64,000 nucleotides of DNA, taken from a virus (taxonomy: Duplodnaviria; Heunggongvirae; Uroviricota; Caudoviricetes). Each line of letters starts with the position of its first letter. The first letter of the stretch is position 1. The notes below the pieces were generated by a model. That model had not been told where the DNA came from and did not search any database. It saw only the letters and a list, made by a program, of their open reading frames with translations. The stretch is taken from positions 139,710 to 203,709 of the IMG/VR virus record IMGVR_UViG_3300037455_000372; one strand, given 5' to 3'. Positions 1 through 64,000 of the stretch are shown piece after piece. A program made the position numbers and the translations under genes.

Positions 1-249
1 CAAATGAATCTTGAACACGCTTTCCATAGAATAGGCATAGCAGTTCGGATCGTCTGGACGATAAATGCAATAAAGAGCAGCTTCACTAGCGTCGTCAGCC
101 GGTACTGTCATACCAGTACCTTGCAACTGTTCGGAGCTGTAAACCGACGGAACGCAAGTATCAACTCGCTTCAAACCGATGGACGACACCGGAGTTCCGA
201 AGTCGCCATCCTTGCCAGTATATTTCTTGATAATTACGCCAGCTGACAT
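1..249 (-). CDS. hypothetical putative late/virion protein, 3' end runs off the window
   Basis: ATG at 249 on the minus strand, open for 83 codons to position 1 (MSAGVIIKKYTGKDGDFGTPV...); TATAAACT motif at 278-285. Confidence 0.75.
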   Translation of the reverse strand, partial: MSAGVIIKKYTGKDGDFGTPVSSIGLKRVDTCVPSVYSSEQLQGTGMTVPADDASEAALYCIYRPDDPNCYAYSMESVFKIHL

Positions 250-298
250 AAAACCCTGCGAAGTGTACTTTCCTCGCAGTTTATATAATTTTCAATAT

Positions 299-3200
299 CT
301 AGCGTTTCAGCAAATCGTTCGCCGAGGTCATCCTACCCTTGGTAATCAGCTTGTAGAGCTGTTCCGTAGTCAAGGCGTTCGCACGAGCGTTAACCTGTAC
401 GTGCTCCTTCGTGAGGGAAGCCCTGCGGATGCCAGCCAACTGGGCGTTAGACACAACCTTTTCGTAGATTGACTCTTCGCCGTCGGCATCTTCCTCGTTT
501 GCGCCAGCACCCTTGATGGTTCCGTCGGTCGTAGACTTCGACGCGTTATCGTTGATGTCCTTCTGACGATAAATGTTGCGGAGCTTGTCGAAATCGATAA
601 GGTCTTGTCCAGCGATTATACCAAACTCGTTCTCAAGCATCGGCTCCATATTGGCGTTCGAACCGTCCTTGAAATGGTCGTACATCAGATTTCCGCCAAA
701 ATTATCGAACATTTCACGAATCTTGTCAAACTCGTTCTTGATCTGGGTGGCAATCAAAGAGTGTATCAGACGGGCGTCGCCTCGTTCCACATTTCCATCG
801 TTGTCAAAGCCTTCGATGAAGCTTTCGTCGCTGACGGTTTCGACCTTGTAGCCCATAGCCACCAGCTCGTCCTCAGTATAGAACACACCCTTGACCCACA
901 TTCCACGCTTCATATTCTGGACATTCGCCAGCTTTTCGCCGAAGAAGTGACCCTTCGAGTTCGGATTATAGTCGGGTACCAAGTCGGTCGTCTTGATATG
1001 GATCTTGCCGTCCTTAACCGAAATCCACGCGCCGCCGTCACCGACGGACTCGATATAAATCTTGGCATCCGCGTACAAGCTTCCTAGGTAATCCTGAACC
1101 ATAGCGACGTAATCTTCGGAGAACTTGGAGTCCACCGTGTTACGATACTTTTCTACATACTCACCAGCGATAAGAGCCTTGGCCGCCGAAAGGCTACCAA
1201 TCATACCATAGTACATAATGAGCTGCTTGTACGACTTATCATTCAAAGCCTTCCACTCGGTCATACTTGCGCGGTCAGTCTTTGCCGTACCGTTCGCACC
1301 TTGCTTGGCATTGACCAAGTTTACGAATTCAAGAATGTTCTGCAAAACCAGCTCGTTAGGAACCTTGTAATTTCGGATGTTGGCAGGGCTTACATAATGG
1401 TGGCCGTTGATGATAATCGCGTTCGTATATACAGACCCCTTACGGAGAACATACGGAACCTTACTTACCGGCGGCTTGTTATAGACATAGCCAGCCGCAT
1501 CCACGTCGACGAAACCAAGAGACATAACAGGGTCTTCTTGATTAAACATCGCGTCACGGAATTTAGGCGCATCCTTGTGGTTGACACCTATCGGCAAAAA
1601 TTCCCAGTCAAAAATGTTCGCGCCCATCTTGAGGCGTCCACACCAGACAACATTCAACGGCTTACCAAATGCACCGTTCGCACAAGCAATCGTAAAGCCT
1701 TCGGCGATATCGATCAGTTTCTTCATATCGTCGCTGCCGTCCTCGATTGCCAAACCGGTGACCGGGTCGTTAATCAAAATCTTGATAGCAAGACCGTAGT
1801 TATGCCAAGACAAGAACGTACTCTCGTTGCTTCCGGTACACATCAATGCTTGGTCGTCGATAGAACGCATCGTGTCCACCACCTCAACTTGCTGTGCGCC
1901 ATAGGCGTTACGGAGAATGCCCAACAAGATGGAAGCCGCGTCATAGATACCGAGCTGTGCTCTCAAGTCTCCAATACGTTTCGAACTCGGCTTAAAGATT
2001 CTCCAGCCATCCTTCTTGTCATCGCCAGCCGGGACTTCACGAGTTATGCTTGCATACTTGCTCTGGTCAAATGCACCATAGTTTTCAAATGCCCATCGAC
2101 GGATTTCGCTATCGTACGGCAAGTACGGCATCTTATACTCAATACGGACCGGAGTAAGTTCATCGGACTTGTTTGTCGGGTCAAGCGGCATATACGCGCC
2201 GTACACAAATACGGTAGCACCTTCCGCCAGATTTCCGTCAGATATCTTGAACTCGCGAGAAGATTTAGAAACCTCCACGGTCACGCGGACACCTTCGGCG
2301 TTCGTCAATGCAAAGTCGACTGACTTGAACTTTGTAACAGTCTGCGGCTGCAGCTGGTCGCTATCGGTTCCTTCAATATCCTTTTCGAACACGAACTCGC
2401 CATTCTTAATGGTTGCGTTCTTGTTAATCAACACGAACTGCTGCGGCTCGTTAGAGTTCTGTGGATAAGATTCATACACGTCGTTGTCGACAAAAGCCAC
2501 TTCGACCCATCGGACACCGATAGAACGCTTAACCATCTTGTGACGAGTGCGGAAGAATCTACGGTAGCGAACGCGAACCTTCTTGTACATCAGCACCGGA
2601 ATCATAAATCGAGCTGGCATATACAAGTACGGACACGGCAAGTCGTTACGGTCGCCTACATAGGAACGGTTTTCGAAAACCGACTCGCCGGTATACGCTT
2701 GATACCAACGAATCTTGTTAATCGTGTCCATCAGCTCGGCATAGTCTTCCTTTGCCTCACGAATACGGAGTTTCTGAAGCAGCAAGAACGCCGGGCCGAA
2801 GAACATTCCCTGTACGCTCAAAATCGTGTCGATTTCGTCGATTGCATCACCCATCACATTGACAGCGAAATCAATGCAACCGTCAATATCGGAGTTCGGT
2901 ATATCACCCACGTTATCGTAGGTTTCATACGCCGGTACGAAATCGGATTGCGAAACCACGTCGCCAGAAATGGAACATTCATCCCACTGAACAACAGGGA
3001 TTTCGACATCGTCTGACAAGTTACCGGGGAACACCATCGTCACGTTGCCAACTTGTTTGTTCTTGATGGCAGCGTTCAAACAAGATATATTCCATTCGCA
3101 AAAATCAACAAACTGTTTTGCAGAACCACCATACTGCGCGGACGTTGCGCCATATTCAGCTGCCAGCACGTTCGTATCTTGAATAGACGAGCTACTTTCG

Positions 3201-5026
3201 CCGGTAGCAAAAGTCGGGTTCACTGGCTTCGTCACGGTCACGGTACCCGCGTCACCGACCGCTGTAATGTCAACATAGAAGCCGACGGTACCTTCGTAAT
3301 CACCGTACCACCATTTGGAATACATATGATCACCTTCGGACAAAGACTCACCGTCTTCACCATTCTTCTTGTTAATCATAGCGGTGAAGTAATCGCACAG
3401 CTCCTTCTTCATATCGCCCCAAGTCATCATCTTGTACTGAATCGGCTTGTCGGCATATGCGGCGGCGGTCGCTTGATTCTTCGTGTTCGAGTAGTAAAGC
3501 CACGGATATGCGGAGTTCCACGAACCACCCACATACTGCGGATTCCAAATGTCTACGGTATACTGATACGGATTCGTGAAATAGTTCGCCTGATGCACAT
3601 CCATAATGTTTCCACCGTAGTTAGCGATAGCGCGGAAATGTGCATTTTCAGAACCACTTGCGGACGGATATGCGATAATACTGCCGGACTTTTCCATCAA
3701 GGCAAGCATATTCGCACAAGAAGCCAAGTCCACATAGTACGTAACAGGAGTACCCGGAGCAACGGTTTTCATCAACCGAGAACTTTCGCGGCGCAGCTTA
3801 CGCTTCAATGAAGACGACATAAATTTCTGAACACCGCGAATAGACATAATGCTATTGTAGGTGTCAAAATAACGGTCGTTAAATTCGTCAGCCAGTTCAT
3901 CGGCGTGGTAGAAATACTTCTTGAACGCGTCAGCTACGTTCGGAATCAAGGCGGTAGCGTTCTGAATGGTGTTGGACGTGCCTTCCGAACTATTAACGGT
4001 TTCGGTTCCCTTCATATTCGGAAGCGGACTGTCGTCTCCCTTCGAATTGCATTTGTTCACGAACACGCCCATTCGCGTGTAATACTCGTCCCACTTTGCG
4101 CGACGGTTAAAATCTGGGTCATACGTCCAGTCTCCTGGATCGGTAACCTTTCCCTCACGGTTACGGACTGGTTCGGCAAGAGCGTCGTCATAATAGGTCA
4201 CTTTCAGACCCATATTGTTCTGCTCAAGAATCTTGGACATATCATTGAGGCGGCGACGGAACGTGTCGTAGCCCATCACCACTCCGCGCTTCAAAGTCTG
4301 CGACTGGTTGGCACGACGGTTATACCACTTCCATCCAAGATAACGAGACCCATAGAAACCAAGACCGCCAAGCGCACGGTTCACCCAAGTCTCGGCAAAG
4401 TGCAAGTCCCACGGGTTCTGGTTCGTGTTATAGAAATTGGCGTCCAGCGGATTCATCATCAAGCCGCCAGTTACCGGAGTAGACACCGCCTTGGACATAT
4501 TCGCCAAGTTCTGCAGACGTACACGAGGAACTACAGCGACCGTGATGTCGTTGACTTGCATACGAACGCCGTTCTGGTTAATGTACAAGGCATCGATGAT
4601 AGCCACCTTGTCTTGTTCATCCTTTACTTCGTATGCCGCCTTGCCGGTGATAAGATAAATGTTACCCATCGGTGCGCTGGTTTCCGGTATCTGAGCCATA
4701 TTGGCGGAAAGCAACACGTCAATCGGGCAGCATTCCGAAATAGTCAAGTTACGAGAAACCGTTTCGCCAGACAGGTGGTACACGATAAAGATGGAAGCGT
4801 TTACATCGATAAGCGCACTGGAACTGTTGTAACCAATGCCGCTGATCTTGTACATCACGTTATTGGTCACATACTCGTTCATACCGACATCGTCGGCTGT
4901 CCCATCCTCGTTCGCAGATTCGGAACTGGCTGTGCTCTTCAAGTCAATACCGCTCAGATCGAGATGAATCTCGGTCTTAACCGTCTTTTCGGTGTAAAAC
5001 TTTTCGAAATCAAACAAGCCAGCCAT
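299..5026 (-). CDS. large putative virion protein (1575 aa) containing a peptidase M15-like domain
   Basis: Long ORF with late motif at 5052-5059; RSIDDQ...SWHNYGLAIK...VWCG resembles the M15 peptidoglycan peptidase signature (RSxxxQ, SxHxxGxAxD, WGG). Confidence 0.7.
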   Translation of the reverse strand: MAGLFDFEKFYTEKTVKTEIHLDLSGIDLKSTASSESANEDGTADDVGMNEYVTNNVMYKISGIGYNSSSALIDVNASIFIVYHLSGETVSRNLTISECCPIDVLLSANMAQIPETSAPMGNIYLITGKAAYEVKDEQDKVAIIDALYINQNGVRMQVNDITVAVVPRVRLQNLANMSKAVSTPVTGGLMMNPLDANFYNTNQNPWDLHFAETWVNRALGGLGFYGSRYLGWKWYNRRANQSQTLKRGVVMGYDTFRRRLNDMSKILEQNNMGLKVTYYDDALAEPVRNREGKVTDPGDWTYDPDFNRRAKWDEYYTRMGVFVNKCNSKGDDSPLPNMKGTETVNSSEGTSNTIQNATALIPNVADAFKKYFYHADELADEFNDRYFDTYNSIMSIRGVQKFMSSSLKRKLRRESSRLMKTVAPGTPVTYYVDLASCANMLALMEKSGSIIAYPSASGSENAHFRAIANYGGNIMDVHQANYFTNPYQYTVDIWNPQYVGGSWNSAYPWLYYSNTKNQATAAAYADKPIQYKMMTWGDMKKELCDYFTAMINKKNGEDGESLSEGDHMYSKWWYGDYEGTVGFYVDITAVGDAGTVTVTKPVNPTFATGESSSSIQDTNVLAAEYGATSAQYGGSAKQFVDFCEWNISCLNAAIKNKQVGNVTMVFPGNLSDDVEIPVVQWDECSISGDVVSQSDFVPAYETYDNVGDIPNSDIDGCIDFAVNVMGDAIDEIDTILSVQGMFFGPAFLLLQKLRIREAKEDYAELMDTINKIRWYQAYTGESVFENRSYVGDRNDLPCPYLYMPARFMIPVLMYKKVRVRYRRFFRTRHKMVKRSIGVRWVEVAFVDNDVYESYPQNSNEPQQFVLINKNATIKNGEFVFEKDIEGTDSDQLQPQTVTKFKSVDFALTNAEGVRVTVEVSKSSREFKISDGNLAEGATVFVYGAYMPLDPTNKSDELTPVRIEYKMPYLPYDSEIRRWAFENYGAFDQSKYASITREVPAGDDKKDGWRIFKPSSKRIGDLRAQLGIYDAASILLGILRNAYGAQQVEVVDTMRSIDDQALMCTGSNESTFLSWHNYGLAIKILINDPVTGLAIEDGSDDMKKLIDIAEGFTIACANGAFGKPLNVVWCGRLKMGANIFDWEFLPIGVNHKDAPKFRDAMFNQEDPVMSLGFVDVDAAGYVYNKPPVSKVPYVLRKGSVYTNAIIINGHHYVSPANIRNYKVPNELVLQNILEFVNLVNAKQGANGTAKTDRASMTEWKALNDKSYKQLIMYYGMIGSLSAAKALIAGEYVEKYRNTVDSKFSEDYVAMVQDYLGSLYADAKIYIESVGDGGAWISVKDGKIHIKTTDLVPDYNPNSKGHFFGEKLANVQNMKRGMWVKGVFYTEDELVAMGYKVETVSDESFIEGFDNDGNVERGDARLIHSLIATQIKNEFDKIREMFDNFGGNLMYDHFKDGSNANMEPMLENEFGIIAGQDLIDFDKLRNIYRQKDINDNASKSTTDGTIKGAGANEEDADGEESIYEKVVSNAQLAGIRRASLTKEHVQVNARANALTTEQLYKLITKGRMTSANDLLKR

Positions 5027-5071
5027 CTATGTACCGATTTAAACTACTCGCAGTTTATATGATTTTGGCGG

Positions 5072-7339
5072 CTACACCTTCTGGTGCATCGGCAAAATAT
5101 CGCCTAAACGCGAGTAGATTCCGTTGTAGTTCACTTCGAGGTGATAGTCGAACTTGTCGGCCACGGTCTTACCACGGTGAGTGATAACCATAGCGCAACC
5201 GATGTCGGCCATCATCAACTTTGCGAGGTCGAGCATTTCGCGCATAGCGGTATCGTCGGTCGAAATGTCAAGCACTTCGTCAAGGGACAGGAAGTTGACA
5301 TTGAAGTTGCCGACCATAGACACGAAGTCACGGAACGCCATAGACACGGCAAAGCCCAGTCTGCGCTTCTGACCTTGGGACAACATCGTGTAGTTCGGCG
5401 AAAGACCCGGAAGTGTCTGGAACGTGTAATCCATCGCATCGCCGAACGTGACGATGAACGGAAGACCAGCCTTCGCGAGGTTACGAGCCACAATCTTGTT
5501 GAATTCCGGTACGAACATACCGAACACCATTTTCTTCATACCGTCGTCGGCACAAATCTTGGTAATCGTGTCGCACAAGGCCATCGTATCGGAATTGTCC
5601 GCACGACGCTTCTTTGCATCGACAAGCATCGCTTGGTTCTTCTTGATCTTCTGTTCCATTACGGCCACGGCATTATCGTCAGCCGACTCGGCCTTCTCGA
5701 TATCGGCCTTCAGCTTGTCAGCGGAAGACTGCATCTGGCGAATGGCCTCATCCAAAGTAGAATACTCGCCGACAGCATCATTCAGCTTGTCGGTCGCAGC
5801 GGAATACTCTTCGCGAATCTTCGGGAATGTCGCCTTCTTGGCCTTTGCTTCATCGAGTTCCTTTTTCAAGGAGTCAACATCCAGACCTTCAAGCATTTCC
5901 TCATACTTCGATATATTCAGCAAGGCCGCATTGAACGCGGAACGCGCCGGACGGAACACTTCCATATCAAGCTGTGAAATACGGCTTACCTCGGCGTCAA
6001 GGTTTTCAATTTCCACACGAACCTTTTCGGCTTCATCCTTTGCGGTGTTAGCCTTTGCTTGGAGTTCGTCACGTTCCTTTGTCAGCGTAGTAACCTTCTT
6101 GCTCAGTTCCTTCCACTTTTCACGGAGCGCGGACTTGTGGGTATTGACTTCTTCCTCGGTGGCAACGTGGCCGCAAGTCGGACACGGCTTACCAACGACA
6201 AAGGACTTGCCTTCGTCAACGATACGGTCGAGATCCTTCTTCGTGAACTTGATAGTCATATCCTTTTCGGAGCACTCACTGGACAACGAATTGAAATCGG
6301 CCATATGCTTGGTATGGTCGGCCTCCAGCATTGAGCGTTTGCCAGTCAAGGACTGACGCTTCGCGAATTCCGGGTCGAGCTGTTTGGAAATCTCGGCGAA
6401 CTTTTCCTTCTTCTCGTCGGCATCGGCACGAGCAGATTCGAGCAGAGGGAAAGCGGAAATCTTCTTGTTGATGTCTTCAATCGTAGAATCAACCGTGATT
6501 TCGGCGGCCAAGGAATTCTTCAGTTCCTTGGCGGTCTGTCGTAACTTGTTTACCTCGGCCTCCTTATCGGATAGCGAAGTCTTCTTTTCCGAGATCTGCG
6601 AAAGAAGCGCGGTATAGTCGGTTTTCATCTGGGCAAGGTTAGCAGCTTGCTCGCTTTTCATTCGCTTATGGATTTCGACCAGTTCCGCGATTTCGGAGGA
6701 AATCTGCGCAATGTCAGATTCAGCAATCGAAAAGGCCAGCTTCGCGTCGGAAGCCTTCTTGCCGTTCGCCTTCTTCCACTTGTCCAACGATAGTGAAATG
6801 ATGGACTCAAGAAGTTCGCGCTTCTTCGCTGCAGGGAGCATAAAGAACGGCTGGGTTTCTTGGGTGTTCATAGCAATTACGTTCTTGAACAGAACGTCGT
6901 TGAACTGGAGAACATTTTCCTCGAAATCCTTCTGCGTATAGCCAGCTCGCTTGTTCTGTGCGACCCAAGAGTCACCTTCAAGCTTTTCGAGCAAGAACTT
7001 CATAGTGGACTTGGCACCAGAAATAGTTCTGGTCACGCGGTAGCTCTCGGTAGGAGACGGCGGATTCTCGATATCAAACAAGAGTTCGACAACCGTCGGC
7101 GGACCTTCCTCCGGGCGATTCACGTTAAAATTCTTCGAGTTACGCAAATCGGCCATCGTACCGCCACGGTAGGACTTACCCAGCAAGGCAAACGTCATCG
7201 CCTCGACTATGGTGGACTTACCAAACCCGTTGTCTCCGTGAACCCAAGTAAGACCGTCGTTGAACGTAAACTTGTTCAGCGTCGCGCCATAACTCATAAA
7301 GTTTCGGAAGGTCACTTCCTTAAAAATCAGCTTGTGCAT
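5072..7339 (-). CDS. gp46: SbcC/Rad50-like recombination ATPase (T4 gp46-like)
   Basis: FRNFMSYG start, Walker A GDNGFGKS, Q-loop, coiled coil with CPTC zinc hook, signature LSQGQK, Walker B LDEV, ITH. Confidence 0.95.
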   Translation of the reverse strand: MHKLIFKEVTFRNFMSYGATLNKFTFNDGLTWVHGDNGFGKSTIVEAMTFALLGKSYRGGTMADLRNSKNFNVNRPEEGPPTVVELLFDIENPPSPTESYRVTRTISGAKSTMKFLLEKLEGDSWVAQNKRAGYTQKDFEENVLQFNDVLFKNVIAMNTQETQPFFMLPAAKKRELLESIISLSLDKWKKANGKKASDAKLAFSIAESDIAQISSEIAELVEIHKRMKSEQAANLAQMKTDYTALLSQISEKKTSLSDKEAEVNKLRQTAKELKNSLAAEITVDSTIEDINKKISAFPLLESARADADEKKEKFAEISKQLDPEFAKRQSLTGKRSMLEADHTKHMADFNSLSSECSEKDMTIKFTKKDLDRIVDEGKSFVVGKPCPTCGHVATEEEVNTHKSALREKWKELSKKVTTLTKERDELQAKANTAKDEAEKVRVEIENLDAEVSRISQLDMEVFRPARSAFNAALLNISKYEEMLEGLDVDSLKKELDEAKAKKATFPKIREEYSAATDKLNDAVGEYSTLDEAIRQMQSSADKLKADIEKAESADDNAVAVMEQKIKKNQAMLVDAKKRRADNSDTMALCDTITKICADDGMKKMVFGMFVPEFNKIVARNLAKAGLPFIVTFGDAMDYTFQTLPGLSPNYTMLSQGQKRRLGFAVSMAFRDFVSMVGNFNVNFLSLDEVLDISTDDTAMREMLDLAKLMMADIGCAMVITHRGKTVADKFDYHLEVNYNGIYSRLGDILPMHQKV

Positions 7340-7402
7340 ATCAAATTCCTATAGAAACACCACCAATCTAGTCAATTGGTGGTTGAATTGCAAGTTGATT
7401 GG

Positions 7403-7681
7403 TTATTTTGGTTTAAACTGGTTAATCCTTTCCCAACCGTCCTTCTGTTTAAGCATTTTCCAGCAGAAAACGCCAAACATCGGGTCCTTTATACGCTGCA
7501 GAGTCCACCAGTTGTACTCTTTATCCAGTTCCTTGGGGTCCTTGACGGCAAACCTCACGAACTTTCCGGAGTCGTCTTCGAGCCACGGAATTACCCCGTA
7601 CTTACCGTCTTTCTTGCGGTATACGCCGCAAGTCACAGTGTAGGGGATTTCCAGAACGTCGGTCGTTACTTCGTTAGCCAT
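7403..7681 (-). CDS. hypothetical protein
   Basis: ORF co-oriented in the uvsW-rnh-GT-gp46 run; ATG at 7681 (MANEVTT) follows the upstream stop. Confidence 0.65.
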   Translation of the reverse strand: MANEVTTDVLEIPYTVTCGVYRKKDGKYGVIPWLEDDSGKFVRFAVKDPKELDKEYNWWTLQRIKDPMFGVFCWKMLKQKDGWERINQFKPK

Positions 7682-7688
7682 AACCAAC

Positions 7689-9395
7689 CTACTTGTTGAC
7701 AAATGCGCTCAAGTCGACATTATCGAGCAGATTGGTGCTTTCCTCGCCAACTTCACCATCAAGCACGGCGTCTAATTCCGCGTCAGTCGGTGCTGGAGAT
7801 TCTTCCACCTTGGTCACCTTGACATCGATAACCGCTCCGTTTACTTCTGGAGACGGAAGCGGTGTCTCGGTCGCAGTGCATTCCTTTACAAGGTCACGCA
7901 GCTCGGCCTTTTCTTCAGGAGATACTGCGGATTCGACGGCAGCCTTCTGTGCTGCTTCCTTCTCCGCTTTCTTCTTTTCGCGGTACTTCTTGCGAGACTC
8001 GCGAGCCTTGACGCGTTTGGCTTCTTCCTTATCGGCAACGACTTGCTGTTCTTCGGCAGTCTGCTTCTCCACGGTCACTTGATCGTCATAAGAAGCGGCA
8101 AGCGCGGTAATGTCGTCATTAGCGACATATTCCTTCGTCTTGGTTTCCTCGGCGACCATATCCGGCGTGGGTACTTCCGGGGCAAGGTCTTCGATAGTGA
8201 TGTTTGCGTCTGCGTCGTAGGCATCGATATCCAAGACCTTCAAGCAACGCTTCATATTCTCAAGCGCATAGCCGCCGACACCGAGTGCGGACATCAAGCT
8301 CGCGTTGGTATGGCCACCTTCTTTGAGCATATCGTGCAGCTTGCGGTATTCCGGAGCCGACTCGATAATCATACGGCGTTCACGGTTATAAATACGCTCG
8401 ATGGTCTTGCGATGTTCCGGAGTGTCCTGATAGGCCGAGTTGCAGACATACTTAACCATTTCATCAAAAGTTCGACCGTTGAGGATGGCGGAATCGAAAC
8501 GAGCCAGCGGAACCGGAATCTCGTTTTCCGCGATTTCTTCCGGAGTAAGCTCGCGCTTCTCGTTGGCGGCTTCGACAACCGGAGCGTCCTTGGCGAACAG
8601 TTCCTCAGTATTGGCGTTCATCGGAATATGGAGGAGAATTTCACGAGCCTTCTGCATCGATGGGTCATAAACGGTATAACCTACAGGTTTCGTACCCGGC
8701 TTACGATCCATCTCCACGCCGGACTTCAACGCGTACTTGTAGACACGGAGCGGATATGCAGTAGGCTCGAAGGTATCACTCAAAAGGTACGAATTGAACT
8801 TCGCATCATTCTGAATAACACCGCGAGTGTCCGTCCAGTTAGGTGCCGTCGGATGAATCGGGTCACGGAGCGGTCTGAACTGGTTATTTGGAACGTGGAA
8901 CAAAGTCACCGCCGTATTGGGCGTGTTCTCATTCGGCGATACCTTTCCTTGCGGATTCGGACGGCAATGCTGGAAACAGTCGATAAGCGTACCGACACGG
9001 CTTACCATCGGATGTTCCGAAGACAGATACTTCACGTAAATGGAAATCGCCTCGCAGCGAACCATCGACATATACTGCTTGAAGCTACGGAACTTCTGGA
9101 AGTCGAGCCACAAGAACTCGTCATCATCAAGGCAAACCGCCCAGCACGGACCGGTACGGCGAGATACGTACGAACTAATCATACGGCTCTTGAACTTCCA
9201 GTCGTCGTTACGCGGAACCATCGTGACGTGCTCGCGATACTTTTCGCAAACTCCGTCAAGCCAACCGCGATGACCGGTATCAAACACAAAGATGCAGTCG
9301 AAACCCATAGCGATATGGTATTCCAACCATTCGACAAAATCTTGCTGGTTGTCCGTAGACACCCTGACAAGGCAATTAACAAGAAGATTTTCCAT
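7689..9395 (-). CDS. glycosyltransferase (GT-A fold, Glyco_tranf_2_4/GT92-like) with a possible HTH and a charged C-terminal tail
   Basis: EWLEYHIAMGFDCIFVFD and WAVCLDDDEFL (DxD) motifs; GGHTNASLMSALGVGGYALENMK looks HTH-like. Confidence 0.8.
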   Translation of the reverse strand: MENLLVNCLVRVSTDNQQDFVEWLEYHIAMGFDCIFVFDTGHRGWLDGVCEKYREHVTMVPRNDDWKFKSRMISSYVSRRTGPCWAVCLDDDEFLWLDFQKFRSFKQYMSMVRCEAISIYVKYLSSEHPMVSRVGTLIDCFQHCRPNPQGKVSPNENTPNTAVTLFHVPNNQFRPLRDPIHPTAPNWTDTRGVIQNDAKFNSYLLSDTFEPTAYPLRVYKYALKSGVEMDRKPGTKPVGYTVYDPSMQKAREILLHIPMNANTEELFAKDAPVVEAANEKRELTPEEIAENEIPVPLARFDSAILNGRTFDEMVKYVCNSAYQDTPEHRKTIERIYNRERRMIIESAPEYRKLHDMLKEGGHTNASLMSALGVGGYALENMKRCLKVLDIDAYDADANITIEDLAPEVPTPDMVAEETKTKEYVANDDITALAASYDDQVTVEKQTAEEQQVVADKEEAKRVKARESRKKYREKKKAEKEAAQKAAVESAVSPEEKAELRDLVKECTATETPLPSPEVNGAVIDVKVTKVEESPAPTDAELDAVLDGEVGEESTNLLDNVDLSAFVNK

Positions 9396-9406
9396 TTTTC
9401 AACTCC

Positions 9407-10780
9407 TTAAATCTCGCCGACATCAAAATCGGCCATATTCATCACGTCGCGAATAGCGTCATCAATGGTGTCGGCATCACCCATAATCGAACCGTTGCCT
9501 CGCGTTAGCTGAGTCATTACACCAGTCTCACGCTGCACAAGTACGTCACCCTTGAAATTCTCCGGGTCAGCGGAGTCTCGGCTCAACACGGCAAAGAAAC
9601 CGAACTGCTGCAAGGTCTTGTAGTAATCGGTCTTCGATTCTGGAATACCCCATTCTGCAGTCTTATCCCAGTCCACAGCAAGCTCAGGAGCTGGCTGGTC
9701 AATAATCTGGTTGACCTGTTCGGAAATATCTTGCGGAATCCACGACAAGTCAATAAGCGTACGGTTACGGATATACTGGCCACTCCAACCGTTAGCCTTC
9801 GCGACCTCAAAAATGTTCGGGCAATTTTCAAGAAGCTGTACGGCAGCTCCTTCGGAAATCAAGGTTTCCTTGGTCGGCTTGTACGCGCCGGTCTTCGGAT
9901 CGACGAAAGCCATTCCACGGATATTATCCGAAGTATCGCCAGAAAGTACCTTTGCGGCAAGATACTGCTGCGGATAGGCGCAACGGACAAAGTTACCGCT
10001 GGTGTGGTTGAAAATCTTAACACCCGGAATGTCAATCTGCGACATATCGGAGTCGCGTGTGATGATAATGACATCGTCATAGTCCGGAGCGTACTTCTTC
10101 GCGGACGCATAAATCATATCGTCACCTTCAGCGACTTCACATCGGACGGCCTTCGCTCGGAAGAACGGAGCAATCTGCATCGCATACTGATCCTTGTACT
10201 CTTGCCAGTATTTCTTGTCGACGGAGAAGTCCCAAGCGGACGCGGCTCGCTTTCCCTTGTAAGAAGGAAGAATCGGAGTACCAGTCGTCGTCTTAATGCT
10301 CCATAGCATATCGCGCTTGTCTTCGGGCATATCGCAAAGCTGGCGATGCTTCAACGATTCGTAAATTGCCTTCTGTTTCAGAGGAATCTTGACAACGTCG
10401 TACTGGTCGTCGCCAATCTTATCCACCTTGAAGGTATAATTGTCGCTGCTCACGTAGTAACTGTTCGCATCGTAATAAATCGTCGCTTCCTTGTTGTAGT
10501 AGTCGCGAACGAAATTTCGACGCCACGCCTTCTTGCCTTCCAAGCAGAGAATGATGTCCATCGGATTGAAAAGCTTGATGTAGTCAAGCATACGGTTGAA
10601 CATCTTGGTACGCCAGATAATCATCTCCTCGTCTTCCGGGAGAATGCTTCCTAGAGTCTGCTTGCTGGACTTGGTTCGCATAGACCACAGCTGGTGATAC
10701 GACAGTGAAGCCCAGTCGATAACTAACAAGCGATTGTTCTTGAACGGATAGCTCCGTATAGGTTGTTCCTTAAAATCCAT
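9407..10780 (-). CDS. rnh: RNase H / 5'-3' flap exonuclease (T4 rnh-like)
   Basis: LLVIDW, YKGKR, EGDDMI, TRDSDM, LSGDTSDNIRG, RNRTLIDL motifs of the FEN/T4 RNase H family. Confidence 0.92.
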   Translation of the reverse strand: MDFKEQPIRSYPFKNNRLLVIDWASLSYHQLWSMRTKSSKQTLGSILPEDEEMIIWRTKMFNRMLDYIKLFNPMDIILCLEGKKAWRRNFVRDYYNKEATIYYDANSYYVSSDNYTFKVDKIGDDQYDVVKIPLKQKAIYESLKHRQLCDMPEDKRDMLWSIKTTTGTPILPSYKGKRAASAWDFSVDKKYWQEYKDQYAMQIAPFFRAKAVRCEVAEGDDMIYASAKKYAPDYDDVIIITRDSDMSQIDIPGVKIFNHTSGNFVRCAYPQQYLAAKVLSGDTSDNIRGMAFVDPKTGAYKPTKETLISEGAAVQLLENCPNIFEVAKANGWSGQYIRNRTLIDLSWIPQDISEQVNQIIDQPAPELAVDWDKTAEWGIPESKTDYYKTLQQFGFFAVLSRDSADPENFKGDVLVQRETGVMTQLTRGNGSIMGDADTIDDAIRDVMNMADFDVGEI

Positions 10781-10789
10781 AATTCAGCC

Positions 10790-12574
10790 TCACAGGAAGA
10801 ATTTCTTCTTGAACGGAGTTCCAGTCTTGTTGACCTTGCTCTCGTTTTTCTTTCGCGCCTTCTCGGCAGCCTTGCGCTTACGCTCGGCAATCATCTCTTC
10901 ATCGACAGTAGCCTCGTAGATACCGTCCAGACGAATCTCGTTCACCGGAATATCGTCCTTCGCATAGTAAGTCTTACGAGTCTCGTAATGCTGCATCATA
11001 TAGTTGTACTTGAGTCGAGGCGGACCGCCACGACGAGGAGTCGTGAAGTACGACGCGTCGTCGACCAAGTCATAGACATAGGCCATCTTCTTGTCCTTGT
11101 GCGGACGAACGATACGACCAATCGACTGCATCACCATATACACCGACTTAGCCGGGTCAGCCATAACCAAATTGTGCAGCAACTTGATGTTCACGCCTTG
11201 CTTCATACACCCATATGTTGCAAGAATCATATGCCCAGTCGAATACTCGATGGACTTACGAATCGTCTCACGCTCGTCCACGTTCACGTCACCCTTGATG
11301 ATGTGGCAAGTGAACTGGGGGAAATTCTTCTCGATGAACTCGTGCATAAGTTCCAAGTTCTCGATAGCCTTGAACAAGATGACCGTATTCTGCTCGGTCG
11401 TAATCTTTCCAGAATCTATCAAGAGCTTCAAGACATCACGTCGTGAACTTGTACTGGAACAGAAAGCTCGCTCGTCGTCAAACGTCGAATATCCAATCGA
11501 ACGTCGTAACGCTTGAGGATACGGAATAAAAATCGTGTTAACCGTAACCGGCGTCAAGATTCCCTTCTCGACCAGCTCCTTCAAACGAACGATTTCTTCC
11601 TTTCGACCAAGCTGACTCTCGATGTAGCCAGCATCGATACCGTCGTCAGGCAACGTACCAGACACGCCGACCTTGAAATCGACGGCGTTTACGCACTTCA
11701 TCAAGATATCTCGTAACTTGATACCACGAGTCGAGTGAGCCTCGTCAACGATGACTGCGGTGAACGCCTCGAAAAACTTCGCTGGCTTGTTCTGGAGTGA
11801 CTGCCAAGTCGAAATGGTAATCGGCTTGAGCGTGGCCTCCTCGCCTATATTGGCCGCAGCAAGACGTTCCTTCTGCGCCTTCGTCAGCTTGTCGTCGGAA
11901 TCAGCATAGATCAATGTGCAATACTTTCGCGCATCTTCCCAGCCATAGTCGTCGTGGAAATCGGAGAACAACTGTTCCACCAAGTTCGTAGACGGAACGA
12001 CAATCAAAATCTTCTTGCGCTCGCGCTCCAGCAGATATCGTGCCATAATGCACATCGATAGTGACTTGCCAGCACTCGTACAGGCGAGCAATGAAATTCG
12101 GCGACCGTTCAAGGCGCGTTCCACAAGCTTCACCTGATGTTCGTACGGCTTAATCTCGAAGCCTTCCTTCAAGTTGTGGAGCTTCAATGTCGCTGCATAA
12201 GCGGCAACGTCGTCACGAGTCAATGCACCCCTAGGCGGAGTGTAGATGTCGCGAATTGCCTTCGACAAACCGATCTTGGTTCCGAAACGGTTCTTGAGCA
12301 ACGCGCTCACACGCGGAATCAACCCGATGGGCAACAGATGGGTCGCCTTGTTGTAGAAGTAAACGAACGGTGTCTTGAAACCTTCACGTACCGCCCAAGT
12401 GTTGGCGACGGCCTTATCGTAGAAGGTCATACTTCCAAAAATGAAATTGTTTAGCTTGTTACCGGCAGTCTGGTCAGACGCCGAAATTTTGATAACGGAA
12501 AACACGTCGTCAGCCTTGTCAAAGACTACGGACGTAGACGGTTCCGCTTGTTTTACCTCGACCTCTTCCGCCAT
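10790..12574 (-). CDS. uvsW: UvsW-like superfamily 2 helicase
   Basis: PYEHQ Q-motif, TSAGKS, DEAH, SGT, QSIGRIVR, VYDLVDD. Confidence 0.93.
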   Translation of the reverse strand: MAEEVEVKQAEPSTSVVFDKADDVFSVIKISASDQTAGNKLNNFIFGSMTFYDKAVANTWAVREGFKTPFVYFYNKATHLLPIGLIPRVSALLKNRFGTKIGLSKAIRDIYTPPRGALTRDDVAAYAATLKLHNLKEGFEIKPYEHQVKLVERALNGRRISLLACTSAGKSLSMCIMARYLLERERKKILIVVPSTNLVEQLFSDFHDDYGWEDARKYCTLIYADSDDKLTKAQKERLAAANIGEEATLKPITISTWQSLQNKPAKFFEAFTAVIVDEAHSTRGIKLRDILMKCVNAVDFKVGVSGTLPDDGIDAGYIESQLGRKEEIVRLKELVEKGILTPVTVNTIFIPYPQALRRSIGYSTFDDERAFCSSTSSRRDVLKLLIDSGKITTEQNTVILFKAIENLELMHEFIEKNFPQFTCHIIKGDVNVDERETIRKSIEYSTGHMILATYGCMKQGVNIKLLHNLVMADPAKSVYMVMQSIGRIVRPHKDKKMAYVYDLVDDASYFTTPRRGGPPRLKYNYMMQHYETRKTYYAKDDIPVNEIRLDGIYEATVDEEMIAERKRKAAEKARKKNESKVNKTGTPFKKKFFL

Positions 12575-12575
12575 C

Positions 12576-13133
12576 CTACAGCTCCTGATAGTAACTCTTA
12601 AACGGTTCGGAGTGTATGTCGATTTTTTGCTTTATGTCGCCAAGCCAGATCGCGTTGTCTCGGAAAAATCCCGGAGCCGCAATGATGATTCCAAGCTTGT
12701 CGTCGGTCTTGTCCAATGCGAACACCATACGATAGGTCGTGTCCTTGCGGAAACGGTTGCCACTCTGGTTATAGATGTTCCACGACGCACGGTCTGATCC
12801 GAGCGGACCCTCCAGATACTCAAGGCAACCGATGCATCGGCGCACCTCGTTCAAGTCTTGCTCGGCCCTGCGCTGCACGGCCACGGCAATTCGTTCGATA
12901 ATGTCTTCGGGCAGTCCGTCGGCAAATTCACGGTGCAAGTACATCGGCTTCGCGTAGAAGCCGTCCTTGCGCAGCGAGGCCACCCATTCAAAAGTTTTCA
13001 GCGTATCCACTTCGAATTCGATATCTGGGCGCAAATCCGTGAACATAGTCCGGAAGCCGACTTCCTTCCACGAGTATAGCGAGGTTAGGTTCACATTGAA
13101 CCTGATTTTATTCAAGTTTTTAAACCAGCCCAT
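12576..13133 (-). CDS. hypothetical protein
   Basis: 185-aa ORF abutting uvsW; AAGGA immediately upstream of the ATG. Confidence 0.7.
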   Translation of the reverse strand: MGWFKNLNKIRFNVNLTSLYSWKEVGFRTMFTDLRPDIEFEVDTLKTFEWVASLRKDGFYAKPMYLHREFADGLPEDIIERIAVAVQRRAEQDLNEVRRCIGCLEYLEGPLGSDRASWNIYNQSGNRFRKDTTYRMVFALDKTDDKLGIIIAAPGFFRDNAIWLGDIKQKIDIHSEPFKSYYQEL

Positions 13134-13220
13134 TCCTTGTTCCAGTTTCGATTAAGTCGAATATAGCCAATAACAGTTTGAAACTCAAATTACTCCATTC
13201 CACCTAAAAACACCCTAAAA

Positions 13221-13254
13221 CATGAAACATATATTTGGTTCACCCGTAGGCTGG
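13221..13254 (+). repeat. direct repeat copy 1 (CATGAAACATATATTTGGT-N4-CCGTAGGCTGG)
   Basis: 30 of 34 positions identical to 14043-14076. Confidence 0.9.
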
Positions 13255-13280
13255 CTTCGAAATTTTCTACATTTGGAGGT

Positions 13281-13964
13281 ATGGAACAGAAATTTCTGGA
13301 AATTCAGAACAGACTCCGTGGCCAAGTCGTCCAGACCGACCAGTTCAAGACTGACGAGATCAGTCTGGTCGCCGGAGTGGACTTGGCCTACTGGAACGGC
13401 GAGGACGGCGAGTACGCGGTCTGCGTAATTGCGGTCATCGACTTCCACACGCACAAGATGGTCGAGTTCCAGTCGACCTTCGACCGTGTCGAAATTCCGT
13501 ATATGCCGGGGTTCCTCGCCTTCCGCGAACTCCCGCTCTTCGAGAAAACCGTCAAAAAACTTACGAAAAAGCCAGATTTGTTCATTTTTGACGGAAACGG
13601 CGTGCTCCATCCGCGCCAGATGGGCATCGCCACACACGCGTCGTTCAGTCTGGACGTTCCGACCATCGGCGTCGCGAAGACGTTCTACAGAGTCTCCGAC
13701 GACGCGTCGTATACCGAACCGGGCAACACCAGAGGCGACTTCACGGACATCGTACACGACGGCGTGGTGCTCGGCAGAGCAGTACGTAGCCGTCCGAACG
13801 TGAAGCCGATCTTCGTCTCGGTCGGGAACAGAATCTCTCTGGAGACCGCGACCCAGCTCGTTATGACGCTTGTCGACAAGGACAGCCGCATCCCGGTCCC
13901 GACTAGACTCGCTGACATACTGACGCACCAGCGTCGCACCAGTCTCAAGTCCGGGTTGGACTAG
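13281..13964 (+). CDS. nfi: endonuclease V (deoxyinosine 3' endonuclease)
   Basis: VAGVD, PYMPGFLAFRE, FDGNGVLHPRQMGIA, IGVAK, P-P-R-AD motifs; GGAGG RBS. Confidence 0.96.
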   Translation: MEQKFLEIQNRLRGQVVQTDQFKTDEISLVAGVDLAYWNGEDGEYAVCVIAVIDFHTHKMVEFQSTFDRVEIPYMPGFLAFRELPLFEKTVKKLTKKPDLFIFDGNGVLHPRQMGIATHASFSLDVPTIGVAKTFYRVSDDASYTEPGNTRGDFTDIVHDGVVLGRAVRSRPNVKPIFVSVGNRISLETATQLVMTLVDKDSRIPVPTRLADILTHQRRTSLKSGLD

Positions 13965-13995
13965 CACCTCAAGTCCGACCTCGGAACCGTTTCAA

Positions 13996-14020
13996 GCTCC
14001 CTCTCAGGGGAGCCTTTTTT
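13996..14020 (+). terminator. rho-independent terminator after nfi
   Basis: GCTCCC-tctcag-GGGAGC followed by a T run. Confidence 0.75.
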
Positions 14021-14042
14021 ATACCTTTTCAGCCCCTAGAAT

Positions 14043-14076
14043 CATGAAACATATATTTGGTACTTCCGTAGGCTGG
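14043..14076 (+). repeat. direct repeat copy 2
   Basis: CATGAAACATATATTTGGT-actt-CCGTAGGCTGG. Confidence 0.9.
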
Positions 14077-14214
14077 GTCGCGAGGGGTGGGAACTGTTTG
14101 GACTAGTTTGAACGGACAGACAAGGAATAAACTCTCGACCGAGGAATACGGATATGAGAAGGATTTACCATATATATGGAATAGAAAGGATCTCAACAAA
14201 ATTGGTGGAAAGAG

Positions 14215-14243
14215 TTGACAACCAAATATGCTTTTTGTAGCTT
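14215..14243 (+). promoter_or_regulatory. sigma70-type promoter
   Basis: TTGACA (14215-14220), 17-bp spacer, TAGCTT (14238-14243). Confidence 0.65.
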
Positions 14244-14254
14244 TGTCCACGAAA

Positions 14255-15844
14255 ATGAGACCGCGTCAATACAAAATCTTGCTCCCTGAACCCGTCTTGA
14301 ACGACTTGAAGGTTCTGATAACGGACTACTACCGCCAGTTCGGTGACTCCAAGAGGTCACGTACTTTCGTGGATAGTGCCGCGTTTTTCCTTTCAATCCT
14401 TACGAATTCCTTGGTTTCCGACCACAGAAAGAACGAGGTTACCTCCCTTGACCACCGTGTCCCCAAGGAACACTGGTGTACCCATCTCTATTCCCCCATC
14501 CTCCGTGATATCTTCGGAAACGACTATCTGCTGGTAGTCGGCTACTTGGCTGAGAAAGGCTTCGTTGGCCGTTCGAACCATTACGAGATTGGGAACGGAA
14601 ACTGCCGTGGCCGCAGCAAGGCTTATTGGTTCACGGCCAAGTATGGCACCTATCTCGCGAAGTATCTGAACTCTCGTTCGGCTCGCCGTTTTTCCAACGA
14701 GTCCGTGAAAGTTTTTGGTAAGTTCCGTTCCTACACGATTAAGTCCAAGACCGTCCTCGACCGCTGGTTCGCCGTCTTGGAGAAGCGCAAGGAAGACTCG
14801 TTCTTGGATCCGATTGTCGATACGTGCTACAAGAACTTGGAGCATTTCTCGATTGATACGAAGGCCGCCGATGCGACGTTCGAAAAGCTTCGTGCTGAAG
14901 GCAAGATGACCAACTACAAGGAAAAGCTGGAGAGAGCCAAGATTCAGCGTTTCAACGACGTTGGTACGGAGCCGTACGCTATGTACGTCAAGCACGACCG
15001 TTATGGCCGAATCCATACGAACGTGACGTGTATGAAGAAGGAACTCCGTGCATCCGCATTGCGTTGCGACGGCAAGGAAGTTGGCGAAGTCGATATCAAG
15101 TCGAGCCAGATTGCCTTCATCGTGCCGGTGTTCAAGCGTTACTTGGAAGTCTTTGCCGAAGAAGATTCCGAGCCGTCCGGAGATACTTTCATCCAGTTCA
15201 GGCCGTTCTGGCGCGAAGGCCAGCGTGAATACACGATGGAAAAGATGTCCGGCGAATTGAACGTGTTTTCCGGATTGGTTAATTCACACCAGATTTACGA
15301 GTATTTCGCCAAGGAACTGAGCGAAGACTTTGATTTGGACAAGACTGTGACTCGTGACGAGGCTAAGAGCGGATTGGTGTCGTTCTTGTTCTCTCCGCGT
15401 TATTTCGACGAGGAACGCGAACCGGTACGTGCCGCAGTGAAGCGCGTATGGGAAGACAAGTTCCCGACGCTTCTGCGTTGCTTGTACTCGATGAAGCAGA
15501 ACTGTCACGCTGCATTGGCATACGAGCTGCAGAAGGTGGAGAGCAACTTCATCTTCAATCGAGTATGTCCTCGTATAACCAACGAGCTGGGCTGTCCGTT
15601 CTGCACCGTTCACGATTCTGTTATCGTTCCGAAGGAATTCTGCGGACGCTTGAAGAAGATTATGGATGCCGAGCTTGCGAAGCTTGGTATTCCGACAATC
15701 ACGGAAGTCGAATATTACGATATGGTCGAGGCTTCTATGCCTTGCTTGCTCGACGAGGGTTTCTTCGCCGAAATGACCCGTCGTGGTATCAAGACGGTCG
15801 ATACCGCTGACTTAATCGATGAAAATGTCGCCATAGACGAATAA
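14255..15844 (+). CDS. family A DNA polymerase / T7 RNA polymerase-fold protein with an N-terminal winged-HTH-like region and no exonuclease domain
   Basis: DRYGRIHT (DxxGR), motif A EVDIKSSQ, motif B TRDEAKSGLVSFLF, LQKVES, motif C TVHDSVIV; alternative start at 14228. Confidence 0.75.
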   Translation: MRPRQYKILLPEPVLNDLKVLITDYYRQFGDSKRSRTFVDSAAFFLSILTNSLVSDHRKNEVTSLDHRVPKEHWCTHLYSPILRDIFGNDYLLVVGYLAEKGFVGRSNHYEIGNGNCRGRSKAYWFTAKYGTYLAKYLNSRSARRFSNESVKVFGKFRSYTIKSKTVLDRWFAVLEKRKEDSFLDPIVDTCYKNLEHFSIDTKAADATFEKLRAEGKMTNYKEKLERAKIQRFNDVGTEPYAMYVKHDRYGRIHTNVTCMKKELRASALRCDGKEVGEVDIKSSQIAFIVPVFKRYLEVFAEEDSEPSGDTFIQFRPFWREGQREYTMEKMSGELNVFSGLVNSHQIYEYFAKELSEDFDLDKTVTRDEAKSGLVSFLFSPRYFDEEREPVRAAVKRVWEDKFPTLLRCLYSMKQNCHAALAYELQKVESNFIFNRVCPRITNELGCPFCTVHDSVIVPKEFCGRLKKIMDAELAKLGIPTITEVEYYDMVEASMPCLLDEGFFAEMTRRGIKTVDTADLIDENVAIDE

Positions 15845-15884
15845 TGAGCTAGTTTACGTAGGGAAACTAGACATCGAGAAGTCT

Positions 15885-16370
15885 ATGGCTACATATATTC
15901 GTGATATTGTTTTTGAAAAGGAACCTAAGATCGGTCGACAGCCCGGAGCACCGGGATATGTTCTTGACGAGGATATGGTTGTGGATATCAAGCTGGTCTA
16001 TCAAACGGAAATGACGGACGGCGGCGAGGATTTCATCGATAACGACGAGCATCGTATAATTGTAAGCCGAGGCTTGACAATGAAGTCACATCCGTTCCCG
16101 GCTTGGTTACGCGCCTTCTTGCCGTGTTGCGGAGTAGAGCTGTCGCTCGGTATGTCTATGCTGCTCACGGCCTTGTATGAAGAAGGCGGACTGGATGCGT
16201 ACACTCGTGACCAGATCGACCGTATGTACATCAACTATACTCTCAAAAAAGTAAAGAACCCATTGAAACGTGGGTTCTTGGATGCGTTGATGGGACTGTT
16301 CATCGGGTCTGACCTTGGCTGGAAATGGAATTCCGAAGAGACCAAGGTCGCGAGGATTGAACCTATTTAG
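15885..16370 (+). CDS. hypothetical protein, weakly DUF1353-like
   Basis: VSRGLTMKSHPFPAWLRAFLP...LY...TRDQIDRMY follows the DUF1353 pattern but lacks its HD residues. Confidence 0.55.
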   Translation: MATYIRDIVFEKEPKIGRQPGAPGYVLDEDMVVDIKLVYQTEMTDGGEDFIDNDEHRIIVSRGLTMKSHPFPAWLRAFLPCCGVELSLGMSMLLTALYEEGGLDAYTRDQIDRMYINYTLKKVKNPLKRGFLDALMGLFIGSDLGWKWNSEETKVARIEPI

Positions 16371-17428
16371 ACTGGGAGACGCAACGGAGAATCCTTTAGG
16401 TCTTCGTTGTCTTCGTCTTCGTAATCCGGTTCAGTTTCATCTTCGACTGGCTGGTTGAACATATCCAATTCAGATTCTTCGGCGAGGTCGGCAAGGTTGT
16501 TCGGCTTCGCTTCTTGTTTTTCCGGAGTTCCGCCGATGATGCCGTCGATTGGGTTTTCGACGGTTTCTTCGCCTTGTTCGGTTTCCTCGGCGTTGGGATT
16601 CGTGCCGATAACGCCCAGACCCGGATTTTCCTTGGCTTCGTCTGACATCTCGTCGGATAGCTTGTCCATCGCTTCGGTAGTTTCCTCGGTCTTGAAACCG
16701 GGTACGTTATCGAAGAACTGCTTGGCCTCTTCTTCGGCTTTCTGTTCTTCCGGTTCCTCTTGCTTGCCGAGAGGCATCTTGACAGGTTTCTCTGGCTCTT
16801 CCTTCTTTTCTGGGACGTAGTTGCGTGCGTCCTTCATAATGGAAGTGGCATTGGTCAAGATACCGCTGCACGCGGCTACCAAGTGCTTGCACATAGTAGT
16901 CTTGTGTTCCGGGTCTCTCACGGAAGGATTGATGTCCTCGCCGTGGTCGTCTCGGTCGTCTGCTGCGTGCTGGCCAGCCAAGAAGCTGTCGTTGACGTGC
17001 TTGGCATTGTACTTCATACCAGACCAGTTGAAGTCTGGGCAAGTGCAGAAGAACTTAATGTCGGCATCCTTCAAGATCTGCATACGCTCGCTCAGTTTCG
17101 CCTTGGCCTTGGCCAAGTTGAACAAGGTGGTATCTTTCGGTATGATGTCGATGAAGCAGTAGTAGAACTTGTAGTCAGCCGGGTTGGCGTTCTTGTTCTT
17201 GGAAGACGGAATCTTGAAGATAACAACGGTGTTTCCGTCGTTGTCAGCGGTTACGCCTTGGTAATAGTGTTCAAGCTGCTTGCCGCTCGCGTAGCGGTCT
17301 ACGTGGCGGCGGTTCTTTTTCTTGAACATAGCCTCGGTGTCCTTTACCCTCTTGATAAAGTCCGCCGTATTGGCTTCGAGCTGCGCCTTCCCTACGGAAA
17401 GCTGTGTCAAGAACAAGGATTTATCCAT
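16367..17428 (-). CDS. SWIM-type zinc-finger protein with an acidic C-terminal tail
   Basis: FFCTCPDF...MCKHLVAA (CxC...CxH). Confidence 0.75.
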   Translation of the reverse strand: MDKSLFLTQLSVGKAQLEANTADFIKRVKDTEAMFKKKNRRHVDRYASGKQLEHYYQGVTADNDGNTVVIFKIPSSKNKNANPADYKFYYCFIDIIPKDTTLFNLAKAKAKLSERMQILKDADIKFFCTCPDFNWSGMKYNAKHVNDSFLAGQHAADDRDDHGEDINPSVRDPEHKTTMCKHLVAACSGILTNATSIMKDARNYVPEKKEEPEKPVKMPLGKQEEPEEQKAEEEAKQFFDNVPGFKTEETTEAMDKLSDEMSDEAKENPGLGVIGTNPNAEETEQGEETVENPIDGIIGGTPEKQEAKPNNLADLAEESELDMFNQPVEDETEPDYEDEDNEDLKDSPLRLPV

Positions 17429-17430
17429 AA

Positions 17431-19125
17431 TTAACCCAATTCGAAGATTTTTTCGCGAGTGTCCTTATCGATGAAATAACCGACAGCGCGGTTGATTCCG
17501 TCAACGGATTTCACGAGATACTGGTCGCGGAGCAGCGGCTTCGGAGTTACCTTGAGTCGTTCCTTCGGCTGGCTGCGCTGCGTGAGGATGTAGTACGGAA
17601 GCTGGCCTTGGTGCTTGTTAGCGTAAGCGTTGACCAGAGCCACCTTGAACGGAATGTTGGAAGACTTGGCCGCGTTCACGGTTGCTTCGCCAACGTCAGC
17701 CTTGATTTCTTCGAGGTCTTCGTTGGACATATAACGAGTATATTTTTCCATTCCTTCCGGACTGCTCGGCTTCTTGATTTCGTAGAACTGCGCCAAGAAC
17801 GGAATAGGAATTTCGATACCCGGTTCATCCATATAGGAGTTGTCGCCGGTCTGGCCATTCTTAGCAAAGTCCTTGATGCTCTTAACACCGTCTTTGATTT
17901 TCTGGATCAAGCCTTCGGTCAAAGCATCGGCAGCCATATTGTCAACGGATTCGTTGATCTGGCTGGACTTGGTGTTAATCGGGTTGACCATTACGTTAGT
18001 AATGTCGTTGCCGTTTACGCCGTCGAACAAGGTCTGAATGTTTTCGGAGCCTTTAATCTTAACCGGCTTGTGTACGACCGGAATGCACTTTGCGCGGCCA
18101 CATTCGCGGATGCGCTTGACAATCTTTTTCCACTGGCCAAACATCGTACGAACACCGAGCGCATTTGCAATCGGAGTATTCTTGGTTTCCTTGACAAATT
18201 CCTTGACAAGTGTCTTCAGGAAGTCTAGGTCGCTGGCTTGCTTGAGCATTTCCTTGACGGTTTCGCTGCCAAAGTTAATCATCGGATAACCGAATCGAGT
18301 CGAGGTGCAGCGGCCTCCTAGGTCGGAAGGAGCCTTGTTGAAGCCTTTAGGCATAGTGATTTGGACTTTCAAATCAATGGGCAGAGCTTCTTCGGTACTG
18401 CCAGTTTCTTCCTGATTACCTTCTTCGGCATTGTCGGCTTGTTCAGCTGGCGCGTTCAAGTCAATCTTGTCTTTGGAGTTATTGTTGTAGAACTCGACTA
18501 GCTTCGGAATCGTTGTCGTATCGATATGAGCTGGCTGTTCGGTCAACGGGCCTTCTTTGACATTTTCTGCGATTTTCTTGACGATGGAGTCCTTGTTGAG
18601 AAACGCGAGGATTTTTTCCAGAGCTTCCGGATTTTCCTTGAGCTTCGCCTTCAATCGTTCTGCAATTTTCGGATAATGCTTTTCGAACGAACCGATTTCT
18701 GGTTCGGGTTCGGCGTCGGGGTTATCGAGCTTGTCAGCTTCTTTATGATCCGCTTCGACTTCTTGGGTAGCGGCGGAATTGACTTCAGTCGGTTGTTCTG
18801 TATTACCAGTTTGCGCCGCTTGCTGTTGTTGCTGTTCCGGAGCTTGTTCTTGCGGTTTCTGCTCCGGAGCGGGTGCTTGGGTCTGTTGCTGTTGCTGTTG
18901 CTGTTCGGCTGGCTTCTTATCTTGGTCGTCAGCGTTCACATCAACTTTATTTCCATTGCCATCGACAATCATTTCAGTCAGTGGATGCGGTGCGGCCACT
19001 GGAACAACGCCACCTTCAATGGCGTCAATAATTGATTGCATACCTTCAACGGTAACTGCTTCAACATCTGGTTCGAAATCATCGAACGATTCATTGAGGT
19101 CTGCATTTAGAAAATTTTGCTGCAT
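17431..19125 (-). CDS. putative virion/internal head protein, paralog of 19204-21132
   Basis: ATG at 19125 below the late motif at 19151-19158; Q/P/E-rich linker; C-terminal domain shared with the neighbouring gene. Confidence 0.7.
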   Translation of the reverse strand: MQQNFLNADLNESFDDFEPDVEAVTVEGMQSIIDAIEGGVVPVAAPHPLTEMIVDGNGNKVDVNADDQDKKPAEQQQQQQQTQAPAPEQKPQEQAPEQQQQQAAQTGNTEQPTEVNSAATQEVEADHKEADKLDNPDAEPEPEIGSFEKHYPKIAERLKAKLKENPEALEKILAFLNKDSIVKKIAENVKEGPLTEQPAHIDTTTIPKLVEFYNNNSKDKIDLNAPAEQADNAEEGNQEETGSTEEALPIDLKVQITMPKGFNKAPSDLGGRCTSTRFGYPMINFGSETVKEMLKQASDLDFLKTLVKEFVKETKNTPIANALGVRTMFGQWKKIVKRIRECGRAKCIPVVHKPVKIKGSENIQTLFDGVNGNDITNVMVNPINTKSSQINESVDNMAADALTEGLIQKIKDGVKSIKDFAKNGQTGDNSYMDEPGIEIPIPFLAQFYEIKKPSSPEGMEKYTRYMSNEDLEEIKADVGEATVNAAKSSNIPFKVALVNAYANKHQGQLPYYILTQRSQPKERLKVTPKPLLRDQYLVKSVDGINRAVGYFIDKDTREKIFELG

Positions 19126-19173
19126 AACACAAGTCCACTGCTTTTCTCGCAGTTTATATAGTTCTAGGCAATT

Positions 19174-19199
19174 AAAAAGCCTTGCTCGTCGCAAGGCTT
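19174..19199 (-). terminator. rho-independent terminator
   Basis: AAGCCTTGC-N5-GCAAGGCTT with an A run on + (T run on -), just after the stop at 19204. Confidence 0.75.
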
Positions 19200-19203
19200 G
19201 GTA

Positions 19204-21132
19204 TTAGTTGATGTCAGAGTAGAGGTTTTTGGCCGATTTCTTGTCGATCAAGAAGCAACCCCTCTTACCCTTGAAGATGGTCTTGAGCATAATGCAGCGA
19301 GTTCCGCCGAACAGAGCCGAGAACAAGGAGCCGGTCGAAACGTCGGTACGGCTGAACTTGGCCTGTTTCGGCACAAGGAGGTAGAACGGACACTTGCCGT
19401 CATTGTCACAGATTTCGTCATAGAACTCTTGCATCGTGAGGCCATCGGCGTACTTGACATAGGTCTTGAACGCCTTGGTATAGTCTAACACGTCGTAGAA
19501 GTTCTCAAGGAATGCTCTAGGCACTTCGACGTTGGGCTGGAAATCCGGGTCAACGCTGAAATACTTAATCGGAGCAACAGATACCGTATCGGAATTTTCA
19601 TCCAAGATGTCGGCATCTACCTTCAAGTAGTTCGGAACGCAGAGGGTACCGGGGTCGCTGGCGAACTTCTTGAACAGTTCAAGCGGCGCACCGTAGATTG
19701 CCTTCCAGATACCACCGTAGCGTTTCTTGGCTACCTTCAACATTTTCTTGATGTTCTTGAAGGTACGCTTCTTGTCATCCAAGTCCTTGGTCTTGAACAA
19801 GTGCTGGATAGCCTCGCTGCTGAAGTTGAGGAACGGATATCCGAAGTCGGTAATGACCGGAGTGTTCCAAATGGCGGCACTAGTCGGTTTACCAAAACCT
19901 TCAGGAAGCTGGAAACGAATCGGTTGTCTCGGCTTCTTCGGTTCAGGCTTAACTTCTTCCTCCTCATTGTTCTTGAGGTTTTCCGGAATCGGTGTGCGAA
20001 CTGGAGTTTCGACTGGCGGTTTAGCCGGAGCTTCTGGTTCTACGCTGGCTGGAGTTTCCACGGGAGCAGCTGGTTCCTCGACCGGTTCTTCGACCGGTTC
20101 ATCGGCTGTAGATTCGGCTGGAACTTCTTCAACCGGACTTGAATCTGTGATATTATCCGGGTCGCCAAGTTCATCGTCGATGGCTATGGTTTCGTCAACC
20201 GAAGCTGGAGTTTCCTCTACGGCTGGAGCTTCAGTCGGAGCTTCAGTCGGAGCTTCAGTCGGAGCTTCGGTGGGAGCTTCGGTGGGAGCTTCAGTCGGAG
20301 CTTCGGTGGGAGCCTCGGTGGGAGCCTCGGTGGGAGCTTCAGTAGGAGCCTCAGTAGGAGCCTCAGTAGGAGCTTCAGTAGAAGCTTCAGTAGGTTCTTC
20401 AGTAGGAACTTCAGCGGGAGCTTCAGCTGGTGTTTCAACTGGAGCTTCTGTAGGGGTTTCGACCGGGGGTTCTTCTACAGGTGCTGGCTGTTCAACGGCG
20501 ACCGGTTCTTCCTTTTTGGTTTCGGCGGCTGGTGCAACTGGTTCAGCAGTTGGTTCAGCTGGCGCGGCTGTTTCAGCCGGTGCTGCTGGTTGTTCTTCTT
20601 CGTCTCCAGTAATAGTCTTGAGGCCGATGCTCTTGGCCTTTTTGATACGGCTGATCATTTCGTTATCAATGGCATCTGAAGAGAGCGACCACTGGAACGG
20701 AGTGTTCGGGTCTACAATTTCAGCAAAGTCTTTGTAGTTAATGCTCGTCGCCGTGGCTGGAGCTTTCTGGAAAATCGAGTACAGAGTCGCTAGGGTTTCG
20801 GTATCAAGGTCACTCGTGTTTGCGATACAGAGATAGGAGAGGACGGCACTGTTACCGATGATTTTGCAGATTACGTCTTCCTTCTTGCTCGGAAGATATT
20901 CGATAACACCAGCCTTTGCGAGACGAGGCAATACGTCGGCCTTGACGATCTTGTCGACCGCCTTGAGCTGGGCAACACTTTGTGGAGACGCGGATTCCGC
21001 CACCTTGGTCAAAAATTCATCAACGGCTCCGTAAATTTTACCCTTGTAACGGTCATTATCGCTCTGGCCGCACAGTTCAAGTGCGATTGCTTTGGCATTG
21101 CTTTGACGCTGTTCAGATGTAAGACTGGCCAT
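19204..21132 (-). CDS. putative virion/internal head protein with PTEA tandem repeats
   Basis: ATG at 21132 (MASLTSEQ) below the late motif at 21162-21169; the longer ORF-track start overlaps the divergent gene. Confidence 0.75.
   Translation of the reverse strand: MASLTSEQRQSNAKAIALELCGQSDNDRYKGKIYGAVDEFLTKVAESASPQSVAQLKAVDKIVKADVLPRLAKAGVIEYLPSKKEDVICKIIGNSAVLSYLCIANTSDLDTETLATLYSIFQKAPATATSINYKDFAEIVDPNTPFQWSLSSDAIDNEMISRIKKAKSIGLKTITGDEEEQPAAPAETAAPAEPTAEPVAPAAETKKEEPVAVEQPAPVEEPPVETPTEAPVETPAEAPAEVPTEEPTEASTEAPTEAPTEAPTEAPTEAPTEAPTEAPTEAPTEAPTEAPTEAPTEAPTEAPAVEETPASVDETIAIDDELGDPDNITDSSPVEEVPAESTADEPVEEPVEEPAAPVETPASVEPEAPAKPPVETPVRTPIPENLKNNEEEEVKPEPKKPRQPIRFQLPEGFGKPTSAAIWNTPVITDFGYPFLNFSSEAIQHLFKTKDLDDKKRTFKNIKKMLKVAKKRYGGIWKAIYGAPLELFKKFASDPGTLCVPNYLKVDADILDENSDTVSVAPIKYFSVDPDFQPNVEVPRAFLENFYDVLDYTKAFKTYVKYADGLTMQEFYDEICDNDGKCPFYLLVPKQAKFSRTDVSTGSLFSALFGGTRCIMLKTIFKGKRGCFLIDKKSAKNLYSDIN
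20225..20380 (-). repeat. 12-bp coding tandem repeat (GGAGCYTCRGTV on +), about 13 copies encoding PTEA, with degenerate copies to about 20470
   Basis: Directly visible; variation falls at synonymous positions. Confidence 0.95.
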
Positions 21133-21161
21133 AAAATACCTAACGATTCGTGTTTGCTTGC

Positions 21162-21208
21162 AGTTTATATGATTTTGGTATAGTTTTCGACAAAGAACAA
21201 TATAAACT
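21162..21208. promoter_or_regulatory. back-to-back putative late promoters (TATAAACT on both strands)
   Basis: AGTTTATA at 21162-21169 and TATAAACT at 21201-21208 between divergent genes. Confidence 0.7.
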
Positions 21209-21234
21209 ACGGTTAAGATTTTCGTGGTAGCATA

Positions 21235-24200
21235 ATGATGTTCCAACCAGTAGTAGAAAGCTTGGGTCCCGTTTTTATCAACCAGTTCGCCGAACAAGCG
21301 AATTGGGCAATCGATAATGCTCTTAGCACTGGTAATTCGAATGGTGATTCGCGACACGCTGGCTTCGGCCTCATTAGCGGTAACGCTGCGGCCATTGCGG
21401 TGCTGGACGGAATTTTGAATCAGCTTGACATTTCGAAGTACAGTTCGATTCTTCGTGAGACCAAGCAAGAGTCACGAGACAAACAGCGTAAGTATTTGTT
21501 CTTGGTCTCTACGGTGATTCCAGAATTGGCTCGCTACTTCTATGAGCAGCTTTCCAAGGTGGTTGGCGTAAACGGCATCTCGAAAGCTGACGTTGATGCG
21601 GCGGCTACGGTATTCCAAGAGAACTATTACAGGTCTCGTGGCGGAATGAAGAATCCGCTGTTCAAGGCTGGCCTCAACTTTACTAGGGCATTGCTATCGG
21701 CTGGTGAGGAAGGAACCGCTACGCGCCATAATACGGCGGTGGCCGACGACGCTACTGCAAACCAGTCTTTCATCAATAAGATCGGCGAAATCCAGCCTCG
21801 TACCGATGCTGGTTGGGCTTTTGTAAATGATGTCCTGAGTGTTACGAATGTCGACGCGAATGACTTGAACAAGGAAGTCGCGGTATATTTGCTGCTGGCA
21901 TACTACATTCGATATGACGACGCGATGGCCAAGAAGAACATTGCCGAGTATTCCGATTTCTTGAACAAGAACCTTGAAAAGACCAGTGGTAGCCGCGCAA
22001 AGGGTGTGGCGAAGATTGACGATGCCAGCACCAAAGCCAACGGTTCTAGCAATGGTCCGGACTTATCTCGTTTTGTAGCAAAGGATGTCGGTTCGGCTGA
22101 AGATCAGACTAACCAGCACACCCTCATTACTGACAAGACTAAGTTTACGGCCAGTAACTTTGTAAAGTTGTTCTCCGCAGAGTTCAATAAAATCTATAAC
22201 CAGCAACCGATTGCTATCAGAGGAAGCAAGGACGAACGTGTTACTCGTCGCGATGTGATGGCTGGTATGACGTTGTTATTCCGCAATACCTTCCCGAAGT
22301 TTTCTAGCGAACTTACTCCGGAAAAGGTTGATGGAATCACCAAGGATATTATTGCTTCGGACTCTGAAACTGCATTGTCCGTCCACGATGCTATGGCTGG
22401 GTACATCGAAGGTGAAGACGGTTCGCTGTTCGATGATTTGGAGAAGTATTACGAAGATCCAAATTATAGAACCCATATTATTGAAGTAATCAAGAAGTAT
22501 GTCATTATTGGTAATCGTCGACTAGGCCAGTATGGTTATTTGCCTGACCCAGCACCGGGTTTTGGCGAACAAAGCTCGAATGACCGTAACAAGACTAGCG
22601 GCATCACCACCCTCGGTAATGAATTGTCTACGCTGTTCGTGAATGATGGCGAAAATGTTCATATTTTGAATATGAATCCTCATTCATCGACTGGTGGCGA
22701 TTTGTCAGCTGAAGAAGTTGAGACGATTTCGCTTAGCGATATCCGCGAAAAATGTAAGGACTACCGGTCTCGTACTCTGGTCAATGTGACCATCGGTAAG
22801 GGAAACCGTGTATGGGGTGTTATTTTCGGAATCCAGCCGTTCTCGGAACTGGTTGGTGAGGACTTCACCGATTCTATGAGCGAAAGTCCTTTGATTCGCG
22901 AGTTGAAGACTCGTATCGGTAATGAACACCCGATTAACAGTTTTGAAGACGAAGCCAAGAGTTTGGCACGTATCAAGTCAAGACTTTATCTGCCGAACAA
23001 CCGCTATAAGATGAAGCACGTCGGTTTTGCGAATGACGCGTCTACCGACCAAGATTATGAAGCCTTTGCAAAGAAGGTTTTCAATACGACGACCACAATT
23101 CCCAATGCTGGTGAATTGCTGACTCGTACCGCAAGCATTGCGAAGGCATTTACCAACGCGGCGAACAACTATCTCAGAAGCTGCACTTACATCAAGGATG
23201 ATAACTTGATGAAGTCGAAGCGTGATGCCCTGTATAGTGCCGCTCCTACCGCCGAAGCTTTGGTGATTCAAGGCTCCAGCGCGATTGATTTCAGCGTCTA
23301 CCGTTTCTTGGCTAACGAAAAGAATAACGCTAACGGAACTGGCGCGAATGCGGAAGTGTCCGAGGCTATTAAGTCTCTGGTTCTTGCCATCAAGTTTGCT
23401 ACTTATGTACAGTCCACCAACGGCGATCTGAATAACGAAAAGAACGTTCGTATGGTGACAAAGTGTGTTGATTATTTCTCTGCGTTCGCTAACTGGGCAT
23501 CTGGCGTTGAAGGGGTAACTCTTACTCCGGAAGATAAGGTCATCGTGGCTGCCTCTGACGGTAGTAAGGTCGACTCGGTTAAGTATATCACCGACCCGAA
23601 GACCATCGCTCGTTGGTCTGGGATGGTCAAGAGCTTGACTGACGCCCAGTTGAACGAAAAGACCGGTGACCCGATTGTCGACCAAGAAATCGAAAACAGC
23701 AAGCAGTTGATTGCTGATTGGAATAACGTGGTCGATACCGAGATCAAGGGTAAGGGTTATACCGTGAAGGACTTGCATACAGTCCAGAAACTCTGTAAGT
23801 CCTTGTCCACTGGCGAGCAGACCTACAGCAAGTTCAATGACCTTTATACGGCTACCCAGTTGCTTATCTCGCTGCGTACAATCGGTGGTATCGGTACTAC
23901 CGAAGAACAGTCGATGGAACAGTCGATGGAAATGTCTGACAACGCCAAGTATCAAAATGTCGAACTTGGGGATTTGACGCCAGCTGCTCCGGTTACTGCG
24001 GTCGATAAGGAAAACTCGAACGCCTATGAATTGAATAAGATTGACGATTTACTTGATGGCAATACCGCTGGTGAGATTTATGCTGGTAAGGCTGCCGTGA
24101 AGGAAGTCGCTGCTGATCCGAACGACGCCTTTGACGAAATGGTTAAGCAAGCCAACGCGAGCAGCAATCCGTATGACCACGCGATGGCCATTATCAAGGA

Positions 24201-27174
24201 TATCCAACTGATGACCGACACGAAGAACACGTTGTCGGAACAGATTGGTGTGTTCTCTGACCAGCTGCCGGATGATGCGGAACTGAATGAAACCCAGCAG
24301 ACCGCCGTGTGGGATATGGAACGTCGCGTCGAAGCCGTCGACAAGGCGTTGGTTTCCTTGAAGGAAATGCTGGCGAAGGACTACAATAAGGCCGTTGGTG
24401 TAAAGACGATGGTTAGCGTAATCCAGTCTGGCGCGGTTAAGCCGATTGAAGTCGAACAGGCTCGTAGAATCATCGATGCTGCTGAGACCAATAAGGAATC
24501 TCGCTACAATACTTTGACCCGTAGTGAGTATGCTTATACTAACGACGATACGTCGACGATTTCCCACCTTGTGTCCGTCCTTGGTGAAGAGCTGTTCAGC
24601 TCTACTGGAGCGGACGTTAAGGAAGCTTATGACGAAATTTCGACTCTCCGTTCTTATGTAAGCAACGCTAGTGGAAACCCGGCTTCGATGAAGGCCATCA
24701 ATTATACTTTGAAGGCTCTCGAACAGATGGGTAATGCAGATGAAGGTCAGACGTATGCTGCTTTGATTAAGCTCGTCAATAAGGTTGGCCGCTTGATTTC
24801 GAGCGACCCCGAAAGCATTACTGACGAATTGAACAGCACGACTGGCCTCCGTTATGGAAAGACTAACAGTTATGCCAACAAGGATGCTCAGGATAATCCG
24901 GTCGACGCATTTGCTCGCGCACGACTCCGTCCGCTGGATTCGAAGAATACCGGTGTAAGTGCGGGTAGTAAGGAAGCCGAAGAACGTATCGCTTTCTCGG
25001 ATAATATGAGACAAGCGATGAAGGATAATCCGGTATTGGCAAAGTATGCGTATAGTCTTGGTAAGGCGATGGAAACTTTCGAGAAAAGCATCGTTGATGA
25101 AGATGAACGCTATTCTGACAATGCCCGTATCGAGCGTATGTTCAAGAGTATCGAGAGTAGCTTGACGGAAGGTAATATGTCGTACGGCGGCATCGCTAAG
25201 TCGATTCCGCAGCGTATTGTGTATAACGCTATCTTCGACGATGAACGCTCTGGCGATACCCAATATACGAGCACCGAAAATGCCGTTGAACATCTGGCTG
25301 GTGGTTATAACTTACAGCTGTTGGCCAAGGAATTCTTGAATCCGGGCGAACGTGAAACTGGTGCAGCTTGGGCTTCCAAGCGCGATAAGGCGACGTTCAG
25401 CTATTCGTTCGGTGACGATAAGTTGAATCCGATTGGTTCTGGTCGTAACAAACCGGGCGAAGCCTTGTACGATGACGAAGATAAGGCTGAAATTATCGCT
25501 TCTTGGTTCAACCCAGATAATCCGATCAGCTTCAATATGAAGGTATCTGAATCGACTGGCGAAATCTCGATTCCGGTTAGCGAACGTATTAAGCTCGTCA
25601 AGTCGGCTCGTCAGTACATCTGTTCGGCGATTGCCGACCGAATCGGTACCATCGACGAACTTACTGGTGAAGTAAGCTTGAAGAACAATAAGGCTTCTGA
25701 TGCGCTCAAGGCGGCGGTTAAGTCTATCCACTCGCTTGCTGACGATATGGAAACTCCGATTGCCGATGTTATGGTTGCAACGACTTCGCTCGGCCAGAAG
25801 AACGCTCGTGCGGCTCTTATCGAACGTGCCAAGGAATCCTTGGTTAATAACGACGAGAACTACTCCATCGAAGAAATGGGCGACATTGCGAACGAAGTTA
25901 ATGTCTTCCCGGAACGACTCTCGAAGGATTTGTCTAAGGTCGACCAAGATTGGGTTGACAAGATGACTTCGATAGTTTCTAATATTCCGGACGAATTGAG
26001 CGAACGTGATGTTATCGCTGCTACCGATATGTATTGTGGTTCTAAGATTGACCAGCAACGTATGATGGGCAATCCGAACCTCAAGGCGATGTATATGATC
26101 CTTCGTGGAATCCAGAGTATGAAGGGTCGCAACGGTGCTCCTATTGGATATTTTGGCGATAACAGCTATGATGAGGTTCAGAATCTCCAAGACCTCATTA
26201 ACAATGTGTGCCAGTTCAAGACTGATGAAAATACTTGGAAGGACGCTGCTGCCAAGATGAATCGCCAGCTGACGGCGGATCTTGAACGTGGCGAGACCAC
26301 AAGACGCATCGGAAATGATTTGCCGTCTATGTCGGCTCGTAAGCGTCTCGCTCACCTCCGTATGGACCCGCATTACAGTGTCGATCACAGCGATGCTTTG
26401 AGCACGACTGTTATCCAGATGAACAGGGCGTTGGCTCGTTCTAGGTACCTCATTCCGGGCAATTCTAGCCGCAGCGTTCGTTTCTCTGACTACGACCTCG
26501 CGCTTGATGTCCGTACTTTGACGTACTGGCTGTATGCCGCCGCAAATCAGATGGCTGCCGATGGAATCACGTATGCTAACTCCGATGACGGTGAGTTCGC
26601 TGAACAGGCCGAGCAGTATATGGACAAGCTTGTGATGACTTATGTCACTGGTGTCAAGCCGAAGAATCTCAAGTATCTTGAAACCTCTGCCGAGGATTCC
26701 AAGGTTCCTGAATCTGTCGCGTTGGGCGATGATATGCTGAAGCTTACTCACACCGAAGACATTAGTGATAATATGGTCAAGGTCGATAGCATTGGCTTGT
26801 TGACCAAGGATGCCTATGTTGCAGCTGTTCGTAACGCTTATGACAAGGCGGTTGCCGAAACCAACGGTAAGCCGAGCGACCAAGACATTGAACACGAGTT
26901 CTATGTGCAGATGGGTGTCCTTACTGGCAAGACCTTCAATACCAAGACCAATGCTTACGACGCGGAAACTCCGATCTATGACTTGGCCAAGATTCCGGCG
27001 GTTAACGCTCCTAAGAAGAAGGCCGAACCTCCGGTAGCTTTGAAGCAGACCGAAAAGCCGGTTCCTGAAAAGGCAGCCGAGCCAGAAAAGCCGGTTCCTA
27101 CCGAAGAACCTCAACCTGAAGAAAAGGAAGAGGAGGAAGAAACCCCGGCCCCGGTCTATGGTGCTGGACAATAA
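21235..27174 (+). CDS. very large hypothetical putative virion protein (1979 aa)
   Basis: Long ORF with late motif upstream; largely helical-looking and acidic with a P/E-rich C-terminal tail; no catalytic motif recognised. Confidence 0.8.
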   Translation: MMFQPVVESLGPVFINQFAEQANWAIDNALSTGNSNGDSRHAGFGLISGNAAAIAVLDGILNQLDISKYSSILRETKQESRDKQRKYLFLVSTVIPELARYFYEQLSKVVGVNGISKADVDAAATVFQENYYRSRGGMKNPLFKAGLNFTRALLSAGEEGTATRHNTAVADDATANQSFINKIGEIQPRTDAGWAFVNDVLSVTNVDANDLNKEVAVYLLLAYYIRYDDAMAKKNIAEYSDFLNKNLEKTSGSRAKGVAKIDDASTKANGSSNGPDLSRFVAKDVGSAEDQTNQHTLITDKTKFTASNFVKLFSAEFNKIYNQQPIAIRGSKDERVTRRDVMAGMTLLFRNTFPKFSSELTPEKVDGITKDIIASDSETALSVHDAMAGYIEGEDGSLFDDLEKYYEDPNYRTHIIEVIKKYVIIGNRRLGQYGYLPDPAPGFGEQSSNDRNKTSGITTLGNELSTLFVNDGENVHILNMNPHSSTGGDLSAEEVETISLSDIREKCKDYRSRTLVNVTIGKGNRVWGVIFGIQPFSELVGEDFTDSMSESPLIRELKTRIGNEHPINSFEDEAKSLARIKSRLYLPNNRYKMKHVGFANDASTDQDYEAFAKKVFNTTTTIPNAGELLTRTASIAKAFTNAANNYLRSCTYIKDDNLMKSKRDALYSAAPTAEALVIQGSSAIDFSVYRFLANEKNNANGTGANAEVSEAIKSLVLAIKFATYVQSTNGDLNNEKNVRMVTKCVDYFSAFANWASGVEGVTLTPEDKVIVAASDGSKVDSVKYITDPKTIARWSGMVKSLTDAQLNEKTGDPIVDQEIENSKQLIADWNNVVDTEIKGKGYTVKDLHTVQKLCKSLSTGEQTYSKFNDLYTATQLLISLRTIGGIGTTEEQSMEQSMEMSDNAKYQNVELGDLTPAAPVTAVDKENSNAYELNKIDDLLDGNTAGEIYAGKAAVKEVAADPNDAFDEMVKQANASSNPYDHAMAIIKDIQLMTDTKNTLSEQIGVFSDQLPDDAELNETQQTAVWDMERRVEAVDKALVSLKEMLAKDYNKAVGVKTMVSVIQSGAVKPIEVEQARRIIDAAETNKESRYNTLTRSEYAYTNDDTSTISHLVSVLGEELFSSTGADVKEAYDEISTLRSYVSNASGNPASMKAINYTLKALEQMGNADEGQTYAALIKLVNKVGRLISSDPESITDELNSTTGLRYGKTNSYANKDAQDNPVDAFARARLRPLDSKNTGVSAGSKEAEERIAFSDNMRQAMKDNPVLAKYAYSLGKAMETFEKSIVDEDERYSDNARIERMFKSIESSLTEGNMSYGGIAKSIPQRIVYNAIFDDERSGDTQYTSTENAVEHLAGGYNLQLLAKEFLNPGERETGAAWASKRDKATFSYSFGDDKLNPIGSGRNKPGEALYDDEDKAEIIASWFNPDNPISFNMKVSESTGEISIPVSERIKLVKSARQYICSAIADRIGTIDELTGEVSLKNNKASDALKAAVKSIHSLADDMETPIADVMVATTSLGQKNARAALIERAKESLVNNDENYSIEEMGDIANEVNVFPERLSKDLSKVDQDWVDKMTSIVSNIPDELSERDVIAATDMYCGSKIDQQRMMGNPNLKAMYMILRGIQSMKGRNGAPIGYFGDNSYDEVQNLQDLINNVCQFKTDENTWKDAAAKMNRQLTADLERGETTRRIGNDLPSMSARKRLAHLRMDPHYSVDHSDALSTTVIQMNRALARSRYLIPGNSSRSVRFSDYDLALDVRTLTYWLYAAANQMAADGITYANSDDGEFAEQAEQYMDKLVMTYVTGVKPKNLKYLETSAEDSKVPESVALGDDMLKLTHTEDISDNMVKVDSIGLLTKDAYVAAVRNAYDKAVAETNGKPSDQDIEHEFYVQMGVLTGKTFNTKTNAYDAETPIYDLAKIPAVNAPKKKAEPPVALKQTEKPVPEKAAEPEKPVPTEEPQPEEKEEEEETPAPVYGAGQ

Positions 27175-27210
27175 AAATAAGAGGCGGTGATGAACCGCCT
27201 CTTTATTTTA
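27175..27210. terminator. bidirectional terminator between convergent genes
   Basis: A-rich flank, GAGGCGGT-gatga-ACCGCCTC, then TTTATTTT. Confidence 0.85.
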
Positions 27211-27222
27211 AATCCGAAATGG

Positions 27223-27792
27223 TTACTTTCGCAAAGTAAGGTAGTCGAATCCGGTGTAATTTTTGAACGCGTTGAGAGCGGCTTCGCACGATGCCGCCAG
27301 AGCGGAAAGCTGCGCGTTGTCGATTGCTGCCGGGTTTGCTGACTCGGTCTTTGGTGTTGCCATACCGTCACAGCCGTGATACAGAATGCCTTGGCCTTTC
27401 TTCACGTTTTCGAAAAGCTGGCGGATTTCGCTTACGACGTTTTCGGACGGATGTTCTTTTTCGAAACTTTCGATGATAGCGTCGATTCCGAGGTTGCCAA
27501 CGGACGAGCAGCAAGCGGCACCACCGGCGTCTCCAGAACCCATACCGATATCGGCGACCGGTCCGGAGGTTCCGACCGTGCTAGTACCCATAACGACTGG
27601 GCTGGTGCTTCCGCCATCGGACGATGAGGCTAGGTGGCCAAAGCCCGGATTGCTGTCAAATCCGTATTCCTTGAAGCCGACCTTGGCGTGTTTACGCTTT
27701 TCCTTGCCTTTATGGGGCTGGAAGGATTCCCGGATCGTCTTGCCGTTCTTGCACTTACTCACACAGTCTTTGATGAATTGAAATGCGTCCAT
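27223..27792 (-). CDS. hypothetical putative late protein
   Basis: 189-aa ORF; late motif at 27818-27825; IRES, IIES and LFE motifs. Confidence 0.7.
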   Translation of the reverse strand: MDAFQFIKDCVSKCKNGKTIRESFQPHKGKEKRKHAKVGFKEYGFDSNPGFGHLASSSDGGSTSPVVMGTSTVGTSGPVADIGMGSGDAGGAACCSSVGNLGIDAIIESFEKEHPSENVVSEIRQLFENVKKGQGILYHGCDGMATPKTESANPAAIDNAQLSALAASCEAALNAFKNYTGFDYLTLRK

Positions 27793-27843
27793 AGAGCTTT
27801 ACCGATACTTTTGATATAGTTTATAATTTGGACGAGGTAGAAT

Positions 27844-28797
27844 ATGACTGCTTACGAAGTTTTAGGTATAGATTTCAATGCGACCCAAGAGGATATCGAC
27901 AAGGCGTACAAGTCCTTGGCGAGACAATATCATCCTGACAAGAACAATGGTGACGACACCAAGATGGTGGAGCTTAACGAAGCCTACAAGTTAATCGGCA
28001 AGCCGGACGCACGAAAGAAGTACGACGAGTCTAACGCCAATACGGCGATGTTCGAGATGATGTCCACCGTGTTTGGAAAACCTACCGTTGCACGTGACTT
28101 CGGAAAGGCTCCGACGAAAGACCCTCGGATGAAGAACGGAACCAATATCAAGCTGAACGTGACAATTCCTCTGGATATCTATCTGTCCGGTTGTGAGAAG
28201 ATGCCGATCAAGTTCACTCGTATCTGCGAATGCCTAGACTGTGGTGGTACTGGTGGAAACCGGGAGTGCAAGTGTCCGGTTTGCGGCGGCTACGGCTATG
28301 TCGTCAAGGATGGCAAGAAGCTTAGCTGTACCAAGTGTAATAGGACTGGCACTATTAAGATTAACCCCTGCAAAACGTGCAATGGAAAGGGTTTCTTGAA
28401 GAAAAAGGTCAGCAAGACTATTTTCTATCGTCCGGGCGTGTTGACCGAGACTATCAAGGGTGCTGGAAACAATGGTCTGTATGGCGGAGCCAATGGCGAC
28501 CTAGTCATTACCTACAAGCCGAAGGCTCCCGTAGGCACGAAATTTACTGAAGACGGCTTTATCGAGACCGGAATTACCTTGAATGTCGAAGACTTGGTCT
28601 TGGGCGTGACTAAGATGGTCAAGATTGGAAACTGGTCGGCTTACATCAATTTCGAACCAAAAGATATGAAATCCATACCAATTGTGAAAGAAATTGGTAA
28701 GTTTAAATTCAGGTTCGGGGTATACTTGGAAATAAACCAGAATGATGTTAATTTTGCTCAGAATTTGCGCAACAATCGTGTAAATGACCTAATTTAG
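27844..28797 (+). CDS. dnaJ: DnaJ-like co-chaperone
   Basis: J-domain with YHPDKN; four CxxCxxxG zinc-finger repeats; GxxGDL C-terminal motif. Confidence 0.93.
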   Translation: MTAYEVLGIDFNATQEDIDKAYKSLARQYHPDKNNGDDTKMVELNEAYKLIGKPDARKKYDESNANTAMFEMMSTVFGKPTVARDFGKAPTKDPRMKNGTNIKLNVTIPLDIYLSGCEKMPIKFTRICECLDCGGTGGNRECKCPVCGGYGYVVKDGKKLSCTKCNRTGTIKINPCKTCNGKGFLKKKVSKTIFYRPGVLTETIKGAGNNGLYGGANGDLVITYKPKAPVGTKFTEDGFIETGITLNVEDLVLGVTKMVKIGNWSAYINFEPKDMKSIPIVKEIGKFKFRFGVYLEINQNDVNFAQNLRNNRVNDLI

Positions 28798-28815
28798 GTC
28801 TAAGTGAGGTTTGTT

Positions 28816-29229
28816 ATGAATACCGAAGAACCCAAACAGAAGATTTTGAAAATGTCGGTAGCTGACCGTGTGCTTGCGATGGGCTACATCCATACGTTGC
28901 AATGCACTTGGAAACTGCGCGTCGAGTACGAGAAGGTGCAGAGGATTCTCCCCCCTAGCCAAGAAGACCGTATCAAGGCTGGTTTGTCTATGGACAAGAA
29001 TGGCCAGCCGGTTGCCGAAAACGACTTCCTTACCGATGTCGACGTGACCGAATTCCCGGCTGGAATCGCTGATTCTATCCGCCGTCAGCTCGAATACCTC
29101 CAAGAGGCTCGTCTGTCCGAACACGGCGATATCCTTCATAAAATGTACCACAGCTGGTGCCGCGTCCTAGGACCGTTGGTTGGATATGTTGAAGTCGAAG
29201 ATCCGAAACGTACTGACATCGTTTACTAA
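28816..29229 (+). CDS. hypothetical protein
   Basis: ORF downstream of dnaJ; GAGG RBS before ATG 28816. Confidence 0.7.
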   Translation: MNTEEPKQKILKMSVADRVLAMGYIHTLQCTWKLRVEYEKVQRILPPSQEDRIKAGLSMDKNGQPVAENDFLTDVDVTEFPAGIADSIRRQLEYLQEARLSEHGDILHKMYHSWCRVLGPLVGYVEVEDPKRTDIVY

Positions 29230-30355
29230 TTTTCGTAAACGTACTGTTTCAAAAGTGACCGGGTGCGCCGGTCGCTTGTATGAGTTTTTGGTCATCGGCT
29301 GGAAACTGTCGCGTACCTACAGAACCGCCAAGAGGGTGAAGGACTATTTGGCGGCTGGCTGGGCTTCTGGCTGTAAGCTAACGACAATCGAACATGGGTT
29401 TACCACGCTCGATTCGAAGTATTCAGTCTTTTTGTCCGATCTGGAAGGCTCGGATATCAATGCCGAGTACAAGGATTTCGTCGATCTGGCCATTAACGAC
29501 AAGAAATACTGGAACTGTCCGATAAAGATTTTCTGCAATTCTGGCGTTTTGGGAATGTACGCTAGGTGCGATTATTCGATTCTGTTTGTCCTAGAAGGGG
29601 TACCGCTGATATTGTCTAGCCGAGTTCGCCTTGAAGGAACTGACGAATATGACCCGGCGTTCAAGCTCGCCGACAATTCGACGATTGCATCCCTTATGGC
29701 GGAAAACAGCAAGAAGGTTGTATCGCTCGGTTTTGTCGATCCAAACACCGACGTTACGAAGTTCGTAAGCGAGTATATGCAGAAAAACCCCGCAATACCG
29801 TCTCACGAAATCAGCTTCGATTTGGTCAAGTCGTTTGCTGCCAATGACTCGATGCGGTATTATGGCGCGATTTACCGTCCGGGTGGCTATATGTATGACA
29901 TCTATACGGCTAATCGTACCGTTTCTAGGTCTATCCGTCCGAACAAGGAATTCCGTGACGACCCGTTGAACGAGGTTGACAAGCTCCCCGATGGTATGGA
30001 AATCTTGCTTGTCGGCGGCGAACCGGACATTGTTCCTATCGGTACTATGGCGAATAACGCCGGGTTCTTGTTTGACGTGTGGGTGCCGAACCATCGACGC
30101 TATTACAAGTTCGCTATGGACTTCTTGTCGGCTGGGTGCGTACCGAACGATATCTTCTACTTCGACGATGACGACCTGATAGAAAGCTACGCCATCCTTA
30201 TGAAGGCTATGCACGTACTCGACGAAGAGGCTAACGGACCGTCCGAGGATGCCGAAACGACCGAGTCCGACACCGTACCGGTGATTACGGACGAGAGTCT
30301 GGACGATAACGACGAGGCTCCGGTTCTGATCGAACTACCCGAATATCTCGCGTAA
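29186..30355 (+). CDS. hypothetical protein with an acidic tail
   Basis: About 390-aa ORF followed by a terminator; start uncertain. Confidence 0.7.
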   Translation: MLKSKIRNVLTSFTNFRKRTVSKVTGCAGRLYEFLVIGWKLSRTYRTAKRVKDYLAAGWASGCKLTTIEHGFTTLDSKYSVFLSDLEGSDINAEYKDFVDLAINDKKYWNCPIKIFCNSGVLGMYARCDYSILFVLEGVPLILSSRVRLEGTDEYDPAFKLADNSTIASLMAENSKKVVSLGFVDPNTDVTKFVSEYMQKNPAIPSHEISFDLVKSFAANDSMRYYGAIYRPGGYMYDIYTANRTVSRSIRPNKEFRDDPLNEVDKLPDGMEILLVGGEPDIVPIGTMANNAGFLFDVWVPNHRRYYKFAMDFLSAGCVPNDIFYFDDDDLIESYAILMKAMHVLDEEANGPSEDAETTESDTVPVITDESLDDNDEAPVLIELPEYLA

Positions 30356-30377
30356 TTCATACGCGTTTCCTGACAAG

Positions 30378-30409
30378 AGCGACCAGTTCTGCTGGTCGCT
30401 TTTGTTTTT
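30378..30409 (+). terminator. rho-independent terminator
   Basis: AGCGACCAG-ttctg-CTGGTCGCT then TTTGTTTTT. Confidence 0.85.
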
Positions 30410-30457
30410 ATCTGGTCAAAAACGTATAAACTGCGTATAGCATTTTGGGACGTTTCT

Positions 30458-31495
30458 ATGCCAGTAAATAAAGAAGCTCTTGCTGCGATGAAAGCCTTGT
30501 ATCAGCAAAAGAAACAGGAACAGCAGCTACTTGAGAAAACGTATGCCAATACGGATAGTCCGGAAGTTCGTGCGCTGAACTTGATTAGTAGTATGGCGGT
30601 CGCTTTTAAGGTGGGCGAGCCTGATGGTTTGTCGTTGGACGATATCAAGGCAAGCTGCGAATATTTGAACAAGAACGATGATTCAAACGGTTCTTATGCC
30701 GACGTGTTCGCCGCTATTCAGAAAGCTATGAAATTCTATGGAGAGTCTTACAAGACGGCTCGCGAAGAACGTAAAGAACAGAGCAAGGCTCGTGCCGAAC
30801 AGTATCGCCAGACTACCCAAGATGCTCGCGATATTCTTGAGCGTGATAATGTCACGTTTGCAGACCGTACTAAGATTTCCATTGGCGAACTTTATGTGGC
30901 TTCGCTGGAAAATGGCGGCAAGCTATACGAAAAGGATTTCATTCCGTCCGTGTGGAAGATGGTTGTATCTTACCGCGACCTTGTTCACCAGTATCACGTC
31001 AAGATGCATTCTATAGACGTTGCGGTCGATGGTGACGAGGAGTATATTAGTCCGACCACCAATAATGCAAATGAAATTATGTTTATGAGTCCGATGGTAT
31101 CTGAGGCTTATAACTATGGTAAGCCGAACGAGTTTACTACCGGTTTGGAATATGCCGAAATTAGTGAGGCTGAAGCTGCTCGTCTGGAAGCTGCGGACGT
31201 GAAATGTATCTTCAAGATAGGTAAGGGTGACGCCGCGCAGACTGGTGTTTATGTAACCGAACACGGTATGGTTCCTAGAGACGGTAGAACACAAGCTGCA
31301 GTCGCCGAAGATTTCTTGTGGGTTGGGTTGGCCGTGGCGGTCAAGTGCGCGTACGACGAAAAAACTCGCACAGTCGACTATGATGAAAATAAGCAAGAGT
31401 TTGTTCCGTACGGCTCATTGATTTTGGATCCGTATGCGATTGACTATACTACGGTGATGTTGGACCTTTTCGATGCGTTGCATAATGCGCAGTAA
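30458..31495 (+). CDS. hypothetical putative late protein
   Basis: 345-aa ORF; TATAAACT at 30425-30432. Confidence 0.75.
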   Translation: MPVNKEALAAMKALYQQKKQEQQLLEKTYANTDSPEVRALNLISSMAVAFKVGEPDGLSLDDIKASCEYLNKNDDSNGSYADVFAAIQKAMKFYGESYKTAREERKEQSKARAEQYRQTTQDARDILERDNVTFADRTKISIGELYVASLENGGKLYEKDFIPSVWKMVVSYRDLVHQYHVKMHSIDVAVDGDEEYISPTTNNANEIMFMSPMVSEAYNYGKPNEFTTGLEYAEISEAEAARLEAADVKCIFKIGKGDAAQTGVYVTEHGMVPRDGRTQAAVAEDFLWVGLAVAVKCAYDEKTRTVDYDENKQEFVPYGSLILDPYAIDYTTVMLDLFDALHNAQ

Positions 31496-31506
31496 TGGGG
31501 TGATTT

Positions 31507-33585
31507 ATGGAAGAAAATTCTCATTCTTATCGTGAACTGGTGTACAAGGCGTTGGGCGTTTTCTTGACGGCTTGGAACATCAAAATGAGCCAAGCCCCAA
31601 TGCTTCGTGGAAACGCCAAGGCTCCGGTTTTGGACAGCGGAGACGTTAACGGTTGGCTTCATAATCTGCAGCCGGATAACCGTCCGGGTGAAAACAACCC
31701 AAGCGGTCAGCGTCGATACGACGAAATCGAACAAAGAATTGGTAATAAGAAGTCTGGTGCAAATATAGCCAAGCGGCTTAACGACGCTATAATGAATGGT
31801 CGTGTACTCGACAACTTGCGAGGCTCGATGCACTGGAGCCTTATCGGTATGCTATTGAATGACAAGACTCTGGCCGACAACTCTGGCGAGACCAAGAACT
31901 TGCACGCAAGCGATACCAGTATGTATGAAGGACAGACTTATTGGTTTACCTTGAAGAGCATTGCTGATAAGTATAAGAACGACTACAACAAACTGAATGG
32001 CGGTCTCTGCACTTATATGATGTATGATAGCCACGATGTTTCCGGTGGCCGTACTGGCAAGGTCATCGTTTGTCCGACTCGTGCCGGTAACGTGGAAGGT
32101 GTTGCTCAACGATTGGCTGACATCATTAACCGAAAGCTTATGGAAGTTTACCACACCGATAGGCCGTATGCGGTTGTGAAGCCGTTAGACCAGATTGAAT
32201 ACAATGTAAGTACCGGTGAAGGAAAACCGCCGAAAGTGATTCGAGGTATTAGAGGTACCGGTATGAACATCGGTATCGATATCGATTGTTCGGAAAGGAT
32301 TGATGTCGATGGAGCTTTGGTTGACCCGCGTGTGGCCGTTAGTAGGTTGTTCAAAGATGGCCTACTTCCTATCCAGACGTTTAGTGTCGAAACGACATCT
32401 ACCCAATCGACCGAAGATCGTCTTACGTCTCAGGACACCGACGACGATAAGTCTCTAGCCACAAAGGTTGACGCCAATATTGCAGCTGGTCACGAAGCAA
32501 TGGGTGACAGTATCGACAATAGTGACGAGAAGGCAAAGGTCGCCGCATTGGTGCAGCGTATGGGCGAAATTCCGAAACGAATCGCTATACTGAATGGGAT
32601 CTCGGATAACTACTTGGATGGTTCTGAACCTGATACATCGTGGGCTGCGACTCCGTTCAAGTTGCCTCCGATGTCAAACGATGCATACCTGAATTTGGTT
32701 AATACGGTCACTGCATTGAGCGATTACATTATCAGTTCTACCGCCGACCGTTTCAGTGACGGTTACAAGCCGGTTGCGTATGATGGCATCTTTATGAACC
32801 GTAATATCCGATTTGCCACGAATGAAATTCCTCGTGGCAAGGAATCAATTACGCTGGAAAAATATGCCGAGACAATGAACGCTATCTTGGACGGTTGCGA
32901 GAATGCAGCATCGCAGCCCGAAGAATTGCGTTTGATTAAGTCTGCTCGACTGGCTGTCGGTGCCATCAAGTTGTTTGAGGAAAACGTATTTAAGCTTATC
33001 TCCGGTAACTTTAAGCCATATACGAAGGATCTCGATGTAAAGGAAATCGAATCAAAGCGTAAGGCTACCGAGCTTGCTGACAAGTATCAGAATGCTATGG
33101 TAAGCGTTAAGAAGATGGATGCGCTGACTGGCTTCCCGTTGACCAAGGTATTTAGCGGTATGGTTAAACCGACGATGACCTTGGATTCCTACTTGAATAA
33201 TGCAATGGGTTGGATGCAAAAGACTGCCGACCAGCAGCACGATTCTGACCAAGCTATGAATCAGTTGAGCGAGAAGTTTGTAAAGCTCGTTGAAATCAAT
33301 ACGGCTTTGAACTCGCTGCTCAATGGCAACAGTAAGACCGCGCCGAATGCAGTTAAAGTGTTGGATAATATCTTGGCCAGTGCAGCTCCGGATGCCGAAC
33401 CGCAAGAACAGCCTAAACCGCAGCAAGCTCCGGCGGAAAAGCCGACCGAACCTCAAAAACCTTCGACTGAAGCTCCGAAGCCGGTGGAACAGCCGACCGA
33501 AGAGCCGAAGCCCGAACCAGCCGCCGAGCCTGAACCGAAACCTGAAGACGACGATGATTTGGATGATATCGACGAAGAGGTCTAA
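31507..33585 (+). CDS. hypothetical putative virion protein with a P/E/D-rich tail
   Basis: 692-aa ORF in a putative late operon ahead of the gp25-domain gene. Confidence 0.75.
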   Translation: MEENSHSYRELVYKALGVFLTAWNIKMSQAPMLRGNAKAPVLDSGDVNGWLHNLQPDNRPGENNPSGQRRYDEIEQRIGNKKSGANIAKRLNDAIMNGRVLDNLRGSMHWSLIGMLLNDKTLADNSGETKNLHASDTSMYEGQTYWFTLKSIADKYKNDYNKLNGGLCTYMMYDSHDVSGGRTGKVIVCPTRAGNVEGVAQRLADIINRKLMEVYHTDRPYAVVKPLDQIEYNVSTGEGKPPKVIRGIRGTGMNIGIDIDCSERIDVDGALVDPRVAVSRLFKDGLLPIQTFSVETTSTQSTEDRLTSQDTDDDKSLATKVDANIAAGHEAMGDSIDNSDEKAKVAALVQRMGEIPKRIAILNGISDNYLDGSEPDTSWAATPFKLPPMSNDAYLNLVNTVTALSDYIISSTADRFSDGYKPVAYDGIFMNRNIRFATNEIPRGKESITLEKYAETMNAILDGCENAASQPEELRLIKSARLAVGAIKLFEENVFKLISGNFKPYTKDLDVKEIESKRKATELADKYQNAMVSVKKMDALTGFPLTKVFSGMVKPTMTLDSYLNNAMGWMQKTADQQHDSDQAMNQLSEKFVKLVEINTALNSLLNGNSKTAPNAVKVLDNILASAAPDAEPQEQPKPQQAPAEKPTEPQKPSTEAPKPVEQPTEEPKPEPAAEPEPKPEDDDDLDDIDEEV

Positions 33586-33587
33586 AT

Positions 33588-35891
33588 ATGAATGTAACCG
33601 CATCATACATTCCAGCTGATACGACATTCTCCATCGACTTGACTGCCGATGAAGCGAACCTTTATCGTGCAAGGCTATTCTTGAACTATGCCGGTATGCT
33701 GTCGTACATCGGTGATGAAGGCCAAGGCTTGATGGTATTGGATGATGAAAACCTCAACCGAGATACCTTTAAGTCTGGTGTTCTGTATGATGACTGGAAC
33801 TGTTCGTTTAGACCGCCTCGCATCGATGCCCACAAGTTTAACTGCGAGCTGGTGGTTCCGATTTCGGTTGGCCACAACGACATTATCCTTGAAGACTTTG
33901 GCAATCAAGTATCTGGCGAATCCGTCCTTGAATCCGAAGTGACTAATCCGGTCAACATATTGATCGAGCAGATTAACCCGGCCACGTTGGACGACGTGGT
34001 TCTGATAAAGGTCGATGGAAATAACGTGACGGTTACAACCGAGGAACAGCACGGCTTGACCAAGGGTGATGTAGTTACGATTGATAACAGCATCTATTCC
34101 GACAAGCATACCTTGGGTCCGGATGGCCTTCGTATTCTTGGTTCGTTCAAGGTTGTTTCCGTTACGCCGACGACATTTACCTATGTCACGAAGCATTACA
34201 TTATGCCTAGCGACACGGTGTTCATTGACGGTGATGCCAACTGGAAGTGCGGTAAGTGGACTGCGGTTGTGTATGAGGACACTGGCGTAACAATCTCGAA
34301 TAAGAACGACGACCCGGAAAGCGGCGTTGTGGTTTTGACTTATCAGACTCCGCCGTCGTATGAAGCTAACGATTATGTCAACTTGGATTCAACGGCGCAA
34401 ACCAGTCAAGCGCAAGTATCTCGTATATCTGGAACGACGGTTGAAATCGATAACTTGTCTGTTGACGAACCACACTCGATTGTCGTGTATCACTCACCGC
34501 GCACACCGTCGGCTGCTGTTCCCACTAATTGGTTCTACGAAGCTCCGTCCACCGAGACTTCTTATGTCCAACAAGTTTCGAACGCGTCTCAATACGACCA
34601 TACGATGAACACGTATTTTGTGTCTCCGTATCTGGACACTTATTTCACGAAGAACGACGATGCGGTTCATATTGGGGAAAAGACTCTCAAGTGCGCTGGC
34701 GGCGAGAATCCGTCAATCATTTGTATCAAGTTCCCGAATATTACGATGGACGTGGACTATGGCCAGACCGCGACGCTTCGTATGTACGTATCGAAAATGA
34801 GCTACAGCGAGGCAACGGTTTCTCTTTACCAGATGGATTCAAGCGGATGGCGCGAGGATATGTCCTATGACGAGGTACTTGAACACGTAACCTTGATTCC
34901 GGTAGCCAGTGCCGCGCTTACGAACCCAGCTCTGAAGGATATCAACCGTTCGGATGATACACCGAACCTTGGCGATTACAATAGCTATGTCGACTTTGAG
35001 ATTGACTCGGTAATTCTTGGCCAGTGGCTGTCTGGGAGTACGGCGTACCCACCTTCAGTGTGTATGAAGGTGTTGAGCGTTGGCGACCCGGTTATTGAGT
35101 TTAACGCTACCGAATCTGGCGAACAAGTACCGTATTTCATCGTGACTGGCGGCGAGGAAGCTTTGCTCGGTCAGGAACCGTTCGACATAACCGTGGTTGA
35201 CCCGGCTACTGAACCGGGAAAGATTATCCGTATCGAGGTGGACGACGCTGACGCTACGTTCGGTAATTCGCTGTACGATAACGTCGTAAAGATCAATGGA
35301 ATAAATGCCGTCATTATGAACGGTTCTCCGTATTTCATTGACGTGGTTGTTCCGGATTCTGTGGCTGGCGTTTCGGAAGTTCAAATTTACAAGAAAGTCC
35401 GTAACAAGGAACTGGTTCTTACTAACCCGACCTCGATTTACGTTAATAACGACTTGACGAAACGCGATATCAAGCTTGCGGCCAAGAAGAATCCGGGCGA
35501 AATCAGTGGCAAGACCAGCCGCTCCGCGATTTACAACCGTGACCTTGGTTATAGCAACTTCAAGGAAGTTACCGACGAAACGAGTCTTTTGCAGAACGTG
35601 TACTCGTGTCTACTAACTTCCCAAGGCGAGCGTCTGTTCAACCAGAATTTCGGCTCCCACATTGAAGACCGAATCTTTACTTTGGGTTCCACGACCGATG
35701 AAGTCGACCTACTCAAGGAATGTATCGAGGTCGTCGGAAAGTACGAGCCTAGAGTGCAAATTGATCCAGAACGCAGTTCTTGCGACTTCGACGACAACGG
35801 ATGTTATAATTTAGTGCTTGCGGTGATACTCCCGACAGCACGCACCGAGATGTTGAAGTTTACGTTCAAGAGCCGTGGTAGGATTGTATAA
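33588..35891 (+). CDS. gp25: baseplate wedge gp25-domain protein with a long multi-domain N-terminal extension
   Basis: C-terminal LLTSQGERLFNQNFGS...YEPRV matches the GPW/gp25 signature; beta-rich domains upstream. Confidence 0.85.
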   Translation: MNVTASYIPADTTFSIDLTADEANLYRARLFLNYAGMLSYIGDEGQGLMVLDDENLNRDTFKSGVLYDDWNCSFRPPRIDAHKFNCELVVPISVGHNDIILEDFGNQVSGESVLESEVTNPVNILIEQINPATLDDVVLIKVDGNNVTVTTEEQHGLTKGDVVTIDNSIYSDKHTLGPDGLRILGSFKVVSVTPTTFTYVTKHYIMPSDTVFIDGDANWKCGKWTAVVYEDTGVTISNKNDDPESGVVVLTYQTPPSYEANDYVNLDSTAQTSQAQVSRISGTTVEIDNLSVDEPHSIVVYHSPRTPSAAVPTNWFYEAPSTETSYVQQVSNASQYDHTMNTYFVSPYLDTYFTKNDDAVHIGEKTLKCAGGENPSIICIKFPNITMDVDYGQTATLRMYVSKMSYSEATVSLYQMDSSGWREDMSYDEVLEHVTLIPVASAALTNPALKDINRSDDTPNLGDYNSYVDFEIDSVILGQWLSGSTAYPPSVCMKVLSVGDPVIEFNATESGEQVPYFIVTGGEEALLGQEPFDITVVDPATEPGKIIRIEVDDADATFGNSLYDNVVKINGINAVIMNGSPYFIDVVVPDSVAGVSEVQIYKKVRNKELVLTNPTSIYVNNDLTKRDIKLAAKKNPGEISGKTSRSAIYNRDLGYSNFKEVTDETSLLQNVYSCLLTSQGERLFNQNFGSHIEDRIFTLGSTTDEVDLLKECIEVVGKYEPRVQIDPERSSCDFDDNGCYNLVLAVILPTARTEMLKFTFKSRGRIV

Positions 35892-36793
35892 TGCTCATTC
35901 AGCAAGTTGGCGATAGGCAGATTGTCTATGTATCGGATTACAAGTCCGAGTATATGGACGTTGCGAAGGAATTTGGAATGGTCGATGATTTCGGCCAGTT
36001 CCATAATTATGTGCAGGGGAAAGAGGAAAGTTACCGCAACGCCAACGGAATTATGATGCCGGCCTTCCACTTGATCGGAAAGACCGTTAATCTGTTCATC
36101 GTAAATGACCATATCGAAGCTCGGTCTAATACCGTTCAGGACATCGCAAACGCACTGAATTACTTTCCGGAGGACTCCAGATTTACGGTCGCCGGACATA
36201 CGTTTGTGTCGAAGTTCAGTACCGACAATGGCTATCTGAGGGATGTCGCAAAACGCGGAATTACGATAAAAGGCGGCCTTAAAAAGGACCTTGCAAAAAT
36301 TCACGACTTGATGACACACCTCGATTTGAACAATGGAAAGCTTTTCGAACCGGTCATCGCACGGTATGTTTATACCAGCCGGGAGATGCCGAAGAGAATG
36401 CATTTAGTCGGATATTTCGATTTGGAGCAATATCTTAGGGTAATCAGTAACCCAGCCGCAGAAGCTTTTAACCATAAAAGCGGCGAACTTTTGATTTATA
36501 TGGATCTTGGTACCAATCCAGTTTCCGTAAAAGTGCGAAATATTGTGAAAGATTGCTGCGAATTGGAAATCACCGGTCCGAAAGGTATGTACGATTTGAA
36601 GAAAATGGCCGAATTTAAGCCTTTGGTCGTCCTAACTAAGACCCCTTTGAAGATAAAAGACGCCAAATTCCCGTGGTGCAAGGTCAGATTTGACCATACT
36701 GACGTGTTTATGACCCCCCTGATGTCCAAGGAAGATGCTTGGAAAACCCTCCAAGGAGGACTCGATTTGCTTTCAGTTCCAGAGAAAAAGTGA
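35891..36793 (+). CDS. hypothetical protein
   Basis: 300-aa ORF translationally coupled to the previous gene (TAATG). Confidence 0.7.
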   Translation: MLIQQVGDRQIVYVSDYKSEYMDVAKEFGMVDDFGQFHNYVQGKEESYRNANGIMMPAFHLIGKTVNLFIVNDHIEARSNTVQDIANALNYFPEDSRFTVAGHTFVSKFSTDNGYLRDVAKRGITIKGGLKKDLAKIHDLMTHLDLNNGKLFEPVIARYVYTSREMPKRMHLVGYFDLEQYLRVISNPAAEAFNHKSGELLIYMDLGTNPVSVKVRNIVKDCCELEITGPKGMYDLKKMAEFKPLVVLTKTPLKIKDAKFPWCKVRFDHTDVFMTPLMSKEDAWKTLQGGLDLLSVPEKK

Positions 36794-36840
36794 TAAGCTA
36801 CCCATTGCGACACCCCCAGAAACCCCCTGTGTCACCCAGT

Positions 36841-36869
36841 TTGTAATTCAAATTGCTTTTAGTTATCTT
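36841..36869 (+). promoter_or_regulatory. replication-gene promoter motif before uvsX
   Basis: TTGTAATTCAAA-N11-TATCTT. Confidence 0.6.
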
Positions 36870-36894
36870 AAACCAAAACATAAGGAAACCCCAT

Positions 36895-38190
36895 ATGGCA
36901 ACTAAAAAAACAGCAAAAGCAGCATCCCCCTCCGTCGCAGATGACGATTTCTCCTTCTTCAAGAAGATCAAGGTTGGCGACCGTTACGCCGACAAACTTA
37001 TCCGCCACCCGAATTTCGGATATTGCGATTCCGGTTCGTACATCTTCAACGCCTTACTATCTGGCGATTTGTTCGGCGGATTCCCTCTCAACAAAATCAT
37101 TATGGTTGCTGGTAAACAGCAGTCCGGTAAGTCCTTCATTGCGAAGAACAACTTCGCTTATGGCTTGATGCAGAAGGGTTACTACATTTATTGGTACGAC
37201 ACCGAAGGTGAAACGACTGAAGAAGAATTGGAAGAACAGAACGGCTTCAACCCCGATCAGTATCGTCTGATTAAGGAAATCACGACCGTCGAAGACTACT
37301 TTATTTCCGTGAACGGCGTGATTAACGACCTCGAAGAAGACCGTGGCGACAGCATCGAAGTGAAGCGTAAGTGCGCTATCGTGTTGGACTCTCAGGGTGA
37401 ACTTTCTACTGAAAAGGCCATCAACGACGCTACCAAGGGTGAAATCAAGTCCGATATGACCAAGGCCAAGCTTTTGGCTGGTATGTATCGTTCCATCACC
37501 AACCGCTGCGCTAACCTCGGTATTCCGATGTTCATCACTAACCACATCTATATGGACTCCAGTGGAGCTATGTACGGCAACCCGGAAAAGATTGCTGGTG
37601 GTGAAGGTGCTCAGTTCTCCGCTTCCATCATTCTCAGCCTCCATAAGAGCTACCAGAAGGCTGGCAAGGACGGCGAAATTACTGGCGTTATCCTTAACGC
37701 TACGGTGACCAAGAGCCGTATGGTCAAGGCAAAGCTCAAGGCTCCGATTTATGTCGACTACAACCGTGGTATCGACCGTTACTATGGTCTGCAGCAGATT
37801 GCCGAAAACGCTGGCCTCATCGAGAAGTGGAACAAGGACGACTATGGCGACCTTCCGAAGCCGATTGACAAGGCTACCGGAAAGACCACTCGTAAGGATT
37901 GTTGGGTTATCAAGGATCCGAACAAGGACCCGTCCGAATGGCGCGTATTCACCGAAATGGGTATGTACTGCAAGGCCGGTCTCGGTTCCATCCTTGAACC
38001 GCTGAACGAGTACATCAAGGCCGAATTCAAGTTCCGTCCGCCGAAACTCCGTCGTGACGACGAGGAGCTTGACCTCGACGAATCTGAAGTCGAAGCAGCC
38101 GAAAAGGATGCCGAAAAGGACATCAAGGCTGAACTGAAGTACCTTGAAGAGGCTGAAAAGAAGATGATGCAGCCCGACAAGGATGCCTAA
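36895..38190 (+). CDS. uvsX: UvsX/RecA-like recombinase
   Basis: DSGSYIFNALLSG, Walker A GKQQSGKS, YDTE, VLDS, TNH, AGGEG; AAGGA RBS before ATG 36895. Confidence 0.93.
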   Translation: MATKKTAKAASPSVADDDFSFFKKIKVGDRYADKLIRHPNFGYCDSGSYIFNALLSGDLFGGFPLNKIIMVAGKQQSGKSFIAKNNFAYGLMQKGYYIYWYDTEGETTEEELEEQNGFNPDQYRLIKEITTVEDYFISVNGVINDLEEDRGDSIEVKRKCAIVLDSQGELSTEKAINDATKGEIKSDMTKAKLLAGMYRSITNRCANLGIPMFITNHIYMDSSGAMYGNPEKIAGGEGAQFSASIILSLHKSYQKAGKDGEITGVILNATVTKSRMVKAKLKAPIYVDYNRGIDRYYGLQQIAENAGLIEKWNKDDYGDLPKPIDKATGKTTRKDCWVIKDPNKDPSEWRVFTEMGMYCKAGLGSILEPLNEYIKAEFKFRPPKLRRDDEELDLDESEVEAAEKDAEKDIKAELKYLEEAEKKMMQPDKDA

Positions 38191-38198
38191 TGGATCTT

Positions 38199-38226
38199 GG
38201 GTGTCGCGAATGGCGACACCCCTTTT
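38199..38226 (+). terminator. terminator-like hairpin after uvsX
   Basis: GGGTGTCGC-gaatg-GCGACACCC then CTTTT. Confidence 0.7.
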
Positions 38227-38254
38227 CCTCCTTACACTTATTTGATTTTGAACT

Positions 38255-39769
38255 ATGCAAGAAGTCTATAATTTAACTCGCGAAGATATGGTTATCCGCA
38301 CGTTCTTTAGTGACAAGATTCTGTCACAAAAGATGATGCCTTACCTAGACCCTACATTGTATGAGGATAAGACTAACCAGCAAGTGGTGTCTATTGTCAA
38401 CAAGTTCATTAGGAAGCATCACCGTTCGCCGGAAGCTCAGGAGCTGGTTCTGTGTCTTGACAACACAGGGTTCGCCGACGAGGCGCGTAACCGTATAATG
38501 GAACTTTGCAACGCGAAGATAGCTACGCCGAAGCAAGACTTCTTGGTTCAGATGCTTGAAAAGTTTTACCAAGAAAAGGCATCGACCAATATTCTCAAGC
38601 AGTCTGCCGTCCACATTTTTGAAAACAATATCGAGGCGGTTCGCGACCTTTTACCGGCACTCAGAAACAAGCTGAACTTCTCGCTGCATATGTCTCTCGG
38701 TCTCGACCTTGTCGATGACATTGACGAGGCCAAACGCCGATTGAAAGAAGTCTCCAAGCCGATTCCGTCCGGCATTACTGACATTAACGTGTTCACCGCG
38801 CAGCGCAAGGATGACCCTACGACTGGCGGCTATCCTAAAAAGACGCTCTGTTTGTATGTCGGCCAGCCGAACGTCGGTAAGACGCTCGTGCTTTGCTCCG
38901 AATCTTGCTATGCGGTACGAGCTGGCTATAACGTGATGTACATCTCCTTGGAACTTTCCGAGGAATACCTCTGGCGTCGTATGGCCGCAAACCTCACCGG
39001 TATCGACCAGTATGAAGTTACTGAACTCTCTACCGAGGAATGTAAGGCCAAGATTGAAGCCGCTCGACTTTCTAGCGTAGAGAAGATGGGTCGCTTGAAG
39101 ATCAAGCGAATGAAGACGACGACCACGCCGTACGAAATCGACGCCTTGCTTGACGAGTACGAGACGGAAGTCGGCGCACCGGCCGATATGCTCGTAATCG
39201 ACTATATCGGTATTATGAAACCGAATCAGCGTCCGGGTATGATTGAGAATATGTACAAGGACGGTCAGGCAAAGGCTGAACAGATCCGCGAAATCTGTAT
39301 CGAGCGCAATATGGTCGGTCTTTCTGCCATCCAGTTCGGTCGTTCTGGCTATTCGTCGCTCGATGCTGGCCTTGAGTCTGTGCGAGAATCGTCCGGTTAT
39401 AACGAAACCGCTGACTTAATGATTACCATCACGATTGACCATATCCTCAAGGGTCTCAATATGTACTACCATATGATCAAGAAGAATCGCTTTGGCGAGA
39501 ACGAGGTTCCGTTCTATACCAAGCGCGACTATGGTACGATGTTGTGGTACCCGGCAACTGAGGAGGATGTCCAAGAGGAACATCGTGCTCGTGAGGAGTT
39601 CGAGGTGGTTCAGAACTCGACTGGCGCGATGTTTGGCGGAAATAGCGTTGCTTCTGGAAAGATGAACCGAGCTAAACCGGTTGCTCCGAAGAAGAGCCGA
39701 CCGCCACAAACTGGTGCCGAACAAGAGGCCGCTCTGGCAAATTTGAGCGATATGAGTGCGCTGATGTAA
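38255..39769 (+). CDS. gp41: DnaB-family replicative helicase (T4 gp41-like)
   Basis: Walker A GQPNVGKT, YISLE, VIDYIGIM, AIQ, ADL, KNRFG. Confidence 0.93.
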   Translation: MQEVYNLTREDMVIRTFFSDKILSQKMMPYLDPTLYEDKTNQQVVSIVNKFIRKHHRSPEAQELVLCLDNTGFADEARNRIMELCNAKIATPKQDFLVQMLEKFYQEKASTNILKQSAVHIFENNIEAVRDLLPALRNKLNFSLHMSLGLDLVDDIDEAKRRLKEVSKPIPSGITDINVFTAQRKDDPTTGGYPKKTLCLYVGQPNVGKTLVLCSESCYAVRAGYNVMYISLELSEEYLWRRMAANLTGIDQYEVTELSTEECKAKIEAARLSSVEKMGRLKIKRMKTTTTPYEIDALLDEYETEVGAPADMLVIDYIGIMKPNQRPGMIENMYKDGQAKAEQIREICIERNMVGLSAIQFGRSGYSSLDAGLESVRESSGYNETADLMITITIDHILKGLNMYYHMIKKNRFGENEVPFYTKRDYGTMLWYPATEEDVQEEHRAREEFEVVQNSTGAMFGGNSVASGKMNRAKPVAPKKSRPPQTGAEQEAALANLSDMSALM

Positions 39770-39809
39770 CTTTGAACTAGTTTAACTGATAACTCCATCA
39801 GGTTCAATT

Positions 39810-40415
39810 ATGGATTTATCGCGCTATCTCAAAGATGATACACCAGAAGATATCGACGAACAGGCCGTACCGGGCGCAAATCTCGACGAAATGGTCTTGA
39901 TCGATACCAAGCCATCCTCCATTGTTGATGTTCTCAACGCTTATTTGAAGACCCCACGGTTCCCCGATGACGCTTGCATCGCGCTAACGATGCCTGACGC
40001 GACCTTGAAGAAATACAAGGAAAAGCTCAACTCGGCACTGTGGTGGTTCTACACTCGCTACTGCAAGAAGGATTTCGGAATGATGGAAATCCTTGTCGCC
40101 GTAGAAAAAATGGTTGACGCGAACAAGCTTACGACAATGCTTGACAACGAAATCAAGATGGTCGTCGCGAAGGAACGCGGTCTAGTCGTTACCGAAGATG
40201 ATTTGGAACTTGCCGCGAAGTCGGCTGGCTCCAAGAAGATCGAGAAGGTCGAGGAAGCCCCGGCTGAGGAAGCTCCTCATTACGCGACAATGAACGACGA
40301 TGACTTTATGGAGAAACTGATGGAAGACGACCCCGAAGAGGAAGCCGAAATGCTGGCTGGCTTGGGGGTGATGGACGACGAAGACGAGGAAGGTGAAGAC
40401 AATGCCAAAGTTTAA
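39810..40415 (+). CDS. hypothetical protein (weak resemblance to T4 gp33 late co-activator)
   Basis: 201-aa ORF with a short helical core and acidic tail near the SSB gene; functional call is tentative. Confidence 0.55.
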   Translation: MDLSRYLKDDTPEDIDEQAVPGANLDEMVLIDTKPSSIVDVLNAYLKTPRFPDDACIALTMPDATLKKYKEKLNSALWWFYTRYCKKDFGMMEILVAVEKMVDANKLTTMLDNEIKMVVAKERGLVVTEDDLELAAKSAGSKKIEKVEEAPAEEAPHYATMNDDDFMEKLMEDDPEEEAEMLAGLGVMDDEDEEGEDNAKV

Positions 40416-41088
40416 CGTGAAAAAGAGCTTTACGGCGATTACTGACCAGCACAAGGCCGATATGGCCGTGAAGGAAGAGAAGGCAAAGGAAGAGTCCAAG
40501 GAACTCACCAACGCCATCGTGAATATGGGCAGTAAGGACGCTGGTGGTGCCGGTACTGGTGTGCTGGTCGCTACCCCGGCTTATAAAAAGTGGCTCGCCC
40601 AAGTCCAGTCCAGAAACTGTTTCATCGGAAAGTCCTATATGCAGTCGGCACCGGAATTCGAGCGTGAAGACGAAGAGGCCACCGAGCAGACCAAGATGGA
40701 AGATGTCGATGCCGCCAAGATTATGTTCAAGGACAAGGACGGCACTCTCCATATTCGTGACGACTACGACCCGAACAACATCGACGACGAAGTCGAGAAC
40801 GAAAAGCTTACTGGCGATGCATCTAAGTTCGCTGACTTGTGCGAAATCAACAAGATTGTGGCTAACCAGATTACGTGGGACTTTGACGCTATCTTGAAGG
40901 AAGTTGAAGCCAAGCTTGAAGAGATTCACGCTGACGAGGATGATTACTCGCTACCTGAGAACCTTGCCGAGCAGTTGGAAGCTTCCATTTCGCACGCGAA
41001 GTCTGTTGCAGCACTTACCTATCACAAGGAAATGCATGACGCAGCTCAAAAGGATGAGGCCGCTCGTGGCAGTGACGCAAGAGCCTAA
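40402..41088 (+). CDS. hypothetical acidic protein
   Basis: ORF overlapping the previous stop; ATG at 40402. Confidence 0.7.
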   Translation: MPKFNVKKSFTAITDQHKADMAVKEEKAKEESKELTNAIVNMGSKDAGGAGTGVLVATPAYKKWLAQVQSRNCFIGKSYMQSAPEFEREDEEATEQTKMEDVDAAKIMFKDKDGTLHIRDDYDPNNIDDEVENEKLTGDASKFADLCEINKIVANQITWDFDAILKEVEAKLEEIHADEDDYSLPENLAEQLEASISHAKSVAALTYHKEMHDAAQKDEAARGSDARA

Positions 41089-41272
41089 TAGATGGTCACG
41101 GATAACCGAAGGTGAGAGTATTGTAGATACTATCATCTCGGTGTCCAATAAAATCGAGGCGGCAACTCGCCGTGGAAGGCCGTCTGGCGGCATTATTATA
41201 GGCGATAACCCGGTGCTTGAAAAAATCTTTAAAGACGCTGGTTATACAATAGTTGATATTAACCAAAAGTGA
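41072..41272 (+). CDS. small hypothetical protein
   Basis: GTG start fills the gap before the SSB promoter. Confidence 0.4.
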   Translation: MTQEPNRWSRITEGESIVDTIISVSNKIEAATRRGRPSGGIIIGDNPVLEKIFKDAGYTIVDINQK

Positions 41273-41316
41273 TAAACTTCGGTTGAATTGGCGGAAAATG
41301 GGCTTTTTTGGCTTGC

Positions 41317-41345
41317 TTGCAATTCAAATTTCCTTTTTCTACAAT
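41317..41345 (+). promoter_or_regulatory. replication-gene promoter motif before the SSB gene
   Basis: TTGCAATTCAAA-N11-TACAAT. Confidence 0.7.
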
Positions 41346-41402
41346 TCAAACCATCAGTAAAAACCCATAACCCTAAGAAACCCTTAGAAAGGAAAAATCC
41401 CT

Positions 41403-42536
41403 ATGTCTACTGATATGAACTCCCTTGATTTCCTCACCATTGATGGTGTTTCCAACCTTGCCCAAGTTACGGGCAAAACCTACGAATCCGACCCGCGTCT
41501 TTGGAAGCCTCGCGTTAGCGCGAAAAGCCCGACTTATGACGCCGTCGTCCGTCTCCTTCCGCAGGGCATTGAAGGTCTCAAGAATCAGACCTATCCTGGT
41601 GTGAAGGTTATGTATCACCATTTAAGATCTGGTCAGATGCACCGCGAGGTGAAATGCTGCAAGTCCATTCCCGGTCAGACTCGCTGCCCGATTTGTGACG
41701 CATTGTGGAACCGCTACGATGAATTTGTCAAGCTCTATGGTAAGGACGATGCTCGTACGAAGGCCGTGTCTTCGATGGGTTCTCGTGCAGAATGGTTCAC
41801 TAACGTCCTCGTTCGCGAAGACGATAATGACCCGAACAACAACGGTCAGGTGAAGGTCTGGCGTCACACCGACGCTATCGATCGTGAACTCCGCGCACCG
41901 TTCGATGACTCTGCAAACACCGAGTCCAAGGGTAACGACCAGACTGCTCGTCCGGGTAGCCTCCGTGACCGCAAGAACAAGGAAAAGCGTCGCTTCTTCC
42001 CGCACTCTCCGACCAATGGCGTCGACTACGAAGTCACTGTGTCTTGGGATCCGGCAAAGAAGATGACTTCTTACGACGGTTCTTGCTACGCCAGCGAATC
42101 TACTCCGTTGGCTGACACCAAGGAAGAAATGCTCGACATCCTCAACAAGTGCCACGACCTTACTGAATTCCTCAAGGACGTTCCGACCGAAGAAGAAGCC
42201 AGCAAGATCTACGTGGAATTTATGAACGATGCCGCAAAGCGTTCTGAAAACGCCGCCTTTAACAAGGCTGGCTTTGCCCCGGAAGCCAATCCTAACTACG
42301 CTCCGGCTGAACAGCCGCGCACCACTAGCGTCAACGCTACGGAATTCTTTGGCAACGCCGCACCGGCTGCCGCTTCTTTCCAGAAGCCGGTCGCTGAAGC
42401 TGCCGCTCCGAAGTCTGCCGACGAAGACCTCGTGAACTTCGCCAAGAGCACCAAGGCCGCTCCGGCTGCCCCGGCTGCTCCCGCCGCTGAGGAACAACTT
42501 CCGACGCTCGACGAAGACGCAGATCTTCCGTTCTAA
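41403..42536 (+). CDS. gp32: single-stranded DNA-binding protein (T4 gp32-like)
   Basis: DPRLWKP, AVVRLLP, zinc ligands H...C...CPIC, NVLVREDD.DPNNNGQVK, acidic tail. Confidence 0.92.
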   Translation: MSTDMNSLDFLTIDGVSNLAQVTGKTYESDPRLWKPRVSAKSPTYDAVVRLLPQGIEGLKNQTYPGVKVMYHHLRSGQMHREVKCCKSIPGQTRCPICDALWNRYDEFVKLYGKDDARTKAVSSMGSRAEWFTNVLVREDDNDPNNNGQVKVWRHTDAIDRELRAPFDDSANTESKGNDQTARPGSLRDRKNKEKRRFFPHSPTNGVDYEVTVSWDPAKKMTSYDGSCYASESTPLADTKEEMLDILNKCHDLTEFLKDVPTEEEASKIYVEFMNDAAKRSENAAFNKAGFAPEANPNYAPAEQPRTTSVNATEFFGNAAPAAASFQKPVAEAAAPKSADEDLVNFAKSTKAAPAAPAAPAAEEQLPTLDEDADLPF

Positions 42537-42564
42537 TTGGCAACGTCAGTTAGGTTAAACCATT

Positions 42565-42596
42565 TGGCGGCCATCGTAATTGGTGGCCGCCATTTT
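42565..42596 (+). terminator. rho-independent terminator
   Basis: TGGCGGCCATC-gtaatt-GGTGGCCGCCA then TTTT. Confidence 0.75.
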
Positions 42597-42610
42597 CAAT
42601 AGGTTTAAAG

Positions 42611-43756
42611 ATGGCATTTTCCTACGATAACATTCCCTATGCTGCCTTGGATGAAGCTGTTAGCACTCATTTCGCCGATCGTGCGTTAAAGGAAACTAAT
42701 AGCGAGTATAATTTCGTTTGTCCGTTCTGTGGCGATATGCATCGTCCGAACAAGAAGAAAGCTTACGTCTACAAGGACACTTGGCAATTTATTTGTTATA
42801 AGTGCGGCCAGCAGCAGCACGTTATGAAGTATTTCAAGGAAAACGCCGATGATATTTACACGAAGCTCTTGTTTATGGGTTTCGACGACGAAGGTAAGGA
42901 ACGCAAGGAAAAGAAGGTCGAGAAAAAGACCGTTCCGTCGGACTTGCCGTTTATGGAAGGCGAGCTGATTTCGATTCTCGACAACCATCCGCTTGCAAAG
43001 CGTGGATTGGAACTGTGCAAGCACCGTATGATTCGACCGGTTGTTTACGAGAAATGGTATGTTTGTCTGGAAGGCGAGCAGTTCTTGTTGAAAGATTCTG
43101 GCGGCGCGTATCTGCTCGATGAAAACGGACGACCGATTGGCAACAAGTACAAGAACCGTTTGATAATTCCTTTCTACAAGTTTGGCGGTGCTTGGCACCA
43201 GTTCGATGCGCGTGACCTTAATCCAGACAGTTCGCTTCGTTATTTGAACTTCAAGGGTGCAAAGCGCGAAGCTTACAATATCGATTTTATTGACTATGAC
43301 AAGCCGTTCTACATTCTTGAAGGAACGATTGACTCGACGTTTATCAAGAATTCGATTGCAATCGGCGGTGTCAAGTTCTTGAAGGAAGTTATGGAAGCTA
43401 ACCCGGAAATCGAAAAGTATAAAGAAAACTGCACGATTATCTGGGATAACGACGATCCGGGAAGGAACGCACGGTTGGATTCTGTCAAGATGGGATTCAA
43501 GTGGTTCGACTGGACTGGAATAACCGAGAAGGATGTCAACGGTGCCGTGATGAAAGGCGAGATGCCTCTCGACAAATACGGATTTGTCGAGCGTGAATTT
43601 ATAGAGGCTCGAAGCCGTCCGGCTGAAGGTGCCGAGATTCTGTTCTCGCTTCAGTACGGCGATATGAAGCGTCGTGACTATCTCGAACGTCGAGCTAACC
43701 GTCAAATGCTTCGCGAAAAGATGAAAGCTAACAATGTTTTGGGGATTCACTTCTAA
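42611..43756 (+). CDS. gp61: DNA primase (T4 gp61-like)
   Basis: NFVCPFCGD...CYKC zinc ribbon, RLIIPF, TOPRIM EGTIDS and WDND, KDVN. Confidence 0.93.
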   Translation: MAFSYDNIPYAALDEAVSTHFADRALKETNSEYNFVCPFCGDMHRPNKKKAYVYKDTWQFICYKCGQQQHVMKYFKENADDIYTKLLFMGFDDEGKERKEKKVEKKTVPSDLPFMEGELISILDNHPLAKRGLELCKHRMIRPVVYEKWYVCLEGEQFLLKDSGGAYLLDENGRPIGNKYKNRLIIPFYKFGGAWHQFDARDLNPDSSLRYLNFKGAKREAYNIDFIDYDKPFYILEGTIDSTFIKNSIAIGGVKFLKEVMEANPEIEKYKENCTIIWDNDDPGRNARLDSVKMGFKWFDWTGITEKDVNGAVMKGEMPLDKYGFVEREFIEARSRPAEGAEILFSLQYGDMKRRDYLERRANRQMLREKMKANNVLGIHF

Positions 43757-45867
43757 TGTTACAGAACCTTCGAAGATTTGGCGTACCGGATTATGTAACT
43801 CCGCAGCACATTGCGGATTTTGCTGGTCGTCCCGTAGACGCTCTGATTAACAGCGGTTTCTTTGAGGGGATTCCGTACAAGCTTACGGCTAACCGAATCA
43901 AGCATTATCATTACAAGACGTGCTTGCAGATGCTCAGGGTCTATCAGATAGATCCTCCGTGCAAGACGCACCCTTATGCAAAGTGGAGACCGGCTGAGAT
44001 TATCGCCGATTTGGACGTGACTGCGTTCGCCTATCTCAACCTTATCAAGAAAGGCAAGCTGGTCGAAGAAGGTCCGGATGAACGCGGAAAGTTCATTTAT
44101 TACAAGGACTATGAACGGTTCTTAAAAAACTACGTTCCTTACAAGATGCTGCAGTGGTTACCGCCCAAGTTGAAAATGAGGGACGCCGCTGAATTTATCG
44201 GCATTACGCCCGGTCGCTTGAAAGGCGAGGTGCGCCGTGGAAACGCCGAGGCCGTATGGTGGAACCGTAACGCCGACGGCAAGCGTCGCTATCGCTGGAT
44301 GACTCGCGACCAGATTATCCAGTATGTTACGAAGATTGTTTCGGATGCGACTCACAAATCAAAGAAGCTTATCCGTTCGACTCCGTTGGCCGACAAGCTT
44401 TCGATTCCGCTTACTGCGCTGTACTTGAAGACGACCGAGACCAAGGTCAAGTATTTCATCCATAGGGGTTATCTGGAACCTGGAAAGACATCCGATGCCA
44501 GAAGTCCGTGGCGGAAGTACGACGTATTTGAAAAGACATACCTTGACGAGAAATACGATTACTATTGCCGTGGAAAGTTTTACAACGAGGGTAAGTCGTA
44601 TTACAACCGCGCCGCCATTAGGAACAAGTTCGGAAAGACGAATTTCTGGATCAGTACCTACATCGTAGGCAAATGTCACGAAATGCTTACAAATGACGGC
44701 AAGCCGATGACGGTCGAGGAACGTACAGCCGAGAACTTGAAGCTTAACCGCCTTCCGTCAACTAGCCTTGGCTGGGTACAGTCCGAGGTCGAGGCCATCG
44801 TCAATTCAGGCGTAGAAGTCGACCCGACAGTGGAATTGACAGAGTACAGAAAGCGGCATATGGACGCGCTCGACAAGACGAACTATAACGAGCTTCGCAG
44901 TAGGCTGAAGGAATACCGCGAGAAGAAGTTCGCGAAGATTACCATCAAGCCGATTGCAGATGAAGTTGAACTTGCGTTGAAGGCTGCGTTCGAGGAAAAG
45001 GATTACCGGCGCGAGGAGCATAAGAAGGAAGTCTGGGCTATGGCCGCACAAGAAATGGCCGAGCGAAACCAGATTCGCGAGATGCTTGGCATCAAGCCGC
45101 AAGTCGATGTCCCTATGACGCCAAAGAACATCCTCAAGTACAGCAACGAGCCGGAAAAGGTCACGATTGTTTACAGCCGTACCGGATGGGATATCTATTC
45201 GAAGCATTCGCTCGAACCGACTGACTGTACGTTCAAGGCCAAGGACACCAATATGATTATTTGTCGTCTACGACCGAAGGTGTTCTCTGTTTTCGCCAAT
45301 ATCGCTCGCGTGGCCGGGACTATTGTAAGGTTGGAACCTAAGACCGTTCCGTCGTGGATAATCTTGGTACCGTCCAGTTCCATCATTTCAGATCCGTCGT
45401 TCTATATGAAGCTTGACGAGGTTCCTCCGGAATATGGTGCGGTAGCTCCGTACGGTTATGAATATACGCTGCCCGATGGAAGCTGGGTAAAGTGTCCGGC
45501 TACCTATGGAATGTACAGTCAATATTCCAAAGAAAACTCGCTACTCTGCAAGCGCGTGGTCGGTACACGGAGTGTCGTGGGAAACCACGAAGTTGCCGTT
45601 CTTGACGGTCCGTTTGTAGCCGTTCGCGGCGGTTATCTGAAGATGATAGCCGAACTGAAGAAATTCCACGTACTGGGCGATGGCCGCTCCTATGTCCCCT
45701 ATGCGATTTCGATGATTATGAAGCGTCTGGGCGTCAAGATGCTGCAAATTGAGGTCGATTCTCTGGGTTGTACTGACTTTGACCCGGAGACTAGGGGTCT
45801 GGACTGGAACCGTGCCGAAAGGATGCTGATTAGCTTCGCCAACCCGAATTTGCAATTTAAACTGTAA
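43756..45867 (+). CDS. multi-HTH protein fused to a degenerate glycosyltransferase-like (Glyco_tranf_2_5-type) domain
   Basis: MerR/excisionase-like HTH segments (MRDAAEFIGITPGRLKGEVRRG; LSIPLTALYLKTTETKVKYFIHRG); C-terminal EVAVLDGPFVAV. Confidence 0.6.
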   Translation: MLQNLRRFGVPDYVTPQHIADFAGRPVDALINSGFFEGIPYKLTANRIKHYHYKTCLQMLRVYQIDPPCKTHPYAKWRPAEIIADLDVTAFAYLNLIKKGKLVEEGPDERGKFIYYKDYERFLKNYVPYKMLQWLPPKLKMRDAAEFIGITPGRLKGEVRRGNAEAVWWNRNADGKRRYRWMTRDQIIQYVTKIVSDATHKSKKLIRSTPLADKLSIPLTALYLKTTETKVKYFIHRGYLEPGKTSDARSPWRKYDVFEKTYLDEKYDYYCRGKFYNEGKSYYNRAAIRNKFGKTNFWISTYIVGKCHEMLTNDGKPMTVEERTAENLKLNRLPSTSLGWVQSEVEAIVNSGVEVDPTVELTEYRKRHMDALDKTNYNELRSRLKEYREKKFAKITIKPIADEVELALKAAFEEKDYRREEHKKEVWAMAAQEMAERNQIREMLGIKPQVDVPMTPKNILKYSNEPEKVTIVYSRTGWDIYSKHSLEPTDCTFKAKDTNMIICRLRPKVFSVFANIARVAGTIVRLEPKTVPSWIILVPSSSIISDPSFYMKLDEVPPEYGAVAPYGYEYTLPDGSWVKCPATYGMYSQYSKENSLLCKRVVGTRSVVGNHEVAVLDGPFVAVRGGYLKMIAELKKFHVLGDGRSYVPYAISMIMKRLGVKMLQIEVDSLGCTDFDPETRGLDWNRAERMLISFANPNLQFKL

Positions 45868-45878
45868 TCAACTAATTT
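45850..45878 (+). promoter_or_regulatory. replication-gene promoter motif before gp45
   Basis: TTGCAATTTAAA-N11-TAATTT. Confidence 0.65.
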
Positions 45879-45901
45879 TACACGGACTAAAGGAAACCAT
45901 T

Positions 45902-46774
45902 ATGGCCACAGACGAACTTAAATCTATTGACATTACTTACAGTGAGCAGTATGCCGAACTGTTAAAGACGGTTACGAACGTGACCAAGGCCAACTGCACT
46001 ATTCTGCAGCACCGCGACGACAAGTATCGCATAACCATTCCGAACCAAGCTCTGCTGACCCATATCGCTGCCGGTCCGAAGGATATGTGCTTTGATGCTG
46101 ATCGTATCAACGTGTTCTCGCTTACCGAATTTATGAAGTATTCCGAGGCGGTCAATTATCCGAAGCGCGGATGTGTTACGCTCGCCCAAGAGATTTCCGT
46201 AACCGGAAAACGATACGAGTACATCAAGTTCGCCTCTCCGGGACTTACTTGCCGTACCCCTACGGCTGACCCAAGCTGCTTCAAGAAGACCGACGAGCAG
46301 ATTCCCCAGCCTCGCGACAAGCAGAAGATGGTTCGCGTAGTCGAAGTCTGTTTCACCGAGGAGGCGTTGAAGGATTTCGACAAGAAACTCAAGCTGGTTC
46401 CCACTTGCAAGTTTGTGACCTTGTTCATCGACGAAGGCGGCGTGAAGCTCTACATCAAGGGTAAGCTCGCCCAGCAGATTACATACTGCGTAGACGGTAC
46501 TTGCACCCGCCACCTAGACGAGCATCTGGTTCGCAAGGTATTCCGTCCCGGTCGTGTCGCTATGTTCCCCGCTTCCTATTTCAGTATGCTGAAGGGGTTC
46601 GGCGGCAACTTTGAAATCGACATTATGCACGTCCAGAAGGCCGACGGTACCGAACAGATGGCCTTAAAAGGCTACAGTTATGTTCCGGGTGCCGACCCAG
46701 ACGACCCGATTTTGCTGTATTCCGCCGCAGCAGAGTGCTCCGCAGCATCCAACGGCTTCGATTTGATTATGTAA
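45902..46774 (+). CDS. gp45: sliding clamp (T4 gp45-like)
   Basis: ELLKTV, INVFSLTEF and TADPS resemble gp45 LLKNF, IYDLNGF and AADPS; size of a two-domain clamp. Confidence 0.7.
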   Translation: MATDELKSIDITYSEQYAELLKTVTNVTKANCTILQHRDDKYRITIPNQALLTHIAAGPKDMCFDADRINVFSLTEFMKYSEAVNYPKRGCVTLAQEISVTGKRYEYIKFASPGLTCRTPTADPSCFKKTDEQIPQPRDKQKMVRVVEVCFTEEALKDFDKKLKLVPTCKFVTLFIDEGGVKLYIKGKLAQQITYCVDGTCTRHLDEHLVRKVFRPGRVAMFPASYFSMLKGFGGNFEIDIMHVQKADGTEQMALKGYSYVPGADPDDPILLYSAAAECSAASNGFDLIM

Positions 46775-46794
46775 GATTGATTGAGGATTGAAAC

Positions 46795-46820
46795 AAGCCA
46801 GCCTAATGGCTGGCTTTTTG
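46795..46820 (+). terminator. rho-independent terminator
   Basis: AAGCCAGCC-taat-GGCTGGCTT then TTT. Confidence 0.85.
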
Positions 46821-46867
46821 CGTCGAAACGTATAAACTTGGGTTTAAACGCATATGGGATTTTTGCT

Positions 46868-48454
46868 ATGGAAGTTAAATTTAACAAGGATGCCCTGATT
46901 AAGGCGATGAAGGAAATGAGCTACGTGTCTAACCAGAGCGGACCCGTTGAACCTTCAAAGGCAAAGGTCATCAAGATGCTCACCGACAAGGTTATGAAGC
47001 CGGTATCCAAGCCGCAAGACGGTGAGGATTGGGACAAGCGCGAATACAAGATGAACGACGACCTGTCCTATGGTAAGAACCTTATTACGACCAAGACGTT
47101 GTACAAGAAAGTTGTTACCGAGGCCGTGTCAAATACCGAGTACCGTGGATGTCGCTTGAATCTGCAGTCCATCGATATGAAGGAAACTCACTGTAAGTTC
47201 ATCATTGACCGTCGCGGCCACGAAGTTCTGGTGGAAATGTATTTCCCTAACAAGAACAAGAACATTACGGTGAAGCTGGAAAGCGATAACCACTTGTCGA
47301 ACCTTTATGAAGTGGCTCTCGATTCTGAACAGTTCCAGAACAACTTCGGCTACACCATTCTCAAGACGTGCGACGAACTGCTTGAAAGCGGTTCCAAATA
47401 TGACCTTGGTTCTGACCTAGACACGATGCAGTACACCAACGGTATGGGTACGGACGTTATCGACGTGAACGACTCTATGCTTCAGCAGAGCAACCTTCTG
47501 CGCGAATCCGTCGACGGTGGTCTGGCACAGCTCCGTAACCTCTGCGAGGCGGTGAACTTTATGGAAGCCGAGGCCGAGGAAGGCCAAGACCCGAACGCCG
47601 CACAGTTCAATATGGGCGGTGCCGAAGATCCCAACCCGGCTGACCCCCCTGCTATGTCTGGCGAGGAAATGGCTCAGATTGGTTCTGGCGACGTAAACGG
47701 TGACGGCAGTCAGAAGAAAGATGAAATTATGTTTGAGGACTGGCTTGAAGAAGAAGACGGTCTCGGCTCTACCGAGACGGTTGACGCTAGTGGCGACAGT
47801 CCTAACGGTGGTCCGGCTGAACTTGACCGTCTGGCACAGATTGTGTCAAAGCAAATGGCAGCGCGTGGTGAGACGGACAGTAATAATCGTGTTGCTCTTA
47901 CTGGTGACGACTTCTACACTGGGTTCGGTGGATTGAAGGGTAAGAGTGCAAAGGAAATTTGGAACTTGTTCCTCAACTACAATGATAAGCTGACTGAACA
48001 ACCGGTTAAGAGAAACCATATCAAGGAATTCAAGGACTTCCTCCAGAATCCGGGAATGGATGAACTTTCTCTTGAAAAGGTTGAACGCAAGCTTCACGAA
48101 ATCTTCCCTGAAGCATATGGCGAAGAAGGCGAGTCGAAGTTGAGCACTGACAACGTGGACTTGATGGGTCATCCGGACGGTGCTTCCGCCGAACAGAGCA
48201 GCATCGGTAACGAAGATGCGGCTGTTAGCGATATGCTTGCTGGCAGTGGCGACTTCGGCGGTAGCTATTTGAACGATGGTTCTACCGAAGCTATGATGGA
48301 CCAAGTCAACCCGAACGCGTTCGGGCCGGGCGAAAATGACAGTTTTATGGACGAGCTTAACTCGCCGGACGACCAGTCTGGTGATATCAAGTTCGGCGGA
48401 ACTGCCGTTTCTGACGAAGAAAACATTGCAAATTCGCTGTCGAACATCTCCTAG
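46868..48454 (+). CDS. acidic putative late/prohead-core-like protein
   Basis: ATG at 46868 after TATAAACT at 46831-46838; LLES, LRES, LCEA and FMEA motifs. Confidence 0.7.
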   Translation: MEVKFNKDALIKAMKEMSYVSNQSGPVEPSKAKVIKMLTDKVMKPVSKPQDGEDWDKREYKMNDDLSYGKNLITTKTLYKKVVTEAVSNTEYRGCRLNLQSIDMKETHCKFIIDRRGHEVLVEMYFPNKNKNITVKLESDNHLSNLYEVALDSEQFQNNFGYTILKTCDELLESGSKYDLGSDLDTMQYTNGMGTDVIDVNDSMLQQSNLLRESVDGGLAQLRNLCEAVNFMEAEAEEGQDPNAAQFNMGGAEDPNPADPPAMSGEEMAQIGSGDVNGDGSQKKDEIMFEDWLEEEDGLGSTETVDASGDSPNGGPAELDRLAQIVSKQMAARGETDSNNRVALTGDDFYTGFGGLKGKSAKEIWNLFLNYNDKLTEQPVKRNHIKEFKDFLQNPGMDELSLEKVERKLHEIFPEAYGEEGESKLSTDNVDLMGHPDGASAEQSSIGNEDAAVSDMLAGSGDFGGSYLNDGSTEAMMDQVNPNAFGPGENDSFMDELNSPDDQSGDIKFGGTAVSDEENIANSLSNIS

Positions 48455-48478
48455 TCATTAAAAAAACTCGGTAACCGC

Positions 48479-48534
48479 AATCCTTGCGATTTTGAACTAA
48501 TTTAAGGTTAGTTAAACAATCGCAAGGATTTTTT
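48479..48534 (+). promoter_or_regulatory. long hairpin covering the downstream RBS (terminator or translational switch)
   Basis: AATCCTTGCGATT...AATCGCAAGGATT perfect 13-bp arms with inner AACTAA/TTAGTT pairing, followed by a T run. Confidence 0.75.
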
Positions 48535-48536
48535 AT

Positions 48537-49748
48537 ATGCCCATTACAAGCAAAACCCTAAGCGGAATGATGCTCGACGGTCAAGAGCCGGAAGAGTCCA
48601 AGGTTATCAACACCGATATCGCCGGTGCTGAAGAAATGCAGATTATGATGTTCTTGACCAACGGTCGTCTTGGACAAGGTCTTGCGTTGATTGAGTCCGC
48701 GACCGAGGACAAGGATGAAGTGGCTCGCGTTCGCACCGCTGTCGACAAGGATGGCAAGATCTGGCTCGAAATCGAGACCAAGAGTGGCATCAATATTATG
48801 GCTGACGCGCTTCCGCTGTCCAATCGCTTTACTGAAACCGTCTACATCCGCGTGTCCGACCTCGCTCGCGCCGTCAAGGAACTGGCGAAGGAACAGACCG
48901 TGTCTCTTTGGGTTTCCGAAGGCAAGCTCTATCTGGGCGGCTACTACAACGAGGAAATCGGCGGATTCGAACTTGAAGTAGGTTTCGAGAGCTGCGAACC
49001 GTTCACCTCCGTCCACGAGACCGAGTTCGACACGATTCTCGAACTTGACCAGATGACTTTCAACACGGTTCTCGATTCTATCTACGAGTTCGACAACGTG
49101 GAAATCTACCGTATGAATAACACGGTGTCTTATCGTACTGGTAACGATAAGTGTACCATCGCTACGGTGATGCAGAACCAAGCCCCTAGCGAGGATAGGC
49201 TCCCGAACCTGAGCATTCGTATTCCGGCTCGTATCTTCAAGACCTTGCCGCTCGTGAATGCATTGGACGACGACCTTGGCCTCTATGTCAAGCTCAAGTT
49301 CAACACGAAGTACCGTGTTATGAAGGTTGAAGGCCAGTATGCCAGCTTGTTCTGCGACTTTACCGACGGGTCTTTGAAGACTTTCAATAACGACGGTATG
49401 GTTCGCCAGTTCACGATTATGTCTGACGCAATCGCAGCCGCTATCGGTACTTACTTCAACATCCACAGCACAGACCCGACCGGTCTCGTGAAGTTGTACA
49501 AGGTTAACGACGGATTGCTCGGTATCGAGACGGTTAATACTGACCGTATGGACGTGAACTTGACTGTCGGTAACGTGACCCTCGATGTCGACGAAATGGA
49601 CATTGAAGTTCCGATGGACGTGCTCACGATGATGATCCGCAAGTCTGGCTGCCCCAAGCTCGACCTCCTCTACAACAAGGAAGCCAACCGCTTGATGATG
49701 GTATACGGAAACGGATTGTTCCTCCGAAAGTGCTGCTACCAAGCTTAA
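48537..49748 (+). CDS. putative DnaN/beta-clamp-like three-domain sliding clamp
   Basis: 403 aa, acidic, three repeats of a clamp-like beta/alpha pattern (VYIRVSDLARAVKEL; IRIPARIFKTL; IEVPMDVLTMMIR). Confidence 0.55.
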   Translation: MPITSKTLSGMMLDGQEPEESKVINTDIAGAEEMQIMMFLTNGRLGQGLALIESATEDKDEVARVRTAVDKDGKIWLEIETKSGINIMADALPLSNRFTETVYIRVSDLARAVKELAKEQTVSLWVSEGKLYLGGYYNEEIGGFELEVGFESCEPFTSVHETEFDTILELDQMTFNTVLDSIYEFDNVEIYRMNNTVSYRTGNDKCTIATVMQNQAPSEDRLPNLSIRIPARIFKTLPLVNALDDDLGLYVKLKFNTKYRVMKVEGQYASLFCDFTDGSLKTFNNDGMVRQFTIMSDAIAAAIGTYFNIHSTDPTGLVKLYKVNDGLLGIETVNTDRMDVNLTVGNVTLDVDEMDIEVPMDVLTMMIRKSGCPKLDLLYNKEANRLMMVYGNGLFLRKCCYQA

Positions 49749-49779
49749 AAAGAAGGCCGAGCGAATCGCTCGGCTTTTT
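49747..49779. terminator. bidirectional terminator
   Basis: A run, GCCGAGCG-aat-CGCTCGGC, T run, between convergent genes. Confidence 0.85.
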
Positions 49780-49781
49780 GT

Positions 49782-50369
49782 TTAGAAGTCAAATCCTTCA
49801 ATGGGTTCAGGTTCTGATTCGGCAGGAGGCGCACCGGTCGGTTCTGAATCGTTGGGCATCTCGACATCGCTGCCGTCGCCTTCCGCGATTTCGCCCAGTT
49901 CCTCCATACCAAGGGGTGCTATATCTTCTTCGGTTTCGGTGGGGTTTTCGGCGTTAATCTTGTCTATGTCGGCTTGCACTTGCTGATACAAGGGTTGTTC
50001 TTGCGGCGTAAAAAGGTTGATATTGGGGTCACCGAACCCCGGCGTTTCCGGATTTTGAGCGACTAGGTCTTCATATGTGATTTCGTCGGTATCGCCTTCG
50101 TGTTCGCCGTTCTTGTAGATATCAAGCAGCTGATCGAAGCCCATATCCTTGATTTTCGAGTTGATATCCTCGTTATCGTTCATACTGGGAGGTTCTTGCA
50201 TAACTTTGTCGTTGGCGATGCGTTCTTGCTCGTCAAGCTCGACTTTCACTTCGTTTCCACTTTTCCCAGATTCTTTCTCAAGCGTCTTCAGATACTGCGG
50301 CTGGCTGTCATCCATAACCGACTTCTTGGGGACATTGATAGTATTGTCGTAAATTCCGTTAAATAGCAT
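49782..50369 (-). CDS. acidic hypothetical putative late protein
   Basis: 195-aa ORF; AATAAACT variant at 50394-50401; GAGG RBS. Confidence 0.7.
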   Translation of the reverse strand: MLFNGIYDNTINVPKKSVMDDSQPQYLKTLEKESGKSGNEVKVELDEQERIANDKVMQEPPSMNDNEDINSKIKDMGFDQLLDIYKNGEHEGDTDEITYEDLVAQNPETPGFGDPNINLFTPQEQPLYQQVQADIDKINAENPTETEEDIAPLGMEELGEIAEGDGSDVEMPNDSEPTGAPPAESEPEPIEGFDF

Positions 50370-50466
50370 TTTTTGACCTCGCAGTATGCTTGTAGTTTAT
50401 TAGCCGCACGAAAAAATGACCAAGGTATAAACTCGTATTTAAACGAACATTATAGTAGGTACCATT

Positions 50467-51069
50467 ATGTTCCACGTAACTGACGAAGATAAATTCCTGG
50501 ATCTAATCGATTCGGTCGCAGCTGAACCTATCGATGAAGAACCGTATAGCATCGTCAAGGATCCGAAACCGGTCGTAGAGTCCGTCTGCACGTTTGATGG
50601 CGTTCAGATTGACCTCGAAAGCTGGTCTAAGAGCGATGGCGTTGCAACAGACTCTAACAAGGTTGGAAAGGCCAAAACCGCTCCCGACCCGAAGCTGACC
50701 AAGGCAGCCCCGAAGACTTCTACCGAGAAGAAGGATGACGGAAAGCTTGTGGAGAAGGTCGAGGTAGACGACAAGAAAAAGAAGGAACAGGTTGTTGAAG
50801 TCAACGCCGAAGCCGAAGTGAAGGCCGAAAAGGCTCCTGAAGCTGGTAAGGGTGGTGAGTTCGACAAGGCTGCCAAGTCTGCCGCTACCGCTCAAGAAGG
50901 CGATGCCAAGTCCAACAAGAAGTTCGCCAAGGGTTGCGATATCCAGACGCGAATTGACCTCTTCAAGAAGGGTGTCGAAAAGCTCGGTGTGGATGCCAAG
51001 TCCAAGGCCGATACGACCAAGATCTTGAAGGAATTTGACCAGATTTCGTCGTATCTAACCGGTAAGTAA
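50467..51069 (+). CDS. Lys/Ala-rich hypothetical putative late protein
   Basis: 200-aa ORF; TATAAACT at 50426-50433; VVES and DLES motifs ahead of a basic region. Confidence 0.75.
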   Translation: MFHVTDEDKFLDLIDSVAAEPIDEEPYSIVKDPKPVVESVCTFDGVQIDLESWSKSDGVATDSNKVGKAKTAPDPKLTKAAPKTSTEKKDDGKLVEKVEVDDKKKKEQVVEVNAEAEVKAEKAPEAGKGGEFDKAAKSAATAQEGDAKSNKKFAKGCDIQTRIDLFKKGVEKLGVDAKSKADTTKILKEFDQISSYLTGK

Positions 51070-51086
51070 TATCCAGAAAAATTGGC

Positions 51087-51111
51087 AAAACCGTCAGAAA
51101 TGGCGGTTTTT
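51087..51111 (+). terminator. rho-independent terminator
   Basis: AAAACCGTCA-gaaa-TGGCGGTTTT. Confidence 0.8.
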
Positions 51112-51129
51112 GTCGTATAATCGTATAAT

Positions 51130-51158
51130 TTGCAATTCAAACTCCTTATTGCTAACTT
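51130..51158 (+). promoter_or_regulatory. replication-gene promoter motif before the DNA polymerase
   Basis: TTGCAATTCAAA-N11-TAACTT. Confidence 0.7.
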
Positions 51159-51178
51159 CAACCCATTAAGAAACCCTT

Positions 51179-54142
51179 ATGCCCGTAGTAAACGAAGAAC
51201 AGAAAACCCCAGTGAGACCGATGTACCGCTCGGTCTACCACGATACCGAAAACGACCGTATGTACGTATGGTACGTTGATGGTACTTTTGACGCTGTACC
51301 CGTCAAGCACGAATTTTATACTACAATTAAGGGTCAGTACAATGCCGTCGAATGCGGAATGAAGAACATCTGGGACCAAGATGTCTACAAGATTGAAATC
51401 AAGAAGCGCGAAGGATTGTCGGCCTACGAATTTGAAAAGCGCATCCGCCAAGACCATAGCGGACCGAACAACAACCTCGCGGAAATCGATATCGACCCGC
51501 GATGCCGTTTCCTACAAGACCATTATAAAGACGCTGGTATGATGTCTCCGAAGATGGAGGACATCAATCTGTGCTTTATGGATATTGAAAACGCCACCAC
51601 CGGACGATTCTCCGCGCCGGTCGAGGCGTTGTACCCAATCAACGTAGTTACCCTATCGTTCTCGAAAGGTAAGAAGCGTTATACATTCGGCTTGCAGCGC
51701 GATATCGACGAAAAGTCGAAAGAGTTTTTACGATCCAAGAATTGCGAATATGTTTTGTGCAGTAGCGAAGCTGACCTTATTTCGAAGGTGATGTATTGCA
51801 TCGGTTCTAACGATGTGGACATCCTCTCCGGTTGGAACTTCGGGTACGATACCGTGTATATGGCCACTCGTATCAAGAAGCTTAACGAAGGTCTTCCTCG
51901 CGCACAGCAGTTGTCCCTAGACTTGATGTCCAGAATGCGTGGACATAACAAGCACGCCTATTTGAACAAGGAGAATGAACTTGTCATCAACGGTACGGAA
52001 GTTATCGACTTCCTTGCCTTGTACAAGAAATATACGTTCTCCGAAGAATCTTCTTATAAGTTGGACTATATTGGTGGAAAGGTCGTCGGCCAGCACAAGG
52101 CTCCGCTTCCTGACGGCTACCAGTCTTGGATTAACCACTGGTCTGACTATGTAGTGTATAACTTTATCGACGTGGAACTTCTGGAACTCATTAACGAGAA
52201 GACCCAGATGTTCAAGCTGGCCGTTACCTCGGCTGCAGCCGCTCGTGTTCCTGTTTCGTTCGTGTTTGAGTCCAAGAAGATGCTGACTGGCTTCGTGCTG
52301 GATCACTTGCATCATACTGGACGCGTGTTCCCTCCGTACAAGACCCAGACCAAGGAAGAGTTCCCCGGTGCTTTCGTTTACTCAGTTCCGGGCTACAAGG
52401 AATACTTGGTTTCGTATGACTACCGTTCACTATATCCGTCGATTATGATGACTTTCAATACCTCTCCGGAGATGAAGGTCACGTTCCCGATCGATTATGT
52501 GCTGACGGAGGAAGAACGCAAGAATCTTATCAAGTCTCCTTGGGACCACAATGGACGCTACCAAGTCTACTTCCGCAAGGACAAGATTGGCGTCGTGCCG
52601 GAAGTTACTCGTCTGTTGTTCGACGGTCGTTCCAACTTGAAAAAGCAGATGAAGAAGGCCAAGAAGGCTGGCGATATGGAAAGCGCGTCGGTCTTCGATA
52701 TGATGCAGAAGGTTTACAAGGTTTTGGGTAACTCTCTGTACGGTCTTCTCGGTTCCAACTACTTCGCTCTGTATGACGTGGACAACGCCGCTTCGATTAC
52801 GGCTTATGGCCAGCGTCTTATTAAGTTCACCATTGAGTGTCTGGCTGAATACATCAACAATGATATCAGTACGGATGACCGCTTCTACAACGTGTTCGGC
52901 TATCGTCCGGAAATCGACCCCGAACTGGTCGGAACGTTCGAAGACCAGAAGACTGGTGAAATTAACTACAAGCGAATGAGCCACGGTGATACGGACTCCT
53001 TCTTCGTCAAGTTCGGCGACATCTACGAACCGTTCAGACAGAAGCAGGGGACTGGTACTTCGGTTCTGGTCTTCAAGGGTCACGAGCTTGTCGAGCACGA
53101 GAAGTTCGATAACGACCACGAAATGGATTCCAAGAAGTTCTTCAACCAGATGTGCCTCAAGTACGATAAGGACGGCTGGACATCTAAGGAAATGCGTACT
53201 CCGGATGAACATACTGGCTTCACCAAATGCCAGATTACGTTTGCCGACGGTATCTATTTCTGTGGCGATCATAGAGTTATTTATAACCGCTACCGCTTGA
53301 CAGACTTCTGCCGTATTCTTGACGCTTGCATTCTTGAAGAGGAACTTGACAAGTATATGCTTGCTTACGCCAACAAGTGGAACTACCTCACCAACGAGTT
53401 GTTCCTCAAGCGCGAGAAGTGCATATACAAGGCCATCGTTACGGCGAAGAAAAAGTACATCTGCTTGGTCGAGTCGATGGAAGATATCGTCTACCTTGAC
53501 AAGGGACACAAGGAAAACGGCAAGTGGATTCAAGGCGACTTGTCGGTCAAGCCCGAATACGCTATCACCGGTCTTGAACTCGTCCGTAGCTCTACCGCTA
53601 TGTTCGGTCGTGACCGTATGATGGAAATGGTGGACTTGATGATGGACGGCCTTGACCGTACTAAGGTTCGTAACCGCTTGCTGGAAATGAAGAAGGAATT
53701 CTTCAAGGCGGTCGCCGAGGATAACATCAACTACATCGCTTGTCCGAGCGGTGTCAAGACGGCTCCGCCTCCGTTCGAAGTCCTTGAAAAGATGACGACC
53801 GAGGAAAAGCTCGCGAACAAGTACGAATGGCGTTGCCAAGGCGCGTCCGTTTGGAACTACTTGATTCTGCACGACCCGGAACTGTCCAAGCACACCTACG
53901 AACCGGTTGCGGCTGGCTCCAAGATCCGTTTCATCAAGAAAGCCGACAAGCTGTTCGGTGTCTCCATCATCTGCTATACAGGTGAAGAATGTCCGCCGAG
54001 ACTGCTCGAAATCTTCCATCCGGACTGGGAAGAACACTGGAAGACAAGCGTTGCCCAGATTCTTGGAAGACTTTTTGAAGCTGTTGGCTGGGATGAACAG
54101 CTGGAATATGACGAAAGTGACTTTATGCTGGAGTATTTCTAA
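51179..54142 (+). CDS. gp43: family B DNA polymerase (T4 gp43-like)
   Basis: Exo I DIE, Exo II GWNFGYD, Exo III YNFIDV; polymerase motifs DYRSLYPS, KVLGNSLYG, GDTDS, KKKY, GLELVRSS. Confidence 0.97.
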   Translation: MPVVNEEQKTPVRPMYRSVYHDTENDRMYVWYVDGTFDAVPVKHEFYTTIKGQYNAVECGMKNIWDQDVYKIEIKKREGLSAYEFEKRIRQDHSGPNNNLAEIDIDPRCRFLQDHYKDAGMMSPKMEDINLCFMDIENATTGRFSAPVEALYPINVVTLSFSKGKKRYTFGLQRDIDEKSKEFLRSKNCEYVLCSSEADLISKVMYCIGSNDVDILSGWNFGYDTVYMATRIKKLNEGLPRAQQLSLDLMSRMRGHNKHAYLNKENELVINGTEVIDFLALYKKYTFSEESSYKLDYIGGKVVGQHKAPLPDGYQSWINHWSDYVVYNFIDVELLELINEKTQMFKLAVTSAAAARVPVSFVFESKKMLTGFVLDHLHHTGRVFPPYKTQTKEEFPGAFVYSVPGYKEYLVSYDYRSLYPSIMMTFNTSPEMKVTFPIDYVLTEEERKNLIKSPWDHNGRYQVYFRKDKIGVVPEVTRLLFDGRSNLKKQMKKAKKAGDMESASVFDMMQKVYKVLGNSLYGLLGSNYFALYDVDNAASITAYGQRLIKFTIECLAEYINNDISTDDRFYNVFGYRPEIDPELVGTFEDQKTGEINYKRMSHGDTDSFFVKFGDIYEPFRQKQGTGTSVLVFKGHELVEHEKFDNDHEMDSKKFFNQMCLKYDKDGWTSKEMRTPDEHTGFTKCQITFADGIYFCGDHRVIYNRYRLTDFCRILDACILEEELDKYMLAYANKWNYLTNELFLKREKCIYKAIVTAKKKYICLVESMEDIVYLDKGHKENGKWIQGDLSVKPEYAITGLELVRSSTAMFGRDRMMEMVDLMMDGLDRTKVRNRLLEMKKEFFKAVAEDNINYIACPSGVKTAPPPFEVLEKMTTEEKLANKYEWRCQGASVWNYLILHDPELSKHTYEPVAAGSKIRFIKKADKLFGVSIICYTGEECPPRLLEIFHPDWEEHWKTSVAQILGRLFEAVGWDEQLEYDESDFMLEYF

Positions 54143-54657
54143 TGATTAAGAAGACTATAGTAGAAAAGGCTCTCATTCGGATATTGTATTCCAAGCTGGG
54201 CAAAGTCGTGAACAACTGGTTTCGTCGCCGTCGTAACAAGAAGCTGCTTGAGGAACTTCCGTTCTTGCGGCCTTTGAATTGGGACGGTTCGGTCGACACG
54301 AGCTATGACTATACTTGGACTCACTTGGACAACTTTCCACGCGGCTGGCACAAGCTGATTGTGAAGTATCTGAGAGAAGTCAAGACCGTCTTGGTTAAGT
54401 ATGGCCAGTTGAACAAGTTGATAATTGTCGAATCGAAGGAGAAGTGGGGCGAGGCTCGCATCTACTACTCCGGTCTGGACAATGCCGACTGCTACGATGA
54501 AATCGACGAAATCTTTAACCGTATGAGCGCGGAGAGCGGTAAGACGTGCTGCGTCTGCGGTAGGAAGGCCGAATATCAGACGCTTGGCTGGATTCTTCCG
54601 TTCTGCGGAAAGTGCATCAAGCGTACGTCTGGTCGTAACCGCAAGATCGAGAATTAG
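54142..54657 (+). CDS. phage hypothetical protein with a C-terminal CxxC...CxxC zinc ribbon
   Basis: PRGW...KEKWGEARIY...CCVCG...CGKC, a pattern common in phage proteins. Confidence 0.75.
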   Translation: MIKKTIVEKALIRILYSKLGKVVNNWFRRRRNKKLLEELPFLRPLNWDGSVDTSYDYTWTHLDNFPRGWHKLIVKYLREVKTVLVKYGQLNKLIIVESKEKWGEARIYYSGLDNADCYDEIDEIFNRMSAESGKTCCVCGRKAEYQTLGWILPFCGKCIKRTSGRNRKIEN

Positions 54658-54977
54658 GAGTTGGCCGTGCTGGTATCTGCAGAAACATTCTCCGGGAAAC
54701 CGTTTCCCATAATGCCGAGGGAAGTGCGCCCCGCTGACGGATATACAGCTGCCTTTGCGCCTTGCTTGGCTGCGTGGCAACGTGCCAGTGCCTTGTCGGA
54801 GACCGTCTGCTTGTCGAAGTATTCGTTCTCGTCAAGCTCGTCGGTACAAGTACGAGGCTGCGGAATTGGTTGCTTTGGGTTGACATCCGAACACACTTGT
54901 TCGTACAAGGACTTTGCAGCCTTGCCGCAATCGCTCGAAAGCGATGAAACATAGGAATAGAAATTAACCTTCGACAT
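54654..54977 (-). CDS. small hypothetical protein
   Basis: 107-aa ORF filling the gap; TATAAACT only 6 nt upstream of the ATG. Confidence 0.6.
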   Translation of the reverse strand: MSKVNFYSYVSSLSSDCGKAAKSLYEQVCSDVNPKQPIPQPRTCTDELDENEYFDKQTVSDKALARCHAAKQGAKAAVYPSAGRTSLGIMGNGFPENVSADTSTANS

Positions 54978-54991
54978 ACTAGGAGTTTATA

Positions 54992-56008
54992 ATGATCTCT
55001 CTTGGAAACACTGAATTTAACGACGAAAGCGGAATCGGAGCTGAAATCCGCAAGAATGAACCTTGGACTAAAAAGTACGAAGGTCACGACCTTACTGGTA
55101 TTATATTACCGTCCGACATCCATAATGAAATCGAGTTCGCTCTGGAGAACAATTCTCTGACCGACTACATTTTCCATTCTGGTGCTCCGGGAACTGGTAA
55201 GACATCCCTTGCGAAGGCCATTCCGGAAATGCTCGGTGTTGACAGCAAGTTCTTCAAGTGTACGAAGGATAGCGAAATTATGGACTCCATCGAGGAGTAC
55301 ATTATGTACAGCTCGCCCAACGGAAAGCCGCGCTTTATCATCATCGACGAAGCCGACAAGCCGAAGGATGCCGACCGTCTGTTCCGTTTCCTCCAGTCTA
55401 CGATTTCCGAAGAGACCCGAACTGTACGTTTTATCTTGACGATGAACGATTTCTGGCGTATTCCGGATGCCATCGTGTCACGATGCCATCCTATCGAGTT
55501 CACGGTTCCGTCTCTTGAAGACCGTGATTACAAGATTCGTCTTTACAAGCACTTGATGGAAATCGCCAAGAAGGAAACCGAGCCGTTTGGCGGCAAGGTT
55601 GACAAGAACACGATTGTTCGCTTGATTCAAGACTATTTCCCGGACATCCGTCAGATGATTGTCTGTATGCAGTCGATCTTCAACAAGAACCGTGGCAGCA
55701 TAACCGGTGAACCGCCTCGTGTTGATGGGGAGATGATTTCCGAGATTTTCCGCTTGACCACGACGTACCAAGTCGTCCAGCTCCGTCAGTACATTTCGGC
55801 ACAAGTCAAGTTCCCTCGCAGCATCTATACTCCGTTCTGCGACTATGCAGTTGAACACTTGCCGCAAGATGTTTTGCTTCCGTTTGGAATCCTCGCTGCA
55901 GATTACATTTTCAAGTCTGCTCACGCGGTCGACCAAGAAATCAACCTATGGGGATTCTTGCTGAACGTGATGAAGGTTCTCCAGTCCGCCAAGAAAGAGG
56001 CCAAGTAA
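54992..56008 (+). CDS. gp44: clamp loader ATPase subunit (T4 gp44-like)
   Basis: WTKKY, Walker A GAPGTGKT, IIDEAD, FILTMN, SRC motif, FPDIR. Confidence 0.93.
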   Translation: MISLGNTEFNDESGIGAEIRKNEPWTKKYEGHDLTGIILPSDIHNEIEFALENNSLTDYIFHSGAPGTGKTSLAKAIPEMLGVDSKFFKCTKDSEIMDSIEEYIMYSSPNGKPRFIIIDEADKPKDADRLFRFLQSTISEETRTVRFILTMNDFWRIPDAIVSRCHPIEFTVPSLEDRDYKIRLYKHLMEIAKKETEPFGGKVDKNTIVRLIQDYFPDIRQMIVCMQSIFNKNRGSITGEPPRVDGEMISEIFRLTTTYQVVQLRQYISAQVKFPRSIYTPFCDYAVEHLPQDVLLPFGILAADYIFKSAHAVDQEINLWGFLLNVMKVLQSAKKEAK

Positions 56009-56478
56009 TGTCGTTTGACCACAAGAAGTTCATAGCCGACCGTATCATCGGCAACCCGGTCACCGGTGCCGACGTTGCGGATTTCGACTCGTACGCCGCG
56101 ATTTACACTTTGTCGATGACGCCGGGACTGATAAACGCATTGACGGCTATCAATACCATCCAGTTCACAAAGCTATCGAAGCATACTCAGGCGAAGGTGA
56201 TGGAATGGTTCAACAAGAAGCCTATCAGCGAGGGGTACATCCGCGCATATCCGTCGGAGATTAACGCGGTTAATCAAAGACGCGAACGTATAATGGACGT
56301 TTACGACGTTTCTATGCTTGAGGCCGATATGCTGCAGCGTTACGGACTTGTCGATATGGATCTGATAAACGAGTTCTATGAGTACAAGACGAATGGTATT
56401 CTTCCGAAGGCGAAGAAGGCCAAGAGGGGTAAAAAGGAGGCGAAACCCAATGGAAGTGAATTGGAAGAAAGTAAGTGA
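56008..56478 (+). CDS. gp62: clamp loader small subunit (T4 gp62-like)
   Basis: Coupled to gp44 (TAATG); FDSY..IYTLS pattern, size and synteny match gp62. Confidence 0.65.
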   Translation: MSFDHKKFIADRIIGNPVTGADVADFDSYAAIYTLSMTPGLINALTAINTIQFTKLSKHTQAKVMEWFNKKPISEGYIRAYPSEINAVNQRRERIMDVYDVSMLEADMLQRYGLVDMDLINEFYEYKTNGILPKAKKAKRGKKEAKPNGSELEESK

Positions 56479-56686
56479 CGAACTGCCGTCCCACAGCAGA
56501 GCCGTCGCCATTTTCCCGCATCACAATGGCAACGAGTTCGCTTGCTGGAATGATTATCACAAGTGCTGGGACACTCCGGACGGTGACGACTATATGTGCG
56601 ATAAGGAATCCGTGTTTTGCTGGGTCGAGATTCCGGACGTTCCGCAAGCATTGAAAGAGGAATGGGCAAATGGTAAATCCAAATAG
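56450..56686 (+). CDS. DUF551-like small phage protein
   Basis: WKKVSDELP...VFCWVEIP pattern. Confidence 0.7.
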   Translation: MEVNWKKVSDELPSHSRAVAIFPHHNGNEFACWNDYHKCWDTPDGDDYMCDKESVFCWVEIPDVPQALKEEWANGKSK

Positions 56687-56900
56687 CGAAGATGTCCAGC
56701 TACTTATGGACACGTTCCACGTCGACAAGGACAAGGCGATCCGTATGATTGAGGGTGGCTGGAATGTCGACTTTATGAAAAAAGGCATCTTTGATACCAT
56801 AGATGCCGAGGTTAATCTGGAAAGTAAGGTCAAAGACCTGAAGAAGGCCGTCGATGCGTCACTGCAGAAGGCTGCCGAGTTTCAGAAGGACTTTAAGTAG
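56670..56900 (+). CDS. small hypothetical protein
   Basis: 76-aa ORF overlapping the previous gene; GAGG RBS. Confidence 0.6.
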   Translation: MVNPNSEDVQLLMDTFHVDKDKAIRMIEGGWNVDFMKKGIFDTIDAEVNLESKVKDLKKAVDASLQKAAEFQKDFK

Positions 56901-57716
56901 GTTCTGGGTCTGGTCACCGTTGGCCTTGCCGTCGGTTTCGCCTTCCTCCGGTTCTTTCGGTCTGTAGTTACCATTCTCGTCAAGTTCAACTGCGCTATCG
57001 GTGTCGTCTAGCTTTTCAGTCTGCTGGGCGGCACCTTCTTCGTTAGGAACCATCTCCGGAGTCTGAGCGTCTTCTTTGGGTTCGTCTTCCTTTACCTTAC
57101 CGAACGAGATGTCTTCGCCTTCGAGGTGGAGAGCGGTGTCCGCATATCGAGAGAACAGGGCGAGCAGATGTTCATCCGGGGGATTTCCCTTGAAGTCACC
57201 TTCGCCGGATGCATAGTCATACAGATATTCGGCTACTGTCTTGCCTTCGAGGTCTTGTTCATACCAAGCGTTACCCGGTTCGGTGTTTTCGGTATCGCCC
57301 GGAACCGTAACTGCGTTGTAACACATATTCTTCCGCAGCAAATCTTCAATTAGCTGGTAATTCACAACCTGGGTCGACTTACCGAGCGCGGCTTGGACTA
57401 GTGTCTTCAATACAGAGTCGTAGTTGGAATCCTTCGCCGTAAGGACTATTGGGTCGATACGGAGCAAGTCCCTCAGCTGCAGACCAGCCCAAATGTGGAG
57501 CTGGGTAGTCCATTCACCGTCGGAGGTGCGGATAGGCTGTACGAACTGCATCGGAAATTTCAGCAAGGCGCGGCGAGAATTGGGGGAAATGATGTCGGCT
57601 TTGTTAACCATTGCCGTCTGGAACGCCTCGATGATAGCCTTGTCGTTTGGACGTGCTGCCTTCAGCTCGTTCAGCTTGTAGTTCATAATCGTGCAAATTT
57701 GTGCTGTTTCTGCCAT
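56859..57716 (-). CDS. hypothetical putative late protein
   Basis: 285-aa ORF divergent from the tail sheath gene; GATAAACT variant at 57746-57753. Confidence 0.7.
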   Translation of the reverse strand: MAETAQICTIMNYKLNELKAARPNDKAIIEAFQTAMVNKADIISPNSRRALLKFPMQFVQPIRTSDGEWTTQLHIWAGLQLRDLLRIDPIVLTAKDSNYDSVLKTLVQAALGKSTQVVNYQLIEDLLRKNMCYNAVTVPGDTENTEPGNAWYEQDLEGKTVAEYLYDYASGEGDFKGNPPDEHLLALFSRYADTALHLEGEDISFGKVKEDEPKEDAQTPEMVPNEEGAAQQTEKLDDTDSAVELDENGNYRPKEPEEGETDGKANGDQTQNLLKVLLKLGSLLQ

Positions 57717-57823
57717 TTTGGAGCCGTCTATGATGTTCTAAACGGAGTTTATCAGTTTCGAGTGGCAAAAAATCGTGACCACCCCATAAACTTTGTGGAA
57801 ACAAACGTACCATGAGGTAAACT

Positions 57824-60800
57824 ATGGGAACTAAAATGGGTTTTCCGCCGGGTGTACGAATCCAGCTGCGCGATAATTCCGCCTACTCCGTAGTCGAGAA
57901 TCCAGCAACTACCGCTGGTATCGTCGGTTTTGCTTCTAAGGGTGAATTGAACAAAATCATCCAAGTGAACACGACCGCCGAACAGGACGCAAAGCTGGGT
58001 TATGGCTACCAGAGCTATAAGTACAACCAAGGAATGTATGCTGCTCGTGCCGTGCTTGACGCCGGTGGCGTTGTCGAATTTGTCCGTCCGTATGGCGAAG
58101 AAATCGACCGTACCGACCCGCGTAAGCGTGATTTGAAGACTGATGCCTTTGTGGTTGCGTTCGACAAGAATGCTGGCCAGTATAAATGCGAGGCCGAGCA
58201 GACTTCTTTCCAGATTGAACACTTTGCCGCTACCCGTTTCAAGACTGACGGTGCAGCCGCTTATGGTGTGACTCGTAAGATTAACAACATCGCTGAAGCG
58301 GTGACTACCGGTAAGAACGTGGACTTCGGTCTTACGGCTTCCGAAGACTATGCCGATAGCAACAAGGCTCGTAAGTGGGATGGTGAACACTGCACTGATA
58401 TGGTGCTCTTTGCCATTATGAACCGCGACCCCAGCTATGCCTACCGCGCATTCGACCGTTTCGAAATTGTTGGCCAGCCGGACTACGGCACTGACAGAAC
58501 GTCGGTCGTTGTGACCTTGTCTACGGTGCCGACTTTCACGATTGGCGACACCGTGTTGCTCCCTGCTTCTGGATCCAAGAACAATAACAAGGACACCCTT
58601 GCTACTGTTACTGACATTGAAGACAAGAAGGTGACCCTCGAAATTCCGGAAGAATACACGACCAGTGGTGCGCAGTATTTCAATGCCATCATCTTCTCGA
58701 ATCCGGATTCCGCTGTCGAAGACGGTTTCGACTATATGAACATCAAGACCGCTGTGGCTGGTCAGGGTGTGAAGAAGTTTGCCGCTGCCAAGTGGGGTTA
58801 TGACAAAACCAAGACTCCGTCCGTCATTAAGCCGGGTGACCGTTTCACGTTCAAGAACAAGAATGGCAATAACATTGACATCCGTCTTTGGAAGTCTACT
58901 GAAATTGAACAATCTGGTTCGTTCGTGCTGACCGACGACAACTTGGAAATCCCGTGCTCTGGCTTGGAAGTTGTGGTTGGTGATACTATTGCTTTGAAGC
59001 TTACGATTAACGGAACCGTGACTTACTTCACTGACTTGTACGTGAAGGATATTTCGGCTAGTGGCAACGCTATTGTTGCAAAGCCGGATGGATACGCTGC
59101 CGGAACTGATGCAAAGGTTTCGATTACGGAATGTTCCGAAGCCGTTCTCTACGCTGATGTGAACGATGCTGACACTTGGGAAAAGGTTGCTACCGCTGTG
59201 GTGAAGGTACTGAACAGCTCCGCTCTTGGTTATGCCAAGTCTGGAATTGTCAACAACATCAACTCTGCTAAGGGAACTACGATTGTCGTTGACCCAAGCG
59301 CAGCGTTCGACTACTCGATTGGTGATAAGGTGGCTGTGGTTCGTGCAAGCAAGTCGGTAGACAATACCGCTAGTGACACTCGCGCTACGGATGACTTCTT
59401 CAATGGTGATTCCATTCTTTCGACGGTTCTTACTGTTACTGACATCAACACCTTCACTGGTGTGATTACGGTTAACGACGCTCTCACGATTGAAATCACT
59501 GATTCTACTGTCTATCAGTTGATCAACTTGAGTACAACTTCGGCGACTGCCTACAACGCGGTTTCTTCGGAAACTTACACCTATAAAGGTGAAGCTGTGA
59601 CGAAGGAAATCACGATTCCGACCAATGAAATTACTGGCACGGTTACGCTTACCGCAGCTGACTTGAATAAGTTCGTTGGTTTTACCACTGTTGATGCGGT
59701 GGTTGCTTCGGTAACGCGTACTGGCGACCCGGCAATTACGGCAGCCGACGTGACCGTTACTCGTAACGGAAACGACGTGGTTGTTACGATTCCGGAGTCG
59801 AAGAAGTCTACCACAAATGCAGCGACGGTTTCTGTTACGCTCACTCCGTCCGTTGTCCGTGTACGCGACACGGTTGACACCTACATTGTGTCTAGCTACA
59901 CGATGTACGTCAGCTCCGTCGAACAGAAGGAAAACGTGGTTGTGAACGACGACGTAGATACTCAAGCTTTTGTCAAGACTGACGTTAAGTGGAACCTCGA
60001 CATCGAGAAGTCCGCAAAGGTTCTTGCCGATAGCGATATCGGTGCTACGTTCCTCGGACTTGGCCTTGCCAAGACGAACTACCTCGACGTTGACTTCGAC
60101 AACAACCCGCGTCAGGTCTACGTGCTGACCGACGAAGGTGTGAACATCGCTCGTATGTACCTCTCTATCCGCTACCGCTTCAACGGCAAGATTTACGAGT
60201 TCGAAGGTACTATCGTTCCGTACAGCACCGCTACGAAGATTCAGCTCGGCATCAAGCAAGCTGCCGACTACGAACTGACCGACAGTGGTTTGGAATTCAT
60301 TCTGAACGACTCTGGTGTGCTTGACTACTTCCTTGAAAACACGTCTTACGACTTGTCTCAGTCGCTCGTCGGCGGTACCCTCAACGGTTCTGTCACTGCG
60401 ATTGCATACAACTCTAATGACCCTGCTATCAAGAACGACGCAGTCTGGACTTACAATCCGTTGAACAACCGTTCTGGCAGCACTCTCTCGACGGTATGGA
60501 ACCTCTTCCTCAACAAGGACGGTTCTGACGTTGATATGCTCGTCGCTGCTGGTATGGCAATCAACAATCCGTTTATGAACAAGATTGAGACCTTGAATAC
60601 TCAGGTCATTCAGGCTATGTTGAATGTCTGTGAAGCCCGTAAGGACTGCTTCGCTCTCTTCGACGGTGTGTCTGAACCGGATATCAACAAGGCTCTCAAG
60701 AAGGATATCGCGGCTACCGGTTTCATTTCGACTCTGGGACGCTGGGGTATGCTCTACGACGGTCGCGGTCTCGTCCAAGACTCCGTGTACACCAACGGCG

Positions 60801-61417
60801 AAGCCGAAATTATGAAGTCTGTCCAGTTGGCCTCCATCATCACCGCCAACCGTCAGTCTGGCATCTACTGGATTCCGCCTAGCGGTTACGACCAAGCTCC
60901 GGTTCCTTCTGCTTGGGGTACCAAGGAAAAGTTCCAGCGTACCTACAACTCCGAAGACAAGAACTGCGACGTTGGTAAGCTCAGCGACATCCACGTCAAC
61001 GCAACTCGTGTGAACCGCGAAGGTATGTTCATTTGGGGTGACTTCACTCTCCAGATGGAAGACACTGCCTTCAACCAAGCTCACGTTGCTATGCTCGTGG
61101 CTGGCATCCACAAGACGTTCTATAAGTACCTCGACCACAAGGTCTTCCGTTTGAACACGACCAACCTTCGTGCTCAGATTACGTCTGACCTTCAGGACAA
61201 GCTCAATATGATTAAGCGGTCTAACCCGGCTGGATTGGTGGACGGCATCGTGATTTGCGATGACTCCAACAACACCCGCGAACTCATCGACCAGAACTTC
61301 CTCATTGTTGACTTGAAGTTGCTTCCGACGAAGAGCGCACGCTGGATTATCCTCCGTACGTCTGTCGAGTCCACCAAGAACGGAAACACTGTTTCCACCG
61401 AGATTATTTCGGGTTAA
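57824..61417 (+). CDS. gp18: contractile tail sheath protein
   Basis: N-terminal PGVRIQLRD...GIVGFASKG; C-terminal RKDCFALFD, WIPPSG, IWGDFT, CDDSNNT...IDQN, LLPTKSARWI. Confidence 0.93.
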   Translation: MGTKMGFPPGVRIQLRDNSAYSVVENPATTAGIVGFASKGELNKIIQVNTTAEQDAKLGYGYQSYKYNQGMYAARAVLDAGGVVEFVRPYGEEIDRTDPRKRDLKTDAFVVAFDKNAGQYKCEAEQTSFQIEHFAATRFKTDGAAAYGVTRKINNIAEAVTTGKNVDFGLTASEDYADSNKARKWDGEHCTDMVLFAIMNRDPSYAYRAFDRFEIVGQPDYGTDRTSVVVTLSTVPTFTIGDTVLLPASGSKNNNKDTLATVTDIEDKKVTLEIPEEYTTSGAQYFNAIIFSNPDSAVEDGFDYMNIKTAVAGQGVKKFAAAKWGYDKTKTPSVIKPGDRFTFKNKNGNNIDIRLWKSTEIEQSGSFVLTDDNLEIPCSGLEVVVGDTIALKLTINGTVTYFTDLYVKDISASGNAIVAKPDGYAAGTDAKVSITECSEAVLYADVNDADTWEKVATAVVKVLNSSALGYAKSGIVNNINSAKGTTIVVDPSAAFDYSIGDKVAVVRASKSVDNTASDTRATDDFFNGDSILSTVLTVTDINTFTGVITVNDALTIEITDSTVYQLINLSTTSATAYNAVSSETYTYKGEAVTKEITIPTNEITGTVTLTAADLNKFVGFTTVDAVVASVTRTGDPAITAADVTVTRNGNDVVVTIPESKKSTTNAATVSVTLTPSVVRVRDTVDTYIVSSYTMYVSSVEQKENVVVNDDVDTQAFVKTDVKWNLDIEKSAKVLADSDIGATFLGLGLAKTNYLDVDFDNNPRQVYVLTDEGVNIARMYLSIRYRFNGKIYEFEGTIVPYSTATKIQLGIKQAADYELTDSGLEFILNDSGVLDYFLENTSYDLSQSLVGGTLNGSVTAIAYNSNDPAIKNDAVWTYNPLNNRSGSTLSTVWNLFLNKDGSDVDMLVAAGMAINNPFMNKIETLNTQVIQAMLNVCEARKDCFALFDGVSEPDINKALKKDIAATGFISTLGRWGMLYDGRGLVQDSVYTNGEAEIMKSVQLASIITANRQSGIYWIPPSGYDQAPVPSAWGTKEKFQRTYNSEDKNCDVGKLSDIHVNATRVNREGMFIWGDFTLQMEDTAFNQAHVAMLVAGIHKTFYKYLDHKVFRLNTTNLRAQITSDLQDKLNMIKRSNPAGLVDGIVICDDSNNTRELIDQNFLIVDLKLLPTKSARWIILRTSVESTKNGNTVSTEIISG

Positions 61418-61432
61418 GGAAGGAGGTGACCT

Positions 61433-62149
61433 ATGGCACTTAGTGAAGACCAAAAGAAGAAAGTATTCTGGGCTGGCGCGATTGACCATCTCGTCGACCC
61501 GGTTCGTAGCACTCGCTGGCGTATGATCATCCCCACCGACATTTTCCGTCTCGTGGGTGTGAACTGCACCAATGGCGTCCATTTTGGTACCGAAGGCGGT
61601 GAGGACGAGTACGCTCTGCACGTTCAGAGCGGTGCTAAGATTCCCGCCGTCAAGATCAAGGATGCGGCGATTAAGTATATGGGCTTTGAAAAGTTCTTCC
61701 CGGTTCAACAGGAAGGCTTGGCAAGCACGATGGATATCAAGATTTTGCTTCTGGAAGATATGCGTGCATTCGAAATGATGCTCGCTTGGAACCAGACTTG
61801 CTTTAACCAAGGTATCTTGTCGAACACCGGTACTAACGACGCTATCCACGAATCCGACCGTACCGCTAATGAAGGTAACAACCAGATTTATCTGGGTCTC
61901 GGTCAGCAAGAGAACCACAACAACACCTACGCTGGTCTGTTGCGCAACGCTTCTGTCCGTCTCGAACTGTACGACTGGATGTACGGTAATGTTATCCTCA
62001 GTGTTCTGCTCGTGAACTGCTGGCCGAAGAACGTTGACGCATCTAGCTTCACGCTCGACTACGACAACGCCAAGCTCGGCACGTTCAGCGTCCAGTTCCG
62101 TTACGACCGCTTTAACCTTTACATTCCGCCCGGATATAAGGTTATCTAG
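61433..62149 (+). CDS. gp19: tail tube protein
   Basis: Follows the sheath gene; DPVRSTRW, NCWPKNV, LDYD, FSVQFRYD. Confidence 0.88.
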   Translation: MALSEDQKKKVFWAGAIDHLVDPVRSTRWRMIIPTDIFRLVGVNCTNGVHFGTEGGEDEYALHVQSGAKIPAVKIKDAAIKYMGFEKFFPVQQEGLASTMDIKILLLEDMRAFEMMLAWNQTCFNQGILSNTGTNDAIHESDRTANEGNNQIYLGLGQQENHNNTYAGLLRNASVRLELYDWMYGNVILSVLLVNCWPKNVDASSFTLDYDNAKLGTFSVQFRYDRFNLYIPPGYKVI

Positions 62150-62177
62150 TCGGATTGGCGAGGTATTAGCCATAGAG

Positions 62178-62204
62178 AACGGCCCCGAAAGGAGCCGTTT
62201 TCTT
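62178..62204 (+). terminator. rho-independent terminator
   Basis: AACGGCCCC-gaaa-GGAGCCGTT then TTCTT. Confidence 0.8.
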
Positions 62205-62255
62205 GTATTTTGGGCTAATTTGCATTATAAACTCCGTTTTACTACTTTGGCGGTT

Positions 62256-62717
62256 ATGGAAACTCCGGAAGCATACCCAGAAATCAAGACCCCGTCGAAC
62301 GAGACTATCAAGACGATTCGCTCTTGCGTGTCGAAGACCCTTGATGTTGCCGATTCGAAGGGTAAGCTCAGTTTTAGGGTGGTTTTGGAAAACTTTGCCA
62401 ACAATATGGGTATAACCGTAGTCGACTTGCTGTGCCTTCGATTCCAAGAACAGGTGAAGCTCAACGAGTTGCAGTATCGAAAGCAGTTGGTCGAGTGGTA
62501 CAAGTTTGCCGTATCGAAAAAGATTATCGACCCCAAGAAGTGCGAAATTAAACTACCGAAACAGACTATGGCTGGTATGAATCGCGATATCAAGCGCATC
62601 ACGAGCTATGTCGAGTTCATTACCAAAGCCCACGAAGATGTCGCGAAGTTTCCGTCAACGGTATCGAAGGAAATGAAGAAGTCTAGGAGCGGATTCGAAA
62701 TGGGTCTGGTGTTTTAG
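62256..62717 (+). CDS. hypothetical protein
   Basis: ATG at 62256 after TATAAACT at 62226-62233. Confidence 0.7.
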   Translation: METPEAYPEIKTPSNETIKTIRSCVSKTLDVADSKGKLSFRVVLENFANNMGITVVDLLCLRFQEQVKLNELQYRKQLVEWYKFAVSKKIIDPKKCEIKLPKQTMAGMNRDIKRITSYVEFITKAHEDVAKFPSTVSKEMKKSRSGFEMGLVF

Positions 62718-62727
62718 CGAGGAATGT

Positions 62728-63201
62728 ATGATTAAGGAAAATAAGCTCAATAATCTAATTGAGGACGACGAAATCAAGAAGTTACGAGATTTTCTGGTTG
62801 AGACATTGGATAGCACTGGTGAAGACGGATTGCCTAGCCTTGACAAGATTAAGTACAATGCGACGTTCAATATGGGCGAGGGAGCGGCTGAAATAGGCAC
62901 CCTTGTATTCCAAGAGAAGAACAAGCTCGAAACTATGGAAGACGAATACCGAGTAGCTCGCAAGAAGAAGTACGAAAGTATTATGAACGAGCGTATGGCT
63001 TTCAATCCTACATCTGAAGGTGTACGGATTATGGTTGATGGTGACCCGGCGATATCGAGTATGAAGAAGGATTTGGAAAACCAGCGTCTGTATGTGGAAT
63101 TGTTGGTGAGTATGCAAGAAACCATCCGGTACTATCCAAGAAACGCGCAGCACTTGATCAATGTTGCGACTTTTGGTAAGGATATCGGCAAGATTTTGTA
63201 G
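62728..63201 (+). CDS. uvsY: UvsY-like recombination mediator
   Basis: 157-aa helical protein; RKKKY...VRIMVDGDPAI...VELL...IR pattern; uvsX and uvsW present in the window. Confidence 0.65.
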   Translation: MIKENKLNNLIEDDEIKKLRDFLVETLDSTGEDGLPSLDKIKYNATFNMGEGAAEIGTLVFQEKNKLETMEDEYRVARKKKYESIMNERMAFNPTSEGVRIMVDGDPAISSMKKDLENQRLYVELLVSMQETIRYYPRNAQHLINVATFGKDIGKIL

Positions 63202-63210
63202 GATATTCGT

Positions 63211-64000
63211 ATGGAAGCTATAATAATCGGAATTGCGGTCGACATTGGATTGGGCTTACTATTCCTAATCGGCAAGAAGATTTTCTTGTCGATTCGAGAT
63301 TATTATCGCCATTCCAACGGCATATTCTTGAAGAACTCCACCGAAAAAGAAACTCCGACTGTCGACAAGAAGGAAATCGACGACGAGGTTCAGAAGGCCG
63401 TCGAAAACTTGGTTCCGTCTCTGGCTGAACGCATCTCGAAGCGAGTAGGTAATGACTACGCGAGAGAGCAATTATTTGAACGTGTTTGGAACAGAAACTC
63501 GACCGAAACATCTACCCCTCCTCGTTGGGAGGCCGAACGCCGTCTGCAAGGGACTTGCGGCATATCGTGCGAACCGGGTCTGACGTTGCAAGACATCTCG
63601 GCATCTACGACTAACTCGTCCAAAGCACCAATGGAATTCGAGTCATTCATACGCAGTATTGCTGACAGTCACCACGCGACCCCAGAAGATAAGAAAGTTT
63701 GTGAAGCCATAATCGATGGCTATAAAACGGCTATGGATGACAAGCCGAAAAAAGTCGCCGAAGCCTTTCAAGCCCATATGGACTATGTTAACGACGTGGT
63801 TAAGTGTATGGAAGAATGGGGAGAGTTGCCGGTTCCTTCGTATATCCGCACGAAGATGGTTAATGCCGAGTCGGTGGATGATTTATTGAGTGCTGAAGAC
63901 GAATACCATAAAATAGTGGCCGCACATTTTCGCGGTAAGAAATATAAGTCGTTGCAAGATATGCAGAACAGTATTACACGCGTTGGACAAGAGCATAACC
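63211..64000 (+). CDS. hypothetical protein with an N-terminal hydrophobic segment, runs off the window
   Basis: ATG at 63211 (MEAIIIGIAVDIGLGLLFLIGKK...), open to the end of the window. Confidence 0.75.
   Translation, partial: MEAIIIGIAVDIGLGLLFLIGKKIFLSIRDYYRHSNGIFLKNSTEKETPTVDKKEIDDEVQKAVENLVPSLAERISKRVGNDYAREQLFERVWNRNSTETSTPPRWEAERRLQGTCGISCEPGLTLQDISASTTNSSKAPMEFESFIRSIADSHHATPEDKKVCEAIIDGYKTAMDDKPKKVAEAFQAHMDYVNDVVKCMEEWGELPVPSYIRTKMVNAESVDDLLSAEDEYHKIVAAHFRGKKYKSLQDMQNSITRVGQEHN

What the first reader, a model, noticed from the sequence alone, without database searches (positions are those of the whole stretch)
13200..15844. Candidate replication origin with a dedicated HTH plus PolA/T7-RNAP-fold initiator-primase
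Seen: the non-coding stretch 13965-14254 holds a 34-bp repeat (second copy at 13221), the palindrome CCATATATATGG (14168-14179) and a TTGACA-17-TAGCTT promoter. The promoter spacer contains ACCAAATAT, an inverted piece of the repeat core. The + strand turns from C-rich to G-rich across the second repeat. In 60-nt spot counts, both minus-strand genes and the plus-strand nfi gene left of 14 kb had C>G, while most lines to the right had G>C, including minus-strand genes at 17-19.5 kb (one line at 14401 was an exception). The adjacent ORF has DxxGR, motif A (DIKSSQ), motif B (RxxAK) and motif C (HDS), no proofreading domain and a wHTH-like N-terminus. Known: DxxGR and HDS are T7-RNAP-like forms of the family A palm, and the phage already has a replicative PolB and a primase. 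Inference: this protein binds the repeats, autoregulates and makes the origin primer or R-loop, unlike T4, which uses host RNA polymerase.
Basis: partly seen in the sequence, partly recalled or inferred. Interest (0 to 1): 0.85.

Follow-up and report, generated by a model that had tools for sequence, protein, structure and literature searches.

The report
Jumbo-phage origin with own mini-polymerase
A giant cattle-gut phage with a full replication kit also carries a stripped-down relative of DNA polymerase I and T7 RNA polymerase, with a predicted DNA-binding head, beside two genome-unique sequence boxes at the point where strand composition flips, so this enzyme likely starts replication there.

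Summary
The core of the finding holds. The genome-wide GC-skew minimum of this 355-kb T4-like phage is at window 14,504, and the flip appears in genes of both strands. The adjacent ORF (likely start 14,255) folds as a superfamily A polymerase core with invariant catalytic motifs, no exonuclease and a probable winged-helix head. In the four large phage genomes with a clear strand-corrected skew (this one and three relatives, 23–46% identical), the gene lies within 3.6 kb of the origin by two measures. In six others only one measure or neither places it close. Four small cultured divPolA2 phages give no global-skew support. The repeat's 15-bp core occurs twice upstream in 11 of 62 loci, the closest relatives; nfi sits between the copies. 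The palindrome and the spacer piece are not conserved, so autoregulation is unsupported. UvsW also travels with the origin, so T4-style host-RNAP priming remains a rival. Closest known: divPolA2 (Yutin 2024), proposed as a repair or RNA polymerase; my searches found no origin link in print. Box binding and priming are inferred, not shown. The scan found this module before on other DNA.

The parts
13221..13254 (+). Origin box 1 (34-bp repeat; conserved 15-bp core at 13224-13238: GAAAC, an A/T-rich run, then GG)
   Evidence: Core found twice upstream in 11 of 62 loci. A matrix scan scores only the two boxes high in this genome, 28 and 26 bits against 14 for the next site (the matrix includes these boxes).
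14043..14076 (+). Origin box 2 (core 14046-14060), followed here by a G-rich tract
   Evidence: The G-rich tract is seen after only 6 of 20 boxes.
13281..13964 (+). nfi, endonuclease V, cargo lying between the two boxes
   Evidence: PF04493 E 1.7e-66. Present in L008 and L009; only its last codons remain in L006; absent in L007 and L010-L014, which keep both boxes 99-181 bp apart.
13996..14013 (+). Terminator-like hairpin ending nfi, just before box 2
   Evidence: Consensus scan only
13160..13189 (-). Leftward host-type promoter-like site for the UvsW / exonuclease operon
   Evidence: A similar sequence lies upstream of box 1 in L006, L007, L009 and L010-L013. Function inferred.
14127..14133 (+). 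ATAAACT, a genome-wide late-promoter-like motif, not origin-specific
   Evidence: 85 sites in the genome, 57 with a gene start within 150 bp downstream. Conserved at this place in 4 of 4 aligned.
14168..14179 (.). 12-bp palindrome, lineage-specific and probably incidental
   Evidence: Chance level; not conserved
14215..14245 (+). Conserved rightward promoter-like site, TTGAC ... TAGCTTTG, 9 nt before the ATG
   Evidence: Conserved in 4 of 4 aligned. The second box fits the Bacteroidales -7 consensus TANNTTTGY (PMC8748976, one passage).
14000..14900 (.). Floor of the genome-wide cumulative GC skew (minimum 14504): inferred bidirectional origin region
   Evidence: skew maximum at genome position 323,790
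14255..15844 (+). Winged-helix-like head plus minimal superfamily A polymerase (529 aa from the likely start; residue numbers use the 538-aa frame from 14228)
10790..12574 (-). UvsW helicase, co-resident with the origin
   Evidence: T4 UvsW E 9e-50. Within the locus in 12 of 13 close relatives.
9407..10780 (-). 5'-3' exonuclease (T4 RNase H-like; that name is recalled)
   Evidence: PF02739 E 3e-9, phrog_107 E 2e-24. Within the locus in 12 of 13 close relatives.

Best explanation
The genome-wide skew flip at 13.2-14.9 kb likely marks the phage's bidirectional replication origin, and the adjacent exonuclease-less family A polymerase likely binds the twin boxes through its predicted winged-helix head and would lay down the first primer. 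Inferred steps: (1) the protein is made from the host-type promoter at 14215-14245; (2) it recognises the GAAAC part of each box and opens the A/T run; (3) it starts de novo near the conserved GG and makes a short rightward RNA or mixed primer or R-loop, as T7 RNA polymerase does at the paired promoters of the T7 primary origin; (4) PolB extends the primer, the DnaB-like helicase and the primase load on the displaced strand and set up the second fork; (5) the neighbouring exonuclease and UvsW would process and later remove the hybrid, as in T4. Shown here: the skew flip, the fold, the invariant catalytic motifs, the conserved genome-unique twin boxes and the repeated gene-origin linkage. Not shown: binding, melting, de novo synthesis, sugar choice.
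For: Skew minimum 276 bp from the ORF, with arms of about 170 and 186 kb if the record is closed. Both measures place the origin within 3.6 kb of the gene in 4 of 4 genomes with a strong strand-corrected signal (G000, G001, G003, G005; fit gain 0.14-0.38; proteins 23-46% identical). Total-skew distance over the 9 other genomes: Fisher p about 1e-6 against covered bases (the genomes are not fully independent). Local V-shaped skew at 13 of 13 close and 15 of 26 distant loci. One locus per genome in the 15 genomes searched (G000 by a different profile gave none, its gene is the query). Catalytic D289, K380, R261 and Q294 are invariant in 79 of 79 sequences, D463 in 78 of 79 (duplicates included). 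The position of the Pol I steric-gate Glu is Gln in 79 of 79 (by motif count; Glu710 as steric gate from PMC13369328 passages). PolB, primase, DnaB-like helicase and gp32 are encoded separately, so a further polymerase needs another job. The cultured relative ICP1 ORF100 (broad-profile E 1.9e-10) lies at 58,951-60,618 in ICP1_2006_E, and Barth et al. report the early replication peak 'near the 60 kb position' (PMC7145576 passages).
Confidence: 0.5

Rival explanations
1. T4-style origin: host RNA polymerase makes an R-loop from the conserved promoter, UvsW and the exonuclease regulate it, and the mini-polymerase is a primer-dependent helper or repair enzyme kept here by synteny.
For: T4 oriF and oriG need a promoter plus an unwinding element, sit near switches of transcription direction and are shut off by UvsW (PMC3016281 passages). 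UvsW and the exonuclease lie within the locus in 12 of 13 close relatives. Yutin et al. suggest repair for divPolA2. An endonuclease V gene sits in the same gap.
Against: UvsW is 86-129 kb from the gene in W01, W04 and W05, and is found in only 1 of 15 distant V-shaped loci (tblastn may miss distant copies). The gene is nearer the minimum than UvsW in G000, G005 and W03. The model does not explain genome-unique twin boxes or a DNA-binding head.
Confidence: 0.25
2. The protein is an origin-binding initiator that opens the boxes and loads the helicase, while the phage primase makes the primers; its polymerase site only extends them briefly.
Confidence: 0.12
3. The protein is a single-subunit RNA polymerase for gene expression; the boxes are its promoters for nfi and for itself, and the origin link is incidental.
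For: The top fold match is mitochondrial RNAP. Yutin et al. raise an RNAP role. Box 1 lies 57 nt upstream of nfi, and RNA-run contigs cover nfi and parts of the ORF (contigs cannot show start or strand, and DNA can be in such libraries).
Against: Only two boxes exist per genome. In relatives without nfi, box 1 has no gene of its own. The ORF has its own conserved host-type promoter.
Confidence: 0.08

Closest known systems
divPolA2 (Yutin et al. 2024, PMC11348598; phrog_4756)
   Different: Only remotely related by sequence: ORF against phrog_4756 E 0.044, relatives to 4e-8. The motifs differ from the type protein AUR84708, which has no HDS. This family sits in 350-735 kb phages as one locus, its head looks winged-helix, and it is tied to skew minima and twin boxes. 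Yutin proposed repair or RNAP, not origin function.
TV-Pol family (Iyer, Abhiman, Aravind 2008, PMC2579912) and CcPol-MP (Rice 2023, PMC10061031)
   Same: Minimal family A core without a nuclease domain, predicted to prime; CcPol-MP is shown to prime de novo.
   Different: No D5 helicase, resolvase, integrase or transposase was named among the neighbours scanned. It sits in a large phage with a complete T4-like replisome. No OB-fold partner was tested.
T7 primary origin (promoters 1.1A and 1.1B, T7 RNA polymerase)
   Same: A phage-coded family A-fold enzyme acting at paired sites to start replication (PMC8373140 passages); shared DxxGR and HDS motif forms (T7 forms recalled).
   Different: T7 RNAP is larger (832 residues in the matched chain) and is the general late RNAP with many promoters (recalled). 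Here the enzyme is 529 aa, has two sites, and the replicase is PolB.
T4 oriF / oriG R-loop origins
   Same: T4-like replisome, a promoter near a switch of gene direction, UvsW and an exonuclease next door.
   Different: T4 uses at least five origins with no shared motif. This genome shows one dominant skew origin with conserved twin boxes and an extra polymerase.

Membership tests
Superfamily A polymerases | Thumb, Arg hairpin, palm with two Asp, fingers RxxxK | tested here: met
divPolA2 | Encoded in addition to a regular replicative polymerase | tested here: met
   PolB at 51179-54139, PF00136 E 2e-30
divPolA2 | No 3'-5' exonuclease; a separate N-terminal globular domain | tested here: met
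   Polymerase matches begin near residue 190; residues 10-192 fold as one domain with winged-helix-type matches
divPolA2 | Sequence membership of the barbavirus family (phrog_4756) | tested here: inconclusive
   ORF E 0.044; 7 of 21 relatives hit at E up to 0.01, best 4e-8; the broad profile finds ICP1 ORF100 at 1.9e-10 but not AUR84708 at E up to 1. Best read as a sister family.
TV-Pol | Minimal core never fused to a nuclease | tested here: met
   definition read
TV-Pol | Fused or adjacent D5 helicase, or resolvase / integrase / transposase neighbourhood | tested here: not met
   Neighbours are nfi, UvsW, an exonuclease and unknowns; no such family named in the window ORFs scanned
TV-Pol | Match to the TV-Pol sequence profile | not tested
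   No TV-Pol profile was built
PolA-SSB primases (CcPol-MP) | Adjacent OB-fold partner needed for priming | not tested
   The conserved 161-aa downstream gene was scanned (no family) but not folded
T7-like single-subunit RNA polymerases | DxxGR hairpin and HDS motif C; no steric-gate Glu | tested here: met
   D257 and R261 79 of 79, HDS 75 of 79, Q294 79 of 79; the T7 motif forms are recalled; L016 has HDE
T7-like single-subunit RNA polymerases | T7-type N-terminal domain and specificity loop | tested here: inconclusive
   T7 RNAP aligns over residues 187-504 only; the head search lists winged-helix domains at low Z
Replication initiator-primase | Binds origin boxes and synthesises primers de novo | not testable with these tools
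   Needs biochemistry
Bidirectional replication origin | Global skew minimum independent of coding strand | tested here: met

The most novel reading that the evidence does not exclude
A widespread lineage of jumbo and megaphages, up to the 735-kb genome, fires a single bacterial-style origin with one protein that both reads the origin (winged helix) and makes the first primer (family A core): an origin-dedicated initiator-primase that needs neither DnaA nor host RNA polymerase, and the real job of the divPolA2-like enzymes, possibly including ICP1 ORF100.
Probability: 0.4. Interest if true: 0.85.

Novelty: new variant of a known kind. Interest (0 to 1): 0.68.

Why it matters
About 30% of huge-phage genomes show skew patterns of bidirectional replication (PMC7162821 passage). 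My searches found no paper naming their initiator or linking divPolA2-like enzymes to origins. This locus offers a named protein, a 15-bp site and a position, so the question becomes a direct assay. A profile of the family finds 4,389 clusters at E up to 1e-10 among 1.84 billion representatives, so the answer could apply widely. If true, it adds a sequence-specific priming enzyme of the Pol I / T7 fold and a marker for origins in megaphage genomes.

Full report
Setting. The window is G000:139,710-203,709 of a 355,392-bp virus record, linear and estimated 93% complete. Runs that hold the locus are labelled bovine gut or gut metagenome. The window carries a T4-like replication set: PolB at 51179, DnaB-like helicase at 38255, gp32 at 41403, RecA-like at 36853 and an SMC-like ATPase at 5075, a primase at 42611, UvsW at 10790 and a 5'-3' exonuclease at 9407.

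Observation. The repeat is 31 of 34 identical and has no third copy in the genome. The locus is whole on one contig in 2 of 4 other DNA runs and covered in pieces in the other 2, so it is no assembly artefact.

Skew. Cumulative G-C over the whole record is lowest at window 14,504, with a flat floor from about 14,000 to 14,900. The detrended maximum is at 323,790, giving arms of about 170 and 186 kb if the record is closed. To separate replication from transcription I fitted third-position skew per gene with a coding-strand term. The breakpoint fell at window 13,224. Within 100 kb, plus-strand genes go from -0.247 (12 genes) to -0.046 (56) and minus-strand genes from +0.044 (63) to +0.205 (24). 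The flip is therefore not a product of gene direction. The origin can be placed between about 13.2 and 14.9 kb, not on one repeat.

Relatives and origins. A profile found 79 loci in viral contigs, and tblastn found six records of 595-735 kb uncultured phages. I measured skew in nine other large genomes at 60-100% coverage, interpolating the gaps. Distance from gene to total-skew minimum: G005 0.14 kb, W03 0.7, G003 2.3, W01 3.2, G001 3.3, W02 15.7, G004 82, W05 82, W04 239. Fisher's p against covered bases is about 1e-6; W04 and W05 are related and the genomes share ancestry, so this overstates independence. The strand-corrected model gives G004 1.0 kb, G003 1.4, W04 2.0, G005 3.2, G001 3.6, W05 9.9, and misses W03 (39), W01 (275) and W02 (277). 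Both measures agree in the four genomes with a strong corrected signal (G000, G001, G003, G005; fit gain 0.14-0.38). In the other six (gain 0.07 or less) they disagree. Among distinct loci with 8 kb on each side, skew is negative left and positive right in 13 of 13 close and 15 of 26 distant ones. In low-GC phages the coding strand is G-rich, so divergent genes alone can give that shape. As a control, UvsW lies 1.0-6.3 kb from the gene in the four strong genomes and within the locus in 12 of 13 close loci, but 86-129 kb away in three megaphages and in only 1 of 15 distant V-shaped loci. PolB is 38 kb or more away in the three strong genomes where it was found.

The boxes. Alignment with three close relatives shows that a 15-bp core, not the 34-mer, is conserved, and always twice. 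A pattern derived from these loci finds two upstream copies in 11 of 62 distinct loci: the ten closest and L019. It is unique to the origin in G000 and G003 (2 hits each). Within a genome the two copies share 21-26 nt in five relatives, which suggests concerted change. The L020-L036 clade shows a single look-alike in 3 of 3 regions printed; the ~400-aa clade shows none. nfi lies between the boxes here and in L008 and L009. L006 keeps only its last codons, and L007 and L010-L014 lack it. It is cargo, and the origin tolerates 99 to 822 bp between boxes, which argues for boxes that act one by one. The palindrome and the spacer piece are not conserved. The rightward promoter is conserved as TTGAC...TAGCTTTG, the second part fitting the Bacteroidales -7 consensus (PMC8748976, one passage); host assignment was not tested. 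ATAAACT at 14127 is a genome-wide motif with 85 sites.

Known relatives. Viral fold matches include barbavirus and Aeromonas phage proteins, which lead to divPolA2 (PMC11348598, passages and section 13; supplements not read). Its type protein and ICP1 ORF100 both belong to phrog_4756. Our ORF hits that family at only E 0.044, yet a broad profile finds ICP1 ORF100 at 1.9e-10 among 377 frames and misses the type protein: a sister family. Following a lead from earlier finding e1-5674440, I found ORF100 at 58,951-60,618 in ICP1_2006_E, where Barth et al. see the early bidirectional peak near 60 kb (PMC7145576, passages). Their strain carried deletions upstream and the coordinates are unstated, so the match may be off by several kb. 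Against this, in 4 of 4 cultured divPolA2 phages the gene is not at the global skew minimum; their profiles are W-shaped and weakly fitted. TV-Pol (PMC2579912, parts 1-2 of 3) shares the minimal core and the priming prediction but not the gene context; CcPol-MP (PMC10061031, part 1 of 5) shows that a family A core can prime de novo.

Mechanism. The most likely reading (0.5) is an origin-dedicated initiator-primase working like T7 RNAP at its paired origin promoters (PMC8373140, passages), feeding a T4-like replisome. Each box reads as a fixed GAAAC, an A/T run and GG, which resembles a recognition-melt-start layout; that is inference. The main rival (0.25) is a T4-style host-RNAP R-loop (PMC3016281, passages) with the enzyme as helper. 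A bind-only initiator (0.12) and a transcription enzyme (0.08) follow. I put the origin itself at about 0.9 and some functional tie between protein and origin at about 0.7.

Novelty. The enzyme class is known; the origin link was not found in print (open-access library only; PMC7162821 read in passages). The scan noted the same module in four windows of two other genomes; those notes are not independent support. Verdict: new variant of a known kind, interest 0.68.

Noticed in passing
window 15885-16370: A 161-aa gene follows the polymerase in the eight closest loci compared and here; no Pfam or PHROG hit. By eye it resembles a degenerate DUF1353 protein (recalled, untested).
   Followed up: partly
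window 16367-17428: A 353-aa gene with a SWIM-like CxC...CKH motif (Pfam E 0.82) stays within the locus in 8 of 13 close relatives.
   Followed up: partly
G000:C1:338,000-355,392: A dense run of repeated motifs (CTATACAAG, AAGGAGTTAA and G+C-rich inverted arms) before many short genes, likely an early-gene promoter array.
   Followed up: no
G000 genome-wide: ATAAACT occurs 85 times, often about 32-35 nt before a gene start: a likely late promoter, also abundant in G001 and G003.
   Followed up: partly
L038, L052, L073, L074, L077, L083: In a low-GC clade the gene sits directly upstream of a ~1,290-aa and a ~185-aa gene that look like tail sheath and tail tube (recalled resemblance), often with HNH-like genes, at a sharp skew flip.
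   Followed up: no
L016:9900-11500: This homologue has HDE instead of HDS in motif C, the Pol I-type form.
   Followed up: no
protein P0130: A 583-aa relative carries a C-terminal anti-repressor-like domain (phrog_63 E 2e-5), suggesting copies in prophage-type elements.
   Followed up: no
OP947160.1:2175-2717: A 19.6-kb phage (Pinkberry virus) holds a relative of the polymerase core annotated as 'DNA methyltransferase', probably a mis-annotation.
   Followed up: no
window 13938-14439: None of the 40 variant sites listed for four DNA runs falls in this stretch, but 41 further sites were not shown.
   Followed up: no
L067:9380-9800: A 41-bp near-perfect direct repeat lies upstream of this distant homologue.
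   Followed up: no
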